Assembly (NCBI RefSeq): GCF_056746865.1 | Contig: NZ_CM163382.1 | Reading direction: 5' to 3' (one strand) | DNA length: 64,000 bases | Notes under the pieces: model-generated | The model's database searches: none | What the model was told of the DNA's origin: nothing | Seen by the model: only the letters and a program-made list of their open reading frames with translations | Part shown: piece by piece, positions 1-64,000 of the stretch | How positions within the stretch are numbered: position 1 is the stretch's first letter | How the letters are laid out: each line of letters opens with the position of its first letter | Program-made: the position numbers and the translations under genes

Positions 1-702
1 TTCGCGCAGCGCGCCCGCCATTTCGTACTCGGACTGATCATATTTCAGCGGCGTGGCCCCCATCAGCGTGATGATCGGATCGTTACCGAGCGTGATCGCA
101 ATCGGCAGATCTTCACCGCGCTCTTCCGCTTTATGCAGATGCAGGGCAATATCGTGCATCGGCACCGGTTGCAGGCCGAGCTTACGTTTGCCTTTCACTT
201 CCATACGATAGATACCGACGTTCTGCTTGCCGAAGTTATCCGGGTCGAGCGGATCGCGGGAAACTACGCACGCTTTGTCGAGATAGAAACCGCCATCACC
301 GTCGTTTAAACGAAACAGTGGCAGAATATCGAACAGGTTAATCTCGTCGCCATCGACGGTGTTCTGCGCCCAGGCTGGATTGGCGCGGCGCTCCGGGGCA
401 ATGGGGAAGTTATCCCAGCGGCGGATAAACTCATCAATCTGTTTTTTAACCGGGGTGTTTGGCGGCAGGCCGAGGGAAATCGCGTGGTTCTGCCAGGAAC
501 CGATGGTGTTCATTGCCACGCGGGCATCGATAAAGCCGCGAATATTATCAAACCAAAGCGCGGGCGCGCCGTCGCCGATACGCCCGGTGGCGTTGGCTGC
601 GGCTGCCAGATCCGGTTCCGCGTTCACCTCTTCGCTGATTTTCAGTAACTGGCCGTGGTCATCAAGCGCCTGTAAAAAGCTGCGTAAATCATCAAATGCC
701 AT
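1..702 (-). CDS. UbiD-family decarboxylase (EcdC/YclC-like), 5' part only; gene runs off the window start
   Basis: Minus-strand translation from ATG at 700-702 reads MAFDDLRSFLQALDDHGQLLKISEEV..., typical UbiD-family N-terminus; start overlaps stop of upstream UbiX-like gene (ATGAATAATGG). Confidence 0.7.
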   Translation of the reverse strand, partial: MAFDDLRSFLQALDDHGQLLKISEEVNAEPDLAAAANATGRIGDGAPALWFDNIRGFIDARVAMNTIGSWQNHAISLGLPPNTPVKKQIDEFIRRWDNFPIAPERRANPAWAQNTVDGDEINLFDILPLFRLNDGDGGFYLDKACVVSRDPLDPDNFGKQNVGIYRMEVKGKRKLGLQPVPMHDIALHLHKAEERGEDLPIAITLGNDPIITLMGATPLKYDQSEYEMAGALRE

Positions 703-1295
703 TATTCATTCTCCTGAGAAAAATTCCGGGCCTGCGGCAATCCTTGCCAGCGCCTGGCGTGAGGATGTTCGAGGCCAAATTGATCCAGCACGCGGGCTAC
801 CACATGGTGGACAATGTCATCTACCGTTTCGGGATGGTTATAAAAGGCAGGCATCGGCGGCACCATCGCCACACCCATGCGCGAAAGTGCGAGCATATTT
901 TCGAGATGGATTGTGCTAAGCGGCATTTCACGCGGCACCAGCACCAGTTTGCGGCCTTCTTTGAGCACGACGTCCGCCGCGCGCCCTACGAGACCATCGG
1001 CGTAACCAGCGCGGATACCGGCGAGCGTTTTCATACTGCATGGAATAACGATCATGCCGTCGGTACGAAAGGAGCCGGAAGAGATAGTCGCAGCCTGATC
1101 CGCCGGGTTATGGCTGAAGTCTGCGAGGGCGGCAACATCGCGAGCGCTGTAAGGCGTTTCCAGTTCAATGGTGGTTTTCGCCCACTTCGACATCACCAGA
1201 TGAGTCTCGACATTCGGCATCTCCCGCAGCGCTTGCAGTAATGCCACCCCAAGAGGCGCACCGGTAGCCCCTGTCATCCCGACGATCAGTCTCAT
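702..1295 (-). CDS. UbiX/Pad1-like flavin prenyltransferase
   Basis: 197 aa ORF MRLIVGMTGATGAPLGVALLQAL..., canonical UbiX-family N-terminus and length. Confidence 0.85.
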   Translation of the reverse strand: MRLIVGMTGATGAPLGVALLQALREMPNVETHLVMSKWAKTTIELETPYSARDVAALADFSHNPADQAATISSGSFRTDGMIVIPCSMKTLAGIRAGYADGLVGRAADVVLKEGRKLVLVPREMPLSTIHLENMLALSRMGVAMVPPMPAFYNHPETVDDIVHHVVARVLDQFGLEHPHARRWQGLPQARNFSQENE

Positions 1296-1441
1296 TGTTT
1301 ATTCTCTTAATTGTTCGTATACGAACGTTATTATTAAAATACGCCTCTGTTTTCATCGCGGCAAGCACTGAAAAGTAACAACATCTTCTTCGTCACTGAA
1401 AAACCGCTATGATAGCGGCAGATAGTTTGCCCGGAGTTTAC

Positions 1442-1849
1442 ATGGCGTTACGAAATAAAGCGTTCCATCAGTTACGACAGCTTTTTCAGCAGCACACGGC
1501 TCGCTGGCAGCACGAGTTACCTGACCTCACCAAACCACAGTACGCGGTGATGCGCGCCATTGCTGATAAGCCTGGTATTGAACAGGTGGCACTGATAGAA
1601 GCAGCAGTCAGCACCAAAGCAACGCTGGCAGAAATGTTGGCAAGAATGGAAAATCGTGGCTTAGTCAGACGTGAACATGACGCCGCTGACAAGCGGCGAC
1701 GCTTTGTCTGGCTGACTGCCGAAGGAGAAAAGGTACTTGCTGCGGCGATACCGATTGGTGACAGTGTGGATGCGGAATTTTTGGGGCGTTTGAGTGGAGA
1801 AGAGCAGGAGCTGTTTATGCAGCTGGTGCGCAAGATGATGAGCAAATAG
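1442..1849 (+). CDS. MarR/SlyA-family transcriptional regulator
   Basis: ORF 1409..1849; probable start ATG 1442 after GGAG; winged-helix MarR-like sequence, divergent from the decarboxylase operon. Confidence 0.7.
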   Translation: MALRNKAFHQLRQLFQQHTARWQHELPDLTKPQYAVMRAIADKPGIEQVALIEAAVSTKATLAEMLARMENRGLVRREHDAADKRRRFVWLTAEGEKVLAAAIPIGDSVDAEFLGRLSGEEQELFMQLVRKMMSK

Positions 1850-1921
1850 GATGCTGATTGCCGGGTAGGACGCTGACGAGTCTTATCCAGGCGACAAAAC
1901 ACACCGACTTCCCAAACAAAA

Positions 1922-1956
1922 GAAAAAGGCCAGCCTCGCTTGAGACTGGCCTTTCT
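1922..1956. terminator. Bidirectional rho-independent terminator between the MarR-like gene and rpoS
   Basis: Inverted repeat AAAGGCCAG ... CTGGCCTTT flanked by A-run and T-run, between convergent gene ends. Confidence 0.5.
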
Positions 1957-1969
1957 GACAGATGCTTAC

Positions 1970-2962
1970 TTACTCGCGGAACAGCGCTTCGATATTCAGC
2001 CCCTGCGTTTGCAGGATTTCGCGCAAACGGCGCAGGCCTTCAACCTGAATCTGGCGAACACGTTCACGGGTGAGGCCAATTTCACGACCTACATCTTCCA
2101 GTGTTGCCGCTTCGTACCCCAGCAAACCGAATCGACGTGCCAGCACTTCACGCTGTTTGGCGTTCAGCTCGAACAGCCATTTGACGATGCTCTGCTTCAT
2201 ATCGTCATCTTGCGTGGTATCTTCCGGACCGTTCTCTTTTTCATCGGCCAGGATGTCCAGCAACGCTTTTTCGGAATCACCACCCAGCGGGGTGTCTACC
2301 GAGGTAATGCGCTCGTTAAGACGAAGCATACGGCTGACGTCATCAACTGGCTTATCCAGTTGCTCTGCGATCTCTTCCGCACTTGGTTCGTGGTCCAGTT
2401 TATGGGACAACTCGCGTGCGGTTCGCAGGTAAACGTTCAGCTCCTTTACGATGTGAATCGGCAAACGAATAGTACGGGTTTGGTTCATAATCGCCCGTTC
2501 GATCGTCTGGCGGATCCACCAGGTTGCGTATGTTGAGAAGCGGAAACCACGTTCCGGGTCAAACTTCTCTACCGCGCGGATCAGCCCCAGGTTGCCCTCT
2601 TCGATCAGGTCCAACAGCGCCAGACCACGATTGCCATAACGGCGGGCAATCTTCACGACCAGACGCAGGTTACTTTCAATCATCCGGCGACGTGAAGCGA
2701 CATCTCCACGCAGTGCGCGACGCGCGAAATAAACTTCTTCTTCGGCCGTTAACAGTGGCGAATAACCAATCTCACCAAGGTAAAGCTGAGTCGCGTCCAA
2801 CACACGCTGTGTGGCCCCTTGCGATAACAGCTCCTCTTCAGCCAAATCGTTATCACTGGGTTCCTCTTCAACTAAGGCTTTCTCGTCAAAAACCTCAACT
2901 CCGTTCTCATCAAATTCCGCGTCTTCATTTAAATCATGAACTTTCAGCGTATTCTGACTCAT
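1970..2962 (-). CDS. rpoS: RNA polymerase sigma factor RpoS (sigma-38), full length
   Basis: 330 aa [37 protein letters not shown]..., sigma-70 family regions 2-4 recognisable. Confidence 0.97.
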
Positions 2963-3024
2963 AAGGTGGCTCCTACCCGTGATCCCTTGACGGAACTAGC
3001 AAGCAAAAGCCTGGTTCCGCCGAA

Positions 3025-4164
3025 TTATCGCTGCGGTAAATAACGCAGCGGGTTTACGGATTTCCCCTTGTAACGAATTTCAAAATGCAAGCGTGTTGAA
3101 CTGGTTCCGGTGCTACCCATGGTTGCTATTTTTTGCCCCGCCTTCACTTCTTGTTGTTCCCGGACCAGCATTGTGTCGTTATGGGCGTAGGCACTCAGGT
3201 AATCATCATTATGTTTGATGATAATCAGATTACCGTAGCCGCGCAGCGCGTTACCGGCATAAACAACGCGGCCATCTGCGGTCGCGATAATTGCCTGTCC
3301 TTTGCTGCCTGCGATATCAATCCCCTTGTTGCCCCCCTCAGAAGCGCCAAAGGTTTCGATCACTTTGCCCTCAGTCGGCCAGCGCCAGGTGGAGATAGGC
3401 GTACTGGTTGATGTACTGCTGACAGTCGGCTCGGTTGTGCTTGCTGTTGGTACCGTTACAGGCGCTGTGACCGTGGTCGCAGTTGGCTTGTTGTTCGGCA
3501 ACATTTTGTTAGCACTCTGTTCACCCGAAGACTCAGAATACGTAATTGTCGGTTGCGACGCAACAGCAACGGTGGAATTTTGTGCAGGCTTGATCACAAC
3601 TCCTTGCTCTGCTGCGTCGGCCTGGGTAATGGCATTTCCGCCAGTGATTGGCGTACCGGAAGCATTACCCACCTGTAAGGTCTGACCGACGTTCAGCGCG
3701 TATGGTGCCTGAATATTGTTGCGCTGAGCAAGGTCACGGAAATCGTTGCCAGTAATCCAGGCGATATAGAAAAGTGTGTCGCCTTTTTTCACGGTATAGG
3801 TACTGCCGCTATAACTGCCTTTCGGAATGTTCCCATACTGACGGTTATAGACGATGCGTCCGTTTTCCATCTGTACCGGCTGCTGAGCTACTGGCTGTAC
3901 TGGCTGGATTTGCGGTTGTTGAGTAGCCTGAATTTGTGGCTGCTGTACCGGCTGAATTTGCGGTTGCTGCGCTGTAGACGTCGTTCCCATTTTCGGCGGT
4001 GGCGTAATCAACATACCAGAATTGGTATTTGCAGGCGCATTGCCATTAACGGAGCTTACCGGTGCCGGTGGATTTGAAGTGTCAGAACAGCCTGCCAGCC
4101 ATAGCGAAACCAGTGACAAAGCCGCAATGCGGCGAACGGTGAATTTTGGGCTTCCCGCGCTCAT
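3025..4164 (-). CDS. nlpD: Murein hydrolase activator lipoprotein NlpD (LysM + M23 domain)
   Basis: 379 aa, lipoprotein signal LAGCS, QPQIQ proline/glutamine repeats, C-terminal M23 peptidase-like region. Confidence 0.95.
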
Positions 4165-4303
4165 TTATCCCCCAGGAAAAATTGGTTAATAACCAGTGAC
4201 ATAATTACCGTGCAAGGCACCATACTGAACACTGGAAAAGATGTTCACGATACGCTGACCTGCGGCAAAATAACCAGGAAAAATCCAGGTATTTCCTCAC
4301 GTT

Positions 4304-5665
<1,362 letters not shown>

Positions 5666-5685
<20 letters not shown>

Positions 5686-6715
5686 AATCACCTGTTGTGT
5701 TGATAAGTTCCCTGACAACGCTGGTTGCAAAACTACCCGCCGGAAGCCAGAAACGGATTTCTACGGTGACGTCATCCCACCAGTTCCAGCTTAATTGTTG
5801 CGGATACAGCAGCATCGCTCTGCGCGCGGCTTCAACTTTTTCGCGCACCAGTAAGGCTTGTAATTCAGTTTCTGCGGCGACAGCTGCTTGTTCGAATGCC
5901 AACGCTTCACGCTGAGTTCCCCATTCGCCACTGCCCGGCAATGCGGCGGTTATCATCAGCTCTTTATCGTTGACGCGACGCTGTAATTCCGCCAGTTCTT
6001 CGGTGGTTGCGACAAACCAGCTACCACGTCCGGCTAATTGTAGCGCATCGCCGTCAACAACTTGATTAACGTCTGCTTTTTTGAGGCGCTCAGCAACAAT
6101 CTGATTAAACAACGCACTGCGGGCTGCCGACAACCAAAAACTCCGTTTATTGCGATCGCGCACCGGAGTATTGGTTTGCGCCCAGCGCAGCGCGCCCTGC
6201 AAGTTGCTACCGCCAATCCCGAAACGTTGGGCACCGAAGTAGTTCGGTACACCTTTTACGCAAATATCGATCAGACGTTGTTCAACGTCATCGCGATTGC
6301 TCACTTCGCGCAGAACCAGGGTAAAGGCGTTACCTTTCAGCGCCCCTAAACGCAGCTTGCGCTTGTGCCGCACATACTCCAGCACCTGGCAGCCTTCCAG
6401 TTGAAAGGCGCTCAGATCGGGCATTTCCTTGCCCGGCACGCGAGCACATAACCACTGTTCCGTTACAGCATGTTTGTCTTTTTGCCCAGCGAAGCTGACT
6501 TCACGGGCATGAATTTTCAGGAATTTCGCCAGTGCATCCGCCACAAAACGGGTATTGCAGCCGTTTTTGAGGATTCTAACCAGAATATGCTCACCTTCAC
6601 CATCAGGCTCAAAGCCCAAATCTTCCACCACCACAAAGTCTTCCGGATTGGCTTTCAGCAACCCGGTGCCTTGCGGTTTACCGTGGAGGTAAGTGAGATT
6701 ATCAAACTCAATCAT
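5666..6715 (-). CDS. truD: tRNA pseudouridine(13) synthase TruD
   Basis: 349 aa [32 protein letters not shown]... Confidence 0.93.
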
Positions 6716-7191
6716 TTTGTTGCCTTAATGAGTAGCGCCACCGCTTCACAGGCAATCCCTTCCCCACGTCCGGTAAATCCAAGTTTTTCCGTAGTAGTGG
6801 CTTTCACGTTAACATCATCCATATGGCAGCCGAGATCTTCGGCAATAAACACGCGCATTTGTGGTATGTGCGGCAACATCTTCGGTGCCTGAGCGATGAT
6901 AGTGACATCGACGTTGCCCAGCGTATAACCCTTCGCCTGAATACGACGCCAGGCTTCGCGTAGCAGCTCGCGGCTGTCGGCACCTTTAAATGCCGGATCG
7001 GTATCCGGGAACAGCTTGCCGATATCCCCCAGCGCCGCCGCGCCAAGCAATGCATCGGTCAACGCATGGAGCGCCACGTCGCCATCAGAATGCGCCAGCA
7101 ATCCTTTTTCGTAAGGAATGCGTACGCCACCAATGATAATTGGGCCTTCACCGCCAAAGGCGTGTACGTCAAAACCGTGTCCAATTCGCAT
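6712..7191 (-). CDS. ispF: 2-C-methyl-D-erythritol 2,4-cyclodiphosphate synthase
   Basis: 159 aa [42 protein letters not shown]... Confidence 0.95.
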
Positions 7192-7901
7192 TATGTATTC
7201 TCCTGATGGATGGTTCGGGTGAGGTAAAACTCGGCCAGTGCCAAATCTTCCGGGCGCGTGACTTTAATGTTATCCGCGCGGCCTTCGACCAACTGCGGAT
7301 GAAATCCGCAATATTCCAGCGCCGAGGCTTCGTCGGTAATGGTAGCGCCTTCATTTAGAGCGCGCGTCAGGCAGTCATGTAACAGCTCACGAGGGAAAAA
7401 TTGCGGCGTCAGCGCGTGCCATAAGCCGTTGCGATCAACGGTATGAGCAATAGCATTTTTGCCCGGTTCGGCACGTTTCATCGTATCGCGCACTGGTGCG
7501 GCGAGGATCCCCCCCGTGCGGCTGGTTTCGCTCAACGTCAACAATCGCGCGAGGTCATCCTGATGCAGACAAGGACGAGCGGCGTCATGCACCAATACCC
7601 ACTGCGCGTCGCCAGCGGCTTTCAGACCTGCCAGCACCGAATCGGCACGCTCATCACCGCCATCTACAACGGTGATTTGCGGATGATTCGCCAGAGGAAG
7701 TTGTGCAAAACGGCTATCGCCAGGACTTATGGCAATGACGACACGTTTCACCCGGGGATGCGCCAGCAGCGCATGCACCGAGTGTTCAAGAATGGTTTGA
7801 TTACCGATTGAGAGATATTGCTTAGGACATTCCGTTTGCATTCGACGGCCAAATCCGGCCGCCGGAACCACGGCGCAAACATCCAAATGAGTGGTTGCCA
7901 T
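7191..7901 (-). CDS. ispD: 2-C-methyl-D-erythritol 4-phosphate cytidylyltransferase
   Basis: 236 aa ORF with [20 protein letters not shown] motif; stop overlaps ispF start. Confidence 0.95.
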
Positions 7902-7919
7902 GTTAATTCCCGGGCTGAT

Positions 7920-8231
7920 TTATCGATTGTTTTGCCCCGCAGACTGTGCGCGCTTCGACGCGTCAGGCACCAGACGATAAAAAGTTTCGCCCGGCCTGGT
8001 CATGCTGAGTTCATTACGCGCACGCTCTTCGAGCGCCTCCTGGCCGCCATTGAGATCGTCAATTTCGGCAAAAAGTTGATCGTTTCGCGCTTTAAGTTTC
8101 GCGTTTGTAGCTTGCTGTGCCGCCACATCATCATTGACGCGGGTATAGTCATGTATACCGTTCTTACCGAACCACAGCGAATACTGTAGCCAGACCAGAA
8201 TAGCCAGCAACAGCAGCGTTAGTTTACCCAT
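7920..8231 (-). CDS. ftsB: Cell division protein FtsB
   Basis: 103 aa, N-terminal TM segment plus coiled coil, [25 protein letters not shown]... Confidence 0.93.
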
Positions 8232-8424
8232 CCTGCCCCCTGAAAAACGGCATCATCATCCCATGCATCCGAAGACGACTCTACATCCTCTGTTGGGGAT
8301 ACCGCGACAACGCGGGCAAATGTACCACATTTGTCCATTGTTACGTATACCCAGGGCGTGCAGAACATAATCTCATTATTAGTTACGGTTTGAATTATGA
8401 ACAGAGGAGACAAGAAAGTACAAA

Positions 8425-8748
8425 TTAGCCCAGTAGCCACATAAACAGTGCGCCAAACATAATGCCTACTGTCATCAGGGTGAAAACAATACTGTAGCGT
8501 AGCTTTCCGTCCATCAATGAATGCAGCGCAATCCCCACCACTACTGCGACAGGCATCAGTGCCAGAAAGAAAGGCCAGGTGTAGATAAAGAAGAACAGCG
8601 TGTTAGAGCCATAAATCAACATCGGCATCGCCAGCGCAAATAACCAGGAGATAAAACCGACCACGGCACCAGGCAGTGACCATGTGGTTTCTTCATCCTC
8701 AGTAAGGCTGTCGTTATTTGTTAGTGTAATGTTATGGCTATTACGCAT
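8425..8748 (-). CDS. ygbE: Inner membrane protein YgbE (DUF3561)
   Basis: 107 aa, multiple hydrophobic helices, conserved position between ftsB and cysC. Confidence 0.8.
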   Translation of the reverse strand: MRNSHNITLTNNDSLTEDEETTWSLPGAVVGFISWLFALAMPMLIYGSNTLFFFIYTWPFFLALMPVAVVVGIALHSLMDGKLRYSIVFTLMTVGIMFGALFMWLLG

Positions 8749-8797
8749 ATTTGATCCTGTTACTTTGACGAACCGGGCATGGAAACCCGGTGGTGTC

Positions 8798-9403
8798 TCA
8801 GGATCTGATAATATCGTTCTGTCTCAACAGATCTAATAATTGCTGTACCAAATTTGTTACTAATTGTTCACCATTGAGATGAATTTCTGCCGATTCAGGC
8901 GCTTCGTAAACGGAATCTATTCCCGTAAAGTTGCGCAGTTCACCGGCACGCGCTTTCTTATATAAGCCTTTTGGATCGCGGGCTTCGCAAATCGCCAGCG
9001 GCGTATCGACAAATACTTCGATAAAGCGCCCTTCTCCTACGCGTTCACGAACCATCTGGCGTTCGGCGCGGTGTGGCGAGATGAATGCGGTCAGCACCAC
9101 CAGTCCGGCTTCAACCATCAAATTCGCCACTTCACCGACGCGACGGATATTCTCTTTACGATCGGCATCGCTAAAACCGAGATCGCTGCATAATCCGTGG
9201 CGAACATTGTCGCCATCCAGCAGATACGTACTGACGCCGAGTTTATGTAACGCCTCCTCCAGCGCCCCGGCGACCGTTGATTTACCGGACCCGGAGAGGC
9301 CGGTAAACCACAGCACTACACCACGATGACCGTGGTGTAGCTCGCGTTGTTGTACAGTGACTGGATGGCTATGCCAGACGACGTTTTCGTCATGCAGCGC
9401 CAT
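8798..9403 (-). CDS. cysC: Adenylyl-sulfate kinase
   Basis: 201 aa, P-loop GLSGSGKST. Confidence 0.95.
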
Positions 9404-10830
9404 TATTTATCCCCCAGCAAATCGCGTGCGCCCCAGTGCGGAAAGTGGCGACGAACCAGGGCATTCAATTCCAGTTCAAATGCACTGAATTCAGATGGCG
9501 CAGCAGTTGCCTGGCTAACTGGCTCGTGCACCATACCGGCACCCACGGTCACATTGCTCAGGCGATCGATAAAAATCAGCCCACCGGTAACCGGATTTTG
9601 CTGATAACGATCTAACACCAGTGGCTCGTCAAAAGTGAGATCCACCAGGCCGATGCCGTTCAGCGGCAGGTTTTCAACTTCGCGTTGGGTAAGGTTATTA
9701 ATATCAACCTGATAACGAATACCATCAACACGAGCACGCGTCTTCTTACCGGCAATTTTGATGTCATAACTCTGGCCCGCGGAAAGCGGCTGTTCCGCCA
9801 TCCATACCACATCCACCGACGCGCTCTGCACAGCCGGTAACGCTTCGTCTGCCGCCAGCAGCAGATCGCCACGGCTGATGTCGATCTCATCCGTCAGCAC
9901 TAGGGTGATCGCTTCTCCGGCAAAGGCTTCTTCGCGATCGCCATCAAAAGTCACGATCCGCGCGACGTTTGATTCCACACCAGAGGGCAGCACTTTGACA
10001 CGTTGCCCGACTTCCACTCGACCGGATGCCAGCGTTCCGGCGTAGCCACGAAAATCGAGATTCGGGCGATTAACGTACTGCACCGGGAAGCGCATTGGCT
10101 GGGCATCCACCACTCGCTGGATCTCCACGGTTTCCAGCACTTCGAGCAGTGTCGGACCGCTGTACCACGGCATACTTTCACTTTGCGAAGCCACGTTGTC
10201 GCCTTCCAGTGCAGAGAGCGGCACAAAGCGGATATCCAGATTACCCGGCAGCTGCCCGGCAAACGTCAGATAATCTTCGCGAATACGGGTGAACGTCTCT
10301 TCACTGTAACCCACCAGATCCATTTTGTTGATCGCCACGACCAGATGTTTGATCCCCAACAGTGTGGAGATAAAACTGTGACGACGGGTTTGATCGAGCA
10401 CGCCTTTACGGGCATCGATCAGTAAGATCGCCAGTTCACATGTCGATGCGCCAGTCGCCATATTGCGAGTGTACTGCTCGTGCCCTGGGGTATCGGCGAT
10501 AATAAATTTACGCTTCTCGGTAGAGAAATAACGGTAAGCCACGTCAATGGTGATGCCCTGTTCGCGCTCAGCTTGCAGGCCGTCCACCAGCAGAGCCAGA
10601 TCCAGCTTTTCGCCCTGGGTGCCGTGACGCTTACTGTCGTTATGCAGCGATGAGAGCTGATCTTCGTAGATTTGGCGGGTATCGTGCAGCAGACGACCAA
10701 TCAGGGTACTTTTTCCGTCATCGACGCTACCACAAGTCAGAAAACGCAGCAGGCTTTTATGTTGTTGCGCAATCATCCAGGCTTCGACGCCGCCTTCATT
10801 GGCGATTTGTTGTGCAAGTGCGGTGTTCAT
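9403..10830 (-). CDS. cysN: Sulfate adenylyltransferase subunit 1 (GTPase)
   Basis: 475 aa, GTPase motifs [18 protein letters not shown]. Confidence 0.95.
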
Positions 10831-10831
10831 C

Positions 10832-11740
10832 TTAAAAATACCCCTGACGTTTTTTCAACTCCATGGATCCCGCCTGGTCGCGGTCAATCACGCGACCCTG
10901 ACGTTCACTGGTGGTGGAAACCAGCATCTCTTCGATGATTTCCGGCAGTGTTTGTGCATTTGACTCCACCGCACCGGTCAGCGGCCAGCAGCCCAGCGTA
11001 CGGAAACGCACCATCCGTTTTTTAATCACTTCTCCCGGTTGCAGGTCGATACGGTTGTCATCAATCATCATCAACATACCGTCGCGTTCCAGAACCGGTC
11101 GTTCCGCAGCGAGATACAGTGGAACAATGTCAATATTTTCCAGCCAGATGTATTGCCAGATATCCTGCTCGGTCCAGTTAGAGAGCGGGAAGACGCGGAT
11201 GCTTTCGCCTTTGTTAATTTGCCCGTTGTAGTTGTGCCACAGCTCCGGGCGCTGATTTTTCGGATCCCAGCGATGGAAGCGGTCACGGAAAGAGTAGATT
11301 CGCTCTTTAGCGCGGGATTTCTCTTCGTCGCGGCGCGCACCACCGAAGGCGGCATCAAAACCGTATTTGTTCAGCGCCTGTTTCAGGCCTTCAGTTTTCA
11401 TAATATCGGTATGTTTCGCGCTGCCATGAACGAATGGATTAATCCCCATCGCTACGCCTTCCGGGTTTTTATGCACCAGCAGCTCGCAGCCGTAGGCTTT
11501 AGCCGTACGATCGCGGAACTCATACATCTCGCGGAATTTCCAGCCGGTATCGACATGCAGCAACGGGAAAGGCAGCGTACCTGGATAAAACGCCTTGCGC
11601 GCCAGATGCAGCATGACGCTGGAATCTTTACCGATAGAGTAGAGCATCACCGGATTTGAGAATTCTGCCGCCACCTCGCGAATAATGTGGATGCTTTCCG
11701 CCTCCAGTTGCCGCAGGTGAGTAAGTCGTTTTTGATCCAT
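10832..11740 (-). CDS. cysD: Sulfate adenylyltransferase subunit 2
   Basis: 302 aa, PAPS-reductase-like fold, [23 protein letters not shown]... Confidence 0.95.
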
Positions 11741-11991
11741 AACCGTTCCTTTGCAATACCGCTATTTTCTTGCCATCAGATGTTTCGACTATAGGGAGCG
11801 CAGGAGAACGAATGAAATTACCAATTAGAATGAGTAGTTCCTTAACGGAATAACGATTTGGCAAAGCTAATATCAAAAAGTGCTTAAGGCACCGGATTTC
11901 GGGCGTTTAGGAAGATTTGAAATTGTTTTAGCGCATCGGCAGTTTCATACTATGGCGGTAAAAAAATTTGCATGGTATTTAAGGACTCACT

Positions 11992-13029
11992 ATGTTTTCC
12001 GCATTGCGCCACCGTACCGCTGCCCTGGCGCTCGGCGTATGCTTTATTCTCCCCGTACACGCCTCGTCATCTAAACCTGGCGATTTTGCTAATACTCAGG
12101 CACGACATATTGCTACTTTCTTTCCGGGACGCATGACCGGAACTCCAGCAGAAATGTTATCTGCCGATTATATTCGCCAACAGTTTCAGCAAATGGGTTA
12201 TCGCAGTGATATTCGGACATTTAATAGTCGGTATATTTATACCGCCCGCGATAATCGCAAGAGCTGGCATAACGTGACGGGAAGTACGGTGATTGCCGCT
12301 CATGAAGGCAAAGCGCCGCAGCAGATCATCATTATGGCGCATCTGGATACTTACGCCCCGCTGAGCGATGCTGACGCCGATGCCAATCTCGGCGGGCTGA
12401 CGTTACAAGGAATGGATGATAACGCCGCAGGTTTAGGTGTCATGCTGGAATTGGCAGAACGCCTGAAAAATACGCCTACCGAGTATGGTATTCGATTTGT
12501 GGCGACCAGTGGTGAAGAGGAAGGGAAATTAGGTGCTGAGAATTTACTCAAGCGGATGAGTGACACCGAAAAGAAAAATACGCTGCTGGTGATTAATCTC
12601 GATAACTTAATTGTTGGCGATAAATTGTATTTCAACAGCGGCGTAAAAACCCCTGAAGCAGTAAGGAAATTAACGCGCGACAGGGCGCTGGCAATTGCGC
12701 GTAGTCATGGAATTGCCGCAACGACCAATCCGGGTTTGAATAAAAATTATCCGAAGGGTACTGGCTGTTGTAATGACGCCGAAGTTTTCGACAAAGCCGG
12801 TATTGCCGTACTTTCGGTAGAAGCAACAAATTGGAATCTTGGGAATAAGGATGGTTATCAGCAACGCGCAAAAACAGCTGCATTCCCTGCGGGAAATAGC
12901 TGGCATGACGTAAGACTGGATAATCAACAACATATTGATAAGGCACTTCCAGGAAGAATAGAACGTCGCTGCCGTGATGTTATGCGGATAATGCTACCGC
13001 TGGTGAAGGAGCTGGCGAAGGCGTCTTGA
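11992..13029 (+). CDS. iap: Alkaline phosphatase isozyme conversion aminopeptidase (M28 family)
   Basis: 345 aa with signal peptide; conserved neighbour of the type I-E CRISPR array. Confidence 0.9.
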   Translation: MFSALRHRTAALALGVCFILPVHASSSKPGDFANTQARHIATFFPGRMTGTPAEMLSADYIRQQFQQMGYRSDIRTFNSRYIYTARDNRKSWHNVTGSTVIAAHEGKAPQQIIIMAHLDTYAPLSDADADANLGGLTLQGMDDNAAGLGVMLELAERLKNTPTEYGIRFVATSGEEEGKLGAENLLKRMSDTEKKNTLLVINLDNLIVGDKLYFNSGVKTPEAVRKLTRDRALAIARSHGIAATTNPGLNKNYPKGTGCCNDAEVFDKAGIAVLSVEATNWNLGNKDGYQQRAKTAAFPAGNSWHDVRLDNQQHIDKALPGRIERRCRDVMRIMLPLVKELAKAS

Positions 13030-13110
13030 TGGGTTTGAAAATAGGAGCTGGGAGTTCTACCGCAGGGGCGGGGAACTCCAAGTGATGTCCATCATCGCAT
13101 CCAGTGCGTC

Positions 13111-14176
13111 CGGTTTATCCCCGCTGACGCGGGGAACACACATGAATGTCGGTTCAGACCGTGTTTTTACCCGGTTTATCCCCGCTGGCGCGGGGAACAC
13201 TGCCTCGGCGGCGGCTCTGCGCAACCGCGAAACGGTTTATCCCCGCTGGCGCGGGGAACACGTTAAACCGTGATGATCAGCAAAAGCTATTTCCGGTTTA
13301 TCTCCGCTGACGCGGGGAACACGTCAATAGGCGGCGTCCCGTAGCCGTCCCCTTCGGTTTATCCCCGCTGGCGCGGGGAACACTTGAAATGGTCCAGCAC
13401 TGCGACCGTCGGCCCCGGTTTATCCCCGCTGGCGCGGGGAACACGCTGGTGGCGCGGGCAAACGGAACAATCCCGCCGGTTTATCCCCGCTGGCGCGGGG
13501 AACACGCTAACCTATAACACGGAAAATCACACGCTAACGGTTTATCCCCGCTGGCGCGGGGAACACGGCCATTCCCCCAAGCAGACGCAGGAAGTTAACG
13601 GTTTATCCCCGCTGGCGCGGGGAACACCTGGATTTCACCTCAGCAAATGCTGGATGTGGCGGTTTATCCCCGCTGGCGCGGGGAACACCACCCCTGATAT
13701 TTTTGCCACCGTGGTTACTCCGGTTTATCCCCGCTGGCGCGGGGAACACAGAAATCAAACTCAGCGTGCAAATGGGGTAGCCGGTTTATCCCCGCTGGCG
13801 CGGGGAACACTTGCGTTATTTCTATCTGGTGAGTCGCGGCACCGGTTTATCCCCGCTGGCGCGGGGAACACGTATTTTTTATCGTCGCATGAGTCGCGGT
13901 AACCGGTTTATCCCCGCTGGCGCGGGGAACACTTCTGCCGCGCCAGCAAACGTATCGGCGGTCACGGTTTATCCCCGCTGGCGCGGGGAACACCCCAGGC
14001 CAAGCATTATATCCTGTGCGTCGTTCGGTTTATCCCCGCTGGCGCGGGGAACACACCAAGAAGCTGACGAATCAGCCCGACACGCACGGTTTATCCCCGC
14101 TGGCGCGGGGAACACCCAGTTTCATATGAGCCGCCGCGCTGGATCATCGGTTTATCCCCGCTGGCGCGGGGAACAC
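13111..14176 (-). CRISPR. Type I-E CRISPR array: 18 repeats of 29 bp (CGGTTTATCCCCGCTGGCGCGGGGAACAC on + strand), 17 spacers of 32 bp; leader at high-coordinate end
   Basis: Regular 61-bp periodicity read directly. Repeats at 13111 and 13294 carry variants (GCTGACGCG; 13294 also ATCTCC). A degenerate terminal repeat lies at about 13050-13078. Confidence 0.97.
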
Positions 14177-14272
14177 ACTAAGCATACATAACTGTTTTTA
14201 AACAAATTTATTCCGCATCAACAATCTACCAACTAAATTAAAACATTTCCTTATTTTTAAAGAACAGATAAC
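14177..14272 (-). promoter_or_regulatory. CRISPR leader (AT-rich) between array and cas2
   Basis: AT-rich ~95 bp immediately adjacent to the last perfect repeat and downstream of cas2. Confidence 0.7.
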
Positions 14273-15482
<1,210 letters not shown>

Positions 15483-15486
<4 letters not shown>

Positions 15487-16133
15487 GCCTCTGCTCCGGG
15501 TTTGATCAGCATCAGACCACAGCCGAACGCGCGGCTTTTGCCATACCCCTGGCTCAGACGTTGCAGAAATAACCCGGGATCGGTGACCGTAAGCATCCCC
15601 GTATAATCCACGCTACTGAACTGGATCAGTTGCCGGGAGTTTTCCCGCCACAGTTGCTGTTGTCGGTAGGCATCAACCGAGGTATCCAGCAGTGTAAAAC
15701 CGCTTCTCTCCCCCTGCGCTGCCAGCCAGTCCAGCGCCGCCTGTTGTTGATGCAACCAGACATCACTTCCTTCCGCCTGCCCCCTCACCTGCCGTTTCGC
15801 CTCCATCAGCAGATCGTGGCGCTTGCCCGCTTTACAGATTGTTGGATTCGCCCGCAGGTTGAAACAAAGTTGTTGTCCGGTACGCAGCTCGGGCACAAAT
15901 GACCGGCATTCGATGGTGAACGTTTCACTTTCTGCCGGGCGTTCCTGCGACAGTACAAAAAAGCGAAACGCGCCCTGGAGTTCTTCCCGACGATAAAGAA
16001 ATTGCCTTTCTTTGCCGCCAGGGAAGAGATCCCACAGCCACTGATGCATCACATATTCCCCGCGATCCACCAGATGCAGCAACTGCGCAGGCGAAAGCTG
16101 GCCGGTATGTAAGGTTATTCTTGAGAGGTACAT
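15483..16133 (-). CDS. cas6e: Cas6e/CasE crRNA endoribonuclease (divergent I-E variant)
   Basis: Start at MYLSRITLHTGQ (ATG 16131-16133, GGAGG upstream); C-terminal ...GYGKSRAFGCGLMLIKP glycine-rich motif typical of Cas6e. Confidence 0.88.
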
Positions 16134-16810
16134 GGTTCCTCCTTGCTGAGCCACGGCCCCTGATTGACGGTGCGTTCCCCAAACAACCATTGCTGACGAT
16201 TTAAAGGAACATCCCGGCGGCGCAATATTTTGCTCGCGACCAGGCCGTCGTGCTCCCCTTCCCACCAGCATTCATCCTGAAGTTTCGGGAGTGCGATTTT
16301 CAGGTCGTGGAAATGCTCCTGATACTGGTGATATGCGTTACGTAAAACATCAGACGCGTTGCCTTCAAGCAGTAACGGCGCAAGTGGTAATGCCAGCGGA
16401 TGACTTTTTCGCCCCAGATAAAGCGGAAAAACTGGATGGCGTAAACCGCCCTGCAACTGTTCGAGGCTGTAAGGCGCATCGGCTGTTGTTGCCACCGCCA
16501 CCATCCACCAGGCGTCGGTGTAGTAGTCGCGCCGGGAGATAATCGCGCTCAGAAGATCAGGGTCGCTCAACTCTTCGCGACGGCTGAAATAACGCGCTTT
16601 ACGCACCTCTTTTGGCATCTGGATTGTGTGATAATCCCGTGCCCAGCGCGGGTTACGGCTGGCGCAAACCACCAGTGAATAGTGGCGGTTAAACACGTTT
16701 AATCGTTCGGTATCATCACGCCGAATCCCTACCCCGGCAGCCAGCAGCCCCAGCAATGCTGAGCGCGAAGGCAGTTCATGGGTATGACGCACTTCGCCCG
16801 CTCCAAACAA
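16115..16810 (-). pseudogene. cas5: cas5e/casD remnant lacking about 20-25 N-terminal codons; fused to island att core
   Basis: Cas5e-like body (...LPSRSALLGLLAAGVGIRRDD..., ...LYLGRKSHPLALPL...) but the frame opens with only a TTG 3 codons after a stop, and the first codons overlap the 15-bp att repeat. Confidence 0.8.
16792..16806. repeat. att core direct repeat (left copy), CTTCGCCCGCTCCAA
   Basis: Identical 15-mer recurs at 36704-36718; matches the acceptor-stem/CCA end of a tRNA. Confidence 0.6.
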
Positions 16811-16969
16811 ACATTTCTCAACGTCTACTGAAGTCCATCAAATCCACGAATATCAAGCCTTTCAGCCATTTTCATAGCTTATTAACGTCTACTCACAACT
16901 ACCAGAATCTACACACAGAAGTGTATAGTAATGCGTATAGGACAAAATTTATTTTTTGGAGCTATACAC

Positions 16970-18184
16970 ATGCTGCTTTCAGACCTTGCTATCAGGCGCG
17001 CGAAGCCGAAAGAAAAGGCTTATACACTCAATGACGGTAACGGGCTTTCGTTACTCATTGAGCCGAACGGCTCGAAAGGGTGGCGACTACGTTACAGATT
17101 TGCAGGAAAGCCCAAAATGTTGTCGTTGGGCGTGTACCCTGATGTGTCTCTGTCTGATGCCAGAGCGGCAAGGGATGAGGCTAAAAGGCTTCTTGCTGGT
17201 GGTATAAATCCAAGTGAGGCCAGAAAAGCTCAAAAGCGAGAACAGGCGAGCAAATTTGGCAATACTTTTGAGGGTATCGCTCGCGAATGGTATGAAAAGC
17301 GGATCGACAGGTGGTCATCGTCATACGCCGAGGAAATGATCGAGACGTTTGAAAAAGACGTTTTTCCGTACATTGGCGGCAGGCCGATCGCAGAAATTAA
17401 GCCAATGGAGTTGCTTGCGGTTCTCTCCCGTCTTAATGACCGTGGGGCGACCGAAAAATTGCGTAAGGTTCGCCAGCGATGCGGCGAGGTGTTCCGGTAC
17501 GCAATCATCACCGGACGCGCTGAATATAACCCCGCACCAGATCTGGCAAGCGCATTTGCTCCACACAAAAAAGAGCATTATGCCTATTTGAAGGCCGACG
17601 AACTGCCGGAATTTTTCCGCGTTCTTAATACGTACACCGGAAGCCAGATCGTCAAGCTGGGTATGCGATTATTGATTCTGACAGGGCTCCGGCCAGGGGA
17701 ATTACGACAGGCAGAATGGCAGGAGATCGATTTTGATAATCGTTTGTGGGAAGTGCCTAAAGAACGAATGAAGATGCGCCGTCCTCATTGTGTGCCGCTT
17801 TCAGAACAGGCGATCGCTATTCTGGAACAGTTAAAACACATGACGGGGCAGTATCAGTTTATTTTCCCTGGTCGAATCCAGCACAGTAAGCCGATGAGTG
17901 AAATGGCGATGAACGTGCTTATTCGTCGTATTGGCTATTCTGGGCGCGTTACTGGTCATGGGTTCCGGCACACGATGAGCACGATTTTACATGAGCAGGG
18001 CTATAACACCGCGTGGATAGAAACGCAGCTTGCACACGTTGATAAGAACTCAATTCGTGGCACGTACAATCATGCGCAATATCTGGACGGGCGGCGCGAG
18101 ATGCTCCAGTGGTACGCCGACTATATGGACTCACTGGAACAGGGCGGCAACGTGGTGCATGGCAAGTTCGGAAAATGTGGATGA
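16970..18184 (+). CDS. int: Tyrosine recombinase, P4-type integrase
   Basis: ORF 16931..18184; start taken at MLLSDLAIRRAKPKEKAYTLNDGNGLSLLIEPNGSKGWRLRY... (ATG 16970); C-terminal catalytic region with HGFRHT and Y. Confidence 0.93.
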   Translation: MLLSDLAIRRAKPKEKAYTLNDGNGLSLLIEPNGSKGWRLRYRFAGKPKMLSLGVYPDVSLSDARAARDEAKRLLAGGINPSEARKAQKREQASKFGNTFEGIAREWYEKRIDRWSSSYAEEMIETFEKDVFPYIGGRPIAEIKPMELLAVLSRLNDRGATEKLRKVRQRCGEVFRYAIITGRAEYNPAPDLASAFAPHKKEHYAYLKADELPEFFRVLNTYTGSQIVKLGMRLLILTGLRPGELRQAEWQEIDFDNRLWEVPKERMKMRRPHCVPLSEQAIAILEQLKHMTGQYQFIFPGRIQHSKPMSEMAMNVLIRRIGYSGRVTGHGFRHTMSTILHEQGYNTAWIETQLAHVDKNSIRGTYNHAQYLDGRREMLQWYADYMDSLEQGGNVVHGKFGKCG

Positions 18185-18312
18185 CTGGTTGAGTATACAG
18201 TAGTAGACTTTGAGCGACGAAAGAAAAAGCTGTGTCTAGGGTCGCTCCCGAAAAACCGTATACCTCGACGGGCTGGCACAGCCACTACAGTAGAGGACGC
18301 TGAGGTGTGCGT

Positions 18313-19110
18313 ATGATTGATATTCATGCCGAATTAAACGAATACAAAAAAGATTTTATTTCTTTACGTGAATTTCTTGAGGTCGTGCTTAAGGTCGCTG
18401 GTGATGATTATGATGTTTCAGATCTCATAACTTGGATACTCAGGAGAATAAGCGGAGAACATATCCGCCTGTACACAGTAAATGAATTTAAGCTGTTGGA
18501 ATCTTTTTGTAACCCGTATCGGGATGAATTTGATTATGATGTTCTTTATAGAAATCTGGATGCGGTTCGGAAACATGGTTGTTTACCTGGTGAGAGGGAT
18601 GAAAATGGTTTTCTGGTGTCCGGTTATTGGGAAGATCCCGAATTTGAGAACATTGGATTTATAAGGGGTGAAATTTTCGCAATTTTTCCCGATGTCCTTG
18701 ACGCGTTAACGAAGCTGGAAGGCGCTAACTCTTCTGAAAATGACGAGGTACAAGGACGCGATATTGAAAAGAAAGAGTTGCGTACAGAGGATGATTTATT
18801 ATCCCAAATCGCAATGCTGGAAAGAGAAAACGCAGAGTTAAGGGCAAGGATAGAGCAGTTAGAGCAAGAGCGCCCGATACACTTATATAAATACTGGGAT
18901 AAAGACCCATTAGCTAAGGCTATTGAGATTAGAAACAGAGAGTGGGCCAATTACGATCCAGAAAATGATTTTGCCACCAGGGGAAATCAAGAAGCGATAA
19001 CTAGGGAGCTTAAGCAGTGGGGGGCAAGTAATGCTCTTGCAACGCTCATAGAGAGGACTGCCTGCCCTATTAACCGAGACAACAGCCAAAAGAACGCAAA
19101 GCCGGATTAA
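18313..19110 (+). CDS. Hypothetical protein (265 aa) with acidic coiled-coil segment
   Basis: ORF 18307..19110; ATG 18313; coiled-coil-like stretch LLSQIAMLERENAELRARIEQLEQER; no family recognised by eye. Confidence 0.55.
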   Translation: MIDIHAELNEYKKDFISLREFLEVVLKVAGDDYDVSDLITWILRRISGEHIRLYTVNEFKLLESFCNPYRDEFDYDVLYRNLDAVRKHGCLPGERDENGFLVSGYWEDPEFENIGFIRGEIFAIFPDVLDALTKLEGANSSENDEVQGRDIEKKELRTEDDLLSQIAMLERENAELRARIEQLEQERPIHLYKYWDKDPLAKAIEIRNREWANYDPENDFATRGNQEAITRELKQWGASNALATLIERTACPINRDNSQKNAKPD

Positions 19111-19126
19111 CGCACCATACCGCATA

Positions 19127-19275
19127 CCCTGAGGGTGATTTACTGTTACCCTGAGGGTATTTTTTTATCTTCCCCGTCAATTTTACCATCACCCTTAGGG
19201 TAGATTTCCTCCCGATTACCATCACCCTTAGGGTTAATTTCCTTCCGGTAACCATTAGGCCTGAGGGTATGAAAA
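19127..19275. repeat. Five copies of an 11-bp near-palindromic motif ACCCT(G/T)AGGGT upstream of alpA
   Basis: taccctgagggtg, taccctgagggta, cacccttagggtag, cacccttagggtta, gcctgagggtatg within about 150 bp. Confidence 0.55.
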
Positions 19276-19337
19276 TATTCGTTATTTCTGTGCCATGATT
19301 ACCTCGTCAAATTGAGTAGACGTTATGAGGTAAATAG

Positions 19338-19535
19338 ATGTCAAATACGCTTATTCGTTTAACAGAAGTTCAGCGTAGAACTGGATATAGCAAGGCATGG
19401 ATTTATCGCCTTATGGGGCAAGGTAAATTTCCTGCATCAGTTAAAATTGGCTCGCGAGCGATTGCTTTCGTTGAAAGTGAAATTGACGAATGGATCAATC
19501 AGCGTATTGCCGAATCACGCGGAACGGCTGCCTGA
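19338..19535 (+). CDS. alpA: AlpA-family phage transcriptional regulator/excisionase
   Basis: 65 aa MSNTLIRLTEVQRRTGYSKAWIYRLMGQGKFPASVKIGSRAIAFVESEIDEWI, classic AlpA HTH. Confidence 0.85.
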   Translation: MSNTLIRLTEVQRRTGYSKAWIYRLMGQGKFPASVKIGSRAIAFVESEIDEWINQRIAESRGTAA

Positions 19536-19610
19536 TTAAATAGCTACGGGTTATTGCCCAAGCTATCCACTAGCAAATAAAAAGTAACTTAATTCGATAG
19601 CGGAGTTTTT

Positions 19611-20435
19611 ATGAAACTGCGAAAAACGCCCGTACAGGGGCAGGGCTTTGTTCGGCCTGAAAACCAGAATCTGCAAAATTTCGGCGAAATTATCCCGGTT
19701 ATTTCCGGCGTTATTGGCGGGCGTGAAGCCGCTGTTGTTAGCGCAAAAGCGTTACACAAAGCGTTGGGCGTGGGAAAAGACTTCTCTACATGGATCACTG
19801 ATCGTATCTCTGAATATGACTTCACCATTGGGTACGATTACTCAGTCCATAAAACAATTTCCCCAAATTTGGGGAAAAGCCCGAATGGCGAGGCTTACAG
19901 CAAGATTAAGCACTCTGGCAGACCCGGTAAAGACTATCTGTTAAGTGTCGGAATGGCGAAAGAACTGGCAATGATCGAACGCACCGAACAGGGCCGCGCC
20001 GTTCGTCAGTACTTCATCAAATGCGAGGAGGAGCTACACAAGGTAGCGCCTGTACGTTCCGCAGCGTTACGCCGGGAACTGAAAGCCCGTATCACCGTAG
20101 CCAGCTACTTTAAGCCAATGTGTGCCGCGCTGGAGGCGTACCGGGCTGAACTGGGTAAAAACACGCTCCAGCACCACTACACCACGGAAGCCAATATGCT
20201 GGCGCGTATCGTGCTGGGTGGCATGAATGCAAAACAGTGGGCGCAGGCGAACGGCATCACAGGCGAACCACGCGACCACATGAGCACGCTGCAGCTTGAG
20301 CACCTTTCTTACCTTGAGCAGAGCAATATCACGCTGATTGAGTTAGGCCAGGACTACCACCAGCGGAAAGCTGAATTAATTCGTCTTTCGCAACGCTGGT
20401 TAGCCCGCCGCATGGAGGTGAGCAGCCATGCGTAA
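19611..20435 (+). CDS. Phage antirepressor (AntA/KilAC-type)
   Basis: 274 aa; sequence resembles prophage antirepressor proteins; part of int-alpA-ant module. Confidence 0.65.
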   Translation: MKLRKTPVQGQGFVRPENQNLQNFGEIIPVISGVIGGREAAVVSAKALHKALGVGKDFSTWITDRISEYDFTIGYDYSVHKTISPNLGKSPNGEAYSKIKHSGRPGKDYLLSVGMAKELAMIERTEQGRAVRQYFIKCEEELHKVAPVRSAALRRELKARITVASYFKPMCAALEAYRAELGKNTLQHHYTTEANMLARIVLGGMNAKQWAQANGITGEPRDHMSTLQLEHLSYLEQSNITLIELGQDYHQRKAELIRLSQRWLARRMEVSSHA

Positions 20436-20985
20436 ACCTGTCTTTTATGCCGGTCGCACTGAAATCTCTGTCATTAAATTCGATGACATTCAGGTGCGCA
20501 TAGTGAGTATCAACGGCGAGCCGTGGTTTGTTGGCGCTGATGTGTGTGCCGCGCTGGAAATCAGCAATGTTACTGATGCCGTTTCAGTTCTGGATAACGA
20601 TGAGGTAATGACCCTAGCTTTAACCGAGGGTCATTCCGGTAAGCGTGGTGGTGCCAGAAGCTGGAATGTTGTCTCTGAATCAGGTTTCTACAAACTGATC
20701 GCCCGCAGCCGTAAAGCTTCCACACCAGGCACATTTGCGCACCGTTTCAGTAACTGGGTATTCCGCGAGGTGATTCCTTCAATCCGCAAAACGGGGGGTT
20801 ATGGTGTTCCGTTTGCCATGCTGAATGATTTCAGTAAACGTCAGGCTGCATATCAACAGGAAGCCAGCAAACGCGGTTACAGGTTACAGCAATGCAAAGA
20901 GGCAAAAGATGCACTGGAACGAGAAGAGCGGGCGCTATGGCGTAAATATCAGCCTGATTTTCTGGAGGGTGAAAGCAATGTGTAA
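20428..20985 (+). CDS. Bro-N domain protein (prophage antirepressor-like)
   Basis: 185 aa; N-terminal IRIVSINGEPWFVGADVCAALEISN is the Bro-N signature. Confidence 0.75.
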   Translation: MRKPVFYAGRTEISVIKFDDIQVRIVSINGEPWFVGADVCAALEISNVTDAVSVLDNDEVMTLALTEGHSGKRGGARSWNVVSESGFYKLIARSRKASTPGTFAHRFSNWVFREVIPSIRKTGGYGVPFAMLNDFSKRQAAYQQEASKRGYRLQQCKEAKDALEREERALWRKYQPDFLEGESNV

Positions 20986-21153
20986 CGATCCGAACGTTAC
21001 AGAAAGAAAAAGCGCCCCGTTGCTGGATAACAGGCAAAACAAAGGCGACCGGGATAGGTCGCCAGTGGGAACAAAGGAAATCAAACGCATCGCCAACAAT
21101 GCCAGATTTGCGGCTGGTGGGCAATGTGATCAGTGTGCTGGCTTGCTGGTGGG

Positions 21154-21351
21154 CTATTCCTGCTCTTTAGCATCGCCATACTGCGATGTTTTCCAGGTAT
21201 GCGATTCCATTTTTGTGCGCCTGTACTCTTTTAAGAACTTCTCAAGGACAAACGCACATGGCGCAAATCTTTCCTGTTCTTGTTCGCTTACCGCATTTTT
21301 GCGTTGTTTTTTCCTGGATGAGGATAATTTCTTTAATGATTTGTCAGTCAT
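21154..21351 (-). CDS. Small basic protein (65 aa), paralog-like partner of 21409..21606
   Basis: ORF on strand opposite to neighbours; both small ORFs end ...AKEQE and share a duplicated 3' DNA segment. Confidence 0.35.
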   Translation of the reverse strand: MTDKSLKKLSSSRKKQRKNAVSEQEQERFAPCAFVLEKFLKEYRRTKMESHTWKTSQYGDAKEQE

Positions 21352-21408
21352 CGTAGATACCTGTAACCCTGTGCGCCACAGTTCACCGCACCACGGCGCT
21401 GGTGATGG

Positions 21409-21606
21409 TTACTCCTGCTCTTTGGCCTTCCGGCGCTGTTCATATTTTAATTTGCGTCCACAGGCATCTAAGACCCATGCGGAAAAATTAGCACTAGGAT
21501 TAGTTAATTTTTCTTGTTCAACACTGGCATCAATCCCATCTATAAGCTCGTGCGGGAATCGAATATTTTTCTTTGCTGATTTGTTGTTTGTGTTTCCGCT
21601 AGACAT
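21409..21606 (-). CDS. Small ribbon-helix-helix-like DNA-binding protein (65 aa)
   Basis: NIRFPHELIDGIDASVEQEK...FSAWVLDA resembles Arc/CopG RHH pattern. Confidence 0.4.
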   Translation of the reverse strand: MSSGNTNNKSAKKNIRFPHELIDGIDASVEQEKLTNPSANFSAWVLDACGRKLKYEQRRKAKEQE

Positions 21607-21810
21607 TGGTACACCTCACTTAAATGGATTTGATGGGCGCACACAATACAGCAAAAAAAGTGAGAAGTTAAGTATTGACATGTGCGCACACATGATTTTA
21701 ATCTGTGCGCAAGTTTGGGTTGCATTGCTCAAATTAAGCAACGCCCCGCAGTGCTCGCAACACATGCAGGGCGTCTAACCACCAACGATAGAAAGCGTAT
21801 CGAGGTAGCT

Positions 21811-22014
21811 ATGTTAAATCATACCACACACCCGCAAGGGCGGGACTCGCACAACCTGAATAAATACATCTGGCGTTTTATCGCCCTGAGCACCGCACAA
21901 CCACGCGTAATACACATCGAGGCCGCCAGCGAACAGGAAGCCCGTCAGCAATCCCCGGCTGGCTGCGTGATGGTATTTACTGCCCGCATCCGTCAGGGGG
22001 AATACTATGCGTGA
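21811..22014 (+). CDS. Small hypothetical island protein (67 aa)
   Basis: ATG 21811 after GAGG; MLNHTTHPQGRDSHNLNKYIWRFIALSTAQ... Confidence 0.4.
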   Translation: MLNHTTHPQGRDSHNLNKYIWRFIALSTAQPRVIHIEAASEQEARQQSPAGCVMVFTARIRQGEYYA

Positions 22015-22264
22015 TGAACGATTTATTCTTCTGGAGCAAAAATTCAGTGAAGCGCCAAAAAATGAAATTGATGCTCTTTTGCATATCGCGAATATGCTAA
22101 AAGTAGCAACGTTCCTTATAGTTTCGAATCTGGAGCATGAAACGGCGTTAGATATACTGAACAGTGCTGTCGATTATTCTGAATATATTGCCGAGGATAA
22201 ATACAGGCAATTACCAGATTTGTTAGCCCATAAATATAAAGAAGAACCTCACACCGGGAAATAA
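22007..22264 (+). CDS. Hypothetical protein (85 aa)
   Basis: ORF in operon-like series upstream of primase gene. Confidence 0.45.
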   Translation: MRDERFILLEQKFSEAPKNEIDALLHIANMLKVATFLIVSNLEHETALDILNSAVDYSEYIAEDKYRQLPDLLAHKYKEEPHTGK

Positions 22265-22266
22265 AC

Positions 22267-22569
22267 ATGAAGAAGATTAAATTTACTGGCTTAAATGCCA
22301 GCGGACAGACTCACCCGAAAATCAGGATCGGGGATATTTTCCGGGATAAATATGGTGACAGCGTGGTTATTAATTCCGTGTATGAACGGCACATTACATA
22401 CCGCCGCGCAGGGTACGACTATGACTGTGTGATGCCCGTTCATCAGTTCCGGCGTGATTTTTCACTGGTATGTGCAGCACCACGCAGTAAGCCCACCAGT
22501 AAAGAGAAAGCACGGGCAAATATTCAGGTAATAAAGAACATGATTAACGCATTCAGGGGCAAGAAATGA
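22267..22569 (+). CDS. Hypothetical protein (100 aa)
   Basis: ORF overlapping primase start; tight spacing with neighbours. Confidence 0.45.
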   Translation: MKKIKFTGLNASGQTHPKIRIGDIFRDKYGDSVVINSVYERHITYRRAGYDYDCVMPVHQFRRDFSLVCAAPRSKPTSKEKARANIQVIKNMINAFRGKK

Positions 22570-24692
22570 AACGCGCACCGAATTTAAAGCACCAGCCGAA
22601 AGACAAAATGACGGAGGTGATTATCTTTGCGGGTAGTGATGCCTGGGCACATGCGAAAGAGTGGAGCGAATGGGCCGGAAAGCATATTGCGGCAGATGAT
22701 ACACATCCAGTTATTCTTGGACCGGAACAACTGGCGAGTCTGGCAGACACGCAAATCATCGACAAAGGGCGCTATTACGTGCGCGTTTATCGTGCTGGTG
22801 AAATATCAGAGCAGCACCTTACACAGATAGCGACACTGCTTGCAGTGGCGGGTGTGAAGGAGGCGCGTTGCTACCGCAGCTTTGTTGATCAGCAGCCGGA
22901 GGACTGGACACCGCGCATGGCTGGACTGAAGGATGATGCGGAACGCGGTAACAGTCTGGTGATCAACCTTCCGGCGAAGACAAATTTCACCGGAAATTAT
23001 GATGACGAATTAAAGCCTCGTGTTGAAAGTCGCGTCGATGGTGTTTTCTGGGTAACGCCCAAAGTGGACAAGCAGTCAGGCGAAATTATCCGGCCTGAGA
23101 CGTGGTTATGTTCTCCGCTTGAACTACTGGGAACAGGAACAATCGGCAAAGAGCATTACCGCGTGATGCGCTGGAAAAAACCAGCAAACCATGAGGTCAT
23201 TACAATGGCGGTCCCGTGCGGAGGCATTGGTGACCGTGACGGCTGGCGGTTGCTGAAAGACCACGGCCTTAACGTGACGACCAACGGCAAATACAGGGCT
23301 ATCTTGGCTGACTGGATGCAGTTAAGCGGAAACCATGAGGAATGGCAGTTAAGCACAACAACGGGGTGGCATTTTGGTGCGTACATCATGCCGGATGGTT
23401 CGATCATCGGTGAATCAGAGAAACCCATCCTGTTTACCGGAAAAACTGCCGCTGTTAATGGCTATTCCGTGGCGGGAACAGCGGAGGGCTGGCGCGATAC
23501 CGTGGCACGGCTGGCTGGTGGTAATCCGTCCATGATGCTGGGTGTGGCGGTATCGCTATCTGCACCATTAATCGGGCTGGTGGGTGCTGACGGCTTCGGG
23601 GTTCATCTTTTTGAGCAATCATCAGCAGGTAAAACCACCACACAGAACATTGCATCAAGTTTATGGGGAGAGCCGGACGCGCAACGGCTGACCTGGTACG
23701 GAACGGCGTTAGGTATCGCCAACGAGGCCGAAGCACATAATGACGGGCTGTTACCCCTGGATGAAATAGGCCAGGCCGGAAACGCACGGGAGGTGTCCAC
23801 GTCAGCCTATACGCTGTTTAACGGTTCCGGGAAATTACAGGGGGCGAAGGACGGCGGCAACAGGGAGATAAAACACTGGCGTACGGTGGCAATCAGCACC
23901 GGAGAAATGGACGTTGAAACATTCCTCAAAACGGAAGGGATAAAAATTAAAGCGGGACAGCTTGTCCGTCTGCTTAACGTACCGATGGAAAAGGCCTCGC
24001 AGTTTCACGAATACAGCACCGGAAAGGCGCACGCAGACGCGTTAAAAGATGCCTGGACAGAAAATCACGGGGCGGCAGGTCGTGAGTGGGTTAAATGGCT
24101 GGCAGGCCACCAGCAGGAGGCAAAGGACGCGGTAAGGGCATGTCGCGAGCGGTGGCGCAACCTGATACCGGAGAGCTACGGCGAGCAGGTTCACCGTGTG
24201 GGGGAAAGATTCGCCGTACTGGAGGCCGCGCTTGTGCTTTCCGGTCATGTTACAGGCTGGGATGTTCAGGCGTGCCGTGATGCAGTTCAGCATAACTTTA
24301 ATGCCTGGGTGAAGGAATTCGGCACGGGCAACAGGGAATTTAAACAGATGGTTGAACAGGCTGAGGCGTTTTTGTCGTCGTTCGGGTTCAGTCGATACCT
24401 TCCCTATCCAAACAGCGACGAGCGTGATTTACCGATTAAAGACCTTGCCGGATACAGAAAGGGGAGTATCAGAAACGAAGATGACGAGTTCCGTTTTTAC
24501 ACGTTCCCGCATGTGTTTGAGGGTGAGATAGCACAGGGATTTAATCCGTCTCACTTTGCCCGCGCGTTGAGTGCAGCCGGAATGCTGGAAGCGGGAGGCG
24601 ACCGCCGTTACAAGAAAAAGGCGCTCGGCAGGATTGGCGGGAAGCAACATATTTTTTACGTGCTGATGTTCCAGCCTGAAGCAGAAGATTAA
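22566..24692 (+). CDS. Satellite/prophage replication protein, DUF927-type primase-helicase-like, Walker A present
   Basis: 708 aa; Walker A-like FEQSSAGKTT; immediately followed by iterons. Confidence 0.75.
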   Translation: MKRAPNLKHQPKDKMTEVIIFAGSDAWAHAKEWSEWAGKHIAADDTHPVILGPEQLASLADTQIIDKGRYYVRVYRAGEISEQHLTQIATLLAVAGVKEARCYRSFVDQQPEDWTPRMAGLKDDAERGNSLVINLPAKTNFTGNYDDELKPRVESRVDGVFWVTPKVDKQSGEIIRPETWLCSPLELLGTGTIGKEHYRVMRWKKPANHEVITMAVPCGGIGDRDGWRLLKDHGLNVTTNGKYRAILADWMQLSGNHEEWQLSTTTGWHFGAYIMPDGSIIGESEKPILFTGKTAAVNGYSVAGTAEGWRDTVARLAGGNPSMMLGVAVSLSAPLIGLVGADGFGVHLFEQSSAGKTTTQNIASSLWGEPDAQRLTWYGTALGIANEAEAHNDGLLPLDEIGQAGNAREVSTSAYTLFNGSGKLQGAKDGGNREIKHWRTVAISTGEMDVETFLKTEGIKIKAGQLVRLLNVPMEKASQFHEYSTGKAHADALKDAWTENHGAAGREWVKWLAGHQQEAKDAVRACRERWRNLIPESYGEQVHRVGERFAVLEAALVLSGHVTGWDVQACRDAVQHNFNAWVKEFGTGNREFKQMVEQAEAFLSSFGFSRYLPYPNSDERDLPIKDLAGYRKGSIRNEDDEFRFYTFPHVFEGEIAQGFNPSHFARALSAAGMLEAGGDRRYKKKALGRIGGKQHIFYVLMFQPEAED

Positions 24693-24715
24693 CTTCCCTG
24701 TGTGAGGTAAAAAGT

Positions 24716-24845
24716 TGCGGGTTATGCGGGTTATCCTGTGCATAAGTTAATTAACTGAATGATTAAAAAGGAAATTAATAACCCGCACGTAACCCGCAAA
24801 ACGGCAGTTATAACCCGCAAATGTGCGATTGTAACCCGCAAAATT
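24716..24845. repeat. Iteron cluster 1 (putative replication origin): convergent copies of TTGCGGGTTAT / ATAACCCGCAA
   Basis: gttgcgggttatgcgggttat then aataacccgcacgtaacccgcaaaacggcagttataacccgcaaatgtgcgattgtaacccgcaaa. Confidence 0.7.
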
Positions 24846-24902
24846 TCACTGTAAGAGTGTAAACAAGCGTAACTATCACGTTAAAACCGGAGAACAAACA
24901 GC

Positions 24903-25328
24903 ATGACGGCGCAAATATCAGCTTACGGGCGGCTGGTGGCTGACCCGCAGTTAAAGACCACCAGCAAGGGCACACAAATGGCGATGGCGAGTATGGCGGT
25001 CCCCCTTCCATGCAATCAGACAGATGACGGAACGGCGACGATGTGGTTATCCGTCCTGGCGTTTGGCAGACAGGCTGACGCACTGGCAAAACACCACAAA
25101 GGCGAACTGGTGAGCGTGGCCGGTAACATGCAGGTGAGCTGGTGGACGGGCCAGAACGGCGAAACGAGGCAGGGATGGCAGGTTATCGCAGACAGCGTAA
25201 TCAGTGCGCGAACGGCGCGACCGGGCGGCAAAAAAGGCCAGCAGGGGCAGGCTACTGATGCACTGAACAGGGCAAAGCAACAGACAGGCCAGCACGATGA
25301 TCCGTACGGGGACGGGATACCGTTTTAA
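24903..25328 (+). CDS. Single-stranded DNA-binding protein-like (OB-fold)
   Basis: 141 aa; pattern GRLVADPQLKTT...WLSVLAFGRQADALAKHHKGELVSVAGNMQVSWW...GETRQGWQV resembles SSB OB-fold core; Gly/Gln-rich tail ending DDPYGDGIPF like the SSB acidic tip. Confidence 0.55.
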   Translation: MTAQISAYGRLVADPQLKTTSKGTQMAMASMAVPLPCNQTDDGTATMWLSVLAFGRQADALAKHHKGELVSVAGNMQVSWWTGQNGETRQGWQVIADSVISARTARPGGKKGQQGQATDALNRAKQQTGQHDDPYGDGIPF

Positions 25329-25411
25329 TTCACAACAGCGAACAGAGTAATTACCCAGTGCGCCGTAAAGCCCCGTCCTTCAGGTCGGGGATATAAGGCG
25401 CGGTTTTCCAC

Positions 25412-25828
25412 CTAACTAGGTGTTTGCTGTTGTTCAATGTATTGGCGGATGATGGATATTGGCGCACCTCCGCAGCTACTGGCAAAATAGCTGGGACTCC
25501 ATAAAACGCCTTTGTAGTAATACCTGACTGCAATATCTGGTCGATCTCGTCGCAATAATCTACTCGATACGCCCTTGAGACTGTTCACCAGGGTGGATAT
25601 CGCCAATTTGGGAGGATAGTTAATTAGCAGGTGAACGTGATCTCGTTCTCCATCCATTTCAACCAGTTCAGCTTCAAAATCAGCACATACACTTGAAAAG
25701 TAAGTGCGTAGTTTTTCTATTGCGTCATGGTCAAAAATCTGGCGTCGGTACTTGGTAACAAAGACCAGGTGAACGTGCATCAGGAAGACACAGTGCCTTC
25801 CACGTCGGATATCGGTTTCTTTTTTCAT
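25412..25828 (-). CDS. tnpA: IS200/IS605 Y1 transposase TnpA
   Basis: Start at MKKETDIRRGRHCVFLMHVHLVFVTKYRR; HuH motifs HVHLV and DHVHLL; ends ...GGAPISIIRQYIEQQ. Confidence 0.88.
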   Translation of the reverse strand: MKKETDIRRGRHCVFLMHVHLVFVTKYRRQIFDHDAIEKLRTYFSSVCADFEAELVEMDGERDHVHLLINYPPKLAISTLVNSLKGVSSRLLRRDRPDIAVRYYYKGVLWSPSYFASSCGGAPISIIRQYIEQQQTPS

Positions 25829-25850
25829 AGGCCAAAGTATAATTTGGCAT

Positions 25851-27059
25851 ATGAAACGACTACAAGCTTTCAAATTCCAGTTAAGACCAAATGGAAAACA
25901 GGAGCGTGAAATGAGGCGCTTCGCGGGCGCATGTCGTTTCGTTTTCAATCGTGCTCTGGCGCTTCAGAATGAGAATCATGAGGCCGGGAACAAATATATT
26001 TCTTATGCAAAGATGACTTCCTGGCTGGTTGAATGGAAAAATGCTACTGAAACGCAATGGCTTAAAGATTCTCCCTCACAGCCATTGCAGCAGTCACTGA
26101 AAGACCTTGAGCGAGCCTACAAAAATTTCTTTCAGAAGCGTGCCGCTTTTCCCCGATTCAAAAAGCGGGGACAGCATGATGCATTCCGCTATCCGCAGGG
26201 TGTTAAGCTCGATCAGGAAAACAGCCGTATTTTTCTGCCGAAACTGGGCTGGATGCGCTACCGGAACAGCCGTCAGGTCACGGGTGTTGTGAAAAATGTC
26301 ACTGTCAGCCAGTCCTGCGGTAAGTGGTACATCAGTATTCAGACAGAAAGTGAAGTATCAACTCCGGTTCACCCTTCAGCATTAATGGTCGGGCTGGATG
26401 CTGGCGTGGCTAAACTCGCCACGCTGTCAGATGGCACGGTCTTTGAGCCTGTAAACAGTTTTCATAAAAACCAGAAGAAGCTGGCGAGACTTCAGCGCCA
26501 GTTAAGCCGCAAGGTTAAATTCAGCAACAACTGGCAGAAGCAGAAACGCAAAATACAGCGACTGCATTCCCGTATCGCAAATATCCGCAGGGACTACCTT
26601 CACAAAGTCACAACGACCATCAGCAAAAACCACGCAATGATAGTCATTGAGGATTTGAAGGTCAGCAACATGTCAAAGTCAGCCTCGGGTACGGTCAGCC
26701 AGCCGGGGCGCAATGTCCGGGCAAAATCAGGTTTAAACCGTTCGATACTGGATCAGGGCTGGTATGAAATGCGCCGTCAGCTTGAGTACAAGCAGCTCTG
26801 GTGTGGCGGTCAGGTGCTTGCTGTTCCGCCAGCGTACACAAGCCAGCGTTGCGCGTGCTGTGGTCATACAGCGAAAGAAAATCGCCTGTCACAAAGTCAA
26901 TTCAGATGCCAGGTATGTGGATATACAGCGAACGCCGATGTAAACGGCGCTCGTAACATTTTAGCGGCGGGGCACGCCGTTCTTGCCTGTGGAGGGATGG
27001 TGCAGTCAGGCCGCCCGTTGAAGCAGGAACCCACCGAAATGATTCAGGCGACAGCCTGA
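25851..27059 (+). CDS. tnpB: TnpB (OrfB) RNA-guided nuclease-like protein
   Basis: 402 aa; [17 protein letters not shown]...; C-terminal CxxC...CxxC zinc finger ([37 protein letters not shown]). Confidence 0.9.
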
Positions 27060-27265
27060 ACGTAGCAGGAATCCACGTCCTTCAGGGCGTGGAGGATGTC
27101 AAATATCAATGCGACGACTGGAATGTTCCAGGAAGGCACAGAGGCCACCGAAGCAACCGGATAATTTAGAAGACCTGAAACGGTCGCTTAAACGCACTGA
27201 AAAAGAAATGGGGATAGATGGGATCGGGAAATCAGTATGGCGTAACTACCAGAAGTAAGCACAGA
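27060..27265 (+). ncRNA. Putative omegaRNA (reRNA) scaffold at tnpB 3' end / IS right end
   Basis: By analogy with IS200/IS605 TnpB systems; structured region ending in hairpin GCCGGAGCAATCCGGC plus T-run. Boundaries not determined. Confidence 0.35.
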
Positions 27266-27289
27266 GCCGGAGCAATCCGGCTTTTTTTT
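27266..27289 (+). terminator. Hairpin plus T8 tract at IS right end
   Basis: gccggagcaatccggc followed by tttttttt. Confidence 0.5.
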
Positions 27290-27389
27290 GGCTGAAATCA
27301 ATCAATCTGTTTTTGTGATAGAAATATATTTATCTACCACTTTTTTCGATCAATAATGTGCATAATTTAGTCATTAAGAGGAAATTGCT

Positions 27390-27596
27390 GTGAATTGTAT
27401 TAACGACCTGAACACAGGCGATGTCAGAGGTGGTTCCGTTCATCTGGATGCACAGACCGTGATGCGCCTTAAGCAGTACAGAATCGACCATGTGAACAAT
27501 CACCCTGATCAGCCATTACCAGGCGTGGCGCAGATTGTCAGACATGCCGTAAACGCCTGGCTTAATCAGAATGGTTTTGCATCGGGGGGTGAGTAA
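27390..27596 (+). CDS. Small protein (68 aa), first gene of the novel operon; possible regulator
   Basis: GTG start 27390 preceded by AAGAGG; no recognisable family. Confidence 0.45.
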   Translation: MNCINDLNTGDVRGGSVHLDAQTVMRLKQYRIDHVNNHPDQPLPGVAQIVRHAVNAWLNQNGFASGGE

Positions 27597-27692
27597 TGAA
27601 TCGCTGGTACAGCATCAAAGCAGAGGGACGCCAATGTTATCTAACTCAGGTTTTATGAATTCTGACTCCCGATTCAAAATAGGAGGTTACTA

Positions 27693-30224
27693 ATGCCAGT
27701 CGTACCAACAGTATCCGGACGTCAGGTTGAGAGCCGTGGAGTTCAGTCAGCAGGCTTGCAGACGTTTTCTCAGCCAGGTATTGGTGATGCTTTTGTTCGG
27801 GCAGGGGCAGAGGCAATTGATGTTTTTGGTCAGGCAAAACAGCGTGCCAATATTGCCTTGATTCAGGAGGCATCCCTTAAACTCAGTCAGATAGGCAGTG
27901 ATCTGCTGAATAATCCTGAAACAGGATTGCTTAACCTGAAAGGGAAAAATGCTATTGGAAAAGGCCATGAGTATACACAGCAGTTTGATGCTCAGATCGA
28001 ACAACTGGCTATGTCGCTGCCGGATGAACAGGCTCGTAATGCTTTCATGCAGCAGGCGCAGCAGCAGCGTATTCAGTTCGCTACGCAGGCCGGGAGGTAC
28101 GAGATAGGGCAAATAAATGCCTACGAAGAAGGCCAGTTTCAGGCGACACTGCTGAATAATGGTAAAAATGCCTCAGCATTATATGGCGACAACGCAGCAT
28201 ACATATTGGCTAATACGCAAACTTTCCAGCAAATTGAGGATTACGGTATTGCGCATGGCTGGAGCGACGAGCAAATCCAGGCCAAGAAAATCGAGTTTAA
28301 AGAAGCAACAGCAAAAGCAACTGCTCAAAATGCTATTGGAGCAAACTATCTTCAGGTAAGACAGCAAAATGGCGAGTTAAGCGATACTGCTGCTGGATCT
28401 CGCCGTGCTGTAGCAGATAGTGGCTCTTCCGATCGTACCCGCGGTATACGCAACAATAACCCCGGCAATCTTGAATACAGCAAAACTAATCCGTGGATTG
28501 GGCAGACTGGTGATGATGGTCGCTTTGCCAAATTCGAAACCCCTGAACACGGTATTCGCGCGCTTGGTCGCAATTTGCTGTCGTATCAGCGTCAGGGTTA
28601 TGACACCATCAGCGAAATAATTAATCGCTGGGCACCGGCCAGTGATGATAATAAAACTGATGCTTATATACGGGCAGTATGTGCTCAGCTCGGTGTAACT
28701 CCTGACCAGCCGCTTGACGCATCAAATCCTGACACACTGAAATCTCTGTGCAAAGCAATTATTCATCATGAGCAAGGCAGTCAGCCGTACAGTGATCAGC
28801 AATTGGCCGCTGGCGTTAGTGCCGCACTGGGGCTTTCTCAGCTACCGACAAAAAATAAACGTTATACCGGTGTAGCCTGGTTCGATGCTTTAAGTGAATC
28901 AGATCAGGCCAGCGTGTTGCGACAGACGGATGCATTAGCCAGACAGCAGCAGGCTGAATATAGAACGATGCTCGAAAGCCGGGTTCGCGATGCAACGGCT
29001 GCGTATATGCGTGGCGTTGAATTTCCTAACCCGCCTGGTGAGGGTGAGTTCATTGCTGCTTATGGTGTCAGAGAAGGAAACCTGCGATATACCGAGTTCA
29101 GAAATTTGCAGATCGCCGGACAGTATATAGGCTCTTTCCGCAACATGCCGACAAGCAGCATTACCGCATATGTTGAGCAATTACGCCCGGATACTGGTGA
29201 GACAGGGGAGGGGTATGCGTCTCGTGCGGAGTTATTCGACCGGGTATCGGCGGCAGCCACGAAGGTAATAACCCAGAGGCAGAATAATCCGTTTAGTGCA
29301 GCGGTGGAAATCGGAGCCTATAAGCCGATCACCAGCAACAACCCTGACGACATCACTGCCGAGGTGGCTAACCGTTTCTCGTCGCAGGAAAGCTTACGCG
29401 CGTTGGGAATTAATGCCCCACTCCTCAACAGTGAAGAGGCGGCTGCGCTGGCACAGCAGGTGCGCGGCACTCAGAACGTTGACCAGACAATTAAACTGTT
29501 GCAGAGCATGGGGGAGAAGCTGCCTGCGCCAGCAATACGGCAGGTGGCATCTGTAATTGCTCCGAACAGTGCGGCAACAGCCTATTCTGCGCTGCTGCTG
29601 GGCACGCCGGATAACCAGTACGACAACACCAGGCCGACGATCCCATATAGTCAGTTCATCGGGTATAAGCCGACGATGAACAAGTACGACGTTGCAAAGG
29701 TTATTCTTTCCGGCGACCAACTACTGAATCCGACGAAGGCCATGAAGAATGCGGGCATAACTCCGGTACAGTTGCCGAGCGAAGATAAGATGAAAGACGC
29801 TTTCGACGAACAGGTAGGTAATGCATTTGCCCGTAACCCGCAGTTACGCCAGATCAGTTATAGCCTTTTCAAAGCCGCTTACGCAGGAATAGCTTATCAA
29901 TCTGGTGATGCCTCTACGGTAAGAACCAGTATGCCTGATACAGACATTGTAGCTGATGCCGTGAAGTATGCTACTGGCGGTATATACAATGGTTTTAATG
30001 GCGGCGACGTTGTAATGCCTTTTGGCATGGATAAATCTACTTTCAAAGATCGCTATACCACATCTGCGAAACAAGCACTGAAAGATGCCGGACTTAACGT
30101 AAATGCAGTGTCAAATTTCACGCCAGTTAATATCGGCAATAACCGGTATCGGCTTGTAAATGGTAGCGGACGCTGGGCAACAGATCCCAGAACCAATAAA
30201 GCTATTGTCGTGAGGGTTGAATAA
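27693..30224 (+). CDS. Large hypothetical protein P1 (843 aa), Q/A-rich, conserved-looking block RNNNPGNLEY...
   Basis: Strong RBS AGGAGG before ATG 27693; stop overlaps next start (TAATG). Confidence 0.8.
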   Translation: MPVVPTVSGRQVESRGVQSAGLQTFSQPGIGDAFVRAGAEAIDVFGQAKQRANIALIQEASLKLSQIGSDLLNNPETGLLNLKGKNAIGKGHEYTQQFDAQIEQLAMSLPDEQARNAFMQQAQQQRIQFATQAGRYEIGQINAYEEGQFQATLLNNGKNASALYGDNAAYILANTQTFQQIEDYGIAHGWSDEQIQAKKIEFKEATAKATAQNAIGANYLQVRQQNGELSDTAAGSRRAVADSGSSDRTRGIRNNNPGNLEYSKTNPWIGQTGDDGRFAKFETPEHGIRALGRNLLSYQRQGYDTISEIINRWAPASDDNKTDAYIRAVCAQLGVTPDQPLDASNPDTLKSLCKAIIHHEQGSQPYSDQQLAAGVSAALGLSQLPTKNKRYTGVAWFDALSESDQASVLRQTDALARQQQAEYRTMLESRVRDATAAYMRGVEFPNPPGEGEFIAAYGVREGNLRYTEFRNLQIAGQYIGSFRNMPTSSITAYVEQLRPDTGETGEGYASRAELFDRVSAAATKVITQRQNNPFSAAVEIGAYKPITSNNPDDITAEVANRFSSQESLRALGINAPLLNSEEAAALAQQVRGTQNVDQTIKLLQSMGEKLPAPAIRQVASVIAPNSAATAYSALLLGTPDNQYDNTRPTIPYSQFIGYKPTMNKYDVAKVILSGDQLLNPTKAMKNAGITPVQLPSEDKMKDAFDEQVGNAFARNPQLRQISYSLFKAAYAGIAYQSGDASTVRTSMPDTDIVADAVKYATGGIYNGFNGGDVVMPFGMDKSTFKDRYTTSAKQALKDAGLNVNAVSNFTPVNIGNNRYRLVNGSGRWATDPRTNKAIVVRVE

Positions 30225-32284
30225 TGTCTGATGTTTTTTCTTTGGCTCCAGAAGGTCAGGCATGGATTGACGACAAAACAGTTGCCAACCCAGCAAGGCC
30301 AGAAGACTACGATCCGACTCCCTTCCAGGGTTCAGGTACTGCACTTTTGAGCGGCGTGGCGGAGGGGGCTCTCGGTCTCGCGCAGTCTGCCGTCGGATTC
30401 AGCAAGCGTCTGATTAGCGATCCGGCATTTACCGCAGACGTGGCACCGACAGTTAATATTTTTCGGGAGATGTTCCCTGATGCTGACAAAACACTGAATG
30501 ATACATACGACACGATCGGAAAACAGTTACAGGATGCCCGCAGCTATGTGAAGCCTGATGCAGGCAGCCAGGGAATGGCGGCTGAGGTATTAAATGAGCT
30601 TGGTAAATTTGTTCCTGCAATCGGAACAACTATGTTTGGTGGTCCGCTCATCGGCGCTGCTACAGCCTTCAGTTCTACGTATGAGCAGTCCTATCAGGAT
30701 TTTAAAGGGAAGGGAGTAGACGAGGCTACAGCGCGTAACCTGGCAACGCAGCAGAGCCTTTTCAATGCTGTGGGTATGGCCTTACCCGCTGCCGTCGGCA
30801 CCACACTGGCAACGCGCATTGCCTCAGGTGTGGCAATCAACACCGGATTCGGTGGACTGAACCGTTACTCAGTAGGCGCAACACTGGAGGAAAAAGGCTA
30901 CACGGAGATGGCAAAACAGTATCGGGTATTTGACGGTCAGGCGATGTTAGTCGATGCCGTTTTAGGCGGGGTCTTTGGTGGCGTTCATCACCTGACTACC
31001 CATAATAACCATGATGGTACAGAGTCGAACATTTCTGCAGAAGAAATAAAATCAACTTTTGGTGAACATTATCAGCAATCTCCTGATGGTAACATTGAGT
31101 CAATGGTTCGTGATTTATCTGATTCAGGAGTAATAGAACTTATTAATGAACCAGCAATAAAAAATAGTGATGGAGAAATACTTCTGAATAAAGGTCATGT
31201 GACAGTAGCTTCCGGAAAAGAACCAATAATAAGAATAAATATTAATGGATTAAAAGACCATGAAGAACTGTTAGAAACCCTTCATCACGAGGCGCTTCAT
31301 CTTGAGCAGCGCCATTACCCTGACTGGAAGGCCAGAAAGCTAGCTAATGCTGTACTTAAATCTGCAAACAAGCATTCTGACTATCCTGAATTTGCATATG
31401 GGATGTCACAATATTATGAATATAAGAAAAGGGGTGAGTACCCTGAAACATATCCTGAGTGGTTGTACGCTGAAGAAGTTGCCGCACATGCAGTAAATCC
31501 ATCTCTAAAGACAAGCGTTTCATCATGGGAAAAAATTATTTCAGGTTTTAAAGCCTATATATTCAGATACAGTGGTATTCAGGTTGGAACCGTTACACCT
31601 GAGCAGTTACGGTTACTCGTAAGTATGCGTCTTCGCAATATGAAACTGGAAGCCGCAGTAGAAAAAGTTTTTGGTATCCGGGCGAGGGAAAGAATAAAAC
31701 CAAGCGATATTGATGCAGCCCACATTTTGAATGAGGGGCTTCATTACGATATTGAATCGTCACCAGTGCTTCATACCAGCAATGAGAGCATCAACAGCCA
31801 TGTTGACGCCATGGATGAAGCATACAGGCAACTTAATGATGGTCAGCCTGTAAATGTTGGGGGGATGGCGCGAGGGCTTGATGGTCCATTGCGATCAGAT
31901 ATATCTGATACTTACCAAGAGCAATACCATGAAATACAAAAGGTTTTTGAAGAAAATGGTGTCAGATACGAAACATCATCAGAGCCAATTAGTGAATCGC
32001 CTGTCCCTCGTGCTGAAAGTGCTTTCTCATCGGCTGGTGAACACAGAGGGGACATCAGCGTTGATCCAGATACAGGGCAGGTTCTCTCATCCAACAGCTA
32101 TGACCTTATGGCTGCCAGGGACATGGCTGTTGCCAATCCTGAGCTGACTATAGCTCACCCGGAAACCGGAAACCCGACAAAACTTTCTGATCTCCTGGCT
32201 GAGTTGGATGAACAGATTAAGACAGTCCAGAACGAATCGAAGGTTTATTCTGTAGCAGCAGCGTGCTTCTTGAGGAACCCATAA
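30224..32284 (+). CDS. Large hypothetical protein P2 (686 aa) with glycine-rich hydrophobic segments and an HExxH motif
   Basis: HEALH at nt 31286-31300; N-terminal third has repeated Gly/Ala-rich hydrophobic stretches; TAATG coupling at both ends. Confidence 0.8.
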   Translation: MSDVFSLAPEGQAWIDDKTVANPARPEDYDPTPFQGSGTALLSGVAEGALGLAQSAVGFSKRLISDPAFTADVAPTVNIFREMFPDADKTLNDTYDTIGKQLQDARSYVKPDAGSQGMAAEVLNELGKFVPAIGTTMFGGPLIGAATAFSSTYEQSYQDFKGKGVDEATARNLATQQSLFNAVGMALPAAVGTTLATRIASGVAINTGFGGLNRYSVGATLEEKGYTEMAKQYRVFDGQAMLVDAVLGGVFGGVHHLTTHNNHDGTESNISAEEIKSTFGEHYQQSPDGNIESMVRDLSDSGVIELINEPAIKNSDGEILLNKGHVTVASGKEPIIRININGLKDHEELLETLHHEALHLEQRHYPDWKARKLANAVLKSANKHSDYPEFAYGMSQYYEYKKRGEYPETYPEWLYAEEVAAHAVNPSLKTSVSSWEKIISGFKAYIFRYSGIQVGTVTPEQLRLLVSMRLRNMKLEAAVEKVFGIRARERIKPSDIDAAHILNEGLHYDIESSPVLHTSNESINSHVDAMDEAYRQLNDGQPVNVGGMARGLDGPLRSDISDTYQEQYHEIQKVFEENGVRYETSSEPISESPVPRAESAFSSAGEHRGDISVDPDTGQVLSSNSYDLMAARDMAVANPELTIAHPETGNPTKLSDLLAELDEQIKTVQNESKVYSVAAACFLRNP

Positions 32285-35040
32285 TGAAACAGGCATGTGT
32301 GGAAGCTATTGCGCAGACACTTGGTCGCCAGCCAAAGGCTGATGAGCTGAAAAATATTGAAGATCGTATCAAAGAAGCTGTGCAGCATGTGCACAGAAAG
32401 AATGCCAAAGAAGGCAAAAGTGGTATTCCTGATGCTCAAACATACATGGATGCAGCAGAACTGGTACGCCAGCGTGTGGTTCATGATGTGTACAAGAAAA
32501 GACAGCGTGTTGCCCAGAATGCGATCGCCATCAGTAAAATTACTGACACTCTCGATGCTAACATCCCGCCTGATCAGCAGACACCTGTTAATTTGCAGCA
32601 GTTTATTTTTGCTGGCCGACGATCGAGAGACAAAGCTGATATCTCCGTTACTTCTGCTGAAGAACTTGCAATTGGGGCATATCAGGACTGGTCCCGTCAG
32701 CTCAGTGCTGAACTTCTAAAAGCAGGTGATGACGTCCGCAAATTCTTCGAGCAGAGCAGGGCGCTTGGAGAGCAGCGGTTTCGGAGTGTATTCGACAGGC
32801 AGGCGGCAAAGTCTGCACAACTCCAGATCCTGAAAGAAATATATGGCGAAGATACCGGGAATCCCCTGGCGAAGAAAATTGCACAGATTTGGAAGGATGT
32901 AACAGGCCGTGTTCGTCATGAGATGAACGACAATGGCTTTGACATAGGCCTGCGAGAAGACTGGCATACGCCATATGTGGATGATGCTGACCTTATTCGC
33001 AATGCCGGGCGCGAAGAATGGCTGGCATCGTTACCAGTGGCAGAGCAAGCTACAGCACGTCTTTCAGGTCGCCAGCCACCGATTGAGTTTGCCCGCCAGA
33101 AATGGGTTGATGACGCTTACAACACGCAGGATCGCAGCAATTACGTTAATCCTGACGGCAGCATTATGAATGACGTCGAGTACCGTCAGGCACTGGAAGC
33201 GATCTTTGAAACGAAGGCCACTGATGGGGCAAACAAAATTGAGCCTGGTACATTTATGGGAGCCGGAGGAATAAAGAGCCGTGGTTCTCAGCACAGGGTG
33301 ATGGCGTTCAAGGATGCGCAGTCACACTTCGCCTATATGGAACGATACACTCAGCAGCCGCTGGTGGGGGTGATGATGTCGCACCTGCAATCATCATCCA
33401 GGGATTTGGGCGTCGTTAAAGCCTTTGGTCCGGACGCCGAAAGAAACTTTTCCCTGGTACTGGATCGCATCTATAAGCGCGCAGTAACAGGCGGGAAACG
33501 CAAAAAAGAAATGGAGGATGAGGCCAAATTAGTTGCCCGTATGTTCAACTCAATGGCTGGCCTAAATGGTGTCGCTTCATCGAGTGTGTTCTCTTCAGCA
33601 GTTGGTGGTCTGCGTAACCTGATGACCAGCGCCATGCTTGGCACCAGCGTACTGACAGCAACCAGCGACCAGGCAATTATGCGGGCAAATGCGCAGGCGC
33701 TGGGCTTTACCCGTGGTGGAATGCGGCTTTCCGTTAACACTATCAAAAACCTGTTTAGTGGAGATGCCAAAAAGGCGAATGCTGAACTCGGTCTGCTGGT
33801 GGATTCACATGCTGCTGTGGTTTCGAAAATGGGCGGGTTTGACTTGTCTCGCGGCATAACTGGCTGGTTCGCAGAGAAGACACTGAAGTGGTCCGGGCTG
33901 ATCGCTATGGACCGCGCAAACAAAGCGTCGTTTGGTCTCCTGATGTACAAAAACATTGGCGAGCTGACCAGAAAATTTAAGACGCTGGACGATATGAAAG
34001 GAACCGATAAAACCATTCTGGCTAACAAGGGATGGAGCAATGAGGACTGGGCCATCATGGCAGCGGCAGAACTCAGGCCGATGACTACTGCCGGGCATAT
34101 GGGGATGACGCCAGACGCGATTTACGCTGTGCCCGATAACGTAATAGCCGACATTATGGCAGACCGTATTACCCGGATTCGTGCCGGGAGTGAAAAGGCA
34201 CTGGCAGCCCTTGGAGATCTCCCTCCAGAACGCCTGAAACGGATGAAAGAAGCATTCGACGCTGAGGCTGAGCAGACCATCACGCGCATGATTCGTAATG
34301 CACGCGCTGAAGCAGCCCAGAAATTGCTGGGAATTACGCACGGTGAGATGACCAATGCTGTGACCACCGCTACGGGTATTGATACATATGCCCGTGATGA
34401 TGCTGGCGAGTTAATGAAGAGCTTCATGCTCTTCAAAACAACCCCATTTGCTGGATTTCGGCAACTTGTTAACAGAACACGGGATTTGGACACCGTTCCG
34501 GCCATTAAATTTCTGGCCTCATATATCGGGGGAACAACTCTTGCTGGTATGTTTGCGATCCAGATGAACAGTTTGTTAAATGGTAATGATCCGCTGGATA
34601 TGACAAAACCAACCACATGGGTTCAGGCTTTACTGAAAGGTGGTTCGTTCGGTATCTACGGTGATTTTATTTTCCAGGACCATACGCAATATGGCTCCAG
34701 CATCGGTGCCACTATGGGTGGCCCTGTGTTGAGCTTTGCAGAGCAGTTAACAAAATTACTGATTACTAACCCACAGAAGGCTCTACAGGGTGAAGAAACA
34801 TCATTCGGTGCCGATGCACTGAAAACAGCCCGCATGATCACCCCATTCGCAAACCTGTGGTATGCGAAAGCGATAACCAATCACCTGATATTGCAACAAC
34901 TTCAGGAGATGGCAAACCCTGGTTACAATGATCGAGTAAGGGACCGCGCGCAACGGGAGTTCGACATAACGAGTTGGTGGGAACCGGGTGCTATTGCGCC
35001 ACGTAGAGCACCGGATTTTGGAAAGGCGGTGGGGAACTGA
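32284..35040 (+). CDS. Large hypothetical protein P3 (918 aa)
   Basis: ORF 32263..35040; start taken at MKQACVEAIAQ (ATG 32284 overlapping P2 stop); Gly-rich hydrophobic segments toward C-terminus. Confidence 0.8.
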   Translation: MKQACVEAIAQTLGRQPKADELKNIEDRIKEAVQHVHRKNAKEGKSGIPDAQTYMDAAELVRQRVVHDVYKKRQRVAQNAIAISKITDTLDANIPPDQQTPVNLQQFIFAGRRSRDKADISVTSAEELAIGAYQDWSRQLSAELLKAGDDVRKFFEQSRALGEQRFRSVFDRQAAKSAQLQILKEIYGEDTGNPLAKKIAQIWKDVTGRVRHEMNDNGFDIGLREDWHTPYVDDADLIRNAGREEWLASLPVAEQATARLSGRQPPIEFARQKWVDDAYNTQDRSNYVNPDGSIMNDVEYRQALEAIFETKATDGANKIEPGTFMGAGGIKSRGSQHRVMAFKDAQSHFAYMERYTQQPLVGVMMSHLQSSSRDLGVVKAFGPDAERNFSLVLDRIYKRAVTGGKRKKEMEDEAKLVARMFNSMAGLNGVASSSVFSSAVGGLRNLMTSAMLGTSVLTATSDQAIMRANAQALGFTRGGMRLSVNTIKNLFSGDAKKANAELGLLVDSHAAVVSKMGGFDLSRGITGWFAEKTLKWSGLIAMDRANKASFGLLMYKNIGELTRKFKTLDDMKGTDKTILANKGWSNEDWAIMAAAELRPMTTAGHMGMTPDAIYAVPDNVIADIMADRITRIRAGSEKALAALGDLPPERLKRMKEAFDAEAEQTITRMIRNARAEAAQKLLGITHGEMTNAVTTATGIDTYARDDAGELMKSFMLFKTTPFAGFRQLVNRTRDLDTVPAIKFLASYIGGTTLAGMFAIQMNSLLNGNDPLDMTKPTTWVQALLKGGSFGIYGDFIFQDHTQYGSSIGATMGGPVLSFAEQLTKLLITNPQKALQGEETSFGADALKTARMITPFANLWYAKAITNHLILQQLQEMANPGYNDRVRDRAQREFDITSWWEPGAIAPRRAPDFGKAVGN

Positions 35041-35354
35041 TGACGAGAGATAAAATTGAATATATTGCTTCTCTTAAATATGAAGCTGAGAAATGGAGAA
35101 GGATTGGCGGGTGGGGAACATTAATATCACTCTCTGCTTTACTTATAGACTCCTGGTTCAGACATATTGATGCAGCATCATTACTTTTTGAATCAGCAGT
35201 ACTTGGTGGATTCATTTGCTGTTGGGGTGGTAATTATGATCGGGCGTCCAAACATAAGAGAGAACTTGACGCGATATGTTTTGCTTTATTCGGTAAGGAT
35301 TACGAAAGTTCTGACCTTGATATAATTGAATTCAACAAAACGGAACTATCGTGA
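35040..35354 (+). CDS. Small predicted membrane protein P4 (104 aa)
   Basis: ATGA overlap with P3 stop; two hydrophobic segments (GTLISLSALLIDSWF, AVLGGFICCWGG). Confidence 0.6.
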   Translation: MTRDKIEYIASLKYEAEKWRRIGGWGTLISLSALLIDSWFRHIDAASLLFESAVLGGFICCWGGNYDRASKHKRELDAICFALFGKDYESSDLDIIEFNKTELS

Positions 35355-35362
35355 CATGTCAC

Positions 35363-35388
35363 AGGCCGCTTTCGCGGCCTTGTTTTTA
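35363..35388 (+). terminator. Rho-independent terminator closing the P1-P4 operon
   Basis: aggccgctttcgcggcct followed by tgttttt, 9 bp after the P4 stop. Confidence 0.6.
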
Positions 35389-36054
35389 ACGAATGCCACC
35401 GCCGCCCGGGCGGGAATTCGCAGATAAAAAAGCACGCTGCACGGTTTTATTAATACTTATACCATTAGGATTGATCCTTCAATGGACAATCCTTCCATCG
35501 TGTGGCCAGCCATTCATATTCTTTGTCTTTTCTTCAGTATCGGCTTTGCATCTTCTACACCCTGAAAGATGTCGTTTTATGGTGTATCTGATGATTTATT
35601 CCCTAACAATAGATATTCGAAAAATTAATCAGTTAAAACAATTATTTGGATAATTTCAGGTAAAACTATCTTAATCTTCTGGTGGATCTCAATGCGTAGT
35701 GACGGTATCGGGATTAAGGGCGTGGATATTCGCGATATATGCCGCTACACCCCTCAACAGTAATAGATATGAGCTTTTCACGCTCTCCTTTCACTGCTGA
35801 GAACGGCAACAACGTGCCACAGGAACGCGCTGTAATCGATTCTGACGCACTTAATTGCGTTGGGTAATGGTTTTTGCCAGCCTGTGGGGGTAACTCTGTT
35901 TTATGAGGCTTTGGCTATAGTGCAAAAATACACTTTGTCTTGCCTCTCAATTTGATGAGACTGGAACGACAACAGGACAGACCACCAGCAACAGTTACCG
36001 TATTCAGCCGTTCTGTGGCACCAGTGGAACTATCAACCCCTGCTTTCAGCAATG

Positions 36055-36212
36055 TGTTTGCGGGTTATTTTGGGGCGTTTGCGGGTTATTTGGGATGTTT
36101 TGCGGGTTATGTGATGCTTGAATAATGAACAGTGTATTTTGCAACATATTGATACTAAAGAACAAAAAATAGTTAGCATACTAAGATAACCCGGTAACCC
36201 GCATAACCCGCA
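36055..36212. repeat. Iteron cluster 2: three direct TTGCGGGTTAT copies then three inverted ATAACCCGC copies
   Basis: Same 11-mer family as cluster 1 at 24716-24845, about 11.3 kb away. Confidence 0.65.
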
Positions 36213-36699
36213 CTGTTTTGTATATATATACGAAAAATTGCATTCAGGAGGGGGGGAGCGAAATCCCTACAATCCATTGCTTATGGGACCGCCCGCCTCG
36301 TCAAATTTTTACACCCGCGAAATAAAAAAATACTTCACGCTGGTGGGCATGATGCTGATATGGGAGGCTTCCATAACGCCACCATTCGGAACTATGCAAA
36401 TCTGCATAGAAAAGGGGATGCCTGATACAATACCCTCGCCCGATAAAATCACACCGATAAACTCATCTGCCACGAGTAGAAAGAGCGAACGAACCCGATA
36501 CGCAGTAATGCTTGTCGGGTACAGCTTTTTAAGGCGGCTGTAGATATCAGGCCATCCGTGATCATCCACCAGCGAGATAGCCGATAACGATGACGCATAA
36601 CCCTCAAGCGAGGGATAAATGTGTATAGAAATGTGTATAGAATTGATTTTAGAACTCGCAGGATTCGCGCTATTACTGGCCTTGTGTGATGTTGTATTG

Positions 36700-36717
36700 T
36701 TCCCTTCGCCCGCTCCA
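36700..36717. repeat. tRNA 3'-end remnant / right att repeat (TTCCCTTCGCCCGCTCCA)
   Basis: 18 nt consistent with T-arm/acceptor stem/CCA of tRNA-Gly (glyU-like) as I recall it; contains the 15-bp repeat shared with 16792-16806. No complete tRNA in the window. Confidence 0.55.
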
Positions 36718-36949
36718 ATTTATCTTCACCTCATCAACCTGCCATTTTTGTTGTATCTGATTTTCTATATTATCTTAATTCAATCGCTTCAGACTTTTCG
36801 CAATCGCCGTAATACTTCCCCATTTTTTTGTAAATAAAAGCGTTTACGCAATGCAATCCATTTGTAACAACCCAGGTAAAATACCTTATTTTCAAGTTGT
36901 TAAATAAGTGGTTATCTACGCTTTTAACAAACGATTGATGGAATCTTTT

Positions 36950-38221
36950 ATGAAAGGGAAATCTACATTAACTCTTCTGCTCGCTGGTATATTTTCATGC
37001 TGCACATGCCAGGCGACAGGGGCAGAAGTGACGAGTGAATCTGTATTTAACATTCTTAATTCCACGGGGGCAGCAACTGATAAAAGTTATTTATCGTTAA
37101 ATCCAGATAAGTATCCTAATTATCGTCTTCTGATTCACTCAGCCAAATTAAAAAATGAAATAAAGAGCCACTATACCAAAGACGAAATTCAAGGATTGTT
37201 AACATTAACAGAAAATACACGAAAGTTAACGTTGACGGAGAAACCATGGGGAACATTTATTCTTGCTTCTACTTTCGAAGATGACAAAACAGCGGCAGAA
37301 ACCCACTATGATGCTGTCTGGCTGAGGGATAGTTTATGGGGCTATATGGCATTAGTATCAGATCAGGAAAATAGTGTAGCCGCAAAAAAGGTTCTGCTCA
37401 CTCTGTGGGATTATATGTCTACGCCAGACCAGATTAAACGGATGCAGGACGTCATTAGCAACCCAAAACGACTGGATGGTATTCCTGGGCAAATGAATGC
37501 TGTGCATATCCGATTTGACAGCAACTCCCCCGTGATGGCAGATGTGCAGGAAGAAGGCAAGCCGCAGCTGTGGAACCATAAACAAAATGATGCGTTAGGT
37601 CTTTATCTTGATCTCCTTATACAAGCAATCGACACTGGTACTATTAACGCTGAAGATTGGCAAAAAGGTGACCGATTAAAATCGGTTGCGCTGCTGATTG
37701 CTTATCTGGATAAAGCCAATTTCTATGTTATGGAAGATTCCGGAGCGTGGGAAGAAGATGCCAGATTAAACACATCTTCCGTTGCACTGGTGACCTCTGG
37801 ACTGGAACGTTTGTCGAACTTACTCTCGAAGAAAGACTCTGTTTTTGTCTCTGATTTACTACGCGAAGCTAAAGCTAATGAACTGGATGAACCACTTTCA
37901 ACAACGAGGTTGAACCACCTCATAGATAAAGGTTATGAAAGAATAACGTTACAGCTTGATTTAGGGGGAGAATCCCCAGGTTATCTGGAAAAAGATAAAC
38001 ATTACAGAGAAGCCGATGCGGCTTTACTTAATGTTATTTATCCTGCAAATCTTTCAAAGATAAATACCAGAAGAAAAGAGCAAGTTCTAAAAATAGTTAA
38101 AAAACTAGCAGGTCCGTATGGTATAAAAAGATACGAGAAGGATAATTATCAGTCGGCAAATTTTGGTTCAATGATATTAAAACCGATACCGATCAAAATT
38201 CACATGCAAAAAGAGAAATGA
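36950..38221 (+). CDS. Putative secreted protein/lipoprotein (423 aa) at the ETT2 island edge
   Basis: ORF 36908..38221; start taken at MKGKSTLTLLLAGIFSCCTCQA (signal peptide, possible lipobox). Confidence 0.55.
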   Translation: MKGKSTLTLLLAGIFSCCTCQATGAEVTSESVFNILNSTGAATDKSYLSLNPDKYPNYRLLIHSAKLKNEIKSHYTKDEIQGLLTLTENTRKLTLTEKPWGTFILASTFEDDKTAAETHYDAVWLRDSLWGYMALVSDQENSVAAKKVLLTLWDYMSTPDQIKRMQDVISNPKRLDGIPGQMNAVHIRFDSNSPVMADVQEEGKPQLWNHKQNDALGLYLDLLIQAIDTGTINAEDWQKGDRLKSVALLIAYLDKANFYVMEDSGAWEEDARLNTSSVALVTSGLERLSNLLSKKDSVFVSDLLREAKANELDEPLSTTRLNHLIDKGYERITLQLDLGGESPGYLEKDKHYREADAALLNVIYPANLSKINTRRKEQVLKIVKKLAGPYGIKRYEKDNYQSANFGSMILKPIPIKIHMQKEK

Positions 38222-38559
38222 GCTTCATTCCATCAACAGAAGCAGAATGGTTTTTTGACTCATGGTATGCAAAATCAGCAGCAATTGTTTATAAAGAATC
38301 AAGAAAAGAAGAGTATTTGAATGACTCAGTGCAATTTATGAATAGATCATTGGCCCAAATAACAGGCGAGAATATGATTGGTGCAAATGGCAGGAGCGTA
38401 CCTGAAATGGCACTTCCCGAAAGCTATAACTATATCCACAAGTCAGGAACTTTGCATGAAGCGCCAAGCCCTATCATTCCGCTAAACTGGTCGAAAGCCT
38501 CAATGACTCTTATGTTGAAAGAAATGTCCAATCTTATCAATGATGAGGGAATTAAATAG
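38218..38559 (+). CDS. Hypothetical protein (113 aa); could be a frameshifted continuation of the upstream gene
   Basis: ATG overlaps upstream stop at an A-rich tract. Confidence 0.35.
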   Translation: MSFIPSTEAEWFFDSWYAKSAAIVYKESRKEEYLNDSVQFMNRSLAQITGENMIGANGRSVPEMALPESYNYIHKSGTLHEAPSPIIPLNWSKASMTLMLKEMSNLINDEGIK

Positions 38560-38567
38560 TTTTCATA

Positions 38568-38804
38568 ATGAAGCGGTCCTGGATTAAAAGGACCGCTCAA
38601 AGAGAAATCGTAAGGGAGGTAAAAGTGATCAATAAATTACTGTTAGCTTACCTGATAGGTCTGGTTGTGACATCGACCTTAATATTTATCTTCTCGGAAG
38701 AAAAAGTAACATATCGGTTGTTTGCTGCAGTAATTACAGGGTTGACATGGCCGCTTAGCCTCATTCCATCCATCATAAGTCTCATGATTCGTAAATCCGA
38801 CTAA
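38568..38804 (+). CDS. Small membrane protein (78 aa)
   Basis: Two hydrophobic helices. Confidence 0.35.
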   Translation: MKRSWIKRTAQREIVREVKVINKLLLAYLIGLVVTSTLIFIFSEEKVTYRLFAAVITGLTWPLSLIPSIISLMIRKSD

Positions 38805-39149
38805 CAAGAAAATTATATGAACGATTAAGAAAAATAGAATCGGAAAAGAGAATAAAATATATGCAGGGAGTAACAAAACACTCGCAGTGCGTTAATGTGT
38901 AACTAACAAATATGATTTTTATTGAAAATAGTCACCAAACAAGTGTTATAAGAAATACGGGGTATGTTTAAGTAAAACATATCAACAGTTGCAATTCTGT
39001 ATATGGACAGGATGACGTACAAGTGTAAGTGGCTGATAGCTATTCGCTCATAACAAAATCATTATTTTATAAATAGGAATCATCACTTTTTAATCATGTT
39101 TTTATTGCAAGTTTATGGAGAATGAGAATATGGAATAAGGAGATGAAAC

Positions 39150-39899
39150 ATGATTGAAGAAGGGCTGTTACTTCCAATGAATGTTTTGCTTCAAGGACAG
39201 AAGTTAACCCTACTGGACCCTGAAATGTGGTTCTTACGGGGAAATGAAAACAAGGATGTAACCCTTGTTATTACGATTGGTAATAACCATCAAAAATTAA
39301 TGGTAGTGGAAGACATATTACTGCTCATTGACCGAAGCCAAATTGAGGTAACTGCAGGGAAAGTAATTTATCATCCACTTCGCATTGATATCCTGAGTAA
39401 ATTATTAGCTTTTATTGATGAATCAACGGGGAGTGTGGAAAGGGAACACCATGAGTTGTTTGCTGATGCCTTGCCCTTTGCATCAGAAGTTGTGCTATTC
39501 AGTAAAGTTGCAAGTGAAGCCTGGTTTTTAGCCACTTATCTGAGCAGCGATAATATTAATGAAATTCTGTTTCAGCATCTAAGAAAAACAGAATGCTATA
39601 AACTGGTTCGCTATTTATTATCGCAATCGCTCATACAGACTTCACTCTATGATCTTGGTGAGCTTTACGGCGTATCGTATTCACATTTTCGCCGTTTATG
39701 TAGTTATGCATTGGGTGGTAAAGTTAAAACGGAATTATGTGGCTGGAGAGTTGCCAGAGCCGTGTTGGAAATCATTGAAGGAAACAGTGATATGACAACT
39801 ATTGCGCATAAATATGGCTACTCATCCTCATCACACTTTTCAGCTGAAGTAAAAAGTCGGTTAGGAAAAACACCGAGAGAACTATGTAAAAAGTTATGA
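39150..39899 (+). CDS. eivF: AraC-family T3SS transcriptional activator (InvF homolog)
   Basis: 249 aa with C-terminal AraC HTH; directly upstream of secretin gene as in inv loci. Confidence 0.82.
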   Translation: MIEEGLLLPMNVLLQGQKLTLLDPEMWFLRGNENKDVTLVITIGNNHQKLMVVEDILLLIDRSQIEVTAGKVIYHPLRIDILSKLLAFIDESTGSVEREHHELFADALPFASEVVLFSKVASEAWFLATYLSSDNINEILFQHLRKTECYKLVRYLLSQSLIQTSLYDLGELYGVSYSHFRRLCSYALGGKVKTELCGWRVARAVLEIIEGNSDMTTIAHKYGYSSSSHFSAEVKSRLGKTPRELCKKL

Positions 39900-41599
39900 A
39901 AATAAAATTACGTATTACTATTATATTAATTTCAGCCTTATGCATTTTTAATGGATTATTGACTCCTGGTGCATATGCCGCAACAGCGAATGGATACGTA
40001 GCAAATAAAGAAAATCTACGTAGTTTTTTTGAAACGGTTTCATCATATGCGGGTAAGCCTACAATAGTAAGTAAGCTTGCCATGAAGAAACAGATCAGCG
40101 GAAATTTTGATTTAACCGAACCCTATGCCTTGATTGAACGCCTGTCGGCGCAGATGGGACTTATTTGGTACGATGATGGCAAAGCTATTTATATCTATGA
40201 CTCATCAGAGATGCGTAATGCTCTGATTAATCTGAGAAAGGTATCGACTAATGAGTTTAATAATTTCTTAAAAAAATCGGGTCTGTATAACTCTCGTTAT
40301 GAAATTAAAGGGGGCGGCAATGGTACTTTCTATGTATCGGGGCCACCGGTTTATGTTGACCTGGTCGTTAATGCTGCAAAATTAATGGAGCAAAACAGTG
40401 ATGGCATCGAGATCGGACGCAATAAAGTAGGGATTATTCACCTGGTCAACACATTCGTTAATGATCGGACTTATGAATTACGTGGCGAAAAGATAGTTAT
40501 TCCTGGCATGGCAAAAGTACTATCGACGTTGTTAAATAATAACATTAAGCAAAGCACTGGGGTTAACGTACTTTCTGAAATTTCAAGTCGTCAACAACTA
40601 AAAAACGTATCACGTATGCCTCCTTTTCCTGGTGCTGAAGAAGATGATGATCTACAAGTAGAGAAAATAATATCGACAGCTGGAGCGCCAGAGACTGACG
40701 ATATACAAATTATTGCATATCCTGATACCAACAGTTTACTTGTTAAAGGAACAGTATCTCAGGTTGATTTTATCGAGAAGTTAGTAGCTACACTCGATAT
40801 TCCAAAGCGACACATTGAATTATCTTTATGGATAATAGATATTGATAAGACTGATCTAGAACAGTTAGGAGCTGACTGGTCGGGCACGATAAAAATTGGA
40901 TCCAGCCTAAGTGCATCATTTAATAATTCAGGTTCAATTAGTACCCTGGATGGGACACAGTTTATTGCAACAATACAGGCACTTGCGCAAAAAAGAAGAG
41001 CCGCCGTTGTTGCTCGTCCTGTCGTTTTAACACAGGAGAATATTCCTGCTATATTTGATAATAACCGTACTTTCTATACTAAATTAGTCGGCGAGCGTAC
41101 TGCGGAGTTGGATGAAGTAACCTATGGTACGATGATTAGCGTGCTACCACGATTTGCTTCGCGAAATCAAATTGAATTACTCTTGAATATTGAAGATGGC
41201 AATGAAATCAATTCTGACAAGACCAATGTTGATGATCTGCCTCAGGTTGGTAGAACGCTTATAAGTACTATTGCGCGCGTGCCTCAAGGGAAAAGTCTTT
41301 TGATTGGTGGATATACACGAGATACGAATACCTATGAAAGTCGCAAGATCCCAATATTAGGCAGTATTCCATTTATTGGTAAATTATTTGGATATGAAGG
41401 AACAAATGCGAATAACATCGTTCGTGTCTTTCTTATTGAGCCAAGAGAGATCGATGAGCGCATGATGAATAATGCGAATGAGGCTGCGGTTGACGCCAGA
41501 GCAATAACACAGCAAATGGCAAAAAATAAAGAAATCAACGATGAATTACTGCAGAAATGGATAAAAACTTACCTGAATCGTGAAGTCGTCGGAGGATAG
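39896..41599 (+). CDS. eivG: T3SS outer-membrane secretin (InvG homolog)
   Basis: 567 aa; strong similarity to InvG as I recall it (e.g. ...GLIWYDDGKAIYIYDSSEMRNALINLRKVSTNEFNNFLKKSGLYN...TFYVSGPPVYVDLVVNAA...). Confidence 0.93.
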   Translation: MKIKLRITIILISALCIFNGLLTPGAYAATANGYVANKENLRSFFETVSSYAGKPTIVSKLAMKKQISGNFDLTEPYALIERLSAQMGLIWYDDGKAIYIYDSSEMRNALINLRKVSTNEFNNFLKKSGLYNSRYEIKGGGNGTFYVSGPPVYVDLVVNAAKLMEQNSDGIEIGRNKVGIIHLVNTFVNDRTYELRGEKIVIPGMAKVLSTLLNNNIKQSTGVNVLSEISSRQQLKNVSRMPPFPGAEEDDDLQVEKIISTAGAPETDDIQIIAYPDTNSLLVKGTVSQVDFIEKLVATLDIPKRHIELSLWIIDIDKTDLEQLGADWSGTIKIGSSLSASFNNSGSISTLDGTQFIATIQALAQKRRAAVVARPVVLTQENIPAIFDNNRTFYTKLVGERTAELDEVTYGTMISVLPRFASRNQIELLLNIEDGNEINSDKTNVDDLPQVGRTLISTIARVPQGKSLLIGGYTRDTNTYESRKIPILGSIPFIGKLFGYEGTNANNIVRVFLIEPREIDERMMNNANEAAVDARAITQQMAKNKEINDELLQKWIKTYLNREVVGG

Positions 41600-41603
41600 T
41601 GAA

Positions 41604-42749
41604 ATGGCGATTCATGTAGAGCATGTCGGTGTATTAGAAAGAGCCAGAGAAGTTTCTCGCTTAGAGGACATTATCACAGAAGATAATGAAGATATTGAAG
41701 CTGAAATGCCTAAAATGGGGGATGATCCCGCCGGTAAAGAAGCTCGATTCTTACAAGCTACTGACGAGATGTCAGCAGCGTTAACGCAGTTTATGAAGAA
41801 AAAAATCTACGAAGAACAACTGGCCAACTTTCTGGACGGAGAAGAATATGTCCTGGAAGATCAGCCAATAGAAAAAACCGATAAAGTCATGGAGGCGCTT
41901 AAGGCTGCAACTACCCATGACTATGAAGTGTATAGCTTTGCTAAAAAATTATTTCCAGATGAAAGCGATCTGGTGGTTGTATTACGTGCAATTTTACGTA
42001 AAAAACAAATATCTGAAAATGTGCGGCTAAACGCTGAAGCATTACTTAGAAAAGTTAATCAAGAGACTACTAAAAAATTCATTAATAGTGGCATTAACTC
42101 GGCATTAAAAGCAAAGTTATTTGGCCAGGCATTGTCATTAAATCCAAAATTACTAAGGGCAAGTTATCGACAATTTTTAATGGCAGAAGACGATGCTGTA
42201 GATACTTATGTAGAATGGATTGGTAGTTATGGCTATCAAAATAGAATGCTAGTGACAAAATTTATCAAAGAGACGCTTTTCTCAGATATAAATGCACTTG
42301 ATGCGAGTTGTTCATCATTGGAATTTGGTATGTTTCTCAATAAGTTGTCACAACTATTGTCTCTTCAGTCGGCAGAGGCTTTATTTCTGAAAACTTTAAT
42401 GAATAACCCAATAATTAAAAAATTTATTAGCGCAGAAGATTACTGGATATTTTTTCTGATATCGTTAATAAAGTTTCCTGAGACTGCAGAGGAACTCCTG
42501 AAAAATGCACTGGTAACCCTACCCGCAGATGCTAATTATAAAGACAAAACGTTACTCCTGAAGGCGATTTACAGCGGATGTACAAATCTTCCATTTTCAC
42601 TTTTTATTAATAATGAACAATTATTAGAGATTAGGGAGTGTTGTAAACAGGCAATAAAAGTAACATTTGCAGCAGAGCTCTTTGATACACAAAACAGTAA
42701 TAAAAAACAAAATAAAAAACCATGGAAGAAGGTAATGTTCAATGTTTAA
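41604..42749 (+). CDS. eivE: T3SS gatekeeper (InvE/SepL/YopN family)
   Basis: Position between secretin and InvA genes; ATG 41604 after GGAGGA. Confidence 0.8.
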   Translation: MAIHVEHVGVLERAREVSRLEDIITEDNEDIEAEMPKMGDDPAGKEARFLQATDEMSAALTQFMKKKIYEEQLANFLDGEEYVLEDQPIEKTDKVMEALKAATTHDYEVYSFAKKLFPDESDLVVVLRAILRKKQISENVRLNAEALLRKVNQETTKKFINSGINSALKAKLFGQALSLNPKLLRASYRQFLMAEDDAVDTYVEWIGSYGYQNRMLVTKFIKETLFSDINALDASCSSLEFGMFLNKLSQLLSLQSAEALFLKTLMNNPIIKKFISAEDYWIFFLISLIKFPETAEELLKNALVTLPADANYKDKTLLLKAIYSGCTNLPFSLFINNEQLLEIRECCKQAIKVTFAAELFDTQNSNKKQNKKPWKKVMFNV

Positions 42750-44802
42750 CAAAGTTTTGATAGGGTTAAGGAGTCATCCAGAATTAATAATTCTTGGATT
42801 AATGGTGATGATTATCGCCATGCTCATAATTCCATTGCCCACCTACTTAATCGATTTTTTGATTGGGCTGAACTTAACATTGGCAATACTTGTGTTTTTA
42901 GGATCATTCTATGTTGATAGGATTTTAAGTTTTTCTTCATTCCCATCAATTCTTCTCATCACAACGTTATTTCGTTTGGCGCTGGCGATCAGTACCAGCC
43001 GACTTATACTTCTTGAGGCGGACGCCGGAGAAATTATAACGAGTTTTGGTGAATTCGTTATTGGAGATAGCCTGGTAGTTGGTTTTGTTATTTTCTCCAT
43101 TGTTACTATTGTTCAGTTTATCGTGATTACTAAAGGTTCGGAACGTGTGGCTGAAGTTGCTGCCCGCTTTTCGCTTGACGGTATGCCAGGTAAACAAATG
43201 AGTATTGACGCCGATCTACGCGCCGGGATCATTGATGCAGATTTAGCAAAAGAACGTCGTAGCGTATTAGAACGAGAGAGTCAGCTGTATGGTTCCTTTG
43301 ATGGTGCGATGAAATTTATCAAAGGTGATGCTATTGCAAACATTATTATTATCTTTGTTAATATTATCGGTGGGCTATCAGTAGGAGTAGGCCAAAATGG
43401 AATGGATTTCTCGACAGCGTTGACCGTCTACACAATTCTTACCGTCGGTGATGGTCTTGTTTCACAAATTCCAGCTTTATTAATTGCTATTAGTGCAGGG
43501 TTTATCGTAACGCGCGTGAATGGCGATAGTGATAATATGGGGCAAAATATAATGTCCCAGTTATTAAGTAATTCTTTTGTCATTATTGTGACATGTGTCC
43601 TCGCGCTAAGTATTGGGTTGCTTCCAGGTTTTCCCCTTCTTGTGTTTTTATGTTTGGCAGTAATCTTAGGAATTTATTTTTACTTTAAATTCAAAAAGAA
43701 AGGGGTTGAAGAAACGGTTGTTGAGGGAGATATCACCGTTGGGTTGGAACCCTATAATCAGGATGATGATATTTCATTAGGTATTATTAATAAACTTGAT
43801 CAGGTTATTACCGAAACGGTACCCTTGGTTTTGATTATGAATAGTGTACAGGCTAAAAAATACACTGAAATCAATCTTGCTGATAGGATTCGTAGTCAGT
43901 TTTTTATTGAGTATGGTATCCGTATTCCCGGTATTGTCATTCGCGAGGGGGAAGGCCTTAATGATGAAGATGTCATATTAATGCTAAATGAAGTCAGAGC
44001 CTCGCAATTTAAAATTTATCATGATCTTGTCTTGTTGGTTGAATATTCAGATGAAGTGGTTTCGACTTTGATCAAGAAACCTGTCATCGTAAATAATAAT
44101 GGTGAACAATATTATTGGGTTACAAAAAGTGATGCCCAAAAATTAACAAAAATTGGCTGTTATACTCGCACGGCCATGGATGAAATGTACAATCATTTAT
44201 CTGTATGTCTGGCTCATAATATTAATGAGTATTTTGGTATACAAGAAACCAAATATATTCTTGATCAATTAGAGATGAAGTATCCTGATCTATTAAAAGA
44301 AATATTAAGATATATAACCGTGCAGCGCATTTCAGAGGTAATTCAGCGTCTGATCCAGGAGCGAATTTCAGTGCGCAATATGCGTTTAGTTATGGAGGCT
44401 TTAGCATTATGGAGCCCACGAGAGAAAGATATAATTACACTCGTCGAGCATGTACGAGGTGCATTAGGTCGCTACATTTGCCATAAGTTTTCATATTCTG
44501 GAGAAATTAAAGCAATTGTGATTTCGCCTGAAATAGAGGACAGAATCAGAGATGGTGTCAGGCCTACCGCTGGCGGTACTTTTCTTAATCTCGATGCATC
44601 CGAAGCTGAGATGATTCTGGATAATTTTAAACTGGCTCTTTCTGGAATCAATATTCCTATTAAAGACATTATTTTACTGGGATCTGTGGATATTCGTCGT
44701 TTTATCAAAAAACTTATTGAATCTAGTTATCGAGACCTCGAAGTACTTTCGTACGGGGAACTAACGGAAAATGTTCCCGTTAATATTCTGAAAACTATTT
44801 AG
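42742..44802 (+). CDS. eivA: T3SS export gate protein (InvA/FlhA family)
   Basis: 686 aa; near-identical blocks to InvA ([55 protein letters not shown]). Confidence 0.95.
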
Positions 44803-44833
44803 GATAATGTCTTGCGATATGGAGCATGCTGGT

Positions 44834-46126
44834 ATGAAAAAATTAAAACTATTAAATAAATACAGCTACTTACATAGCATAAACGGCTCGCTGATTGAAG
44901 CAGAGCTTGACGACGTTTCAGTGGGCGAAGTATGCGAAATTTATGCGAGCTGGCAAGCAAATGAACGTATAGCCAGGGCTCAGGTCGTTGGCTTTCGCAA
45001 TGGAAAGACATTATTAAACCTTATAGGCAGCTCTGTGGGGCTTACACGTACTGCAGTTTTGAAACCAACGGGAGAGCAGTTAACCATACAGATCAGTGAT
45101 GCCTTTCTTGGTTCAGTTTTGAATGCTTCTGGTCAAATTATGGAAAGGTTTGTCCCGGACACTCCAGGCGAAAGGGGAAATTTACGCCTGATTGATGAAC
45201 TGCCACCGTCGTATCAGGAACGTCGAGTTATTAATACACCACTAGAGACACGGATAAGAGTCATTGATGGCGTACTGACATGTGGCATTGGTCAACGTGT
45301 TGGGATTTTCGCATCGGCTGGCTGTGGCAAAACGGTTTTAATGCATATGCTTGTAAACAACACTGAAGCTGATGTGTTTGTTATTGGCTTGATTGGCGAA
45401 CGTGGAAGGGAAGTTACGGAATGCGCGGAATCGCTGAAAAAATCAGTAAATGCAGCAAAATGTGTTTTGGTTTATGCCACCTCTGATTTTTCGTCAGTAG
45501 ATCGGTGTAATGCCGCCCTGATGGCGACAACCGTGGCAGAGTATTTTAGAGATCGTGGAAAGAGAGTTGTACTTTTTATCGACTCAATGACGCGGTATGC
45601 ACGAGCACTACGCGATATGAAGCTGGCAGCGGGTGAACCACCTGCCAGGCGTGGTTATCCTGCTTCTGTTTTTGACAGTTTACCTCGCTTACTGGAGAGG
45701 CCGGGACCAACATTAAAAGGAAGTATTACTGCGTTTTATACCGTATTACTGGAGGGGGAGGATGAATCAGACCCACTGGGTGATGAAATTCGCTCAATCC
45801 TTGATGGCCATATCTATCTAAGTCGCAAACTCGCTGGGCAAGGTCATTATCCGGCAATAGATGTACTAAAAAGTGTGAGTCGAGTATTTGGTCAGGTCAC
45901 TGATGAAAAACACAGAGATAATGCAGCACGGGTAAGGAAGATCCTCACAACTTTGGAAGATCTACAGGTGTTTATTGATTTAGGGGAATATCGCGCTGGG
46001 CAAAATGCTGAAAATGATTTTGCTATGAATGCCCGGCCTAAACTCACAAATTGGTTAAAACAGTCAGTTAATGAAAAAATGCCAATGAGTGAAACGCTAA
46101 AAGAGCTTGAACGAATTGTTAAGTAA
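44834..46126 (+). CDS. eivC: T3SS ATPase (InvC/SctN)
   Basis: Start at [10 protein letters not shown]; Walker [12 protein letters not shown]; extensive InvC-like sequence. Confidence 0.95.
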
Positions 46127-46574
46127 AGTTAATCGACTTATCAGAAGAACAGCGCAGAGCCTGGCTGCATGTGAAGCATCATTACAAAAGTTAAATGCAG
46201 AAAAAGAAAAGTTAGTCGAAAAGGAACGCCTGTATGATATGCAACTTAAAAACCTACAGTCACTGTTAGATATGAAGGAATTACTCGGCGAAGTTGTATT
46301 TCGCCAGGATATATTTTACTCGTTACGTAAAGTTGCAGTCATTCAGCAGCAGATCGCTGAGATAAATCTTGAAAAGCAAAAAATAGCAGAGCGGCGAAAA
46401 ATACTTAACAAGGAAATAGTTCAACAGCAAGCACAAAGAAAACACTGGTGGCTAAAAGGAGAAAAGTACGATCGACTAAAGAAGCGCATCAAAAAACAAC
46501 TTTTAAATCAGATGCTTTATCAAGACGAGCTTGAACAGGAGGAGAAATATAATGGACGAAGTCAAGAAAATTGA
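46107..46574 (+). CDS. eivI: T3SS stalk protein (InvI/SpaM/SctO-like), coiled coil
   Basis: 155 aa coiled-coil protein right after ATPase gene. Confidence 0.65.
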
Positions 46575-47427
46575 ACATTATAAAAATTTAAACACAGACA
46601 CATCCGAGAATTCTGCTGCGGATTTAGACAGTTTCTTAAAGAAAAACAAAAAAAATAAAGAAATGAGTGAGATTGTTGCTGGATCCATTCTCCAGTTATT
46701 ACGTCAGGCTCAGGATAGCCAATTCCTTACGTTTGGGAAAAAGAATGGGCAAATGAAGTCTATTGATAACAAATCGTCTCTCCAGGTTGACAGGAATTCT
46801 TCTTTTTCTTTGCAAACAAATGGAATAGAGCAACTTTCTACAAAGAAAGTCCTCAATATGACTTCACGAGATCAGGGTGTTAATTCTGAACTATCTGATA
46901 AAGCGATACAATTTAAGGGGGAAATCCATAATGGTATCCATACAGAAAACATCACGGTTCAAAACCACAGTAATAATAAAGAGCGTGAAAAAAAATATCG
47001 CGATGGAGACAAAAAAAATGGAGAGCAGGCCCATTTATTAGATATTACTAACGAAAGAAGGTTTGCTGATAACAAAACCATGTTTACTCAACATATCGAA
47101 AAGCAAAGGAATATTCATACGCTCAATCAGAATGATATAAATAATTCTGTTAATAGTGCCAATGTACCCGAAAATGAATTGACATATCAGTTTCAGCGTT
47201 GGGGACAGAATCATACAGTTCGGATTCTGGAAAGTAGTGAAGGGATACGACTAAAACCATCAGACACGATTGTCTCCGACAGACTCCATGAAGCCCAACA
47301 CAATGATGTTACAGCACAACGTTGGGTATTGACTGAGCAAGATGAACGACAAGGGCAACGACATCAGCCTCATGATGAGCAAGAAAATGAAGGTAAATTC
47401 GAAAACGATCAGAAGGACGAAAGTTAA
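46552..47427 (+). CDS. eivJ: T3SS needle-length regulator-like protein (InvJ/SpaN position)
   Basis: ORF 46531..47427; ATG 46552 after GGAGGAGA; low-complexity N/Q/S-rich; call by position. Confidence 0.6.
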   Translation: MDEVKKIEHYKNLNTDTSENSAADLDSFLKKNKKNKEMSEIVAGSILQLLRQAQDSQFLTFGKKNGQMKSIDNKSSLQVDRNSSFSLQTNGIEQLSTKKVLNMTSRDQGVNSELSDKAIQFKGEIHNGIHTENITVQNHSNNKEREKKYRDGDKKNGEQAHLLDITNERRFADNKTMFTQHIEKQRNIHTLNQNDINNSVNSANVPENELTYQFQRWGQNHTVRILESSEGIRLKPSDTIVSDRLHEAQHNDVTAQRWVLTEQDERQGQRHQPHDEQENEGKFENDQKDES

Positions 47428-48374
47428 TGTTCGGTCTGAGAAAAGTAAATGGAAACACTCATTCCTTTGAAACCACTTTTCAAAATTGGAAAGAAAAGGG
47501 TGAAGATGTTGCGTTATTAATGCCCGAATTTAGCGCCAAATGGCTACCGATAGCAGAAGAGAGCGGCAGCTGGTCTGGATGGGTGTTACTTCGAGAGTTA
47601 TTTCCCTTAATTTCTGCCGAGCTCGCTGGGATGGCTTTAATGCCAGAAACGGAAAGGTTAATAGGGGAATGGCTCAGTTTATCTAGTACCCCGTTAAATC
47701 TAAAGTATCCTGAACTAAAATATAATCGTTTGTGTGTCGGTAAAGTATTTGATGGAGTATTGAGTCCAGCTCAACCACTGATAAGAATATGGACAGGGGA
47801 ATTAAATATTTGGTTAGATAAAGTCACAGTCTGCCAATACGAAAACGCTCCAACGCTAGACAAAAAATCATTATATTGGCCCATTCATTTTGTAATTGGA
47901 TTTAGTAAAACATGTTATAGAACCATTGTTGATATTGAAGTTGGTGATGTTTTATTAATTTCAAATAATTTTGCTTATGCGGTTATTTATAATACAAAGA
48001 TTTGTGATTTAATTTATCCAGAGGAGTTAAAAATGGTTGATCATTTTGAGTACGAGGAAGATTTTGAAACAGATGACTTTGATATCAAAAAAAGCGAAAT
48101 CGAGATTAATGATGAAAATGACTATCAGCAGATTAATAGTTTTGAAGACTTGCCTGTAAAAATTGAGTTTGTTCTTGGAAAGAAAATTATGAATCTATAT
48201 GAAATAGATGATCTCTGTGCAAAAAGAATTATATCTTTGCTTCCTGAAGCGGAGAAAAATATAGAGATACGTGTAAATGGCGCGCTAACTGGCTATGGCG
48301 AACTTGTTGAAGTGGATGATAAATTGGGCGTAGAAATTCATTCTTGGTTATCAGGGAATAATAATGTCAAATAG
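47427..48374 (+). CDS. epaO: T3SS sorting platform/C-ring protein (SpaO/SctQ)
   Basis: 315 aa; position before SpaP/Q/R/S homologs. Confidence 0.8.
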   Translation: MFGLRKVNGNTHSFETTFQNWKEKGEDVALLMPEFSAKWLPIAEESGSWSGWVLLRELFPLISAELAGMALMPETERLIGEWLSLSSTPLNLKYPELKYNRLCVGKVFDGVLSPAQPLIRIWTGELNIWLDKVTVCQYENAPTLDKKSLYWPIHFVIGFSKTCYRTIVDIEVGDVLLISNNFAYAVIYNTKICDLIYPEELKMVDHFEYEEDFETDDFDIKKSEIEINDENDYQQINSFEDLPVKIEFVLGKKIMNLYEIDDLCAKRIISLLPEAEKNIEIRVNGALTGYGELVEVDDKLGVEIHSWLSGNNNVK

Positions 48375-49029
48375 CATTTCGCTGATAGCGATATTATCAT
48401 TATTTACACTATTACCGTTTATAATAGCATCCGGGACATGTTTTATTAAATTCTCGATTGTTTTTGTTATTGTACGAAACGCTTTGGGACTTCAGCAAGT
48501 GCCATCAAATATGACACTTAATGGGGTAGCTTTGCTATTGTCAATGTTCGTAATGATGCCGGTTGGGAAGGAAATATATAATAACAGTCAGAATGAGAAT
48601 CTTTCATTCAATAATGTTGCGTCGGTTGTTAATTTTGTTGAGACAGGCATGAGTGGTTATAAATCATATTTGATAAAATATTCTGAACCGGAGTTGGTTA
48701 GCTTTTTTGAAAAGATTCAGAAGGTGAATAGTTCTGAAGACAATGAAGAGATAATCGATGATGATAATATTTCAATTTTCTCGTTACTCCCGGCATATGC
48801 GTTGAGTGAGATAAAAAGTGCATTTATTATAGGTTTTTATATTTATTTACCCTTTGTTGTAGTTGATCTGGTTATATCCAGCGTTCTGTTAACGTTAGGT
48901 ATGATGATGATGAGTCCGGTAACCATATCTACACCGATAAAATTAATTCTGTTTGTCGCGATGGACGGTTGGACAATGTTATCGAAAGGACTCATTTTAC
49001 AATATTTTGACCTATCCATTAATCCCTGA
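48364..49029 (+). CDS. epaP: T3SS export apparatus protein SctR (SpaP)
   Basis: 221 aa polytopic membrane protein, FliP/SpaP-like. Confidence 0.9.
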
Positions 49030-49039
49030 GGAAAAAAAT

Positions 49040-49300
49040 ATGGACGACATTGTTTTTGCGGGGAATAGGGCGCTGTATCTGATTTTAGTTATGTCTGCAG
49101 GACCTATTGCAGTTGCGACATTCGTTGGTTTATTGGTAGGGCTTTTTCAAACGGTAACACAGTTGCAAGAACAGACGTTGCCATTTGGCGTCAAATTATT
49201 GTGCGTAAGTATTTGCTTTTTTTTAATGAGCGGATGGTATGGTGAAAAATTATATTCGTTTGGTATCGAAATGCTGAATTTAGCATTCGCGAGAGGATAG
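49040..49300 (+). CDS. epaQ: T3SS export apparatus protein SctS (SpaQ)
   Basis: Start at [47 protein letters not shown], FliQ/SpaQ signature. Confidence 0.9.
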
Positions 49301-49301
49301 C

Positions 49302-50069
49302 ATGGGGGAGGCGATGCTCTATCAGTTGCATAGTCTGCTGGCTGCTACAGCGCTCGGTTTTTGCCGATTGGCACCAACTTTCTATTTGTTACCATTTTTC
49401 GCCAGTGGGAATATACCAACAGTAGTCCGTCATCCAATAATAATAGTGGTATCATGTGCATTAGTTCAGCATTACCACTATGAATTATCTACCCTAAATG
49501 AAATAGATGTCGCTTTGTTTGCTGCCAGAGAAATTATCATAGGGTTGTTTATTGCTTGCTTATTAGCATCCCCATTTTGGATTTTCCTTGCTATAGGTAG
49601 CTTTATCGATAACCAACGTGGTGCAACGTTAAGTAGTACTTTGGATCCGGCTACAGGTGTCGATACATCGGAATTAGCAAGATTATTTAACCTTTTCTCT
49701 GCAGCAGTTTATCTTACTAACGGTGGATTGAACTTTATTCTGGAGACTCTATGGCAAAGTTATAACTTATGGCCTTCAGGAAATTTTAATTTTCCTAAAT
49801 TAGAGCCTTTATTCTCATATATTAATAATATAATGACTCATACTATCGTTTACGCAAGCCCCGTGATTGCGGTTATGCTGGGCGGTGAAGCTGTCCTGGG
49901 ATTGCTGGCACGTTATGCTTCACAACTAAATGCTTTTGCCATCTCACTGACTGTCAAAAGTGCGCTGGCATTTTTAATATTAATTATTTATTTTGGCCCA
50001 ATACTGGCTGAACGAGTTATGCCGTTATCCTTTTTCCAAGAACAATTGCAATTATACATTGATAAATAG
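49302..50069 (+). CDS. epaR: T3SS export apparatus protein SctT (SpaR), uninterrupted
   Basis: 255 aa multi-TM protein in one ORF. Confidence 0.88.
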   Translation: MGEAMLYQLHSLLAATALGFCRLAPTFYLLPFFASGNIPTVVRHPIIIVVSCALVQHYHYELSTLNEIDVALFAAREIIIGLFIACLLASPFWIFLAIGSFIDNQRGATLSSTLDPATGVDTSELARLFNLFSAAVYLTNGGLNFILETLWQSYNLWPSGNFNFPKLEPLFSYINNIMTHTIVYASPVIAVMLGGEAVLGLLARYASQLNAFAISLTVKSALAFLILIIYFGPILAERVMPLSFFQEQLQLYIDK

Positions 50070-50077
50070 AGTGTTTC

Positions 50078-51190
50078 ATGGCAAATAAAACTGAAAAGCC
50101 AACACAAAAGAAACTCCAGGATGCTTCTAAAAAAGGTCAAATTCTAAAAAGTAGAGACTTAACAGTCTCTGTAATAATGCTTGTGGGTACTTTATATCTC
50201 GGATATGTATTTGATGTGCATCACATTATGTCGATTCTTGAATACATCCTTGATCATAACGCTAAACCGGATATTTGGGACTATTTTAAAGCTATGGGGA
50301 TAGGTTGGTTGAAAACGATCATTCCTTTTTTGCTGGTTTGTATGTTTACAACAATACTTGTTTCATGGTTTCAAAGTAAAATGCAATTAGCAACTGAAGC
50401 TATTAAGTTTAAGTTTGATTCATTAAATCCAGTAAATGGCTTAAAACGTATATTTGGCTTAAAAACCGTAAAAGAATTTGTTAAAGCAATACTTTATATT
50501 ATTTTTTTTGCATTGGCGATCAAATTATTTTGGAGTAACCATAAATCACTGCTTTTTAAAACTCTTGATGGAGATATCATTTCTTTATTATCAGATTGGG
50601 GAGAGATGCTATTCCTTCTCATACTGTATTGTCTCGGCAGTATGATAATTGTCTTAATTTTTGATTTTATCGCTGAATATTTTTTATTTATGAAAGATAT
50701 GAAAATGGATAAACAAGAAGTTAAAAGAGAATACAAGGAACAAGAAGGAAGTCCAGAAATTAAGTCTAAACGCAGAGAGCGCCATCAAGAAATTCTTTCT
50801 GAGCAATTGAAATCTGATGTCAGTAATAGCCGTTTGATGATTGCCAACCCTACTCACATTGCCATAGGGATATACTTTAAGCCACATCTGTCACCTATCC
50901 CATTGATTTCTGTAAGAGAAACTAATGAGGTAGCATTAGCCGTAAGGAAATATGCAAAGGAAATCGGGATACCAATTATTACAGATAAAAAATTAGCACG
51001 AAAAATTTATGCTACCCATCGTCGCTACGATTATGTGAGCTTCGAAAATATAGATGAAATATTACGTCTTCTGCTGTGGCTTGAAGATGTGGAGAATGCC
51101 GGACAACCTGTTCCAGATGAACAGTTCTCTTCAGAAGATAAATTCATTGAGGGTGAAGACACAGAAATCGAGAATAAAGATAATAATTGA
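50078..51190 (+). CDS. epaS: T3SS export apparatus switch protein SctU (SpaS)
   Basis: 370 aa; autocleavage motif NPTH at ...MIANPTHIAIG... Confidence 0.93.
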   Translation: MANKTEKPTQKKLQDASKKGQILKSRDLTVSVIMLVGTLYLGYVFDVHHIMSILEYILDHNAKPDIWDYFKAMGIGWLKTIIPFLLVCMFTTILVSWFQSKMQLATEAIKFKFDSLNPVNGLKRIFGLKTVKEFVKAILYIIFFALAIKLFWSNHKSLLFKTLDGDIISLLSDWGEMLFLLILYCLGSMIIVLIFDFIAEYFLFMKDMKMDKQEVKREYKEQEGSPEIKSKRRERHQEILSEQLKSDVSNSRLMIANPTHIAIGIYFKPHLSPIPLISVRETNEVALAVRKYAKEIGIPIITDKKLARKIYATHRRYDYVSFENIDEILRLLLWLEDVENAGQPVPDEQFSSEDKFIEGEDTEIENKDNN

Positions 51191-51260
51191 ATAAATTAAT
51201 TTCTATCGTAGTCAGATATTTAAAAATAATCTACACGCAAAAAGCGTGTAGATTCATTAT

Positions 51261-51554
51261 TTAATGAGTTAAACGATCTTGCGAAATGAGAAGCAATTGA
51301 TACATACTCATCTCTTTATAAGCTGGAACTGTAGTAACCTGTGCAAATTCGCGATATAGCTTTTGCTCCAGTTCTGCTGAAGATATATATTCCGGGTGTT
51401 CGCTAAAGAACTGTCTTGCATCTACTATCGCTTGGGATTCGCCACTTCTTTTATTTTGATTCTCCTTTAATGAATTTTCTCTGGTGCATGCAGAGAGCAA
51501 CGATATCAGCGCGACAGTTATTATGATTTTACTATTATATCTTACTAATGACAT
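51261..51554 (-). CDS. Putative lipoprotein (97 aa)
   Basis: Signal peptide with lipobox LLSAC. Confidence 0.45.
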   Translation of the reverse strand: MSLVRYNSKIIITVALISLLSACTRENSLKENQNKRSGESQAIVDARQFFSEHPEYISSAELEQKLYREFAQVTTVPAYKEMSMYQLLLISQDRLTH

Positions 51555-51555
51555 A

Positions 51556-52056
51556 TCAACTTTCTCTTATGCAAGATTGGAGTTTAAAATAATGTTTATC
51601 CCATTCACAGAGTGCTATAAACAACTCAACAGTACCTTTTATGTTAAGTTTATTTAGGGCTCTTATTTTGTGATATGATACTGTTTTATAATCAATTCCT
51701 TTGATAATGGCTATTTGTTTTAACGAATAAGAAACACATAACCGCAGGATATCTATCTCATCATGGGTAAGTGGTTCTTGAGTGGAATACACATTTTGTG
51801 TATGAAGATTCGAAACCAGAAAATGCGTTAAATCAGATAATGTAATATTCTTATTGATCCTGATGAAATTGTTGCTCAAAAGGGTGTTTACAGGTTCTGT
51901 ATTTGGTTTGAGATTTCGATGTTGGTGCTCATCAATTACAACGAACGAATGTCCAAGATCAACCAACGCAACCAAATCGCTGTAATATTCCTTTTGGGAT
52001 GCTAATAATGCATTAGTGCCTACAGTGAAGTAGACATCACTGGAAAAGACTTGCAT
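51556..52056 (-). CDS. etrA: LuxR/NarL-family HTH regulator within T3SS island
   Basis: 166 aa; C-terminal LuxR-type HTH; located between epa and epr clusters. Symbol from memory of ETT2 literature. Confidence 0.6.
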   Translation of the reverse strand: MQVFSSDVYFTVGTNALLASQKEYYSDLVALVDLGHSFVVIDEHQHRNLKPNTEPVNTLLSNNFIRINKNITLSDLTHFLVSNLHTQNVYSTQEPLTHDEIDILRLCVSYSLKQIAIIKGIDYKTVSYHKIRALNKLNIKGTVELFIALCEWDKHYFKLQSCIRES

Positions 52057-52305
52057 ATGCCAACCTGCACTCTAAAATCATTTAGGGTAAATATTACGTG
52101 TAAAATTTAAAATAATGGTAATTGTTATATTTGCATATCAATGAGGGAATAGGGTGTATACCTTAAATTGCAAATAAAGTTATGTATGTAGGAATTTAAA
52201 ATGGTTCTCGAAAATTATAATCTTTTTATTGTGTGTCATCATAATTTGGTCATGAAATTTCCGTCTTGTTACACTACTCTAAACTAGAGCTTATGGAATT
52301 AGCGG

Positions 52306-53496
52306 GTGGTATTCATGGAAAATAATGATAAATTCTTATCACAAGACTTATTGGAATCTTATGCCATTCGTTTATTGAGCGGACCATTGAATGGATGCGA
52401 GTATGAAATACTTAATGGGCGTGTACTCGTTATCGTTGGTAATGATGTTTCGTTAGGAAGAAGTGATTCTTTTTCTGAGTTACCAGAGAATACGATAGTC
52501 ATTCCTTATGGAGAGCTTACAGGCAGTTTTGAGGTAATAATCACTACAGACCCTGATCTGGTTGTAACAATCAGAGAATTAACAGCACAAGAATCTGAAG
52601 ATAGAACGTTAACATTGAATCAGCAAATAGAAGTTTTAGGCCTCAAATTTGCTGTAAAAGTAAAAAATGAAGTTTGGCAGTATTCAATACCAGGTATTGT
52701 TGAAAATAACATTACTTCAACAAGACAACATTTCTTTAGAAGTACGCTGTTTAAATATGTAACGCTATTTTTTCTTTTTGCTATCATTTTTATAGCTTTT
52801 TATATTGTTAATGCCAGTAATGATCCGCAGCTGAGACATATCGATAAAATTCTTGTAAACAAAAATAGAAATTATGAAATTTTATATGGTAGGGATCATG
52901 TCATCTATATCAATACCAATAGTTTGGATGAAGCTGTCTGGGTCAAACAAGCACTGGAAAAAAATCAACCAGGAAAGCCAGTACGGGTGATAAATCCTGA
53001 TGATGAATCGATACGAATTTTTTCATGGCTTGCTGATAATTTCCCAGATCTACAATATTTTAAACTACAGCTATTAGATGCCAGTAATCCAAGACTGACA
53101 GTGAGTAAGCAACGGAATGCTATCACACAGCAACTAATCGATAATCTTATTAAAGGATTACTGCAAACTATGCCATATGCCAGCAATATAAGTATTGCGG
53201 TATTAGATGATAATGTATTGGAAAGTCAGGCAATTGAAACATTGTCGGCAATAGGTCTTTCTTATGAAAAATATAAAACAGCTAACAATGTATATTTCAA
53301 TATCATTGGTACGTTAAGCGACAGTGAATTAAATAAAATTAATAACTATGTCGACGAATATTATAAACAATGGGGTAAACAATATGTAAGATTTAATGTG
53401 AATTTGAAAAATCAGGATAAAAATAATAGTTCATTTAGCTACGGAGATAACCGATTCGAGAAGTCTCAAGGTAGCAAGTGGACATTTCAGGAATAA
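52306..53496 (+). CDS. eprH: T3SS inner-membrane ring protein (PrgH/SctD-like)
   Basis: 396 aa, single TM segment, position before needle gene. Confidence 0.7.
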   Translation: MVFMENNDKFLSQDLLESYAIRLLSGPLNGCEYEILNGRVLVIVGNDVSLGRSDSFSELPENTIVIPYGELTGSFEVIITTDPDLVVTIRELTAQESEDRTLTLNQQIEVLGLKFAVKVKNEVWQYSIPGIVENNITSTRQHFFRSTLFKYVTLFFLFAIIFIAFYIVNASNDPQLRHIDKILVNKNRNYEILYGRDHVIYINTNSLDEAVWVKQALEKNQPGKPVRVINPDDESIRIFSWLADNFPDLQYFKLQLLDASNPRLTVSKQRNAITQQLIDNLIKGLLQTMPYASNISIAVLDDNVLESQAIETLSAIGLSYEKYKTANNVYFNIIGTLSDSELNKINNYVDEYYKQWGKQYVRFNVNLKNQDKNNSSFSYGDNRFEKSQGSKWTFQE

Positions 53497-53509
53497 TTGA
53501 GGAGGACTT

Positions 53510-53749
53510 ATGGCAGATTGGAATGGTTATATTATGGATATCAGCAAACAATTTGATCAGGGCGTTGATGATCTGAACCAACAAGTTGAAAAGGCGTTGG
53601 AGGATTTAGCAACCAATCCTTCCGACCCGAAATTCCTTGCCGAATATCAGAGTGCATTAGCTGAGTATACATTATATCGAAATGCGCAATCTAACGTTGT
53701 AAAAGCGTATAAAGATCTTGATTCGGCAATCATACAAAACTTCCGCTAA
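53510..53749 (+). CDS. eprI: T3SS needle filament protein (PrgI/MxiH/SctF)
   Basis: 79 aa MADWNGYIMDISKQFDQGVDDLNQQVEKALEDL..., needle-subunit hallmark. Confidence 0.9.
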   Translation: MADWNGYIMDISKQFDQGVDDLNQQVEKALEDLATNPSDPKFLAEYQSALAEYTLYRNAQSNVVKAYKDLDSAIIQNFR

Positions 53750-53768
53750 ACTGGATAAGGATTTTATT

Positions 53769-64000: not shown

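Follow-up and report, generated by a model that had tools for sequence, protein, structure and literature searches.

The 64-kb stretch of Escherichia coli DNA analysed here, hereafter the window, carries a satellite island whose replication origin appears to be divided into two mirror-image halves. The iteron-based origin type of Gram-negative phage-inducible chromosomal islands (PICIs) is known; what is new is its organization as two mirror-image halves, which in this E. coli island lie 11 kb apart. Our account of the whole, to which we assign a probability of roughly 0.6, is that of a PICI-type satellite with an initiator of the SaPI Rep/Cch kind and a bipartite mirror-image origin, split here by 11.3 kb.

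A putative PICI-type satellite at tRNA-Gly

The island measures 19.9 kb, including a 1.75-kb insertion sequence, and encloses both iteron clusters, the proximal c1 and the distal c2. Its ends are marked by a 15-bp direct repeat on the + strand, comprising the attL core at positions 16792–16806 of the window (CTTCGCCCGCTCCAA, the 3′ end of tRNA-Gly) and the attR core at 36704–36718; the att 13-mer occurs just twice in the window, against 0.07 copies expected. The body of the tRNA-Gly gene is missing at attL in the window, and in strain SCU-105, which has an intact tRNA-Gly gene, homology to the window begins at position 16792.

At the left end, the + strand encodes a tyrosine integrase (16931–18184; phrog_1 integrase, E = 7e-79), followed by an int-alpA RNA motif (Rfam RF02996; 18229–18296, + strand; score of 46.9 bits, gathering score 35.8) and an AlpA-like excisionase/regulator (19338–19535, + strand; phrog_2790 and phrog_66, excisionase and transcriptional regulator). 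Beyond the initiator gene and c1 lie a gene for a single-stranded DNA-binding protein (SSB; 24903–25328, + strand; TIGR00621, phrog_44) and an IS200/IS605-family insertion (25355–27102, itself unstranded, with TnpA at 25412–25948 on the − strand and TnpB at 25851–27059 on the + strand), which stands where sister islands have a ProQ/FinO-PerC segment. Three large virion-protein genes follow (27693–35040, + strand; 843, 686, and 925 aa; phrog_992, phrog_1145, and phrog_684). Their products share ~89% identity with epsilon15 virion proteins, the figure for the 925-aa protein being 89% against an epsilon15 structural protein, and the genes were captured from an epsilon15-like podophage. Thus, the operon that the preliminary description had left unassigned can be assigned, and it does lie between the clusters, as described. 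The captured phage genes in the gap between the modules encode epsilon15 internal virion proteins here; in other genera, they code for a lytic tail protein and a tape measure protein. Capsid, terminase, and lysis genes were not found among the island open reading frames (ORFs), the virion genes being the three captured ones.

The right end carries a cos region of the phiP27 type (36247–36329, + strand), which shares 84.5% identity with the cos region annotated in phage phiP27 and contains a putative 10-nt cohesive-end core, CGCCCGCCTC, at 36290–36299, the phiP27 core being CGCCCGCCCC. Lambda and P2 cos sequences, compared by eye, were dropped, the database match being the phiP27 cos. The cos sequence points, if indirectly, to packaging of the island by a helper.

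Collectively, these features suggest that the island is a PICI-type satellite with the layout of Gram-negative PICIs. The relevant sections of the report on EcCICFT073 and its relatives (Fillol-Salom et al. 2018, PMC6092414) describe the same succession of int, alpA, Bro/Ant genes, an Icd-like gene, initiator, origin, SSB, and captured phage late genes, together with a cos site for helper packaging. As in those elements, the integrase is at the left end, alpA lies downstream of int, the main ORFs are on the + strand, direct att repeats flank the whole, and the size falls within ~10–20 kb.

The preliminary description had considered that c2 might belong to a separate degraded element. This does not hold: strain GF4 carries the same module (21744–36574), with both c1 and c2, with a different integrase and at another chromosomal site, between yicC and dinD; c2 is therefore mobile together with the element, and no isolated relic of this locus. 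The cargo had likewise been assigned to the replicon on the grounds that the clusters bracket it. It does lie within the element, but this follows from the att repeats that enclose it and not from the position of the clusters.

An initiator related to SaPI Rep and SCCmec Cch

The gene directly upstream of c1 (22566–24692, + strand) encodes a DUF927 protein (residues 169–436), listed as "DNA primase" in PHROGs (phrog_1139), with a Walker A motif at about residue 353. Its core (residues 210–605) matches PDB 8tch with an E value of 3e-16, and there is a further match to 5dgk (E = 8e-5); the solved structures concerned are a "pathogenicity island protein" and the SCCmec Cch helicase. The match to the NCBIfam SCCmec Cch1 model is weak and far below the cut-off. 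We therefore do not retain the designation of the origin as primase-linked: the Pfam search returned DUF927 alone, and the protein is not demonstrably a primase. Kinship with the alpha protein of phage P4 was considered and rejected (BLASTP E = 0.12, no similarity). Taken together, the matches suggest that the DUF927 protein belongs with SaPI Rep and Cch among the self-loading initiator-helicases of the AAA+ class.

In SaPI Reps, a C-terminal winged helix binds iterons on both sides of an AT-rich region, the protein is self-loading, and the origin follows closely on the 3′ side of the gene, its AT-rich centre being flanked by inverted iterons (PMC9371898). The island described here shares the homologous helicase core (PDB 5dgk, 8tch) and the origin layout, but differs in its Gram-negative hosts, in the length of its iterons (9–11 bp versus 5–6 bp), in an extra N-terminal domain of ~140 aa, and in the bipartite, splittable nature of the origin. 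Iteron reading by the C-terminal domain, documented for SaPI Reps (PMC9371898), is suggested in our case by covariation. Compared with the initiator of an Escherichia albertii island with a different iteron (L005), the core is 92% identical and the C-terminal domain only 35%. Conversely, the initiators of two islands with the same iteron (L003 and L004) are 80–92% identical in the C-terminal domain and 30–72% over the first ~160 residues. We infer that the C-terminal ~105 residues likely constitute the iteron-recognition domain. An AlphaFold2 model of the initiator, based on a 15-sequence alignment, had a mean pLDDT of 45 and was confident at residues ~10–125 alone; at residues 580–708 the pLDDT was below 50, making the model too poor there for a check of the C-terminal fold.

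Two iteron modules in mirror image

The iteron core GCGGGTTA, an 8-mer, occurs 15 times in the window against 1.46 copies expected, a number reached in none of 100 shuffles. Eleven exact copies and one degenerate copy together make up two clusters, located by the preliminary description at 24716–24845 and 36055–36212, correctly to within a few bases; its statement that the second holds the same sequence family as the first, in convergent arrangement, is also borne out. The motif search that it had proposed, run on the 64-kb window, placed all 5 exact copies of the 11-mer within c1 or c2; the 9-mer TGCGGGTTA was met 12 times, and 11 of these sites are likewise in c1 or c2. Neither motif occurs in the ~44 kb of chromosome outside the island.

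The proximal module, c1 (24715–24841, unstranded), contains six iterons of the form T(T/A/G)GCGGGTTA(T/C), of which two forward copies form a tight pair (24715–24734, 9-bp spacing) and four are reversed (24778–24841, spacings of 11, 21, and 21 bp). They converge on an AT-rich spacer of 43 bp (24735–24777; 74% AT compared with 51.5% for the island). The module starts 23 bp beyond the stop codon of the DUF927 gene (24690–24692), supporting the view of c1 as an iteron origin tied to this gene, in the layout of the published Gram-negative PICI origin: as the relevant sections of PMC6092414 have it, the initiator gene is closely followed, on its 3′ side, by iterons flanking an AT-rich spacer.

The distal module, c2 (36058–36213, unstranded), is situated ~11.3 kb downstream of c1, 77 bp from the phiP27-type cos, and 490 bp inside attR, that is, near the right end of the island, as had been claimed. 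Here, three forward iterons at 21-bp spacing (36058–36110) and a tight reverse triple at 8–9-bp spacing, one copy being degenerate (36186–36213), converge on a spacer of 75 bp with 72% AT (36111–36185). The reverse complement of c2 aligns better with c1 than does c2 as read. Thus, the term "second copy" captures part of the relationship, the iterons and the mobile element being the same, but c2 is no plain copy: it is the second half, in mirror image, of an origin whose halves abut in many relatives, the island of O157:H7 among them. In this respect, the two mirror-image units, the second 11.3 kb away beside cos, differ from the single iteron/AT-rich unit presented in the sections of PMC6092414 that concern the origin.

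Several other motifs were assessed. A DnaA-box-like sequence in the c1 spacer, TGTGCATAA (24737–24745, − strand), the complement of which matches TTATNCACA, is found in all E. coli c1 modules of the GCGGGTTA type that were examined. As a general origin part, the DnaA box TGTGNATAA was discarded, since neither E. albertii nor any other iteron group has it; it is tentatively a feature of the E. coli group only. The conserved half of the c2 spacer contains an IHF-consensus-like site, CAACATATTGATA (YAANNNNTTGATW; 36142–36154, − strand). Inspection by eye of four E. coli-type c2 modules (the window, L003, L088, and L091) showed it to be exact in each, and L004 has it with one mismatch. Matches to the IHF consensus are scattered in other lineages and expected by chance in AT-rich DNA, and the site, no longer regarded as a conserved origin part, is likewise tentative; neither it nor the DnaA-box-like sequence is conserved outside the E. 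coli group. By contrast, a TGTTTTGTATATATATACGAAAAATTG box immediately 3′ of c2 (36214–36246, + strand) is present in every lineage examined. The Rfam search found no RNA family at or near c1 or c2. The only sigma-70 match beside c1 is weak, antisense, and not meaningfully above chance.

Contiguous and split origins among relatives

In a survey of initiator homologues, c1 and c2 are contiguous in ~38 of the 76 scorable loci, spread over Enterobacterales and at least 10 iteron types, and then form one origin of ~310 bp right after the initiator gene. The same holds for 141 of 300 E. coli genomes with the GCGGGTTA-type iteron, and for the O157:H7 island (L004). Eleven loci of the survey, with four iteron types, have the two modules split by gaps of 0.57–11.4 kb, and in every one of them the distal module carries the iteron of its own locus, in the same relative orientation. 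At one such locus (L020), all 12 exact 9-mers fall into two clusters of six, against 0.14 expected, with mirrored spacings of 9, 9, 52, 11, 21 and 21, 21, 52, 9, 9. A matched split arrangement is also found in E. coli 042 (L088) and in seven IMG/VR contigs. In the E. albertii island, c1 and c2 alike have CTTGTCCCA where GCGGGTTA would stand, exchanged in register, and the flanks and cos remain ~90% identical despite the replacement. Across four iteron types, the initiator C-terminus, the c1 iterons, and the c2 iterons thus covary three ways.

Not all relatives conform. One island, recovered twice from the same genome as IMG/VR contigs L091 and L121, encodes a P4-alpha-like initiator with a complete set of P4-type iterons 3′ of its gene and nevertheless keeps, at its right end, an intact GCGGGTTA-type c2 and cos, non-cognate to its own initiator; c2 is therefore not always matched and can persist without a cognate initiator. 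In another (L003), the tail of a c2 is retained beside c1, hinting at duplication followed by loss rather than simple cargo insertion. At ~19 survey loci c1 alone was seen, the available sequence extending no more than 10 kb downstream. Such islands were not taken as proof that c2 is dispensable: in the one inspected, STEC388, c2 was lost through an IS1 deletion that also took cos and attR, marking it as a decayed island. Related islands are, in addition, highly mosaic. These exceptions, namely the mismatched c2, the c2 remnant, the loss in STEC388, the loci with c1 alone within 10 kb, and the mosaicism, would all suit the view that c2 is a non-functional leftover, a half-origin stranded by cos through satellite recombination, or through duplication and partial deletion, too recently to have decayed. 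We consider this unlikely. Over 29 distinct variants, the c2 iterons and the right half of its spacer are at least 90% conserved, whereas the other half of the spacer varies; the distal iteron equals the local c1 iteron in four specificity groups from several genera; the exchange in E. albertii took place in register with unchanged flanks; and relative orientation is kept in all split loci. Conservation and covariation suggest a role of c2 in replication.

The surroundings of c2 bear on two further explanations. In the window, L003, L005, and L091, a distance of 77 bp separates c2 from the core region of cos, and in E. coli 042 c2 adjoins a degenerate cos-like stretch; together with the IHF-consensus-like site, this could indicate an accessory part of the packaging signal, bending or marking the DNA by cos for the helper terminase. 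Such a function is very improbable, given that the cos of phiP27 itself has no adjoining iteron array, that c2 occurs without a neighbouring cos in the O157:H7 island and in other genera, and that the iterons covary with the initiator C-terminus and with no terminase. Still more remote is the idea of a promoter or operator through which the initiator controls downstream genes. In contiguous and some split loci, c2 and a conserved TATATATAC box do directly precede a ribosome-binding site and gene, but in the window just cos and attR lie downstream of c2, and the scan for a sigma-70 consensus revealed no promoter in c2.

Comparison with known two-site replicons

Auxiliary iteron arrays outside the minimal origin are known from the incA locus of P1 and the incC locus of F, where they consist of direct repeats, have no AT-rich melting region of their own, and act negatively. 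Such loci are typified by a second array of the same initiator-binding repeats at some distance from the origin, and the covariation of iterons and initiator is also what a control site would need, so that c2 might serve copy-number or incompatibility control, titrating the initiator or "handcuffing" with the origin without aiding initiation. This, too, strikes us as quite improbable: unlike incA and incC, c2 has opposed iterons around its own AT-rich spacer, as an exact mirror of c1, and in many relatives it abuts c1 in one symmetric unit. Moreover, according to PMC6092414, such satellites possess neither a plasmid state nor copy-control genes.

The preliminary description had likened the two clusters to the ori and crr sites of phage P4, and as an analogy of layout this is apt. 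The annotated GenBank record of P4 places crr immediately after the 3′ end of alpha, with ori at a distance of ~4.7 kb; the two sites have their 8-bp type-1 repeats in common, and crr is labelled as required in cis for replication. Common to both systems are two separated arrays of one short iteron, the first immediately following the initiator gene and the other kilobases off; within each crr repeat, the iterons of a tight pair are 9 bp apart, and iterons of opposite orientation flank an A/T-rich stretch. The resemblance does not extend to membership among P4-like satellites. The gene-proximal site is crr in P4, with ori being distal, alpha is unrelated in sequence to the DUF927 initiator, cos is of the phiP27 and not the P2 type, and none of the island ORFs that were scanned against PHROGs matched sid, psu, or delta. 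The L091/L121 island is the one relative that does have a P4-alpha-like helicase with P4-type iterons.

A proposed bipartite origin and its implications

On our favoured account of a bipartite origin, excision would come first, followed by binding of the initiator at both modules, its C-terminal ~105 residues presumably reading the 9–11-bp iteron TTGCGGGTTAT. Each module has tightly packed iterons, spaced at 9 bp, on one side of a presumably meltable AT-rich stretch and, on the other, a helically phased array with a spacing of 21 bp. A DNA loop bridged by protein, of the sort that the P4 record implies for its ori and crr, might then bring the modules together; alternatively, c1 and c2 might fire separately as two start sites. 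A helper terminase would cut the resulting concatemers at the nearby cos site. We also put forward a broader and doubtful proposal, namely, that PICI origins in general are two mirror-image half-origins able to work up to 11 kb apart, through an initiator-bridged loop or paired start sites, and that phage genes for DNA delivery, once captured, are preferentially accommodated in the gap, where, bracketed by start sites, they would be amplified first after induction.

Satellites of the PICI type are high-frequency vehicles of virulence and defence genes, and their origins determine which elements can replicate together. If the origin indeed consists of two separable halves, the relatives provide a natural series of gaps, from 0 to 11 kb, for the assembly of a self-loading helicase-initiator at a distance. 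The pri-ori fragment of EcCICFT073 drives plasmid replication, the relevant section of PMC6092414 being silent on whether one module suffices, and cloned "pri-ori" fragments may hold just half of the natural origin. The two modules, cos, and att would serve as markers of satellite boundaries in genomes. Finally, the C-terminal ~105 residues of the initiator, taken together with the iteron, would amount to a sequence rule predicting initiator–origin specificity and, with it, the incompatibility of co-resident satellites.

Organization of the island

The window is E. coli chromosome in which a 15-bp direct repeat corresponding to the 3' end of tRNA-Gly (CTTCGCCCGCTCCAA; 16792-16806 and 36704-36718) bounds a 19.9-kb island. 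Its genes encode, in order, an integrase, an AlpA-like regulator, Ant/BRO-type proteins, an Icd-like product, a DUF4222 protein, a 708-aa DUF927 protein (22566-24692, plus strand) and, downstream of it, SSB, followed by an IS200/IS605 element and three virion-type genes; an int-alpA RNA motif (Rfam RF02996; 46.9 bits) lies between the integrase and alpA genes (18229-18296). The same layout has been published for Gram-negative phage-inducible chromosomal islands (PICIs). The IS200/IS605 element (25355-27102), carrying TnpA and the RNA-guided TnpB, stands in place of ~1 kb coding for ProQ/FinO-like and PerC-like proteins in the islands of SCU-105 and GF4. The three large cargo products (27693-35040) have counterparts among the virion proteins of Salmonella podophage epsilon15 at ~89% identity, with the 925-aa product sharing 89% identity with an epsilon15 structural protein and the first containing a lytic-transglycosylase-like region. 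Given that a lytic tail/internal virion protein (L020, Cedecea davisae) and a 1,136-aa tape measure protein (L036) lie between the origin halves in other genera, phage DNA-delivery proteins may be a recurring kind of satellite cargo.

In SCU-105, this island occupies the identical site and tRNA-Gly is intact. In the window, the region left of attL (16115-16810, minus strand) contains no tRNA-Gly but a 5'-truncated Cas5e (CasD) gene, preceded by Cas6e, Cas1e and the iap-cysN region, and ARAGORN found no tRNA anywhere in the window. Homology to Cas5e ends at 16798 and that to tRNA-Gly/attL begins at 16792, the two overlapping by 7 bp (CTTCGCC). Among 5,426 complete E. coli genomes, one other, ETEC1747, has this junction, which looks like a rearrangement, possibly integrase-mediated, that joined the att core to an att-like site within cas5e.

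Two mirror-image iteron clusters

The 64-kb window contains 15 copies of the 8-mer GCGGGTTA (1.46 expected), a number reached by 0 of 100 shuffles, and 11 of the 15 fall within two clusters. The same clusters hold all 5 exact copies of the 11-mer TTGCGGGTTAT in the window and all but 1 of its 12 copies of the 9-mer TGCGGGTTA; neither oligomer occurs in the ~44 kb of chromosome outside the island. The proximal cluster, c1 (24715-24841), consists of 2 forward iterons at 9-bp spacing, a 43-bp spacer (74% A+T) and 4 reverse iterons spaced by 11, 21 and 21 bp. The distal cluster, c2 (36058-36213), comprises 3 forward iterons at 21-bp spacing, a 75-bp spacer (72% A+T) and 3 reverse iterons, one of them degenerate, at 8-9 bp. 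The motif family reported in the preliminary description is present on direct reading of both stretches, and its enrichment is real and well beyond chance. GF4 carries segment 21744-36574, including both clusters, with a different integrase at a different site, between yicC and dinD; hence, c2 belongs to the mobile element, and the possibility that it derives from a separate degraded element is ruled out.

According to Fillol-Salom et al. (PMC6092414), Gram-negative PICI origins lie directly 3' of the pri-rep gene, and c1 is ordinary in this respect. When the c2 region was used as a query against E. coli genomes, it was found in two kinds of context. In the O157:H7 island, c1-like and c2-like modules stand in that order with no more than ~50 bp between them, forming a ~310-bp unit directly after the DUF927 gene; in PSS-15, the c1 next to the initiator gene is separated by 9.3 kb from c2, which occupies the right end of the island. 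The order of elements is tight array, AT-rich spacer and phased array in c1, and phased array, AT-rich spacer and tight array in c2. Because the alignment of c1 to c2 improves when c2 is reverse-complemented, with the phased 21-bp arrays in register, c2 is a mirror half and not, as previously proposed, a second copy of the same iterons; the two halves, when contiguous, make up a large imperfect palindrome. In the parts of the literature covered by our search, we found no description of this two-module architecture or of its split version, in which the distal half neighbours cos. Two copies of a short repeat, GTAAGAC(A/G)G, are located just upstream of the distal c2 in several split loci (L020, L024 and L036), and the akin CACTGTAAGAGTGTAAAC follows c1 in the window (24850-24870); the repeat may show where the origin had its ancestral centre, or mark a recombination site.

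Contiguous and split origins among relatives

Scanning downstream of the gene for a locus-specific repeat in 80 loci with DUF927 homologues from other Enterobacterales revealed at least 10 different iterons in use, including GTGGGTTA, ACGGGTTA, TGAACCAAC, GAGACAAC, GGGACAAC, TGAACCGAC, TGGGATAA, TGGGCTAA, TGACACACT and CTTGTCCCA. By manual tally of the survey table, ~38 of the 76 scorable loci have a contiguous two-module origin (9-12 iterons over 250-350 bp), 11 have split modules with gaps of 0.57 to 11.4 kb, and ~19 have c1 alone in sequence reaching at most 10 kb downstream, the remainder being ambiguous. In all split loci, the distal cluster is built on the locus's own iteron, oriented as in the contiguous form. 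The locus of C. davisae is a case in point: all 12 exact copies of TGAACCAAC (0.14 expected) fall into two clusters of six, with spacings of 9, 9, 52, 11, 21 and then 21, 21, 52, 9, 9, so that one cluster perfectly mirrors the other. In L020, L036 and the window, the halves have no integrase between them and so belong to one element. In Yersinia pekkanenii, three complete two-module origins lie ~4.6 kb apart with an interrupted initiator match; either a tandem array or an error of assembly could explain this.

The GCGGGTTA-type origin is present in 300 of the 5,426 complete E. coli genomes, 141 of which have one place covering at least 80% of the contiguous query, and IMG/VR contigs with this type of c2 include 8 contiguous and 7 split forms with matching iterons. 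In E. coli 042, a capsid-encoding island is embedded in a prophage terminase gene, with c1 after the initiator gene (14023-14145 of the locus) and c2 8 kb off at the right end (22161-22313). This locus (NC_017626.1, 2,236-2,251 kb) represents a capsid-forming PICI within the large terminase gene, a helper-embedded configuration.

The initiator and its iterons

DUF927 is the sole Pfam match in the initiator, and PHROGs labels the family 'DNA primase'. The core of the protein matches a solved 'pathogenicity island protein' (PDB 8tch, E 3e-16) and the SCCmec Cch helicase (PDB 5dgk); the NCBIfam model SCCmec Cch1 gives a weak match far under its cut-off. No primase domain was detected in the initiator, so the origin, while indeed linked to the DUF927 gene, is better described as initiator-helicase-linked than as primase-linked.

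The initiator of Escherichia albertii is 79% identical overall to that of the window, and its flanks (gene 3' end, TATATATACGAAAAATTGCATTCAGGAGGGGGGG box and cos region) are ~90% identical. Both its c1 and its distal c2 are built on CTTGTCCCA, which occupies in register the positions taken by GCGGGTTA in the window, and the identity of the initiators is 90-100% through the helicase core versus 35-42% in the last ~105 residues. In PSS-15 and the O157:H7 island, which have the same iteron as the window, the C-terminus is 80-92% identical and the first ~160 residues 30-72%. Across survey pairs, the median C-terminal identity is 69% for the same iteron type versus 43% for different types, and several pairs combine near-identical cores with different iterons and divergent C-termini. 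This three-way link between the C-terminus, c1 and c2 is as would be expected if one protein domain reads both arrays. It agrees with the Reps of SaPIs, self-loading helicase-initiators in which a C-terminal winged helix binds iterons on either side of an AT-rich region (PMC9371898).

Comparison with P4 and a proposed replication model

In the annotated record of phage P4, crr ('cis required region for replication') lies 46 bp 3' of the alpha gene and consists of two 120-bp repeats, each with a tight pair of type-1 iterons (9-bp spacing) and, flanking an A/T-rich stretch, copies in opposed orientation; ori, ~4.7 kb from crr, has six more type-1 repeats. By position, c1 thus matches crr rather than ori. 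The analogy drawn in the preliminary description holds for the layout, two arrays of the same iteron, but does not extend to family membership: no similarity between the DUF927 initiator and P4 alpha could be detected, the cos types differ, and no sid, psu or delta genes were seen among the scanned island ORFs. The earlier interpretation was right in outline, with the identity of the protein, the nature of c2 and the family affiliation in need of revision.

On the observed anatomy and covariation, we infer a course of binding, melting, pairing, firing and packaging. Excision would yield a 19.9-kb circle on which c1 and c2 are linked by two arcs, one of 8.5 kb with c2-cos-attP-int and one of 11.3 kb with the SSB-cargo segment. 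Initiator hexamers, using their C-terminal domains, would bind c1 and c2 and open the AT-rich spacer of each. The two modules would then be paired by a bridging protein, in the way implied by the P4 record for ori/crr, or serve as two start sites. Concatemers would then be cut at cos by a phiP27-like terminase from a helper. Alternatively, c2 might be a control site, acting as a copy-control array.

The surroundings of c2

A conserved box, TGTTTTGTATATATATACGAAAAATTG, follows c2 in every lineage examined. Next comes a cos region (36247-36329) with 84.5% identity to the annotated phiP27 cos, including a putative 10-nt core (CGCCCGCCTC, 36290-36299; CGCCCGCCCC in phiP27). The distance from c2 is 77 bp to the putative packaging cut site and 490 bp to attR. 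The c2-cos arrangement is common to GF4, PSS-15 and E. albertii, with a degenerate form in E. coli 042, and a role of c2 as an accessory to packaging is another possible reading. No capsid or terminase genes were found in the island bearing the phiP27-type cos; the cos type points to a helper of the phiP27/HK97-like kind, or possibly to a capsid-forming PICI with a P27-family small terminase.

Comparison of 29 distinct c2 variants shows at least 90% conservation in the iterons and in the right half of the spacer, and a variable left half. The conserved half contains an IHF consensus match (CAACATATTGATA), and the c1 spacer has a DnaA-box-like sequence (TGTGCATAA) in the E. coli group only; both are tentative host-factor sites. 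A σ70-consensus scan found no promoter in c2, which weighs against its being a promoter/operator without excluding it.

Loss and exchange of modules

In STEC388, c2, cos and attR are gone through an IS1 deletion. PSS-15 retains the last iteron and downstream box of a c2 right beside c1, which suggests a history of duplication followed by partial loss, and not a plain insertion of cargo that parted the halves.

The strongest rival to a c2 bound by the resident initiator is that it is a relic, a leftover half-origin, because one element keeps c2 without a cognate initiator. This capsid-encoding island (L091 and L121, two IMG/VR contigs from a single genome, UViG_2579778952; 702-2745 and 11092-11238 in oriented L091) encodes a chimeric 604-aa initiator, residues 137-599 of which are 49% identical to residues 313-776 of P4 alpha, with a first 139 residues resembling the N-terminus of the DUF927 protein (44% identity over ~140 aa). 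The initiator gene is followed by ~11 P4 type-1 iterons (GGTGAACA), and the right end bears an intact GCGGGTTA-type c2 and cos. Hence, c2 can outlast a swap of the replication module; in this element it either lost its cognate protein recently or has no strict need of a resident one. The element shows that modules have been swapped between the PICI and P4 types of replication system, and that its initiator and the DUF927 protein have an N-terminal domain in common.

Follow-up and report, generated by a model that had tools for sequence, protein, structure and literature searches.

A complete IS609-type element with a predicted omegaRNA at a 983-bp deletion in an Escherichia coli integrase island

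Identification and limits of the element

The stretch 25355-27102 of the 64-kb window (the whole stretch of DNA that was analysed), set in an integrase island of E. coli, is very probably a complete, apparently transposition-competent IS609-type element, with a TnpA transposase, a TnpB nuclease and a predicted omegaRNA, and associated with the loss of 983 bp of the island. Judged by its sequence, it is an ordinary, complete copy of an already known kind within the IS200/IS605 family. Most E. coli genomes have IS609-type elements, whose annotation is automatic, and TnpB and its omegaRNA are well characterised; the finding in itself matters little, and some practical value lies in the exact anatomy, the genes lost around it and the variation of TnpB residue 56. 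The features discussed below are as follows.

25351-25354, plus strand: TTAC, left cleavage and target tetranucleotide of TnpA and predicted TnpB TAM, host DNA outside the IS (homology with the sister island L001 runs through TTAC inclusive)
25355-27102, plus strand: insertion sequence, IS609-like (IS200/IS605 family), 1,748 bp (homology breaks against L001 and identical copy in L068)
25367-25390, plus strand: left end with guide tetranucleotide AAAG (25367-25370) and imperfect palindrome IP-L (25371-25390; CCCCGTCC-TTCA-GGTCGGGG), read from the sequence
25412-25828, minus strand: tnpA, 138 aa, Y1 HUH transposase (NCBIfam NF033573, PDB 2a6m)
25823-25856, no strand: palindrome of 17+17 nt across both start codons, with TATAAT at 25838-25843 (repeat analysis and sequence)
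25851-27059, plus strand: tnpB, 402 aa, putative RNA-guided nuclease with RuvC residues D183/E267/D363 (Pfam, NCBIfam, ISDra2 alignment)
26953-27102, plus strand: predicted scaffold of the omegaRNA (reRNA), some 150 nt long, which includes the 3' end of tnpB (RNAalifold, covariation, covariance model)
27069-27102, plus strand: right end with guide tetranucleotide GAAT (27069-27072), IP-R (27073-27092) and cleavage site TCAA (27099-27102), from the sequence and the IS608 geometry
27103-27122, plus strand: predicted omegaRNA guide, ATATCAATGCGACGAC (16 nt; 20 nt displayed), host perC sequence, placed there because the right end immediately precedes it
27103-27258, plus strand: 3' remnant of a regulator gene of the perC family, cut short by the IS and the deletion, with an ORF of 49 aa at 27109-27258 (Pfam PerC)
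27263-27292, plus strand: intrinsic-terminator-like hairpin (27263-27284) with T8, also present in IS-free islands

A sequence-only reading had placed an IS200/IS605 element with TnpB here, and the element is real, with a Y1 HUH TnpA and a TnpB whose RuvC triad is intact. The limits then given, 25340-27290, must be redrawn to 25355-27102, which brings the right end 188 bases earlier. Homology with the IS-free sister island L001 stops exactly at 25354/25355 and 27102/27103. The plasmid NZ_AP027794.1 contains a 100% identical 1,748-bp copy with the same limits, likewise preceded by TTAC and with unrelated DNA beyond its right end. Among 35 relatives from other genera, conservation of the right end ceases exactly at ...GGATGTCAA, with the tip TCAA, and is followed by complete divergence. 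From the homology breaks, the limits of the identical copy and the point where conservation stops, we delimit the IS as 25355-27102, including 43 nt past the tnpB stop codon, and both ends are fixed to the base.

Of the 5,426 complete genomes of E. coli, 5,069 have IS609-type copies. E. coli copies that number in the thousands, with IS609-family annotation in some cases, share 94.5-97% identity with the element, and the chromosomal ones, including copies with the RefSeq label 'IS609 family', share 94.5-95.2% DNA identity with it. Only 3 of 5,558 matching records reach at least 99% identity, which makes this a rare variant; 100% identical copies lie on two E. coli plasmids, at different sites. 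No E. coli genome record covered at least 80% of 25200-27400 in a search for the IS in the same context. Within the 64-kb window no second copy is seen: a candidate copy or orphan end at 33058 was discarded as a one-mismatch chance match devoid of the hairpin context, and the second match of an independent covariance model is weak and includes the left-end hairpin only.

Termini and target site

The subterminal hairpins of the element form a 24-nt direct repeat (25368-25391 and 27070-27093) on the same strand, and the repeat analysis of the IS found no terminal inverted repeats. The flanks, TTAC and ATAT, are not a target-site duplication. A simple empty site for the exact insertion is lacking because of the 983-bp deletion described below.

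The termini agree with those of IS608 from Helicobacter pylori, in which the left guide is AAAG, the right guide GAAT and the cleavage sites TTAC and TCAA (PMC3201880). The element has the same sites and guides, and its TCAA also ends 10 nt past the foot of the right hairpin, as in IS608. They differ on the left side, where the distance from the cleavage point to the hairpin foot is 16 nt in our element and 19 in IS608.

Transposase and TnpB

The tnpA product scores 147.2 bits with NCBIfam NF033573 (cut-off 55) and matches the IS608 TnpA (PDB 2a6m) with an E-value of 5e-21, a significant similarity between clearly divergent proteins. Residues H64/H66 and Y130 (RQYIE) align with the HUH motif and the catalytic Y127 of IS608, and RefSeq annotates the same ORF on an identical copy of the IS. 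As the sequence-only reading had it, tnpA and tnpB are divergent, on the minus and plus strands respectively; this gene order is shared with IS609 of E. coli (whose TnpB is InsQ), as are the length class and the right end, while the IS608 genes are co-oriented. The two start codons are 22 nt apart, and the palindrome that covers them is possibly a shared divergent promoter region.

TnpB contains the Pfam domains HTH_OrfB_IS605, OrfB_IS605 (2.6e-34) and Cas12f1-like_TNB (5.5e-23). It passes NCBIfam NF040570 (guided_TnpB) with 390.8 bits against a cut-off of 100, and stays under the cut-off of 425 in the narrower 'exception' model NF038281 (IS200_TnpB), with 312.4 bits. The alignment with the TnpB of ISDra2 from Deinococcus radiodurans (8bf8; E-value 1.8e-55) is nearly full-length and places D183/E267/D363 on D191/E278/D361, so that none of the catalytic RuvC residues is missing. 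The zinc finger that had been proposed is also there, as a CxxC...CxxC motif formed by C334/C337/C353/C356. Both the triad and the zinc finger are shared with ISDra2, and so is Y52, which together with T56 would contact the TAM according to the alignment. A 15-aa insertion after E267 distinguishes our protein from that of ISDra2.

The IS609 copy adjacent to ydcO encodes a TnpB identical to ours at 382 of 402 positions, and in the K-12 type this copy is degenerate, with the tnpA start codon lost and a Cys-to-Tyr change in the zinc finger. Given such decay, the old, fixed copies seen in most E. coli genomes and the single copy in the window, our element could be thought an immobile remnant of the same sort, with a non-functional TnpB and omegaRNA. 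We consider this quite improbable: both genes are full length and keep every catalytic residue, the two ends, the two guide tetranucleotides and the two cleavage sites are canonical, and the identical copies at different sites of two plasmids indicate recent movement. Our element is thus taken as intact, and by analogy with characterised homologues it would be able to transpose.

The omegaRNA scaffold and its guide

A predicted scaffold of the omegaRNA comprises the last ~105 nt of tnpB and the 43 nt that follow, as far as the right end. In the fold that RNAalifold gives for 25 elements, 26956-26961 pairs over a long range with 27094-27099 in a closing helix, and the other parts are three internal stem-loops and the hairpin of the right end. 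When the alignment is read in this fold, 96.5% of cells are paired, against 40-49% when the structure is slid along, and compensatory changes occur in 15 pairs, against 3.9 in shuffles (0 of 500 reaching the observed number) and a maximum of 9 when slid. A covariance model built from 21 relatives of other genera has its sole full match in the window at 26953-27102 (170.7 bits, E-value 6e-52). The fold of the single sequence (26940-27118) is not clearly better than those of shuffled sequences (z = -1.8), so structure is argued here from covariation and not from energy. Most of the helices are inside coding sequence, so their conservation is partly driven by the protein, which does not explain the compensatory changes. 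TnpA also uses the right-end hairpin as a DNA signal, so covariation in that hairpin alone is no argument for an RNA. The 5' end of the omegaRNA, at about 26953, is approximate, as the sequence alone does not define it.

The layout is that of ISDra2, where the scaffold also takes in the 3' end of tnpB together with the right end, and the guide is just outside the IS. The long-range helix, in which the last scaffold bases pair with an upstream segment, resembles the ISDra2 pseudoknot, although the RNA is here a prediction and the ISDra2 scaffold sequence was not alignable to ours with the tools used. Three Rfam families of RNAs found at tnpB 3' ends gave matches on the tnpB strand at 26932-27115 in a search over 24500-28000, namely HgcC (RF00062, 27.3 bits, gathering score 50), sot0042 (RF02656, 18.7 bits, gathering score 88) and RAGATH-18 (RF03064, 28.1 bits, gathering score 44.9). 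They share with our scaffold a CCUGUGGAG...GAUGAAGCAGGAA motif and a terminal hairpin, and the sotRNAs are recognised omegaRNAs, but all three scores are below the gathering scores and no curated family can be claimed.

Following the rule that the guide of TnpB is the sequence directly 3' of the IS right end (PMC8612924), the predicted guide has 16-20 nt starting at 27103. Preceded by TTAC, the guide sequence constitutes the intact perC site of the sister islands. It had been proposed to look for matches of the guide elsewhere in the genome; the search of the 64-kb window yielded no second target, that is, no further TAM-adjacent match. There are two 13/16 matches in the window, and the one that was checked (39376-39391) is not preceded by TTAC.

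Downstream host sequence

The sequence-only reading put the omegaRNA in the ~230 bp after the tnpB stop codon (27060-27290), with the right end of the IS near 27290. The covariance-model search does recover a scaffold for such an RNA, but the place was mistaken, since the predicted scaffold runs across the stop codon and ends at 27102. The hairpin followed by a T-run that prompted this placement also exists; it is a good terminator-like structure and the first one downstream of tnpB and the omegaRNA, and tnpB transcription probably reaches it. On the other hand, 27103-27292 is kept with 99.7% identity in IS-free islands and codes for the C-terminal half of a PerC protein, so the hairpin is a host terminator outside the element. 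Beyond 27102, the identical plasmid-borne IS is followed by unrelated DNA, the 35 relatives diverge completely past TCAA, and both the structure-supported scaffold and the covariance-model match end at this base. An omegaRNA extending to 27290, for which we see hardly any chance, is already refuted by the IS-free islands, the relatives and the plasmid copy. We think the exact anatomy useful, as it corrects a common mistake, in which the omegaRNA is sought downstream of the stop codon and not across it.

We therefore read 27103-27292 as host DNA, a perC 3' remnant with its own terminator. The remnant matches Pfam PerC at model positions 41-88 of 90 (E-value 4.4e-14), and the corresponding gene of L001 is annotated as PerC family. 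The hairpin and T-run, 160-190 nt past the right end, would terminate the host perC gene and at most end a primary read-through transcript from the element.

Proposed mechanism

By analogy with the homologues whose mechanism is described (PMC8612924; preprint 10.1101/2023.03.14.532601), TnpA would act on the top strand by 'peel and paste', both in excision and in insertion. It would bind both subterminal hairpins, with AAAG directing cleavage to TTAC| in the left flank and GAAT directing it to TCAA|, the right tip, as in IS608. The expected excision products are a circle junction ...GGATGTCAA|CCAGTGCGCC (TCAA|CCAGTG) and a donor joint GAGTAATTAC|ATATCAATGCG. A transcript that covers the 3' end of tnpB, passes through the right end and continues into the flank would be processed into an omegaRNA carrying the guide ATATCAATGCGACGAC, which targets the site beside a TTAC TAM. 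The resealed donor site TTAC|ATATCAATG... would then be cut by TnpB and repaired from the sister copy, and the IS would therefore be retained.

Deletion of 983 bp in the island

Comparison with L001 shows 983 bp (L001 3501-4483) missing from the island, with the IS in their place. Two genes, one proQ/finO-like and the other hypothetical, are gone with this segment, as is the 5' part of perC (first ~40 codons). The sequence-only reading held that the IS separates the replication/SSB module from the cargo operon, and it does lie between these modules, but that description understates the change, since 983 bp are missing at the IS. Both breakpoints are directly 3' of a TTAC (L001 3497-3500 and 4480-4483), and they share the 5 bp ATTAC.

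From this comparison, the arrival of the IS appears to have been accompanied by the loss of ~1 kb of the island, an IS-associated deletion. Alternatively, an island variant may have lacked the segment, or lost it by a microhomology deletion, before the IS inserted at TTAC. The shared ATTAC would fit the latter, and the island family is mosaic, with a different gene set at this locus in a distant relative (L072). Against this, the 983 bp are present in all of the 25 best-ranked sister islands listed, and the bare joint, in which the TTAC on the ssb side is followed directly by ATATCAATG, occurs in none of the 5,426 complete E. coli genomes and in none of the plasmids searched. Moreover, each junction of the IS is a canonical TnpA joint, and the two lie at different TTAC sites, as expected from recombination between two IS copies inserted at those sites or from TnpA strand transfer to a second TTAC. 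We regard an origin of the gap independent of the IS as unlikely.

Possible intermediates of the deletion, namely islands that keep the 983 bp and have the IS at one of the TTAC sites, or the bare joint, were found neither in the 5,426 complete genomes of E. coli nor in metagenome contigs, the latter giving 0 and 0 matches with the exact right- and left-junction patterns. The two routes above are candidate mechanisms suggested by characterised homologues. The insertion is thus tied to the loss of the genes for a ProQ/FinO-like RNA-binding protein and a PerC-family regulator, with possible effects on how the island or the host is regulated.

The mobile island adjoins the ETT2 secretion locus, and a cas5e-to-ETT2 rearrangement is seen at 16792-16798. 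A simple deletion of the chromosome between cas5e and tRNA-Gly was set aside for this junction, as that interval of the K-12 gene map includes the essential genes eno and pyrG; an inversion fits better.

TAM specificity and TnpB residue 56

TTAC, the target motif of TnpA, is the predicted TAM of TnpB and would be read by the protein; the TAM of ISDra2 is TTGAT. The relatives have TTAC or TTAT directly before the left end, and the fourth base of their left guide covaries with the last base of this flank: AAAG accompanies TTAC in 10 of 11 elements and AAAA accompanies TTAT in 12 of 14. Within the IS609 clade (25 elements), residue 56 of TnpB follows the same division, being Thr in elements that have TTAC and AAAG, and Ala in those that have TTAT and AAAA; its correspondence with the last target base, Thr with C and Ala with T, holds in 24 of the 25 members. 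Our element has TTAC, AAAG and Thr56, in contrast to the TTAT, AAAA and Ala56 of the common chromosomal IS609 copies. T56 aligns with S56 of ISDra2, which contacts the TAM base -1, and the correspondence at this residue is strong, though indirect, evidence for a TAM that equals the TnpA target and is read by TnpB. A block exchange of the left part of the IS was considered for this link and rejected, as the whole-IS alignment has 975 variable columns and the codon-56 base alone separates the groups.

These patterns might reflect repeated, coordinated switching between TTAC and TTAT in the clade, with the guide fourth base, residue 56 and the flank changing together, a reading we put forward tentatively, at somewhat under even chances. 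Still more speculative is the idea that TnpB cut the perC site where it was intact, in another copy of the island, and so promoted both the 983-bp loss and the cas5e-to-ETT2 rearrangement.

If Thr56 or Ala56 is causal for C or T at TAM position -1, it would be a natural one-residue switch that keeps an RNA-guided nuclease matched to a DNA-guided transposase. The covariation of residue 56 offers a cheap, testable handle on TAM specificity in this family of compact genome-editing nucleases.

Limits of the element

The IS609-type insertion sequence occupies 25355-27102 (1,748 bp), since three comparisons agree on these limits. The alignment with the IS-free sister island of strain SCU-105 (L001) breaks precisely at 25354/25355 and 27102/27103; plasmid NZ_AP027794.1 carries the identical 1,748-bp sequence, with TTAC before it and unrelated DNA after it; and in 35 relatives (Citrobacter, Serratia, Yersinia, Xenorhabdus, Morganella, Photorhabdus and others) the conserved sequence ends at ...GGAGGATGTCAA, the flanks beyond being unrelated. 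Both ends are fixed to the base, and the span 25340-27290 proposed in the sequence-only reading overshot the right end by 188 bp. When 25200-27400 was used as a megablast query against 5,426 complete E. coli genomes, thousands of IS609-type copies were matched, and the 30 best-ranked matches listed all start at window positions 25348-25351 and stop at 27102-27110. Identity to these copies is 94.5-97%, reaching 100% for two plasmid copies. The genes (from the ORF listing and the raw sequence) and end motifs are:

25412-25828, minus strand: tnpA, 138-aa ORF
25851-27059, plus strand: tnpB, 402-aa ORF
25371-25390 and 27073-27092, same strand: imperfect palindromes, one per end, reported as direct repeat D1
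Tetranucleotides 5' of the palindromes: AAAG (left), GAAT (right)
Left flank: TTAC; right tip: TCAA

From the foot of the right hairpin to the end of TCAA there are 10 nt. The end motifs and this spacing are the same as in IS608, where the tetranucleotides serve as DNA guides to the cleavage sites (PMC3201880). The variation among relatives agrees with such a role, AAAG copies being flanked by TTAC and AAAA copies by TTAT.

The 230 bp after the tnpB stop had been described as ending in a hairpin plus T-run of the element. The hairpin (27263-27284) and the following T8 do exist, but they belong neither to the IS nor to the omegaRNA scaffold, as 27103-27292 is host DNA, found in IS-free islands at 99.7% identity. 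The ORF at 27109-27258 matches positions 41-88 of 90 of Pfam PerC, and the hairpin would be the terminator of this perC-family gene. Transcription from tnpB would meet no terminator before this one, and the primary transcript may end there.

Transposase and TnpB

The divergent arrangement of the two genes is borne out by ORFs on opposite strands with 22 nt between their start codons. By homology, the 138-aa protein is a Y1 HUH transposase: it scores 147 bits with NCBIfam NF033573 (cut-off 55) and aligns with IS608 TnpA 2a6m (E 5e-21), H64/H66 falling on the HUH motif and Y130 on Y127. The 402-aa protein is likewise assigned to TnpB, with the Pfam domains HTH_OrfB_IS605, OrfB_IS605 and Cas12f1-like TNB and 390.8 bits with NCBIfam guided_TnpB (cut-off 100). 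Aligned with ISDra2 TnpB 8bf8 (E 1.8e-55), its D183/E267/D363 fall on the catalytic D191/E278/D361, so that the RuvC residues are present, and the zinc finger noticed before (CxxC...CxxC) is kept whole. By analogy, TnpA would work like that of IS608, and TnpB with its omegaRNA like those of ISDra2.

A palindrome of 17+17 nt (25823-25856) lies over both start codons and contains a conserved TATAAT at 25838-25843, just 7 nt 5' of the tnpB ATG, which hints at leaderless or overlapping divergent tnpA/tnpB transcription.

Guide RNA

It is established for TnpB that the guide RNA corresponds to the tnpB 3' end and the right end of the element, with the last ~16 nt coming from the flank (PMC8612924). 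Rfam gave only sub-threshold matches, to HgcC, sot0042 and RAGATH-18, RNA families of tnpB 3' ends, all at 26932-27115 on the tnpB strand. RNAalifold, run on an alignment of 25 elements, produced a long-range closing helix (26956-61 with 27094-99), three internal stem-loops and the right-end hairpin. In this fold 96.5% of cells are paired, versus 40-49% with partners slid. Compensatory changes occur in 15 pairs, whereas shuffles gave 3.9 +/- 1.4 (0/500) and sliding gave 9 at most. Helices 3, 5 and 7 are located within the coding sequence and do not serve as TnpA sites, and covariation there therefore argues for RNA. The single-sequence fold of the region is unremarkable (z = -1.8). A covariance model from 21 relatives, with the window and its closest kin left out, has one full-length match in the window, at 26953-27102 (170.7 bits). 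Because of the covariation, this match and the Rfam position, the predicted omegaRNA scaffold is placed across the tnpB stop, ending 43 nt past it, and not in the following ~230 bp as had been thought. The origin of the guide at the right end agrees with our evidence: the predicted guide starts at 27103, just outside the element, and reads ATATCAATGCGACGAC(TGGA).

TnpB residue 56 and the last base of the target

Among 25 elements, TnpB residue 56 is Thr in all 11 flanked by TTAC and Ala in 13 of the 14 flanked by TTAT, the exception being locus L003. In the IS609 clade the covariation is three-way (Thr56 with left guide AAAG and TTAC; Ala56 with AAAA and TTAT), involving window positions 26016 (codon 56 of tnpB), 25370 and 25354 across loci L002-L077. 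A whole-IS alignment of 16 elements has 975 variable columns, and the first base of codon 56 is the only one that perfectly splits the groups. The two states are interleaved on the neighbour-joining tree, a pattern that requires at least five independent switches. In a gap-free stretch of alignment, residue 56 falls on ISDra2 S56; S56 and Y52 jointly contact base -1 of the TAM, the target-adjacent motif (PMC10097598). Covariation and homology together support TTAC as the predicted TAM of this TnpB, and suggest that a one-residue adjustment keeps TnpB matched to the DNA guide of TnpA.

Relatives of the element

The element is of an already known kind, IS609-type by sequence and ~95% identical to chromosomal IS609. 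Others have already purified and tested IS609 TnpB (PMC12781874); what we add is limited to a corrected anatomy, the finding of the deletion and the covariation at residue 56. Unlike the degenerate K-12-type copy, the element is intact, and identical copies of it occur on plasmids, so it is probably active.

The widespread chromosomal ydcO-adjacent copy, as seen at the ydcL-ydcO locus of E. coli BHUCD02 (L070), is degenerate: a change of CAT to CAC has removed the start codon of tnpA, tnpB has GTG as its start codon, and Tyr replaces one Cys of the zinc finger. In Citrobacter amalonaticus (L002), an element with 94%-identical TnpB has its left end only 83 bp upstream of tnpB, and is therefore a tnpA-less derivative keeping both ends. 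Seven Photorhabdus loci (L023, L024, L026, L027, L030, L041, L061) have the C-terminal part of TnpB and the omegaRNA region in common with our element, while the first 80 aa, including the TAM-reading region, are only ~30% identical. In the right-end alignment, which covered six of them (L023, L024, L026, L027, L030, L041), the loop of the right-end hairpin is 14 nt longer in these six and in L028 (Klebsiella pneumoniae). These features suggest that the N-terminal domain has been exchanged as a module.

A 983-bp deletion in the island

The element is flanked by an integrase island, which in SCU-105 lies at tRNA-Gly, adjoining the ETT2 type III secretion locus. Between the points flanking the IS, L001 has 983 bp (3501-4483) containing a ProQ/FinO-family gene, a hypothetical gene and the 5' part of perC. 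Both breakpoints are immediately 3' of TTAC (L001 3497-3500 and 4480-4483), and each IS junction is thus a canonical TnpA joint, at two different target sites. Most simply, the IS would have inserted at both TTAC sites, and the two copies would then have recombined and so produced the deletion; the same product would arise if TnpA joined the right end to the second TTAC by strand transfer. Neither a bare deletion joint nor the IS at either TTAC with the 983 bp intact was found in the 5,426 complete E. coli genomes and metagenome contigs. The intact perC site (TTAC, then the guide sequence) occurs in 111 complete genomes and is the predicted natural target of the omegaRNA.

Three large "hypothetical" island proteins at 27693-35040 (843, 686 and 925 aa) match PHROG head or virion structural families (phrog_992, E 4e-289; phrog_684, E 2.5e-295), the first also matching families annotated as transglycosylase/endolysin. 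From these structural matches, the island "cargo" would therefore be phage-particle-like.

Left junction of the island

We examined 1-16798 and 16792-57698, together with a distant island relative (L072). The left side of the island is joined not to tRNA-Gly but to the middle of cas5e of a type I-E CRISPR-Cas operon (16792-16798), where the backbone surE...cysCND-iap-CRISPR-cas2e-cas1e-cas6e-cas5e' breaks off 63 nt before the cas5e start and overlaps the tRNA-Gly 3' end by 7 nt (CTTCGCC). The 64-kb window was found to contain no tRNA gene; cas7e, casB, casA and cas3 are absent from their expected place, and the right side continues into ETT2. In strain ETEC1747, where the left junction is the same, a related island is simply inserted inside cas5e. 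This junction and the cas/ETT2 layout suggest that cas5e contains a secondary att site and that the genome of the window has undergone a large inversion. By comparison with annotated relatives, the type I-E CRISPR array lies at ~13100-14800, between iap and cas2e.

Follow-up and report, generated by a model that had tools for sequence, protein, structure and literature searches.

What is encoded by a compact operon of three large, translationally coupled genes that lies in a 19-kb island within the 64-kb stretch of DNA analysed here (the window), and why should an element resembling a phage satellite carry it? The original prediction left the operon unassigned, finding no recognisable virion family among its products, and offered two readings, defence or anti-defence cargo first and co-opted phage ejection-type proteins second. 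The positions and sizes that it gave for the five open reading frames agree with the ORF list, and the frames and their flanking signals are as follows.

27263-27284, + strand: terminator, found by terminator scan, then an AT-rich promoter/leader to 27389; region common to classic PICIs
27390-27596, + strand: P0, 68 aa, GTG start; PICI 'late'-operon leader, of island and not of phage origin
27693-30224, + strand: P1, 843 aa; homologue of epsilon15 gp15
30224-32284, + strand: P2, 686 aa; gp16 homologue
32284-35040, + strand: P3, 918 aa from ATG; gp17 homologue, virion structural/internal core protein
35040-35354, + strand: product P4, 104 aa; small membrane protein
35350-35424, + strand: phage-type terminator region (hairpin 35363-35380, T-run), where the captured phage segment ends

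The TAATG overlaps at 30222-30226 and 32282-32286 are present, and the strong ribosome-binding site of the first large gene is an AGGAGG 8 nt upstream of P1. The stop/start overlaps of the P1-P3 genes amount to translational coupling, as with epsilon15 gp15-gp16-gp17. The open frame of P3 starts further 5', with a GTG at 32263, and its junction with product P4, previously read as ATGA, is in fact TGATG (stop 35038-35040, start 35040-35042). A terminator scan recovered the hairpin and T-run at 35363-35388. The Gly/Ala-rich segments earlier noted in P2 and P3 are real, with a hydrophobicity that is only mild by the Kyte-Doolittle measure: no 19-residue window in P1-P3 has a mean of at least 1.4, and product P4 alone has one, its single hydrophobic segment.

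The identity of the three large products emerges from tblastn and PHROG comparisons. P1 is collinear with epsilon15 gp15 (79% aa identity over 843 aa) and P3 matches gp17 at 89% aa identity over 917 aa, while P2 is 83% (aa 1-277) and 74% (aa 480-686) identical to gp16, with the middle section replaced. The PHROG families of P1, P2 and P3 are 992, 1145 and 684, with full-length matches for P1 (a virion family, E 4e-289) and P3 (phrog_684, E 2.5e-295), and the order gp15-gp16-gp17 is the same in epsilon15, phiV10 and five prophages. By sequence, then, P1, P2 and P3 are homologues of the internal core/ejection proteins gp15, gp16 and gp17 of the Uetakeviruses epsilon15 and phiV10. These proteins belong to the core/injection apparatus of epsilon15 (PMC12391199, PMC8954989); in Uetakeviruses they sit in the capsid above the portal and are expelled to take DNA through the cell envelope. 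T7 gp14-gp16 and P22 gp7/gp20/gp16 are their functional analogues. Like epsilon15 gp15, P1 has a putative cell-wall hydrolase domain and, as in epsilon15 gp16, the Gly/Ala-rich segments are invariant in the P2 alignment. The original prediction had itself named full-length homology of this kind, to the internal core proteins of podoviruses, as its refutation, so the label 'unassigned' falls, and with it the supposed lack of a virion family; its second reading, of co-opted ejection-type proteins, proves correct in the light of the PHROG matches and the collinearity with epsilon15. Nor is 'five-gene operon' the best description: three genes make up the phage module, to which the island has contributed the leader P0 and a phage the variable gene for the small membrane protein P4.

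The surroundings of the module are those of an integrated mobile element, whose backbone comprises the following features.

16792-16805, + strand: left direct repeat, attL core; CTTCGCCCGCTCCA, the same as the tRNA-Gly 3' end
16931-18184, + strand: tyrosine integrase (phage P4-type); phrog_1 E 7e-79, NF007246 E 2.5e-98 with a score of 329 bits, under the curated cutoff of 434 bits
18229-18296, + strand: int-alpA RNA motif RF02996; Rfam 46.9 bits against a gathering score of 35.8
19338-19535, + strand: AlpA-like excisionase/regulator, 65 aa; phrog_2790 and phrog_66, 'excisionase and transcriptional regulator', E about 2e-11
19611-20435 and 20428-20985, + strand: AntA/AntB-family antirepressor-type gene and BRO-N, respectively
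21682-24692, + strand: replication block; Icd-like, 85-aa ORF, DUF4222, DUF927 primase/helicase (22566-24692)
24766-24852, + strand: iteron cluster 1, putative origin; TAACCCGCAAA four times at 21-nt spacing
24903-25328, + strand: single-stranded DNA-binding protein, TIGR00621 ssb
25354-27103: IS200/IS605-type insertion; TnpA 25412-25948 (- strand), TnpB 25851-27059 (+ strand)
36056-36110, - strand: iteron cluster 2; TTTGCGGGTTA three times at 21-nt spacing, the 11-mer of cluster 1 inverted
36704-36717, + strand: right direct repeat, attR core; second copy of CTTCGCCCGCTCCA

The 14-bp direct repeat that flanks the island occurs exactly twice in the window, against 0.02 occurrences expected by chance, and forms the 3' end of tRNA-Gly in sister genomes. 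The antirepressor-type genes match PHROG anti-repressor families (E 2.4e-36 and 5e-55), with which the RefSeq names at the sister loci agree, and the replication block matches NF033153 (Icd-like) and phrog_1139 (DNA primase, E 4e-174). Both iteron clusters of the original prediction are real and consist of one 11-mer in opposite orientations. The neighbouring insertion sequence with TnpB is likewise present, as the IS200/IS605 element; according to the alignment breakpoints with the sister locus L002, it replaces 984 bp found in sister islands, namely ProQ/FinO, an Ant-like ORF and most of PerC. The island of the window carries further damage, the insertion sequence being accompanied by a rearranged left junction.

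How the module came to lie in this element is apparent at its left edge, where two gene remnants meet.

27596-27658, + strand: what is left of the head-protease/major-capsid fusion gene of the PICI, approximately its first 10 codons, MNRWYSIKAEG
27625-27692, + strand: remnant 3' end of a T7-gp14-family core gene, with which the captured phage segment begins; holds the P1 ribosome-binding site

P0 is 91% identical in aa sequence to the ORF that directly precedes the protease/capsid fusion gene in the classic E. coli PICI L017, of the EcCICFT073 type, and also matches phrog_4934 (E 1.9e-31), with no counterpart in Uetakevirus prophages. The leader region is shared with the same PICI (L002 19977-20328 against L017 15767-16118, 87% nt identity). 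After MNRWYSIKAEG the remnant frame runs on to its stop without homology to L017 (16087 onward), and at about 27625 the sequence switches to the 3' end of a phage gp14 gene, 27625-27692 being 98.6% identical to the gp14-family gene of phiV10-like prophages. At the other end, the terminator region 35350-35424 is 97-99% identical to the one closing the ejection-gene cluster of phiV10 and of the prophage L007. The captured phage segment therefore spans some 7.8 kb (about 27625-35424), opening with the final ~70 nt of gp14 and closing with the terminator that lies beyond the small gene next to gp17. In complete Uetakevirus prophages the gp15-gp17 genes are flanked by the gp14 gene on one side and the tailspike on the other; the island cassette, unlike these, stands outside any phage with just the ~70-nt remnant of its gp14 partner gene. 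By comparison with L017, the displaced block includes phrog_133, a cosN-like site and a TerS-like DUF1441 gene. The phage segment evidently took the place of the capsid-protease/capsid fusion, cos and small-terminase-like gene of the PICI lineage and, having replaced that operon, now lies behind the operon's own terminator, promoter and leader P0. The PICI-like setting first proposed is thereby supported and sharpened, through the backbone match to L017, whereas the 'accessory position' is not: the cassette stands where PICIs have their capsid/packaging operon, and the leader in front of it is the same.

Comparison with known satellites would place the island close to, but outside, the accepted PICIs. 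Integrase, AlpA-type regulator and primase/replicase are present; the capsid-morphogenesis gene is absent save for those ~10 codons, as are TerS-like/Rpp genes and cos. SatelliteFinder assigns elements with three of the five PICI core components to 'Type C', not accepted as PICIs by its authors (PMC10085698), and the island, with three, would score as such. Capsid, portal, tail, terminase and holin genes are all missing from it, the lack of tail and holin genes being a defining trait of PICIs, and P1-P3 are its sole virion genes. No small terminase (DUF1441/TerS-like) ORF or Rpp-like gene was found in the island and no cosN-like site in its non-coding regions; since these are the only packaging determinants of its PICI relatives, the transfer route is not visible. 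Beyond the cassette arms, island and phages have no pac-like DNA in common.

EcCICFT073-type PICIs possess integrase, AlpA, primase, a capsid-morphogenesis gene, an Rpp/TerS-like gene and a cos site. The island resembles them in DUF4222, the int-alpA RNA motif, gene order, size class and direct-repeat-bounded integration and, besides P0, shares with L017 the Icd-like protein (84% aa identity) and SSB (92%). It differs in having podovirus ejection genes instead of the hijack block, in its DUF927-type primase (only 40% identical over the N-terminus), in its extra antirepressor genes and in being longer (19 kb, where those PICIs have about 11 kb). The candidate helper differs too, being a headful-type podovirus rather than the cos-type lambdoid phage of EcCICFT073-type PICIs. 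Phage P4 shares with the island the integrase type, an AlpA-like regulator, a primase/helicase and two separated iteron clusters, the last reminiscent of the P4 ori and crr. By analogy with P4-like satellites, the antirepressor-type genes could derepress a helper prophage. Unlike phage P4, a satellite of P2, the island has a candidate helper of another kind and no Psu, Delta or Sid homologue (no PHROG matches to psu, delta, sid or epsilon among the 10 backbone and 3 extra ORFs searched). A precedent for diverged, satellite-specific virion proteins encoded by a satellite, and not regulators alone, comes from the capsid-forming PICIs (cfPICIs; bioRxiv 10.1101/2022.09.08.507074). These take tails only and encode capsid, portal, adaptor, connector and terminase, of which the island has none, having ejection proteins only.

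Within the module, P1 and P2 each depart from their phage counterparts, as the following subdivisions show.

27693-29227, + strand: P1 N-terminal part, ~510 aa, phiV10-type, a recombination patchwork
29228-30224, + strand: P1 C-terminal part, ~330 aa, epsilon15-type
30995-31693, + strand: P2 insert, aa about 258-490; island-specific orphan section containing HHEALHLEQRH (HExxH motif)

In most 60-column blocks the N-terminal part of P1 agrees with phiV10 or prophage L007 at 92-100% of aa positions, in the remaining blocks at 63-75%. It includes the putative cell-wall hydrolase domain (aa 249-403), which matches the endolysin 7q47_A (E 2.3e-16) and 9vvp_L Gp29 (E 5.5e-39). The C-terminal part, conversely, is 72-90% identical to epsilon15 gp15 and only 10-35% to phiV10 p18. 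Among phages, the gp15 N-part is conserved across types while the C-part co-varies with gp16/gp17, which suggests an adaptor role for P1. Judging from these alignments P1 is an inter-type chimera made at the natural module boundary of the protein, and its last ~330 residues, with P2 and P3, represent an epsilon15-type lineage confined to islands: the island-type P2-P3 was found in 36 genomes and in 6 IMG/VR contigs, in each case within an island and never in a prophage. The patchwork of the N-part is seen among island copies, some of which have 5' DNA blocks 99-100% identical to phiV10 or the L007 prophage. The N-part thus continues to be exchanged with the alleles of circulating phages.

In P2, the place of the Pro/Ala-rich coiled-coil linker of Uetakevirus gp16 is taken by the orphan insert of 230 residues, which has no homologue in phages nor any among 1.84 billion representatives. 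Structure prediction gave a pLDDT of 44 and no fold. The HExxH sequence is five residues within an orphan domain. Product P4 shares 82% of its aa sequence with the ORF that comes next to gp17 in a Ca. Erwinia dacicola prophage of epsilon15 type; this is a variable ('moron') slot, where other phages hold unrelated small membrane proteins, and the gene is replaced or IS-disrupted in two of nine island copies.

What, then, might the cassette do? The reading that we prefer, and to which we give an even chance, is of a PICI-derived satellite, or satellite-derived element, of phiV10-type Uetakeviruses that would load its own ejection proteins into helper capsids. With a helper active, the P0 operon would be expressed; the phage-matched N-part of P1 would dock on the conserved gp14/portal base of the helper, the C-part would recruit island P2 and P3, and the distal ejection module of the island would so be loaded into helper-built capsids. 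The insert of P2, with its HExxH, would be delivered with the DNA into the next cell. The pay-off could be entry where the module of the helper is blocked, effector delivery, helper interference or a mixture. In favour of this reading are the replacement of the PICI operon, the intact cassette under purifying selection and its retention alongside two integrases, the adaptor pattern of gp15, the exchange with phage alleles, the restriction of the module to islands and the co-occurrence with Uetakevirus prophages. Weighing against it are the lack of a visible transfer route and the one genome examined that has both island and prophage, in which the 5' part of island P1 is 99% identical to phiV10 but only 91% to the co-resident prophage. 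The fuller proposal, that a satellite re-equips a podovirus helper capsid through a gp15 adaptor chimera and that gp16 injects an orphan HExxH domain, is more tentative, and we would put it at around one chance in three.

The strongest competitor, though we think it unlikely, is that the island proteins act as poison subunits, entering phiV10-type capsids by way of the P1 N-part, whereupon a mismatched distal module would lower infectivity; the island would then be defence-like, limiting phage spread, and the patchwork in P1 the trace of an arms race. It would suit this explanation that the replaced operon is helper-interfering in classic PICIs (PMC6739421), that the P1 N-part tracks phage alleles, that distal module types only 10-35% identical are plausibly incompatible, and that the lack of a packaging determinant fits an element no longer capsid-borne. 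Poisoning, however, hardly needs three large, complete, co-adapted proteins under purifying selection along their full length; P1 C-part, P2 and P3 look self-sufficient at 72-90% identity to a working epsilon15 set, and PADLOC models give no match. The two explanations are in any case compatible, since satellites commonly do both.

Less probable still is an inert product, without a role for the island, that arose when a PICI recombined illegitimately, and once only, with a Uetakevirus prophage in the same host and that has since hitch-hiked along. Both junctions do fall within genes (the gp14 and protease/capsid remnants), as expected of an accident, the packaging genes are lost, the copy in the window bears an insertion sequence and a rearranged left junction, and the element is rare (36 of 5426 genomes). 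Against this, P0-P3 are intact over 7.3 kb in all nine sampled copies, whose piN/piS of 0.06-0.30 denotes purifying selection on the cassette. Part of the signal in P1 may have been imported from phage alleles through recombination, but no phage-side selection can be imported into the P2 insert, which is unique to the islands and segregates at 7 synonymous and 0 non-synonymous sites. Moreover, the same cassette and replicon recur at two chromosomal sites, each time with another integrase/regulation module, and the cassette DNA is 20-25% diverged from all known phages and hence old. A decaying prophage remnant was also considered and rejected, given the intact frames, the piN/piS values and identical junctions in the two integrase lineages.

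The island could alternatively be a reservoir from which phiV10-type phages take a different distal module by double crossover, using the P1 5' part (1.5 kb) and the terminator (60-75 bp) as arms. The cassette flanks are indeed phage-identical on both sides and exchange in the left arm is demonstrably recent. Nevertheless, neither island-type P2-P3 nor the insert occurs in any prophage of the 5426 genomes or in any phage among 50,697 records, exchange is confined to the P1 5' part and never passes the junction, and the right arm is very short; we regard this as improbable. As for the leading reading of the original prediction, defence, toxin or secretion cargo with no virion relation, its location towards the attR end of a satellite-like island, a place where defence genes are frequent in PICIs, and the absence of a Pfam or NCBIfam assignment count for little beside full-length homology to phage virion proteins, a position in the morphogenesis operon rather than an accessory slot, and a PADLOC-DB v2 search that returned zero matches for the five products at E <= 0.01, so that it is very improbable indeed.

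The association of the island with its candidate helpers is visible in the genomes themselves. Genomes with an island carry Uetakevirus prophages more often than other genomes do: a second gp15-like locus is present in 16 of 36 island genomes and in 368 of 5390 others (OR 10.9, p 6e-10), a statistic counted by hand among the matches listed (60 rows) and ignoring phylogeny.

If the more tentative proposal, a satellite re-equipping helper capsids through a gp15 adaptor chimera, is right, this would be the first known satellite to encode DNA-ejection (pilot/core) proteins of its helper. A PICI-derived element would have dropped the hijacking of capsid size and packaging in favour of a genome-delivery module of its own, with a gp15 chimera providing a helper-type base and a satellite-type tip. 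The carriage of ejection genes in place of capsid/packaging-hijack genes would be a previously undescribed satellite strategy, and satellites would then manipulate the entry step of infection besides assembly and packaging.

All five open reading frames of the operon at 27390-35388 were recovered at the positions and sizes originally predicted (P0, 68 residues; P1, 843; P2, 686; P3, 918; P4, 104), as were the TAATG overlaps at 30222-30226 and 32282-32286, the strong ribosome-binding site ahead of P1, which reads AGGAGG, and the terminator at 35363-35388, a GC-rich hairpin with a T-run. The P3/P4 junction had been given as ATGA and is to be corrected to TGATG, a one-base overlap. The earlier description of the operon as unassigned reflects the fact that PADLOC, NCBIfam and Pfam all find nothing: the five products match no NCBIfam or PADLOC model, and Pfam returns nothing for P0, P1, P2 or P3. 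In RefSeq all five genes are 'hypothetical protein', and virus-prediction pipelines already call the island viral (six IMG/VR entries).

What the operon encodes is settled by PHROG matches together with comparisons made directly against phages. Over its full length P1 matches phrog_992 (E = 4e-289); P2 matches phrog_1145, and P3 phrog_684 (E = 2.5e-295). In tblastn comparisons with Salmonella phage epsilon15, P1 corresponds to gp15 (79% over 843 aa), P2 to gp16 (83% at aa 1-277, 74% at aa 480-686) and P3 to gp17 (89% over 917 aa), in the same gene order; residues 249-403 of P1 match a solved endolysin-type domain. The epsilon15 proteins gp15 and gp16/gp17 have been assigned to the core and injection apparatus, and gp15-gp17 are viewed as equivalents of the ejection proteins of T7 and P22 (PMC12391199, PMC8954989). 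By sequence, then, P1-P3 are identified as homologues of Uetakevirus gp15-gp17, and this full-length homology to podovirus internal core proteins overturns the original 'unassigned'. P0 has no match in a tblastn search against phages. Its equivalence to epsilon15 gp3 was considered, since both have 68 residues and both lie ahead of a late operon, and was rejected: comparison finds no similarity and P0 belongs to the PICI backbone.

Where the match of an Escherichia coli genome to the P2-P3 DNA is no better than 76-80%, the genome has a complete Uetakevirus prophage, in which the gp15-gp17 genes sit between a core gene of the T7 gp14 family and the tailspike gene, as they also do in prophages of Ca. 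Erwinia dacicola and Pseudocitrobacter faecalis. Between the 76-80% prophages and the island, homology extends from the start codon of P1 to the stop codon of P3. Of 5426 complete E. coli genomes, 36 contain island-type P2-P3, which also occurs on six IMG/VR contigs; all of these are island fragments and none is a prophage or phage. A scan of genome contigs for the island in other species added just two loci, both complete prophages.

In the window the cassette is not part of a prophage but lies in an island with a perfect 14-bp direct repeat at its two ends (16792-16805 and 36704-36717, where chance would give 0.02 matches). In sister genomes this repeat is the 3' end of tRNA-Gly; intact copies of the island measure 19,132 bp. 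Its backbone comprises a P4-type integrase, an int-alpA RNA motif and an AlpA-like regulator, together with two antirepressor-type proteins, an Icd-like protein, DUF4222, a DUF927 primase/helicase and SSB. Capsid, portal, terminase, tail and lysis genes are all absent from it. The two iteron clusters of the original prediction are present, 11 kb apart, and bracket SSB, the IS and the whole cassette:

24766-24852, iteron cluster 1, 11-mer TAACCCGCAAA at 21-nt spacing
36056-36110, iteron cluster 2, the same 11-mer TAACCCGCAAA inverted, at 21-nt spacing, with more copies near 36188-36215

This inverted pair resembles the ori/crr pair of phage P4.

Several local features of the window are also seen. 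ARAGORN and Rfam find no tRNA at the left end of the island because the junction there is rearranged: the left repeat is fused to cas5e of a type I-E CRISPR-Cas system (window 16115-16810), 63 nt from the cas5e start, with a 7-bp overlap, CTTCGCC, placing the junction at about 16792-16798. To the left lie the CRISPR array, cas2, cas1 and cas6e; cas7e, casB, casA and cas3 are absent there. The cas5e-island junction occurs in none of 5426 complete E. coli genomes, and the cas operon looks to have been split by a strain-specific inversion or rearrangement, possibly mediated by the integrase at a pseudo-att site. The IS with TnpB noted originally is an IS200/IS605-type element at 25354-27103, with TnpA on the minus strand and TnpB on the plus strand. 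It stands in place of 984 bp of the sister islands, where a ProQ/FinO-family protein, a 138-residue Ant-like ORF and the greater part of a PerC-family regulator are encoded; the P0 promoter and leader, which follow directly downstream, are intact. The PerC-family gene, deleted in the window, lies just upstream of the P0 leader in the sister island (L002, 19734-19959) and in L006 and L008-L013. All island copies examined have it annotated with a frameshift, which could mean an old pseudogene, a functional but shorter form or an artefact of annotation. Phage phiV10 also has a PerC-family activator, PhiV10p34. A second small variable spot of the backbone is a segment of about 300 bp (21438-21737) between the BRO-N and Icd-like genes that does not align to L002, where two small minus-strand ORFs occur instead (a YlcI/YnfO family protein and a hypothetical protein). 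Directly right of the island (36908-38221 and beyond) is a glycoside hydrolase family 15 gene, whose ORF has 437 residues in the window against 536 in L002 and is possibly truncated or frameshifted. It is accompanied there by the ETT2 type III secretion island, many of whose genes are annotated as pseudogenes in L002.

How the phage genes came to lie in such a backbone is best seen at the two junctions. A search with the segment from the replicon to P0 finds the leader and P0 in other islands at about 89% identity, where P0 directly precedes a head-protease/major-capsid fusion gene. One of these, a compact classic E. coli PICI (L017), consists of integrase, AlpA-type HTH, Icd-like, DUF4222, primase, SSB and leader plus P0, followed by the protease/capsid fusion (phrog_133), a cosN-like GGGCGGCGAC and a TerS-like DUF1441 gene (phrog_141). 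The last is called TerS-like rather than Rpp, an assignment that was rejected because it has no sequence match in the PDB. The island and L017 have in common the terminator, the promoter, P0 (91% at the amino acid level) and the first ten or so codons of the protease/capsid gene. At about position 27625 the sequence then switches, through GGTACAGCATCAAAGCAGAGGGACGCCAATGTTATCTAACTCAGG, to the last 70 nt or so of the phage gp14 gene, at 98.6% identity to phiV10-like prophages. At the right end, a 75-bp stretch that takes in the terminator and the last part of P4 matches, at 97-99% identity, the ejection-cluster terminator of phiV10-type phages. The matches at the two ends show that the capsid, cos and small-terminase-like block, that is, the hijack operon of the PICI, gave way to 7.8 kb of phage DNA (about 27625-35424), and the captured segment is positioned transcriptionally behind that operon's own leader. 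No lambda-like cosN is left in the non-coding DNA of the island; such a site after P4 was considered and rejected. The right-end non-coding region also has pieces of 44-47 bp in common with the right end of L017.

The captured module is itself mosaic. Alignment of gp15 from epsilon15-type and phiV10-type phages shows the first 510 or so residues to be common (65-87% identity) and the last 330 or so to be unrelated (10-35%); gp16 and gp17 are only 27-31% identical between the two types, and gp14 and the portal 78-80%. Island P1 combines an N-terminal part of phiV10 type, most blocks of which are 92-100% identical to phiV10 or to the phiV10-like prophage of E. coli AH19D088, with a C-terminal part of epsilon15 type (72-90%), and so is a chimera at a natural module boundary of gp15. 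Compared across nine island copies, the 5' 1.5 kb of P1 is a patchwork containing blocks that are 64-93% identical from copy to copy, and P2-P3 is far more uniform, at 97-100% for the most part and 95-96% in a few blocks. Single copies carry blocks that agree at 99-100% with phiV10 or with a resident prophage, which shows recent and recurrent exchange of alleles with circulating phiV10-type phages, and this exchange stops at the P1 junction.

Residues 258-490 or so of P2 (nt 30995-31693) stand in place of the Pro/Ala-rich coiled-coil linker of phage gp16. They contain HHEALHLEQRH, whose HExxH motif is only a lead. A word-indexed protein search with the insert returned nothing, P2 itself included; an exhaustive scan of 1.84 billion cluster representatives returned only a 74-residue fragment of P2; and sequence searches of the PDB gave nothing significant. 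A single-sequence AlphaFold model (pLDDT 44) has no usable structure. Among 50,697 phage records, tblastn gave one weak partial match, to DarB-like genes of Ralstonia phages (37% over 59 residues, E about 2e-3), a lead rather than evidence. The 'DarB-like antirestriction' proteins of Ralstonia phages are virion-packaged, and the likeness, if real, would suit a cargo domain injected along with the DNA.

A homologue of P4, 82% identical, lies directly after gp17 in the Ca. Erwinia dacicola prophage; in other phages unrelated small membrane proteins occupy the place. The slot is hot, each phage or island variant having a different, unrelated small hydrophobic protein of 46-113 residues, and P4 is replaced in one island copy and cut by IS1 in another:

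window 35040-35354, post-gp17 slot
L001 19326-19520, post-gp17 slot
L005 19345-19485, post-gp17 slot
L007 (the AH19D088 prophage) 26989-27285, post-gp17 slot
L013 (a further island copy) 8814-9155, post-gp17 slot

A variable slot for small hydrophobic proteins is typical of moron or superinfection-exclusion genes.

P0-P3 are intact in nine of nine sampled island copies. Purifying selection on the cassette is shown by piN/piS, which is 0.23-0.30 in P1, 0.20 in P3 and 0.06-0.08 where P2 is homologous to gp16, and by the P2 insert, with its seven synonymous and no non-synonymous segregating sites. As the insert is found nowhere else, its constraint acts in the island.

The cassette is linked to two integrase lineages. 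A second island site lies between yicC and dinD, where this cassette and replicon are accompanied by another integrase and regulatory module; the only att repeat found for this lineage is a 12-bp match that could be due to chance. One such island (L016, 17452-18919) has a GIY-YIG nuclease and a Rha-family regulator where the tRNA-Gly lineage has the AntA-type antirepressor, and thus the regulatory or induction module has been swapped while replicon and cassette were kept.

A second gp15-like locus is present in 16 of 36 island genomes against 368 of 5390 others (odds ratio 10.9, p = 6e-10, among the matches listed and uncorrected for phylogeny). In AH19D088 (NZ_CP196239.1), whose island is at tRNA-Gly, it is the complete phiV10-like prophage, which lies near yfgI and has an endosialidase-type tailspike (29675-32794), making it a Uetakevirus specific for the K1 capsule. 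Outside the cassette arms, the DNA shared by island and phages amounts to a 116-bp stretch at 70% identity in the BRO-N genes, and no terminase or pac-like sequence is shared. Two island copies come to 38.3 kb, nearly a headful of 39-40 kb, which is arithmetic and not evidence.

We infer with moderate confidence that the island is a satellite of phiV10-type phages and would fill helper capsids with a distal ejection module of its own. The N-terminal part of P1, matched to the helper, would serve as adaptor, and the benefit could be bypass of entry barriers, delivery of the P2 insert, interference with the helper, or a combination of these. Pure interference by poison subunits is the strongest of the other explanations and still an unlikely one. 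An inert recombination product, against which the intact genes and the purifying selection speak, is less probable again. A reservoir of modules for phages is improbable, and a defence system unrelated to virions, in view of the phage homology and the empty PADLOC search, is highly improbable.

Searches of the literature found no PICI or other satellite with ejection, injection or internal virion proteins, and no satellite of Uetakeviruses. SatelliteFinder definitions would class the island backbone only as 'Type C'. The protein family is known and so is the backbone lineage; it is their combination, and the strategy it implies, that is undescribed. To our knowledge, the well-studied satellite families (P4-like, PICI, cfPICI and PLE) all exploit their helpers through regulation, capsid size, packaging specificity or tail theft, whereas this island, if our reading is right, has retained under selection nothing of the helper but its internal ejection proteins. 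Should the satellite mechanism prove wrong, the locus would still be a clean, dated example of module capture between phage and satellite, with gene flow continuing. If it is right, satellites would here have a different point of attack, namely the proteins that go into the capsid and are released into the next cell. The island would then also offer natural test cases for whether ejection proteins can bring cargo domains into cells, for whether superinfection barriers act on the ejection module and, through the boundary near residue 510 of gp15 that its natural chimeras define, for the recruitment of podovirus core proteins.

Follow-up and report, generated by a model that had tools for sequence, protein, structure and literature searches.

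Enc34-type peptidoglycan hydrolases have been described as lysis proteins. The Enc34 ORF39 endolysin (PDB 7Q46/7Q47; PHA02564) and M4Lys of Salmonella phage BSPM4 are ~26-kDa proteins with a C-terminal transmembrane domain, and each has its gene in a lysis cassette. For M4Lys and for Enc34 ORF39deltaC, muralytic action against Gram-negative peptidoglycan has been measured, and the key residues of Enc34 are the catalytic Glu131, Trp79, and Tyr95 (PMC8943055). The bond specificity of this family is unsettled: N-acetylglucosaminidase activity has been inferred, and the M4Lys data also suggested endopeptidase activity. An Enc34-like protein has also been detected in NO16 virions. Among ejection proteins, the murein-cleaving module of T7 gp16 is required for DNA to enter cells with highly cross-linked walls (reviewed in PMC8954989). 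Here, a domain of the Enc34 type was examined in a 64,000-nucleotide stretch of contig NZ_CM163382.1 (RefSeq assembly GCF_056746865.1), referred to below as the window; all features lie on its + strand. A conserved block in this DNA is, with good probability, the first half of an Enc34-type peptidoglycan glycosidase domain within a podovirus ejection protein, encoded by a four-gene cassette in a PICI-like island.

The block (RNNNPGNLEY...INRWAP) was located by exact string match at nt 28449–28637, which corresponds to residues 253–315 of an 843-aa ORF (27693–30224). Its codons fall within the span 28441–28640, where the first-pass annotation had reported a compact segment that looked like a discrete globular domain and had left it unassigned. 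In agreement with that description, the AlphaFold2 model shows a compact fold with good confidence (pLDDT 86, pTM 0.81). The anticipated conservation across homologues is strong, both in an alignment of 60 homologues (A1) and in substitution rates: RGIRNNNPGN, GIRA, RWAP, Y, and E.G vary little or not at all. The first of these, a signature motif at residues 250–259 (28440–28469), is also kept across Uetakevirus gp15 homologues, Enc34, and Kayfunavirus Gp29. The block shares 94% amino acid identity with phage homologues in which synonymous change has reached saturation (dS 0.8–1.6), and its dN/dS is 0.022–0.064, compared with 0.09–0.40 over the whole gene. No other part of the gene is as constrained.

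The block is real but incomplete. The full Enc34-type (PHA02564) domain spans ~130 residues (~249–379; 28437–28829), of which the block covers only the first ~55%, with the predicted catalytic Glu lying downstream. The accompanying description of the remaining protein as low-complexity and Q/A-rich holds for the N-terminal third and not uniformly for the rest (Q+A content of 20–37% in the N-terminal 245 residues, ~32% at residues 361–420, and 12–23% in the C-terminal 420 residues). The domain is composed of a β-hairpin and five helices, consistent with the all-helical fold of the Enc34 catalytic domain. In phmmer searches of PDB sequences, it is matched by 9vvp_L (E 5.5e-39) and, over residues 248–368, by 7q47_A of Enc34 (E 2.3e-16), and 2033 database clusters match it at E ≤ 1e-3, well beyond what chance would give. 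The source of 9VVP chain L was traced by tblastn: this Gp29 N-terminus shares 99% identity with Kayfunavirus ORFs labelled "DNA ejectosome component" or "internal virion protein with endolysin domain". A literature origin for 9VVP was sought and not found.

The residues important in Enc34 have counterparts in the domain. Alignment with the PDB sequence places the nearly invariant Trp313 (codon 28629–28631) at the position of Enc34 Trp79, using the residues given in PMC8943055; Tyr325 (28665–28667), in the invariant alignment column Y86, corresponds to Tyr95; and Glu360 (28770–28772), in the nearly invariant column E121, corresponds to Glu131 and is the predicted catalytic residue. Glu360 is kept in every gp15 homologue that carries the domain, and the conserved Trp is replaced by Leu in a Klebsiella pneumoniae prophage homologue (L014). 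Scans of the whole protein gave no match in NCBIfam and no Pfam family at E ≤ 1; the Pfam SLT profile (PF01464) likewise did not match. The lack of a Pfam or NCBIfam model means that the Enc34-type domain is systematically missed in annotation. Fold searches with the domain did not recover the weak, permuted structural similarity that would link it to the lysozyme superfamily and its GH23 and GH73 members. The block is thus conserved in its homologues and part of an enzymatic rather than a purely structural type of domain, which leaves the earlier view of it standing.

The sequence of the 843-aa protein marks it as a homologue of epsilon15 gp15 and phiV10 p18, the first of three large podovirus ejection proteins. 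The protein family phrog_992 matches it over its full length (E 4e-289), and its amino acid identity is 64% to phiV10 p18 and 78% to the homologue in the Enterobacter Uetakevirus BUCT554. Existing labels are "hypothetical protein" for the window ORF (RefSeq) and "head protein" for the family (RefSeq and PHROG). In eight Uetakevirus prophages, genes for portal, capsid, tail, and two small internal virion proteins precede the gp15 homologue, and two more large proteins and then the tailspike follow it. The E. coli prophages share this virion-operon position, with the gene upstream of the gp15 homologue labelled "virion core protein, T7 gp14 family". Against an ejection role, genetic work on epsilon15 reportedly assigned both gp15 and gp17 to the tail tube and not to the core. 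A core stack has been described for epsilon15 (cited in PMC8954989).

A domain replacement also bears on function. In a Superficieibacter homologue, the slot of the Enc34-type domain holds a Pfam SLT domain (residues 235–334, E 1.9e-10), and some gp15 homologues of E. coli prophages are annotated as SLT. Because an SLT domain occupies the same slot of a homologue, the best reading of the domain is a virion-borne murein-cutting module for DNA entry. Such a module on an ejection protein is of a known kind and is ordinary in itself.

The three genes that follow complete the cassette. The gp16-like middle ejection protein (686 aa; 30224–32284; phrog_1145) is translationally coupled to the gp15-like gene and is 88% identical to BUCT554 gp16 in its N-terminal part and 78% in its C-terminal part. 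Between these parts lies an island-specific insert (residues ~257–490; 30992–31693), at which DNA homology to phages breaks (30993–31694) and which contains an HExxH motif (HEALH, 31286–31300). The insert is missing from four aligned phage or prophage homologues (BUCT554, L007, L008, and L009) and was not found among 50,697 phage records. A Pectobacterium island gp16 has a homologous insert (32% identity, E 4e-32) with the motif HEAFH. No Pfam family matches the insert and its AlphaFold2 model is poor; the HExxH motif makes this module a putative metalloprotease. The gp17-like large ejection protein (918 aa; 32284–35040), which is a RefSeq CDS in identical islands, is 89% identical to its BUCT554 counterpart and 27% identical to phiV10 p20. 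The last gene, taken from the ORF list, encodes 104 residues with one hydrophobic segment (35040–35354), and an 82% identical homologue comes after gp17 in a Uetakevirus prophage of Erwinia dacicola (L012).

The boundaries of the cassette are exact, with one end 11 nt ahead of the ATG and the other at the operon terminator. A terminator stem-loop (35363–35380) ends the cassette, Uetakevirus DNA homology stops at 35408, and the segment 35350–35408 is 96.6% identical to the late-operon terminator region of phiV10. The gp15-like gene is itself a mosaic: its first 1.5 kb are 85–92% identical to E. coli Uetakeviruses, and the remainder is nearest to BUCT554. Over the N-terminal 245 residues, dS is 0.24 relative to the E. 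coli Uetakeviruses and at least 0.96 elsewhere, which points to a recent exchange. A search upstream of the cassette gave no sigma-70-like promoter.

The setting of these genes is unusual. The gp15-like gene sits in a 19.9-kb PICI-like island rather than in a prophage, and the ejection cassette supplies the only virion genes of that island. The island (16792–36718) is bounded by two copies of a 15-nt direct repeat that matches the 3′ end of a tRNA-Gly gene, the left att core CTTCGCCCGCTCCAA at 16792–16806 and the right att core at 36704–36718. Its tyrosine integrase (16931–18184; Pfam Phage_integrase and Arm-DNA-bind_3) is only 32% identical to Uetakevirus integrases. The DUF927 primase/helicase-like replication protein (22566–24692; PF06048, E 1e-46) has a 61% identical homologue in a Pectobacterium island, and the replication and regulatory genes also include SSB, DUF4222, AntA, Bro-N, Icd-like, PerC, and HTH genes, together with an int-alpA RNA. 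Comparison of the window with intact islands by blastn, and of the ORFs, revealed an IS200/IS605-family insertion (25355–27102; TnpB at 25851–27059) that replaces ProQ/FinO, one hypothetical gene, and part of PerC. Downstream of it lies a conserved leader (27261–27615), comprising the terminator of the upstream operon, an AT-rich region, a ribosome-binding site, and a 68-aa ORF (27390–27596). This cargo-slot leader is 87–89% identical in sibling islands, which share the backbone and carry a capsid/tail cassette in that slot instead.

Capsid, terminase, tail, and lysis genes are not annotated in the intact E. coli island, and no such Pfam domains occur in the backbone ORFs of the window. At the Pectobacterium island locus, no portal, capsid, tail, terminase, or endolysin homologues lie beside the cassette. 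The element combines an integrase and flanking att sites at a specific locus with its own replication module and a backbone free of virion and lysis genes, as is typical of PICIs. A complete prophage was considered and rejected, as the neighbouring genes are of the PICI type and the lambda-like replication genes of phiV10 are absent. No pac- or cos-like DNA shared between the island backbone and Uetakevirus genomes was found.

The cargo occurs at two integration sites in E. coli, the second of which (yicC|dinD) uses a different integrase. Island alleles share 91.5–99.9% nucleotide identity; all four cassette ORFs are intact in three other annotated island copies, as is the gp15-like gene in each of the three copies compared. 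In Pectobacterium, an island that has a DUF927 primase and SSB harbours intact versions of the three large genes, with identities of only 49%, 42%, and 73%. A second gp15-like locus is present in 16 of 36 island genomes, compared with ~7–10% of all genomes, and a complete Uetakevirus head–tail region was confirmed in the island strains GF43 and Ec-RL2-1X.

In the proposed mechanism, the gp15-like protein would travel in the capsid and leave it by way of the short tail when a cell is infected. The domain would then cut murein glycan strands locally, with Glu360 acting as the general acid and Trp313 and Tyr325 lining the groove. Once the murein is cut, a trans-envelope channel formed by the ejection proteins could reach the inner membrane. 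This job would be the one proposed for the N-terminal SLT domain of T7 gp16, performed by a different fold. The island would most likely supply its ejection proteins to particles of a co-resident Uetakevirus helper.

Two other roles for the domain itself were weighed. As a lysis endolysin, it would break down the wall from inside the cell as infection ends, like its relative in phage Enc34, an endolysin and the nearest relative with a solved structure; two further PHROG families that match the protein, phrog_1044 and phrog_873, are also labelled "endolysin". Unlike in Enc34 and M4Lys, however, the domain is internal (residues 249–379) to an 843-aa protein of a virion-protein operon, away from holin and spanin genes, and this protein has no detectable hydrophobic segment and hence lacks the C-terminal transmembrane domain of such endolysins. 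Uetakeviruses, moreover, already encode a separate GH19 endolysin in a lysis cassette with holin and Rz/Rz1, and the island has neither holin nor spanin genes. A lysis role is therefore highly improbable. It is also very unlikely that the domain is a degenerate hydrolase fold retained for packing or protein contacts without catalysis. The "head protein" label, the Trp-to-Leu replacement in one homologue, and the dispensability of T7 gp16 hydrolase activity under many conditions (PMC8954989) would fit such a structural role, but the Glu, Trp, Tyr, and NNNPGN loop are common to active endolysins and these virion proteins. In addition, the SLT domain that takes the same slot brings a catalytic motif of its own, an indication that selection on the slot favours murein cleavage rather than a particular shape.

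The fate of the cassette as a whole can also be read in other ways. It could be a dead remnant of a Uetakevirus prophage that a deletion or recombination event fused to an unrelated island, with the domain now idle. Such decay would be in keeping with the absence of other virion genes and of a promoter-like site upstream of the cassette, with the neighbouring genes already wrecked by the IS in the window, and with a PerC gene that is frameshifted in all islands inspected. Against decay stand the intact ORFs of the other island copies, the spread of identities among island alleles, the exact boundaries, and an insert that is shared by both islands and absent from the phages searched. Since the same cargo is found at a second integration site with a different integrase, and a diverged, intact version exists in Pectobacterium, we regard a dead remnant as unlikely. 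The cassette might instead act against phages, with its products expressed in the host as decoys or poison subunits, so that Uetakevirus assembly is spoiled or superinfection blocked, rather than serving island transfer. Satellites commonly interfere with helpers, and EcCIMP1 confers superinfection immunity (PMC11773190); the island gp16 and gp17 have diverged from those of E. coli Uetakeviruses (27–30% identity to phiV10), and a protease directed at helper proteins is one possible role of the HExxH insert. None of the cassette proteins, however, is matched by a PADLOC defence model, and the recent exchange in the gp15-like N-terminal region fits co-assembly with helper parts equally well. Interference and self-transfer are, moreover, not mutually exclusive. 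A purely anti-phage role thus seems rather doubtful, and a murein-cutting module for DNA entry remains the preferred reading of the domain.

Tentatively, the island may represent a new variety of satellite that parasitises epsilon15/phiV10-like podoviruses and loads its own ejectosome (the gp15 hydrolase, gp16 with its HExxH module, gp17, and a small membrane protein) into particles built by the helper; we consider this possible rather than established. Satellite control of capsids, tails, and packaging, by theft or remodelling, is already known, and the entry step would then join these processes. Ejection proteins of its own could secure the entry of island DNA, for instance into hosts in which DNA entry of the helper is blocked, deliver an effector together with the DNA, or spoil helper virions. 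Such a satellite would also offer a natural system for asking which features of ejection proteins are helper-specific. For annotation, the labels "hypothetical", "head protein", and "endolysin" can be replaced by a predicted virion-borne Enc34-type murein hydrolase on an ejection protein, with named catalytic residues and corrected domain boundaries. The exchange of SLT and Enc34-type domains at one slot is a clean natural experiment and illustrates the modular build of ejection proteins.

By sequence, the domain has its closest relative in Gp29, the internal virion protein D/gp16 homologue of the T7-like Kayfunavirus group. Like the gp15-like protein, Gp29 is a large ejection protein with an Enc34-type domain, which in Gp29 replaces the SLT domain of T7 gp16. 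In Gp29, however, the domain forms the very N-terminus of a gp16-type protein of 1295 residues, whereas here it follows a 245-residue Q/A-rich region in a gp15-type protein that does not align with Gp29 outside the domain. The N-terminal SLT domain (GH23) of T7 gp16 is likewise a murein-cleaving module on an ejection protein, although it belongs to a different fold family and its chemistry is that of a lytic transglycosylase, whereas the domain described here is probably a hydrolase. Epsilon15 gp15 and phiV10 p18 ("head protein", "similar to PM2 structural protein P5") are orthologous to the gp15-like protein, with full-length alignment and the same operon position; unlike them, the copy described here is a mosaic and is encoded by an island without a capsid gene.

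As a candidate satellite, the island resembles EcCICFT073, EcCIMP1 (as described in PMC11773190), and the capsid-forming PICIs in its integrase, int-alpA RNA motif, antirepressors, Icd-like and DUF4222 genes, primase, SSB, and PerC. It also shares with enterobacterial PICIs a size of ~18–20 kb, att repeats, and a lack of lysis genes. In the full-text literature searched, the coverage of which is incomplete so that this is absence of evidence only, no satellite with an ejection-protein cassette is described. The PICIs described to date carry either no structural genes or genes for capsid, packaging, and redirection; this island carries an ejection cassette instead.

The peptide singled out in the first-pass annotation was located by exact match at residues 253–315 of the 843-residue gp15-like ORF (27693–30224, plus strand), corresponding to nucleotides 28449–28637 on the same strand. 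Its composition stands out from its neighbours as claimed, with glutamine and alanine accounting for 8% of the 60-residue window that holds the block versus 20–37% of the N-terminal 245 residues. The description of the rest of the protein as low-complexity and Q/A-rich applies to that N-terminal part but not to the C-terminal 420 residues, which are of ordinary composition (12–23%). Pfam and NCBIfam scans of the protein gave no match. A sequence search of the PDB returned two strong matches over residues ~248–403, among them residues 3–151 of 9VVP chain L ("Gp29", 1295 aa; E 5.5e-39). The AlphaFold2 model of residues 240–400 (pLDDT 86, pTM 0.81) consists of a beta-hairpin followed by five helices, ordered from ~249 to 379, and Foldseek matched it significantly only to chains of 7Q47, the endolysin of phage Enc34 (E 3.4e-11, TM 0.72–0.74; next match, E 0.58). 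The block therefore forms the N-terminal ~55% of a larger discrete domain. The suspicion of a discrete conserved domain is thus borne out by the confident fold, the PDB matches, near-invariant residues among 59 homologues and low dN/dS; the block itself belongs to this domain without spanning it, and the catalytic glutamate, E360, lies 45 residues past its end. The domain belongs to a known family with a solved structure; both its job and the protein that bears it are of known kinds.

The Enc34 domain (NCBI family PHA02564) is all-helical and muralytic, with activity measured on permeabilised Escherichia coli, Pseudomonas and Hafnia (PMC8943055). In that enzyme Glu131 is catalytic and Trp79 and Tyr95 are functionally important (PMC8943055). 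In a HMMER alignment these residues correspond to E360 (IHHEQGS), W313 (INRWAP) and Y325 (TDAYIRA) of the gp15-like protein; an alignment of the domain with 59 database homologues shows little or no variation at these three residues, in the RGIRNNNPGN loop or in GIRA. The gp15 homologue of the Klebsiella pneumoniae ATCC 13883 prophage reads RLAP in place of the otherwise conserved RWAP, so that Leu stands where Enc34 has Trp79; it retains the Tyr and the catalytic Glu. When the window gene was compared with Uetakevirus (epsilon15/phiV10-like podovirus) homologues, with synonymous sites near saturation, dN/dS was 0.022 for the block and 0.088 for the whole gene against Enterobacter phage BUCT554, and 0.064 and 0.40 against phiV10. 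No other segment of the gene is as constrained as the block, which is 94% identical in amino acids to both phages.

By sequence, the 843-residue ORF is a homologue of phiV10 p18 and epsilon15 gp15. A scan with one genome per bacterial species yielded nine related loci, eight of which are complete Uetakevirus prophages. In these eight, the genes before the gp15 homologue are those for portal, protease, capsid, two tail proteins and two small internal virion proteins; those after it encode two more large proteins and the tailspike. The gene immediately upstream in E. coli prophages carries the NCBI name "virion core protein, T7 gp14 family". The N-terminus of Gp29 is 99% identical to ORFs of T7-like Kayfunavirus phages annotated as "DNA ejectosome component" or "internal virion protein with endolysin domain"; the same search placed the domain in Chi-like and Enc34-like endolysins, Pseudomonas JBD-type phages, non-tailed Vibrio phages and some Microviridae. 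Mass spectrometry has found an Enc34-like protein in virions of NO16. In the T7 model, an N-terminal transglycosylase of gp16 cuts murein and a gp14–gp15–gp16 channel then crosses the periplasm; the hydrolase module can shift between ejection proteins (PMC8954989).

The strongest functional argument is a natural domain swap. The gp15 homologue of a Superficieibacter prophage (locus L015, 10001–12691) aligns with the window protein on both flanks of the slot. Within the slot, a Pfam SLT (lytic transglycosylase) domain (PF01464, E 1.9e-10, residues 235–334) takes the place of the Enc34-type domain, which argues that the slot is selected to hold a murein-cleaving module irrespective of fold. Some homologues in E. 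coli prophages also carry an SLT annotation, and the Buttiauxella homologue (locus L008, 10001–12838) has ~100 extra residues right before the domain. A muralytic domain could also serve lysis, as in the endolysins of this family, but Uetakeviruses encode a GH19 endolysin of their own, together with holin and spanins, which argues against that role. A role in ejection would instead have the gp15-like protein carried inside the capsid and ejected during infection, with Glu360 acting as general acid on the glycan strand, so that local opening of the wall by the domain would make a path for the ejection channel. The chemistry of the Enc34-type family is itself unsettled; the authors of the Enc34 study proposed a distant relation to GH73/GH23 enzymes and inferred N-acetylglucosaminidase chemistry (PMC8943055). 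The analysis itself shows homology and a predicted fold; it also shows that the catalytic signature is intact, that purifying selection acts, that the gene lies among virion and ejection genes, and that the domain is interchangeable with SLT.

The gene lies in a 19.9-kb, PICI-like integrative island (16792–36718) bounded at either end by a copy of a 15-nt direct repeat (starting at 16792 and 36704). In its intact form the island reads tRNA-Gly, integrase, HTH regulator, AntA/AntB and Bro-N antirepressors, Icd-like, DUF4222, DUF927 protein, SSB, ProQ/FinO, PerC and the 843-, 686-, 918- and 104-residue ORFs, followed by chromosomal genes; domain scans of the window confirm integrase, AntA, Bro-N, DUF4222, DUF927 and SSB. 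An int-alpA RNA motif (18229–18296; Rfam RF02996, 46.9 bits, above gathering score) lies directly 3' of the integrase gene. Short tandem direct repeats, which may be regulator- or integrase-binding sites, are found 3' of a 267-aa ORF (19125–19248; 17-nt x2, 33-nt x2) and close to the island right end (36056–36097; 21-nt x2). The backbone is unrelated to Uetakeviruses: the integrases share 32% identity, and no replication genes are common to both, since phiV10 has lambda-type O/P-like genes.

The sole phage-structural cargo of the island is a four-gene Uetakevirus ejection cassette. Uetakevirus DNA homology begins at 27682, 11 nt 5' of the gp15-like ATG, and stops at 35408 at the late-operon terminator, the final 59 nt being 96.6% identical to phiV10; the island has taken up precisely the four genes that close the virion operon. 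The cassette is nearest to BUCT554 (78% identity for gp15, 88/78% for gp16, 89% for gp17). The first 1.5 kb of the gp15-like gene is 85–92% identical to E. coli Uetakeviruses, and its low dS (0.24 versus at least 0.96 further downstream) points to recent exchange with local phages. Upstream lies a ~350-bp leader (27261–27615) with a terminator, an AT-rich stretch, an RBS and a conserved 68-codon ORF (27390–27596); a search for a sigma-70-like promoter upstream of the cassette found none.

This copy of the island is damaged. Relative to intact islands, an IS200/IS605-family element (25355–27102; TnpB ORF 25851–27059, minus-strand ORF 25412–25948) replaces 983 bp encoding ProQ/FinO, a hypothetical protein and part of PerC; every island inspected has a frameshift in PerC. 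The right end of the IS is overlapped by a weak match to HgcC-like RNA (26992–27115; E 0.0085, short of the gathering score). The left flank (1–16798; junction 16792–16798) is the type I-E CRISPR-Cas/iap region; in other strains it is tRNA-Gly/xdh-ygeV. This flank, together with the lack of a tRNA gene anywhere in the window, points to a deletion or rearrangement ending exactly at the att core.

The cassette could be phage debris stranded in the island, but it is probably not. The same cargo, with its four ORFs intact, lies behind another integrase at yicC|dinD in strains MS 196-1 and "20"; the island-specific junction occurs in 44 of 5426 complete E. coli genomes, and island alleles of the gp15-like gene are 91.5% to 99.9% identical. 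The remaining cross-species locus, an island of Pectobacterium zantedeschiae (L011), has a primase-DUF927 protein (61%), SSB and gp15-, gp16- and gp17-like genes (49%, 42% and 73% identity to the window), with no capsid, portal or tail genes at the locus; the domain, with every catalytic residue, is preserved in its gp15-like protein. Between primase and cassette (L011 4772–8191) lie QueC-like, nucleoside 2-deoxyribosyltransferase-like and KilA-N genes that may form a DNA-modification or defence module. PADLOC defence models gave no match to the cassette proteins of the window island. A sibling island in ST131 strain 751 shares the backbone and the leader with its 68-codon ORF (87–89% identical in sibling islands of this kind; L016 12970–13345), and its slot carries instead a prohead-protease/capsid fusion, a tail assembly gene and DUF1441. 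The same leader before different cargo implies that the island family has a conserved position for helper-type virion genes, and suggests a shared cargo slot and possibly shared late-expression control.

The gp16-like protein of the island contains an insert of ~230 residues (30992–31693) with an HEALH motif (31286–31300), which may be a metalloprotease module. The Pectobacterium island has a homologous insert (L011 ~13270–14000) with HEAFH (pairwise E 4e-32, 32% identity over 251 residues); that both islands share it is a further point against debris. None of the four aligned gp16 homologues from phages or prophages contains the insert, nor do 50,697 phage records; no homologue of it was detected among 1.84 billion protein representatives, and it has no Pfam match. 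Its AlphaFold2 model is poor (pLDDT 58), making fold matches meaningless.

Co-occurrence also speaks against debris: a second gp15-like locus is present in 16 of 36 E. coli genomes with island-type alleles, and any such locus in ~7% of other genomes (odds ratio 10.7, p ~8e-10, uncorrected for phylogeny and with second-locus identity checked in part). The island strains GF43 and Ec-RL2-1X each have a confirmed, complete phiV10-like head–tail region. Full-text literature searches of incomplete coverage turned up no satellite described as carrying genes for ejection proteins, which is no proof of novelty. The setting is worth following: a mobile, capsid-less, PICI-like island with only an ejection cassette and an island-specific HExxH module. 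It is possible, though less likely than not, that this island is a satellite bringing its own DNA-ejection machinery. Its backbone matches the description of EcCIMP1-type PICIs of E. coli, which are described as being without structural genes (PMC11773190).

Follow-up and report, generated by a model that had tools for sequence, protein, structure and literature searches.

Genes at the locus

A window of 64,000 nucleotides, which is the whole stretch of DNA that was analysed, contains an open reading frame of 686 amino acids, here called P2, whose product is homologous by sequence to gp16 of Salmonella phage epsilon15, which is an internal virion or ejection protein (Table 1). P2 matched phrog_1145 with an E-value of 2.3e-136, and its two ends were aligned by tblastn with epsilon15 gp16 and BUCT554 at about 82–84% identity. 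Both the conserved N- and C-terminal regions and the position between gp15-like and gp17-like genes place P2 in the epsilon15 gp16 family (phrog_1145). We collected 420 homologs of P2, most of them 521 or 629–636 amino acids long. The gp15-like protein is 79% identical to epsilon15 gp15 (843 aa) and the gp17-like protein, with its start ATG at 32284, is 89% identical to epsilon15 gp17 (917 aa). Hardies et al. (PMC4819975) rank the epsilon15 proteins gp15 and gp16 among the candidates for IVP-C and assign gp17 to IVP-D; the epsilon15 row in Table 1 of PMC8954989 (gp11/12/13) is at odds with the GenBank numbering and was hence left aside.

Table 1. Features at the P2 locus, in window coordinates.
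Feature	Position	Strand	Basis or remark
19.9-kb integrative island with gp15/16/17 trio, PICI-like satellite candidate	16793..36717	+	direct repeats, gene content
epsilon15 gp15-like ejection protein with lytic transglycosylase region	27693..30224	+	phrog_992, phrog_1044
P2, 686-aa homolog of epsilon15 gp16 (internal virion/ejection protein, IVP-C-like)	30224..32284	+	phrog_1145, tblastn
Replaced central cassette of P2, aa 258-490, compositionally foreign	30995..31693	+	alignment break, GC
Zincin-like MPTase domain, about aa 290-475	31091..31648	+	phrog_10089, BLASTP, hhalign, AF2
HEALH (H355, E356, H359)	31286..31300	+	predicted two zinc ligands and catalytic base
E417-E418, candidate third zinc ligand (E418 preferred)	31472..31477	+	invariant in 29/29 relatives
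epsilon15 gp17-like ejection protein (IVP-D, T7 gp16-like)	32284..35040	+	phrog_684

The three ejection-protein genes lie in an island bounded by 13-nt direct repeats, TTCGCCCGCTCCA, at 16793-16805 and 36705-36717 (chance expectation 0.07 matches). Island-bearing genomes number 36–45, and strain SCU-105 is among the carriers. No att repeat was found in a search of SCU-105, whereas the window itself does carry the repeat. The island encodes an integrase, AlpA (PF05930, E 2.8e-19), Ant/BRO, a primase-helicase and SSB, and its primase resembles those of the small satellite-like "phages" PT1028, phiAH14b and vB_Pae_U10. Its only virion genes are the gp15/16/17 ejection-protein trio; capsid, portal, terminase, tail and lysis genes were not found in the island. 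The idea that P2 belongs to a complete epsilon15-like prophage was rejected, because genes for capsid, portal, tail and lysis are missing, as are gp13 and gp14. The features shared with PICI/P4-like satellites are the integrase, AlpA, a primase/replication module, the small size, the att repeats and the lack of a complete virion module. Known capsid-redirecting genes were not seen in the island.

A foreign cassette in the centre of P2

The alignment of P2 to epsilon15 gp16 and BUCT554 was lost at residue ~258 and regained at IKPSDIDAAH, residue 491. The cassette between these points has a GC content of 38.5%, against 46–53% in the flanking parts of the P2 gene, and a GC3 of 26.6% against 41–50%. 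Epsilon15 gp16 (AAO06079) and the 521-aa Uetakevirus prophage alleles occupy the same gene slot between gp15 and gp17 as P2 does, and their N-terminal 257 and C-terminal 196 amino acids are about 82–89% identical to P2. They differ from P2 in the centre, which consists of a Pro/Ala-rich linker of 53–75 amino acids, or of the linker and a helical segment of ~110 amino acids, and does not contain HExxH; they are also found within complete prophages, while P2 is part of a 20-kb island.

Of 109 gp16 clusters, 77 had the short linker in the centre, 29 had a centre of the epsilon15 type and three carried the zincin cassette. The only other gp16-type allele with the cassette was P0005. The two cassettes are 61% identical, their best-conserved block surrounds HEALH, and both HExxH and E417/E418 are kept. 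Since the cassette is absent from most gp16 alleles we regard it as an accessory payload, and the centre of epsilon15-type gp16 as a swappable payload slot. From Pfam and the alignments of the ends, P2 has one recognisable cargo domain only, and is in this sense "monovalent".

Position and conservation of the HEALH motif

The initial annotation had placed an HExxH motif at residues 355–359 of P2. LKDHEELLETLHHEALHLEQRHYPDWK is the + strand translation of window:31250-31330, and HEALH constitutes residues 355–359 of the open reading frame; the nucleotide coordinates 31286-31300 are therefore exact, and translation and ORF coordinates agree with the annotated position. The minus strand contains stop codons at this site. 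From the composition of P2, 0.046 HExxH motifs are expected, 4.4% of shuffled P2 sequences (n = 20,000) carry one, and four occur in the six-frame translation of the window. A bare HExxH in P2 is thus weak evidence, as the annotation had itself cautioned; its significance comes from the context, with conservation lifting the motif above chance.

Lack of conservation among homologs was one of two findings that, according to the annotation, would refute the motif, the other being a predicted non-zincin fold; neither was encountered. We used 29 non-redundant relatives (<85% identity), and H355, E356, H359, E417 and E418 were invariant in all of them. HExxH was also kept in 79 of 80 N4-like loci, and HEALH is aligned with HELVH of the C1 region of N4 vRNAP. 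The suggestion that a downstream acidic residue could serve as third ligand is supported at the level of sequence and predicted secondary structure, with the conserved E418 as the preferred candidate. The pair E417-E418 is aligned with "ALNEFMAW" of the N4 family, in which Glu occurs at the second position only. The HExxH columns were in register when MAFFT L-INS-i and more sequences were used; with default MAFFT and three sequences they were three columns off. The cassette departs from residues that are near-invariant in the family at five positions (F358L, G361E, Y422H, E425N and P429K).

The AF2 model of the domain reached a pLDDT of 76.9 and a pTM of 0.74. In the predicted order of elements an N-terminal helix and a small beta-sheet are followed by the HExxH helix (64-81 of the domain model, including HEALH) and a later Glu-bearing helix (130-141, including E417/E418), an order that resembles a zincin core. 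Foldseek found no zincin, and an earlier AF2 model from 12 sequences had a pLDDT of 61.5 and gave meaningless Foldseek matches. In the predicted site, zinc would be held by H355, H359 and E418, water would be activated by E356, and H422 would replace the Tyr of the family. The domain is predicted to bind zinc and to be catalytically active.

Homology of the domain

Homologs of the domain were found among phage proteins. It matched phrog_10089, "DarB-like antirestriction", over its full length (E 4.6e-4), and BLASTP retrieved the modules of Ralstonia phage AhaGv (E 2e-10) and Klebsiella phage ZX1 (E 8e-10); tblastn and BLASTP of the cassette likewise matched DarB-like/PLxRFG proteins. In a profile comparison by hhalign, the gp16-type and the Bcep22-type modules were related at 98.5% (E 3e-15, 166 columns). 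The domain family was aligned with N4 vRNAP C1 at 95.2% (E 2.5e-8, 122 columns), with the motifs in register; reversed and column-shuffled controls stayed below 1%, and the value was still 80% once HExxH was masked. Direct comparison of the gp16-type sequences alone with N4 C1 was weak (16%, E 0.0016); this link is transitive, passing through the Bcep22-type module (98.5%, then 94.7%).

Several other searches returned little. Pfam gave no match at E<=10 for P2, the domain or any of 12 relatives, and none for N4 C1 either; NCBIfam gave no family for the domain and PADLOC no match. Phmmer with the cassette against 1.8 billion representatives recovered a single 74-aa fragment of the same protein; a word-indexed homolog search with the cassette found none, and a profile of three sequences found one fragment of 258 aa. 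PDB sequence profiles gave just chance matches (mTOR FRB domain), and tblastn against plasmids three PLxRFG matches, all marginal. Membership in the ArdC-type family PF18818 (MPTase-PolyVal), the Pfam model for the protease domain of ArdC, was rejected as there was no sequence match.

We conclude that, as far as sequence comparison can tell, HEALH sits in a discrete, conserved, zincin-like metallopeptidase module inside the ejection protein P2, and that C1 of N4 vRNAP, the type MPTase of polyvalent proteins, is a distant relative of the P2 cassette. In the initial annotation a proteolytic effector module was suggested from the motif in a large protein with membrane-like segments. Hydrophobic Gly/Ala-rich stretches do exist in P2 (aa 41-59, 129-147, 178-205 and 235-258; Kyte-Doolittle maximum 1.2–1.3), but all of them are in the conserved N-terminal part and outside the cassette. 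The decisive basis for a predicted peptidase is therefore not the motif together with these segments; it is the homology to the MPTase domains that phages carry in their injected polyvalent proteins.

Comparison with other MPTase-bearing proteins

In Bcep22-like podophages the module occupies roughly aa 3430-3620 of giant proteins of the "DarB-like antirestriction / PLxRFG" type, which are virion-associated, carriers being Bcep22 gp75, JC1 gp69 and proteins of Ralstonia phage AhaGv and Klebsiella phages ZX1 and LASTA. It shares with the cassette the invariant HExxH, W368, EE, K443 and G-Q-G-VTP-QL and is homologous over the whole domain, yet only 21–28% identical; HEALH-LE of the cassette corresponds to HE(A/M)FH-SG, and AHA to AYA. 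While this module is one among many in proteins of 3,700–4,600 aa (transglycosylase, methylase, helicase, IVP-D-like end), it is the sole cargo of the 686-aa P2. The Bcep22-type carriers are packed in podophage virions, as shown by mass spectrometry for JC1 gp69 (PMC9144972), and the P2 type is likewise an ejection protein by homology.

The C1 subdomain of N4 vRNAP gp50 (aa 2124-2375) is the founding "zincin-like MPTase" among polyvalent proteins (Iyer, Burroughs, Anand, de Souza, Aravind 2017) and has been solved within PDB 9pnr, 9pnq and 11gp. As in the cassette, a strand-HExxH helix and a Glu helix are present and can be aligned, and the region belongs to an internal virion protein that is ejected (PMC12633501). 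It differs in having N-E where the cassette family has E-E and in being fused to an RNA polymerase. For phage members of the domain family, N4 C1 included, neither a catalytic activity nor a substrate is reported in the literature. ArdC of plasmid R388 has a C-terminal zincin metalloprotease domain (PDB 6sna) without detectable sequence similarity to the cassette and, unlike P2, an ssDNA-binding N-domain, and is spread by conjugation. The zincin-like MPTase is reportedly the commonest domain of "polyvalent" proteins, which are co-injected with phage or plasmid DNA (PMC5512222). These proteins comprise 2–15 domains and are delivered with the invading DNA, whereas P2, an ejection protein by homology, has one recognisable cargo domain.

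Discussion

In our interpretation P2 is an epsilon15 gp16-type ejection protein with an acquired zincin-like MPTase, probably an injected protease. Proteins of the gp16 type travel inside the capsid and leave it by way of the tail, entering the cell envelope together with the DNA; in P2 the conserved N- and C-terminal parts would do the ejection work. In most alleles the variable slot is taken up by a short linker rich in Pro and Ala. In P2 it is occupied by a zincin-like MPTase domain of ~190 aa, horizontally acquired in this reading, which would enter the infected cell and, once ejected, act as a protease. Cleavage of a host target in trans, such as a defence or envelope protein, is favoured because the peptidase is the only cargo, with nothing else in P2 to release; self-processing is ranked second.

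In the latter case the domain would cut P2 itself, or gp15 or gp17, after packaging or ejection and would have no host target; for example, the membrane-active N-terminal part of P2 could be severed from the C-terminal part. In the proposal of Iyer et al., the MPTase of polyvalent proteins serves mainly in autoproteolysis, with P1 DdrB, which is processed before packaging, as an example (PMC5512222); cleavage is also possibly needed for the function of P22 gp20 (PMC8954989). On the other hand, P2 has no other cargo domain to set free, and 77 + 29 of the 109 gp16 clusters work without a peptidase domain, and thus the gp16 scaffold does not depend on processing by a domain of its own. We consider self-processing rather unlikely. 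Less probable still is a role in structure or assembly, in which the domain would retain the zincin fold and its motif without being a protease and might serve incorporation into the capsid core or the binding of a metal or partner. In N4, vRNAP is packaged unprocessed and is not encapsidated without the region that includes the MPTase (PMC5512222), and the near-invariant G361, Y422 and E425 are missing in the cassette, which fits such a role. Against it speaks that H, E, H and EE are strictly invariant in families that are 21–28% identical, which is difficult to account for in the absence of a metal or catalytic site; the HEALH block is also the best-conserved stretch between P2 and P0005.

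We regard it as very improbable that the domain acts on the envelope, as a peptidase for peptidoglycan peptide stems or a periplasmic envelope protein that helps the ejectosome to cross the wall beside the gp15 transglycosylase. IVP-C/IVP-D homologs with muralytic domains are known, a D,D-endopeptidase among them (PMC4819975, PMC8954989), and the adjoining gp15-like protein does have a transglycosylase region. The domain shows no likeness to known cell-wall peptidase families in Pfam, NCBIfam or PHROGs, however, and its relatives occur in proteins that also contain methylase and helicase modules, whose site of action is the cytoplasm. That HExxH arose by chance in a non-zincin helical segment would agree with its frequency in shuffled P2 and with the empty Foldseek and Pfam searches. 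The conservation in the relatives and the N4-like loci, the conserved Glu helix downstream and the profile homology that persists after masking of the motif contradict this, and by the conservation data a chance motif is effectively refuted.

The role of the island is a separate and more tentative question. It might be a PICI-like satellite of epsilon15-like podophages that swaps its own ejection trio into helper-built particles, with the gp16 zincin as an injected protease directed against the helper or against a protein that belongs to the defence or the envelope of the next host; we consider this doubtful. In the literature searched, nothing relevant was found on satellites carrying ejection proteins or on an epsilon15 helper. 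If this reading is true, the island would represent a "monovalent", minimal form of the polyvalent strategy and the first satellite known with its own ejectosome, in which capsids are not remodelled.

Polyvalent MPTase carriers are hard to work with, being 3,500–4,600 aa long with many domains. In P2, an ejection protein of 686 aa from an E. coli element, such a domain is the sole cargo, and natural cassette-free alleles can serve as controls; the role of an injected MPTase is therefore directly testable with point mutants. The swappable gp16 centre may also be of use in engineering protein delivery by podophages. If confirmed, a satellite-like island with three ejection proteins as its only virion genes would be a new mode of helper-phage exploitation.

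The HExxH motif lies in a replaced part of P2

Translation of 31250-31330 (+) gave LKDHEELLETLHHEALHLEQRHYPDWK, which places HEALH of P2, the homolog of phage epsilon15 gp16, at residues 355-359 (31286-31300), as claimed in the initial annotation. The minus strand opposite HEALH is closed by stop codons. The caution that a lone HExxH is weak evidence was appropriate: 0.046 motifs are expected in P2 by composition, 4.4% of P2 shuffles (n=20,000) contained one and the six-frame translation of the window held four.

P2 aa 1-257 and 491-686 were nearly identical to the 634-aa gp16 of epsilon15 and to its 521-aa homolog in BUCT554, and the stretch of P2 between them was unrelated to both. Alleles were surveyed among the best 120 of 420 homologous clusters, 109 of which were anchored at both conserved borders. 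The centre was a Pro/Ala-rich linker of 53-75 aa in 77 of the 109, of epsilon15 type (177-184 aa) in 29 and of P2 type (234-238 aa) in three (P0003, P0004 and P0005). P0003 is identical to P2 and has 339 member sequences, P0004 is a truncated copy, and the P0005 cassette shares 61% identity with that of P2, with the block TLHHEALHLEQR-YPDWKARKLANAVL fully conserved. HExxH was absent from all surveyed clusters with other centres. GC and GC3 of the cassette DNA were 38.5% and 26.6%, against 46-53% and 41-50% in the flanks within the P2 gene. Judged by the replaced centre and this deviating composition, the cassette is an imported, dispensable insert occupying a payload slot, and its low GC suggests that it was acquired recently from a donor of low GC. 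The relatives known from Burkholderia and Ralstonia phages have high GC.

P2 belongs to an ejection-protein trio in a satellite-like island

P2 is a member of phrog_1145 (PHROGs, E 2.3e-136). With its two neighbours, it forms the counterparts of epsilon15 gp15, gp16 and gp17; tblastn matched the trio to Salmonella phage epsilon15 and Enterobacter phage BUCT554, and identity to epsilon15 was 79% for the gp15-like and 89% for the gp17-like protein. Hardies et al. (PMC4819975) class epsilon15 gp13 and gp14 as internal virion proteins (IVP) A and B, gp17 as IVP-D, and both gp15 and gp16 as candidates for IVP-C. Such proteins are expelled via the tail and form a trans-envelope DNA conduit (PMC8954989). 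The membrane-like segments earlier ascribed to P2 were recovered as four moderately hydrophobic Gly/Ala-rich stretches, but all of them in its N-terminal part. The mechanical gp17-like ORF begins at GTG 32263 and the epsilon15 gp17 alignment at ATG 32284; this ATG overlaps the P2 stop by one base, likewise in epsilon15 and RefSeq, and is probably the true start.

Features of the island and its flanks (window positions)
Feature	Position	Description
cas1 fragment	14887-15486	199 aa; truncated type I-E CRISPR-Cas locus
cas6e	15483-16271	truncated type I-E CRISPR-Cas locus, left of island
Repeat TTCGCCCGCTCCA	16793	13 nt, direct
Tyrosine integrase		island gene 1
AlpA		after integrase; PF05930, E 2.8e-19
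AntA and BRO-N antirepressors		after AlpA
DUF927-type primase-helicase and SSB		after antirepressors
IS200/IS605-family TnpB	25354-27103 (ORF 25851-27059)	RNA-guided endonuclease family, E 8e-117
phrog_4934 gene	27390-27596	small; just upstream of gp15-like gene
gp15-like		843 aa; phrog_992/1044; transglycosylase region
P2	30224..32284 (+)	686 aa
Cassette DNA	30995-31693	within P2
HEALH	31286-31300	within cassette
gp17-like		918 aa; phrog_684
104-aa ORF	35040-35354	directly after gp17-like gene; hydrophobic stretch
Repeat TTCGCCCGCTCCA	36705	13 nt, direct
ETT2 type III secretion cluster	39150-51190	downstream of island; sctC, gatekeeper, sctV, sctN, sctR/S/T/U

The P2 gene does not lie within a complete prophage. 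The direct repeats, equal to the 3' end of tRNA-Gly (chance expectation 0.07), bracket 19.9 kb (window 16793-36717), in which the trio, following the phrog_4934 gene, are the only virion genes; the island lacks capsid, portal, terminase, tail and lysis genes as well as gp13 and gp14. The 521- and 634-aa gp16 alleles reside in full Uetakevirus prophages, portal to lysis, and P0005 adjoins a T7_gp14-like gene. In a set of 5,426 complete genomes of E. coli, the cassette occurred in 36, one copy each, and the island-type junction in 45. The island primase is similar to that of small satellite-like elements. Based on gene content, att repeats and this primase, the island looks like a candidate PICI-like satellite bringing its own ejectosome, an arrangement for which no description was found in the literature searched.

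TnpB is an insertion or replacement within the island; it sits between SSB and the ejection-protein genes, in the place taken in SCU-105, an island-bearing strain, by a hypothetical gene and one of the ProQ/FinO family. In E. coli genomes other than this one a close phrog_4934 copy adjoins a 'ClpP-like prohead protease/major capsid protein fusion' gene, and this hints that related islands may exchange different virion modules behind it. Neither PHROGs nor PADLOC matched the 104-aa ORF, and it showed no similarity to the same-position ORF of an Enterobacter Uetakevirus prophage.

Unlike in SCU-105, the left flank (14887-16805) contains no tRNA-Gly gene body, and ARAGORN found no tRNA in the window. 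The truncated cas locus, with iap, cysDNC and rpoS upstream, has no cas3, cse1, cse2, cas7 or cas5; a deletion or rearrangement seems to have joined it directly to the att core. The ETT2 assignment is the RefSeq annotation of a 99.8%-identical region in SCU-105, where some of these genes are marked frameshifted.

The cassette is related to the MPTase of injected phage proteins

No match for the cassette or its domain was found in Pfam, NCBIfam, PADLOC or PDB sequences, and a phmmer scan of 1.8 billion proteins and word-indexed searches were silent. Permissive tblastn against phage genomes matched giant 'DarB-like antirestriction / PLxRFG' proteins of podophages of Ralstonia, Klebsiella, Serratia, Ochrobactrum, Pseudomonas and Burkholderia; mass spectrometry has detected one of these relatives, JC1 gp69, in purified virions (PMC9144972). 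The layout of these proteins matches that of the cassette: in them a strand precedes LLHE(A/M/L)FH(S/A/Q)G, and EE(F/L)(G/A)AY and W..K......FG.Q.G.VTP.QLR.LA follow about 60 residues beyond HExxH. Pairwise BLASTP gave E 2e-10 and 8e-10 for the C-terminal third, and the full length of the domain was matched by positions 3426-3612 of the 4647-position phrog_10089 profile (E 4.6e-4). The two gp16-type sequences aligned with the Bcep22-type set, the module of such giant proteins, at 98.5% (hhalign, E 3e-15, 166 columns). Phage records and IMG/VR supplied 29 non-redundant sequences, across which H355, E356 and H359 were invariant, so the motif is conserved among homologs, as were E417, E418, A421, K443, G451, Q453, G455, T458, P459 and Q461.

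The 'zincin-like MPTase' of polyvalent proteins was defined from aa 2130-2448 of the N4 virion RNA polymerase; its core comprises a three-stranded sheet, an N-terminal helix, the HExxH helix and, set off from it by variable inserts, a later helix with a Glu (Iyer et al., PMC5512222). By eye, the N4 region resembles the cassette family (DDKTIYLVSPS..METLIHELVHAS ... ALNEFMAWGL ... VKDVYQAIKKLIWG). The family alignment A4 matched the single N4 sequence at 79.8% (hhalign, E 1.5e-5) and 67 non-redundant N4-like sequences at 95.2% (E 2.5e-8, 122 columns), with HExxH in register and the EE helix over N-E of N4. This register, with E418 on the N4 Glu, points to E418 as the candidate third zinc ligand, in line with the downstream acidic ligand proposed before. 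Reversed or column-shuffled control profiles stayed below 1%, and with HExxH masked the match was still 80%. Against the N4-like set, the Bcep22-type set alone gave 94.7%, and it and the N4 C1 subdomain are clearly one family; neither is covered by any Pfam model. The two gp16-type sequences alone gave only 16%, thus their link to N4 is transitive. Structures of full-length vRNAP that include C1 (phage N4 genome 17683-18657, minus strand) have been solved (9pnr and others); their authors mention HExxH and give C1 no function.

A 12-sequence model of the domain was poor (pLDDT 61.5), with meaningless Foldseek matches; 27 sequences gave pLDDT 76.9 and pTM 0.74. This model starts with helix 9-18 and short strands 22-25, 30-31, 37-38 and 54-57, followed by helix 64-81 holding HExxH at 73-77, two insert helices and helix 130-141 with EE at 135-136. 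The predicted order of elements is compatible with the MPTase description of Iyer et al. Foldseek with the 27-sequence model returned nothing significant from the PDB. The zincin-like reading of HEALH is supported by homology and conservation, and weakly by fold.

Proposed function

P2 consists of an ejection-protein scaffold into which a foreign, dispensable cassette is inserted, and sequence comparison establishes the homology of this cassette with the MPTase domains found in injected phage proteins. A chance HExxH is effectively excluded. The catalytic-type residues are invariant; H355, H359 and E418 would bind zinc and E356 would act as general base, and the cassette may be delivered into the cell and may carry out proteolysis. 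Because the peptidase is the sole cargo and most alleles work without the cassette, we favour a trans-acting injected protease directed against a host function, for which plasmid ArdC offers a functional analogy. A purely self-processing zincin domain ranks second to this, and a structural or a cell-wall-peptidase role is less likely. The 'effector' role initially suggested for the P2 module is plausible.

Within the MPTases of injected polyvalent proteins, the cassette is a divergent variant with a minimal architecture. Hundreds of phage proteins would gain an annotation from a family model that combines A4-like alignments with the N4-like set. Further interest lies in the unusual island that carries P2, and the minimal architecture of P2 makes the function of the MPTase domain tractable.

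Follow-up and report, generated by a model that had tools for sequence, protein, structure and literature searches.

What lies between the last operon of a genomic island and the first gene of ETT2, and where does the island end? The window analysed here is a stretch of 64,000 nucleotides, and all positions refer to its numbering. The initial annotation described the interval as noncoding DNA at the island/ETT2 border, with a sharp compositional boundary near 35.4 kb. A megablast comparison with 5,426 complete E. coli genomes gives the order of the locus as xdhA, actS, glyU, island, the glycoside hydrolase 15 gene (ygeQ), and ETT2. The island occupies positions 16807–36717 (19,911 bp) and is, as judged from its gene content, a PICI-type phage satellite integrated at glyU. 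The interval is probably the right-hand cis-acting arm of this 19.9-kb satellite, followed by 233 bp of native spacer. The arm itself is likely to combine a second replicase-binding origin unit, analogous to crr of P4, with a cos site of the helper type. The features are collected in Table 1; rather than one block, the interval holds at least eight modules with different evolutionary histories.

Table 1. Elements of the right-hand arm, its borders, and the corresponding elements elsewhere in the island
Feature	Position	Strand	Remarks
Truncated attL core CTTCGCCCGCTCCA	16793–16806	+	fused to the cas5e/casD gene, not to an intact glyU
Putative origin unit 1 (iteron cluster 1)	24717–24839		GCGGGTTAY repeats, two direct and four inverted, on either side of an AT-rich spacer
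Rho-independent terminator with tail	35355–35437	+	stem 35363–35380, T-run to ~35387; terminator scan
Island-family-specific spacer	35438–35980		no matches in phages or plasmids
Cassette left flank	35981–36059		~82% identity with L005 (the STEC313 island) and with L016
Putative origin unit 2 (iteron cluster 2), PICI-type	36060–36211		three direct and three inverted repeats
TA box CACTGTTTTG(TA)5CGAAAAATTG	36212–36240	+	always abuts the last iteron
Predicted phiP27/SfV-type cos site	36241–36329	+	G-box, cohesive-end equivalent, 24-mer
PICI-specific right flank of cos (CACGCTGGTGGGCATGATGCYGATATGG...)	36330–36377		not in phages, where terS starts here
Indel-variable insert, splits the palindromic cos flank	36378–36553	+	absent from L012 and L013, partly absent from L015
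Arm end	36554–36574		common to all island copies whatever the integration site
Integrase-specific P' arm	36575–36699	+	changes with integration site or integrase (L003 versus the window)
attR core TTCCCTTCGCCCGCTCCA	36700–36717	+	18 nt, the 3' end of tRNA-Gly (glyU) in relatives
Native AT-rich glyU–ygeQ spacer	36718–36950	+	precedes the gene for a family 15 glycoside hydrolase at the edge of ETT2

The island contains, in order, int, the int-alpA RNA with alpA, antirepressors, an Icd-like gene, DUF4222, and the DUF927 primase-replicase; these are followed by ssb, ProQ/FinO, and PerC and then by three large ORFs and one ORF of 104 aa. Gram-negative PICIs share this gene order (PMC6092414). The integrase gene starts at ~16970, and att repeats of 14 and 18 nt are found at the left and right ends, respectively. 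The annotation of an identical island (L001) gives alpA and the rightward, unidirectional order int-alpA-pri/rep. The int-alpA RNA was located at 18229–18296 using Rfam. The island is devoid of genes for capsid, tail, terminase, and lysis functions, and two of its large ORFs are homologous to phiV10-type internal virion proteins.

The att remnant noted earlier was recovered as the sole match to the attR core in the window, and it is the true right border of the island. The homology with H21 and H22 ends exactly at this core, in which H1 has a 1-nt deletion (window position 36709). Because the island ends at attR, positions 35355–36717 are island DNA and positions 36718–36950 are native glyU–ygeQ spacer; the boundary near 35.4 kb lies within the island and marks where a phage-derived operon ends. 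The native spacer sequence also follows another glyU island, in L013. A tRNA scan of the window returned none, so attL is not located beside an intact glyU. The homology with an island copy integrated near dinD (L003) stops at 36574, which makes the last 143 bp specific to the integration module. Within these, direct TGTGTATAG repeats appear at 36620–36628 and 36632–36640, and the same 9-mer family appears twice just upstream of int, at 16932 and 16962. Motif repeats at both ends are typical of arm-type integrase sites. The P' arm is conserved in the glyU island of L013.

The segment 35300–37000 is partially matched in 5,279 of the 5,426 E. coli genomes and matched over at least 80% of its length in only 22; most of the 5,279 matches presumably cover its chromosomal end only. 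The full arm is present in only 44 E. coli genomes. The same island is found at glyU with ETT2 deleted in L004. The island is identical over 1.7 kb between strains in which the flanking ygeQ is ~2% apart (36 differences over 37001–38700), which implies recent transfer. No helper phage is present in the window.

The G+C fractions of the island, the arm (35355–36717), the native spacer, and the ETT2 side are 0.485, 0.443, 0.318, and 0.358, respectively. The best single change-point falls at 35050, the start of the last small gene, when a local frame is used and at 36615, ~100 bp from attR, when a large frame is used. Between these, the G+C fraction goes back up to 0.46–0.50 at 35.7–36.1 kb. The change in composition is genuine and well outside what chance would give. 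It proceeds in two steps, at ~35.05 kb and at 36.6–36.7 kb, and is not the single discontinuity at 35.4 kb that had been claimed. The steps reflect a mosaic of phage-derived operon, satellite arm, and then AT-rich native and ETT2 DNA.

The operon terminator of the initial annotation was confirmed; its block closes the operon of three large proteins. In phiV10-like podophages and prophages, the corresponding position after the internal-virion-protein operon is 94–98% identical to this block, and the phiV10 annotation has a terminator there. Two of the three large ORFs of the island were compared with phiV10-type internal virion proteins and are 64% and 27% identical to them. Since the terminator block and the large ORFs are both phage-like, the composition step at 35.05–35.4 kb represents the end of an imported phage module. 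A G+C-rich segment (35394–35412) that looks cos-like by eye was rejected as a cos candidate because it is part of the phiV10-type terminator block.

The spacer downstream of the terminator is probably decayed DNA. A short segment at 35692–35742 resembles the 93-aa last gene that is conserved in other PICIs (blastn and tblastn; 16 aa, E = 2e-4 in a tiny database), and this similarity hints that the segment might be a remnant of that gene. A 59-nt block at 35815–35873 is common to L015 and includes a terminator-like hairpin at 35841–35864.

Iteron cluster 2 of the initial annotation was confirmed, with three plus three repeats. The direct iterons, GCGGGTTAT, start at 36060, 36081, and 36102 on the plus strand with a spacing of 21 bp. 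The inverted iterons on the minus strand are CCGGGTTAT, GCGGGTTAC, and GCGGGTTAT at 36186, 36194, and 36203, respectively, with a spacing of 8–9 bp; the first of these has one mismatch. The two sets are separated by an AT-rich spacer of 75 nt that contains an IHF-consensus match on the minus strand (36142–36154). By chance, ~0.5 exact copies of the 9-mer are expected in the whole window, and 12 were found, in two clusters. The other cluster, unit 1, lies directly after the DUF927 primase-replicase gene (22566–24692), 11.2 kb from unit 2. Both units consist of the same 9-mer in the same layout, with two iteron sets around an AT-rich spacer. The only Pfam family matched by the initiator of the island is DUF927. 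The published PICI origin likewise has two iteron sets around an AT-rich region immediately after the Pri-Rep gene, and the EcCICFT073 replication gene with its adjacent ori is a functional replicon (PMC6092414). The suggestion that the interval may hold origin elements is supported by homology, given that unit 2 matches the origin beside the DUF927 gene in 9-mer and layout.

The placement of the units differs among islands with the GCGGGTTAY replicase type. In L006, an EcCIEDL933-type cf-PICI, both units are found in tandem right after the DUF927 gene. In four independent islands (the window family, L005, L022, and L023), unit 1 is beside the gene and unit 2 is found only at the right end, by cos. 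The distribution is complementary. L015 is a DUF927 island with TGGGACRAC iterons, and its right-end unit holds the matching TGGGACAAG repeats, which constitutes one case of covariation. At least four noncognate islands carry the GCGGGTTAY unit by cos together with unrelated replicase-proximal iterons of their own, namely CTGTCTACC in L016, AGTGGGGA in L017, CTGTTCACC in L018, and TGGGACRAC in L021. Strict covariation between the right-end iterons and the resident replicase was therefore rejected; it holds in L015 and the cognate islands and fails in L016, L017, L018, and L021. Because the noncognate islands keep the GCGGGTTAY unit, its occurrence has no simple link to the resident replicase.

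An alignment of six islands has 2 variable columns of 53 in the iterons, 40 of 99 in the spacers, and 2 of 82 in the iterons and TA box together. When L016, L017, and L018 are aligned, none of the 82 columns of the iterons and TA box is variable versus 20 of 99 in the spacers (Fisher p = 3e-6). With invariant iterons beside variable spacers, the unit is either under constraint or exchanged too fast to decay.

The short (TA)n tract listed earlier is the (TA)5 at 36220–36229 within the TA box. None of the 29 columns of this box is variable across six islands, aside from the number of TA repeats (5 to 7). In L015 and L021, the same 27-mer is also found after the replicase-proximal origin, 20–35 nt ahead of the first downstream gene. 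The TA box was not flagged in a sigma-70 scan, which returned three promoter-like sites versus 6.2 in shuffled controls. Together, the iterons, TA box, and cos make up a cassette of 286 nt that is at least 80% present in 159 of the 5,426 complete E. coli genomes, some of which have unrelated replicases. The iteron unit and cos travel together as this cassette, and its boundary lies elsewhere in L017 and L018. The cassette is almost never annotated: a single one of 30 sampled matches overlaps a feature, a hypothetical protein. The iteron/TA junction gave no matches among species-representative genomes, the E. coli representative included.

Over 83 nt, the segment at 36247–36329 shares 84.5% identity with the cos region annotated in phiP27 (E = 5e-13), and this homology supports the proposal that the interval may contain the packaging site of the satellite. 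In phiP27, a Stx2e phage, the cos region is located between the HNH and terS genes. The features that had been listed in the interval all exist, with small errors in coordinates; the G7 homopolymer, given as 36248–36254, is located at 36250–36256, inside a G-box at 36247–36258. The 10-nt cohesive-end equivalent, CGCCCGCCTC, is found at 36290–36299 and is followed at 36300–36323 by the ultraconserved 24-mer GTCAAATTTTTACACCCGCGAAAT. The 10-nt cos of phiP27, CGCCCGCCCC, aligns with CGCCCGCCTC with 9 of 10 positions equal, and the island sequence is identical in the phiP27-like prophages L033, L035, L038, and L042. The cohesive end of SfI was measured as the 10-nt sequence TGCCCGCCCC (PMC3636060). 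At the conserved position, CGCCCGCCTC matches the cohesive-end pattern NGCCCGCCCC, and the conserved flanks of cos, a G-rich box upstream and the 24-mer downstream, are both present. The location between HNH and terS is not reproduced, as the island has neither gene; a satellite that relies on its helper for the terminase would be expected to lack them.

A scan for the 24-mer identified 23 viral contigs and genomes of Halomonas, Rheinheimera, Modicisalibacter, and Caballeronia. The phiP27-like copies in E. coli contain the G-box, GGGACCGCCCGCCYC, the 24-mer, and a start codon ~20 nt downstream at the position of phiP27 terS. In the four distant genera, the G-box and the 24-mer are kept and the sequence at the position of the 10-mer differs. 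Other PICIs, among them a circular episome of 10.8 kb, have the same cos block at their right end. In the island copy of L003, cosN has lost 1 nt. A search of the arm for the lambda cosN pattern GGGCGGCGACCT gave no match at up to two mismatches. The left end of HK97 has no useful similarity.

The right flank of cos is kept in the right ends of the PICIs in L005, L011, L012, L013, and L015 and is not found in phiP27; it is a candidate for a satellite-specific cosB-like element. The insert that splits this flank is 176 bp long. A 71-nt block within it (36461–36531) is an 84.5% match to the pmgF/rlfB intergenic region of phage P1. A remnant of the rlfB gene was rejected as the source because the match falls in intergenic DNA downstream of rlfB. 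No significant match was obtained when RlfB, PmgF, and the HNH and TerS proteins of phiP27 were searched against the arm using tblastn. A terminator-like hairpin is located at 36493–36520, followed by a T-run at 36526–36530 (DNA fold z-score of −3.0).

In 159 genomes, a distance of 79 bp separates the GCGGGTTAY repeats from the cleavage-site equivalent, and the repeats could be read as packaging elements instead of an origin. They would then be cosB-like sites for the terminase small subunit or for a redirecting protein, bent by IHF, as lambda cosB is. The IHF-consensus site between the two repeat sets fits this explanation, as does the retention of the repeats in islands with different replicase iterons. 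We nevertheless consider it improbable. The same 9-mer makes up the iterons that immediately follow the DUF927 gene in the window, L005, L022, L023, and L006, and in EcCIEDL933 the unit is beside the origin, ~6 kb from the HNH-terS cos. Moreover, the cos of phiP27-type phages and the PICI cos in L011–L013 are without these repeats, and the phage terS is on the other side of the cleavage site.

The absence of convincing ORFs reported for the interval was borne out: none of the ORFs of the arm has a Pfam match, and no conserved coding sequence was found at this place in related elements. Rfam searches of the arm at the gathering score and at E ≤ 1 gave nothing credible. The one candidate for a real small protein is an ORF on the minus strand (36309–36728), which is an open frame of at least 135 codons and is annotated by PGAP in L001, L002, and L004. 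That it encodes a protein is, in our estimate, very improbable. Its start is outside the island, and the sequence beyond attR determines whether it has 86, 139, or 151 aa; the long form in H1 exists only through the 1-nt deletion in the att core. The frame runs antisense through cos and att, and L015 is without 145 nt of it, a length that three does not divide evenly. It has no Pfam match, and similar proteins are near-identical and found only in E. coli. A search of 5.8 billion proteins returned seven clusters, six of which are at least 91% identical and the seventh of which is a weak match (60% identical across 35% of the query, E = 3e-4); every cluster with a named source is from E. coli. 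The "hypothetical protein" that PGAP annotates on the minus strand in relatives is probably spurious.

From homology and layout, we infer each functional step of the following mechanism. Transcription of the last operon would stop at its terminator, both having been imported together from a phiV10-like podophage. Once the island has been excised at the att cores, the DUF927 primase-replicase would bind the GCGGGTTAY iterons at both origin units, each of which consists of two iteron sets around an AT-rich meltable spacer, the second with an IHF-consensus site. Replication would produce concatemers. The helper terminase, a phiP27/SfV-type module of an HNH endonuclease, a P27-family TerS, and TerL, would recognise cos, cut at or near CGCCCGCCTC, and package the DNA. 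A dimer of the island (39.8 kb) would fill a helper-sized head; the genomes of phiP27 and SfI are 42.6 and 38.4 kb, respectively, and a dimer of this size would fit cos-to-cos packaging of multimers. The last 143 bp would provide the integrase-specific arm and core for reintegration. The likely helper is a phage with an HNH, TerS, and TerL module of the phiP27/SfV type.

The truncation of attL and its fusion to casD, the splitting of the cos flank by the insert, and the iteron mismatch suggest that this copy may be immobile. The attL fusion and the 176-bp insertion would also fit an arm that is mostly inert debris, with a relic origin unit and cos carried along by recombination in a copy that is fixed and immobile. 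The gene remnant at 35692–35742 and the related copies with a 1-nt deletion in cosN (L003) or in the att core (H1) point in the same direction. This explanation is judged unlikely, since the iterons and TA box are invariant next to variable spacers, the cos 10-mer is identical to that of live phiP27-like variants, and the identical 1.7 kb of island between strains with diverged ygeQ implies recent transfer. The preferred interpretation thus remains that of an arm with a second origin unit and a helper-type cos.

A further proposal in two parts is offered tentatively, with a small but appreciable chance of holding as a whole. The ~290-bp iteron-TA-cos block may form a portable module for replication plus packaging, which E. 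coli phage satellites exchange by recombination whatever replicase they encode. It may be kept under selection in noncognate islands either through replication in trans by a co-resident DUF927/GCGGGTTAY satellite, for example of the EcCIEDL933 type, or through a coupling of origin firing to the recognition of cos.

The arm is an unannotated member of kinds of element that are already known, namely PICI origins, PICI cos sites, and cos sites of the phiP27 type. A limited literature check found no description of a second origin unit beside cos, of a cos of the phiP27 and not the lambda type in a PICI without capsid formation of its own, or of the cassette with unrelated replicases. The analysis turns an unannotated gap at the well-studied glyU/ETT2 locus into mapped cis elements and fixes the island border at attR. 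It also predicts the type of helper, one with a phiP27/SfV-like terminase, for a satellite that carries homologues of podophage ejection proteins. The conserved and unannotated cassette is found in ~3% of complete E. coli genomes. If the cassette does work in trans, this would bear on competition or cooperation between satellites, and the proposal as a whole, if it holds, would add a layer of satellite-on-satellite exploitation.

Compared with known systems, the island resembles the EcCICFT073-type PICI origin (PMC6092414) in that an AT-rich spacer lies between two sets of short iterons and unit 1 is immediately 3' of the replicase gene. The iterons of this type of origin are described as specific to the Pri-Rep of the island (PMC6092414). 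The island differs in having a second complete unit 11.2 kb away beside cos, and this unit also occurs in islands with unrelated replicases. With the cos of phiP27, SfV, and SfI, the island shares the G-box, the 10-nt NGCCCGCCYC position, and the exact 24-mer on the terS side. These phages have HNH-dependent terminases with a P27-family TerS, whereas the island has no adjacent HNH, terS, or terL, and its terS side is, by sequence, a PICI-specific flank split by the 176-bp insert. Like the cos-carrying PICIs, exemplified by EcCICFT073 with cos1/cos2 and Rpp (PMC6739421), the island bears a helper-type cos that would allow its packaging. The cos of EcCICFT073 is described as lambda/phi80-like (PMC6739421), whereas that of the island is phiP27-like, and the island has no DUF1441/Rpp-like gene. 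The cf-PICI EcCIEDL933 (bioRxiv 10.1101/2022.09.08.507074) has its replicase type and iterons in common with the island. The island differs from it in the absence of capsid and terminase genes.

The ori/crr system of P4 consists of two separated iteron clusters served by one primase-helicase initiator, in a small satellite that carries the cos of its helper. The clusters at 24717–24839 and 36060–36211 are likewise separated clusters of one 9-mer. The P4 alpha-type initiator and TGTTCACC iterons are not found in the island, which has DUF927 and GCGGGTTAY in their place. The related island L018 does carry CTGTTCACC repeats. P4 ori/crr is mentioned in the work on PICI origins (PMC6092414). A P4-like need for both clusters in cis, with binding by the initiator, has indirect support from the complementary distribution and the covariation in L015, and the noncognate combinations argue against a strict requirement.

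The cassette composed of an iteron unit, a TA box and cos is found in two capsid-forming PICIs (loci L017 and L023), each located inside a prophage terminase large-subunit gene. Both match the configuration of a PICI embedded in its helper that is described in PMC10111431. Locus L011 (NZ_CP148328.1), a 10,790 bp "plasmid", is a complete circular PICI that carries int, alpA, a primase, a protease/capsid fusion, and DUF1441, with its cos block immediately ahead of the att/int junction. The record probably represents an excised satellite whose circle was taken for a plasmid during assembly. In locus L018, approximately 80 bp of one hairpin-rich sequence appears on either side of the cassette, and the same sequence precedes cos in loci L011 and L012. 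The duplicated flanks suggest that the cos regions are in tandem or that recombination inserted the cassette here. The replicase-proximal iterons of L018 are CTGTTCACC and contain the octamer TGTTCACC, which we take to be the type I iteron of P4. The 24-mer GTCAAATTTTTACACCCGCGAAAT, on the terS side of cos, is matched exactly in genomes of Halomonas, Rheinheimera, Modicisalibacter, and Caballeronia (L048-L051), a conservation that is unusually deep for phage DNA outside genes. The coordinates of the features are collected in the table.

Coordinates of features in the window and in comparison locus L018
Sequence	Feature	Position	Content
Window	Left flank	11992-16806	iap, type I-E CRISPR array, cas genes, ending at cas5e/casD
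Window	Type I-E CRISPR array	repeats at about 13068-13900	left of island
Window	casD/tRNA joint	16790-16793	
Window	Three large ORFs of satellite	27693-35354	homologous to internal virion (ejection) proteins of phiV10/epsilon15-type podophages
Window	P1-like block	36461-36531	71 nt
Window	Equivalent of fS10a attR deletion	36709	
Window	Glycoside hydrolase 15 / ygeQ	36938-38559	ETT2 edge
Window	Flank compared with fS10a	37001-38700	
Window	Break in ygeQ	near 38160	1-nt deletion
L018	Replicase-proximal iterons	140-440	
L018	Cassette with duplicated flanks	8900-9420	

The P1-like block in the right arm is 84.5% identical to the pmgF-rlfB intergenic DNA of phage P1 and of many P1-like plasmids. 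A hairpin and a T-run are present within the block, which may be a small mobile element or a terminator common to both. In strain fS10a (L001), a 1-nt deletion in the attR core gives rise to an ORF of 139 aa that PGAP calls as a "hypothetical protein"; this call is an annotation artefact that spans the island border. Beyond the border, ygeQ is broken into ORFs of 437 and 113 aa by a deletion relative to fS10a, and is likely a pseudogene in the window. The ygeQ flank differs from that of fS10a by about 2% (36 differences), whereas the island arm is identical.

At the left junction, cas5e/casD runs into the final 14 nt of the tRNA, followed by the island int. An intact glyU is absent left of the island (11992-16806); the gene is intact in strains GF43 and fS10a. 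The casD/att/int junction was found in just one further complete genome, ETEC1747. This arrangement points to a roughly 100-kb inversion or deletion, which may have used a secondary att site.

The 843-aa and 925-aa products of the large ORFs are 64% and 27% identical, respectively, to the podophage proteins. The three ORFs and the phage terminator were brought in together. Homologues of podophage ejection proteins are an unusual cargo for a PICI, and they are out of keeping with the phiP27-type cos of the island because the phiV10 terminase differs.
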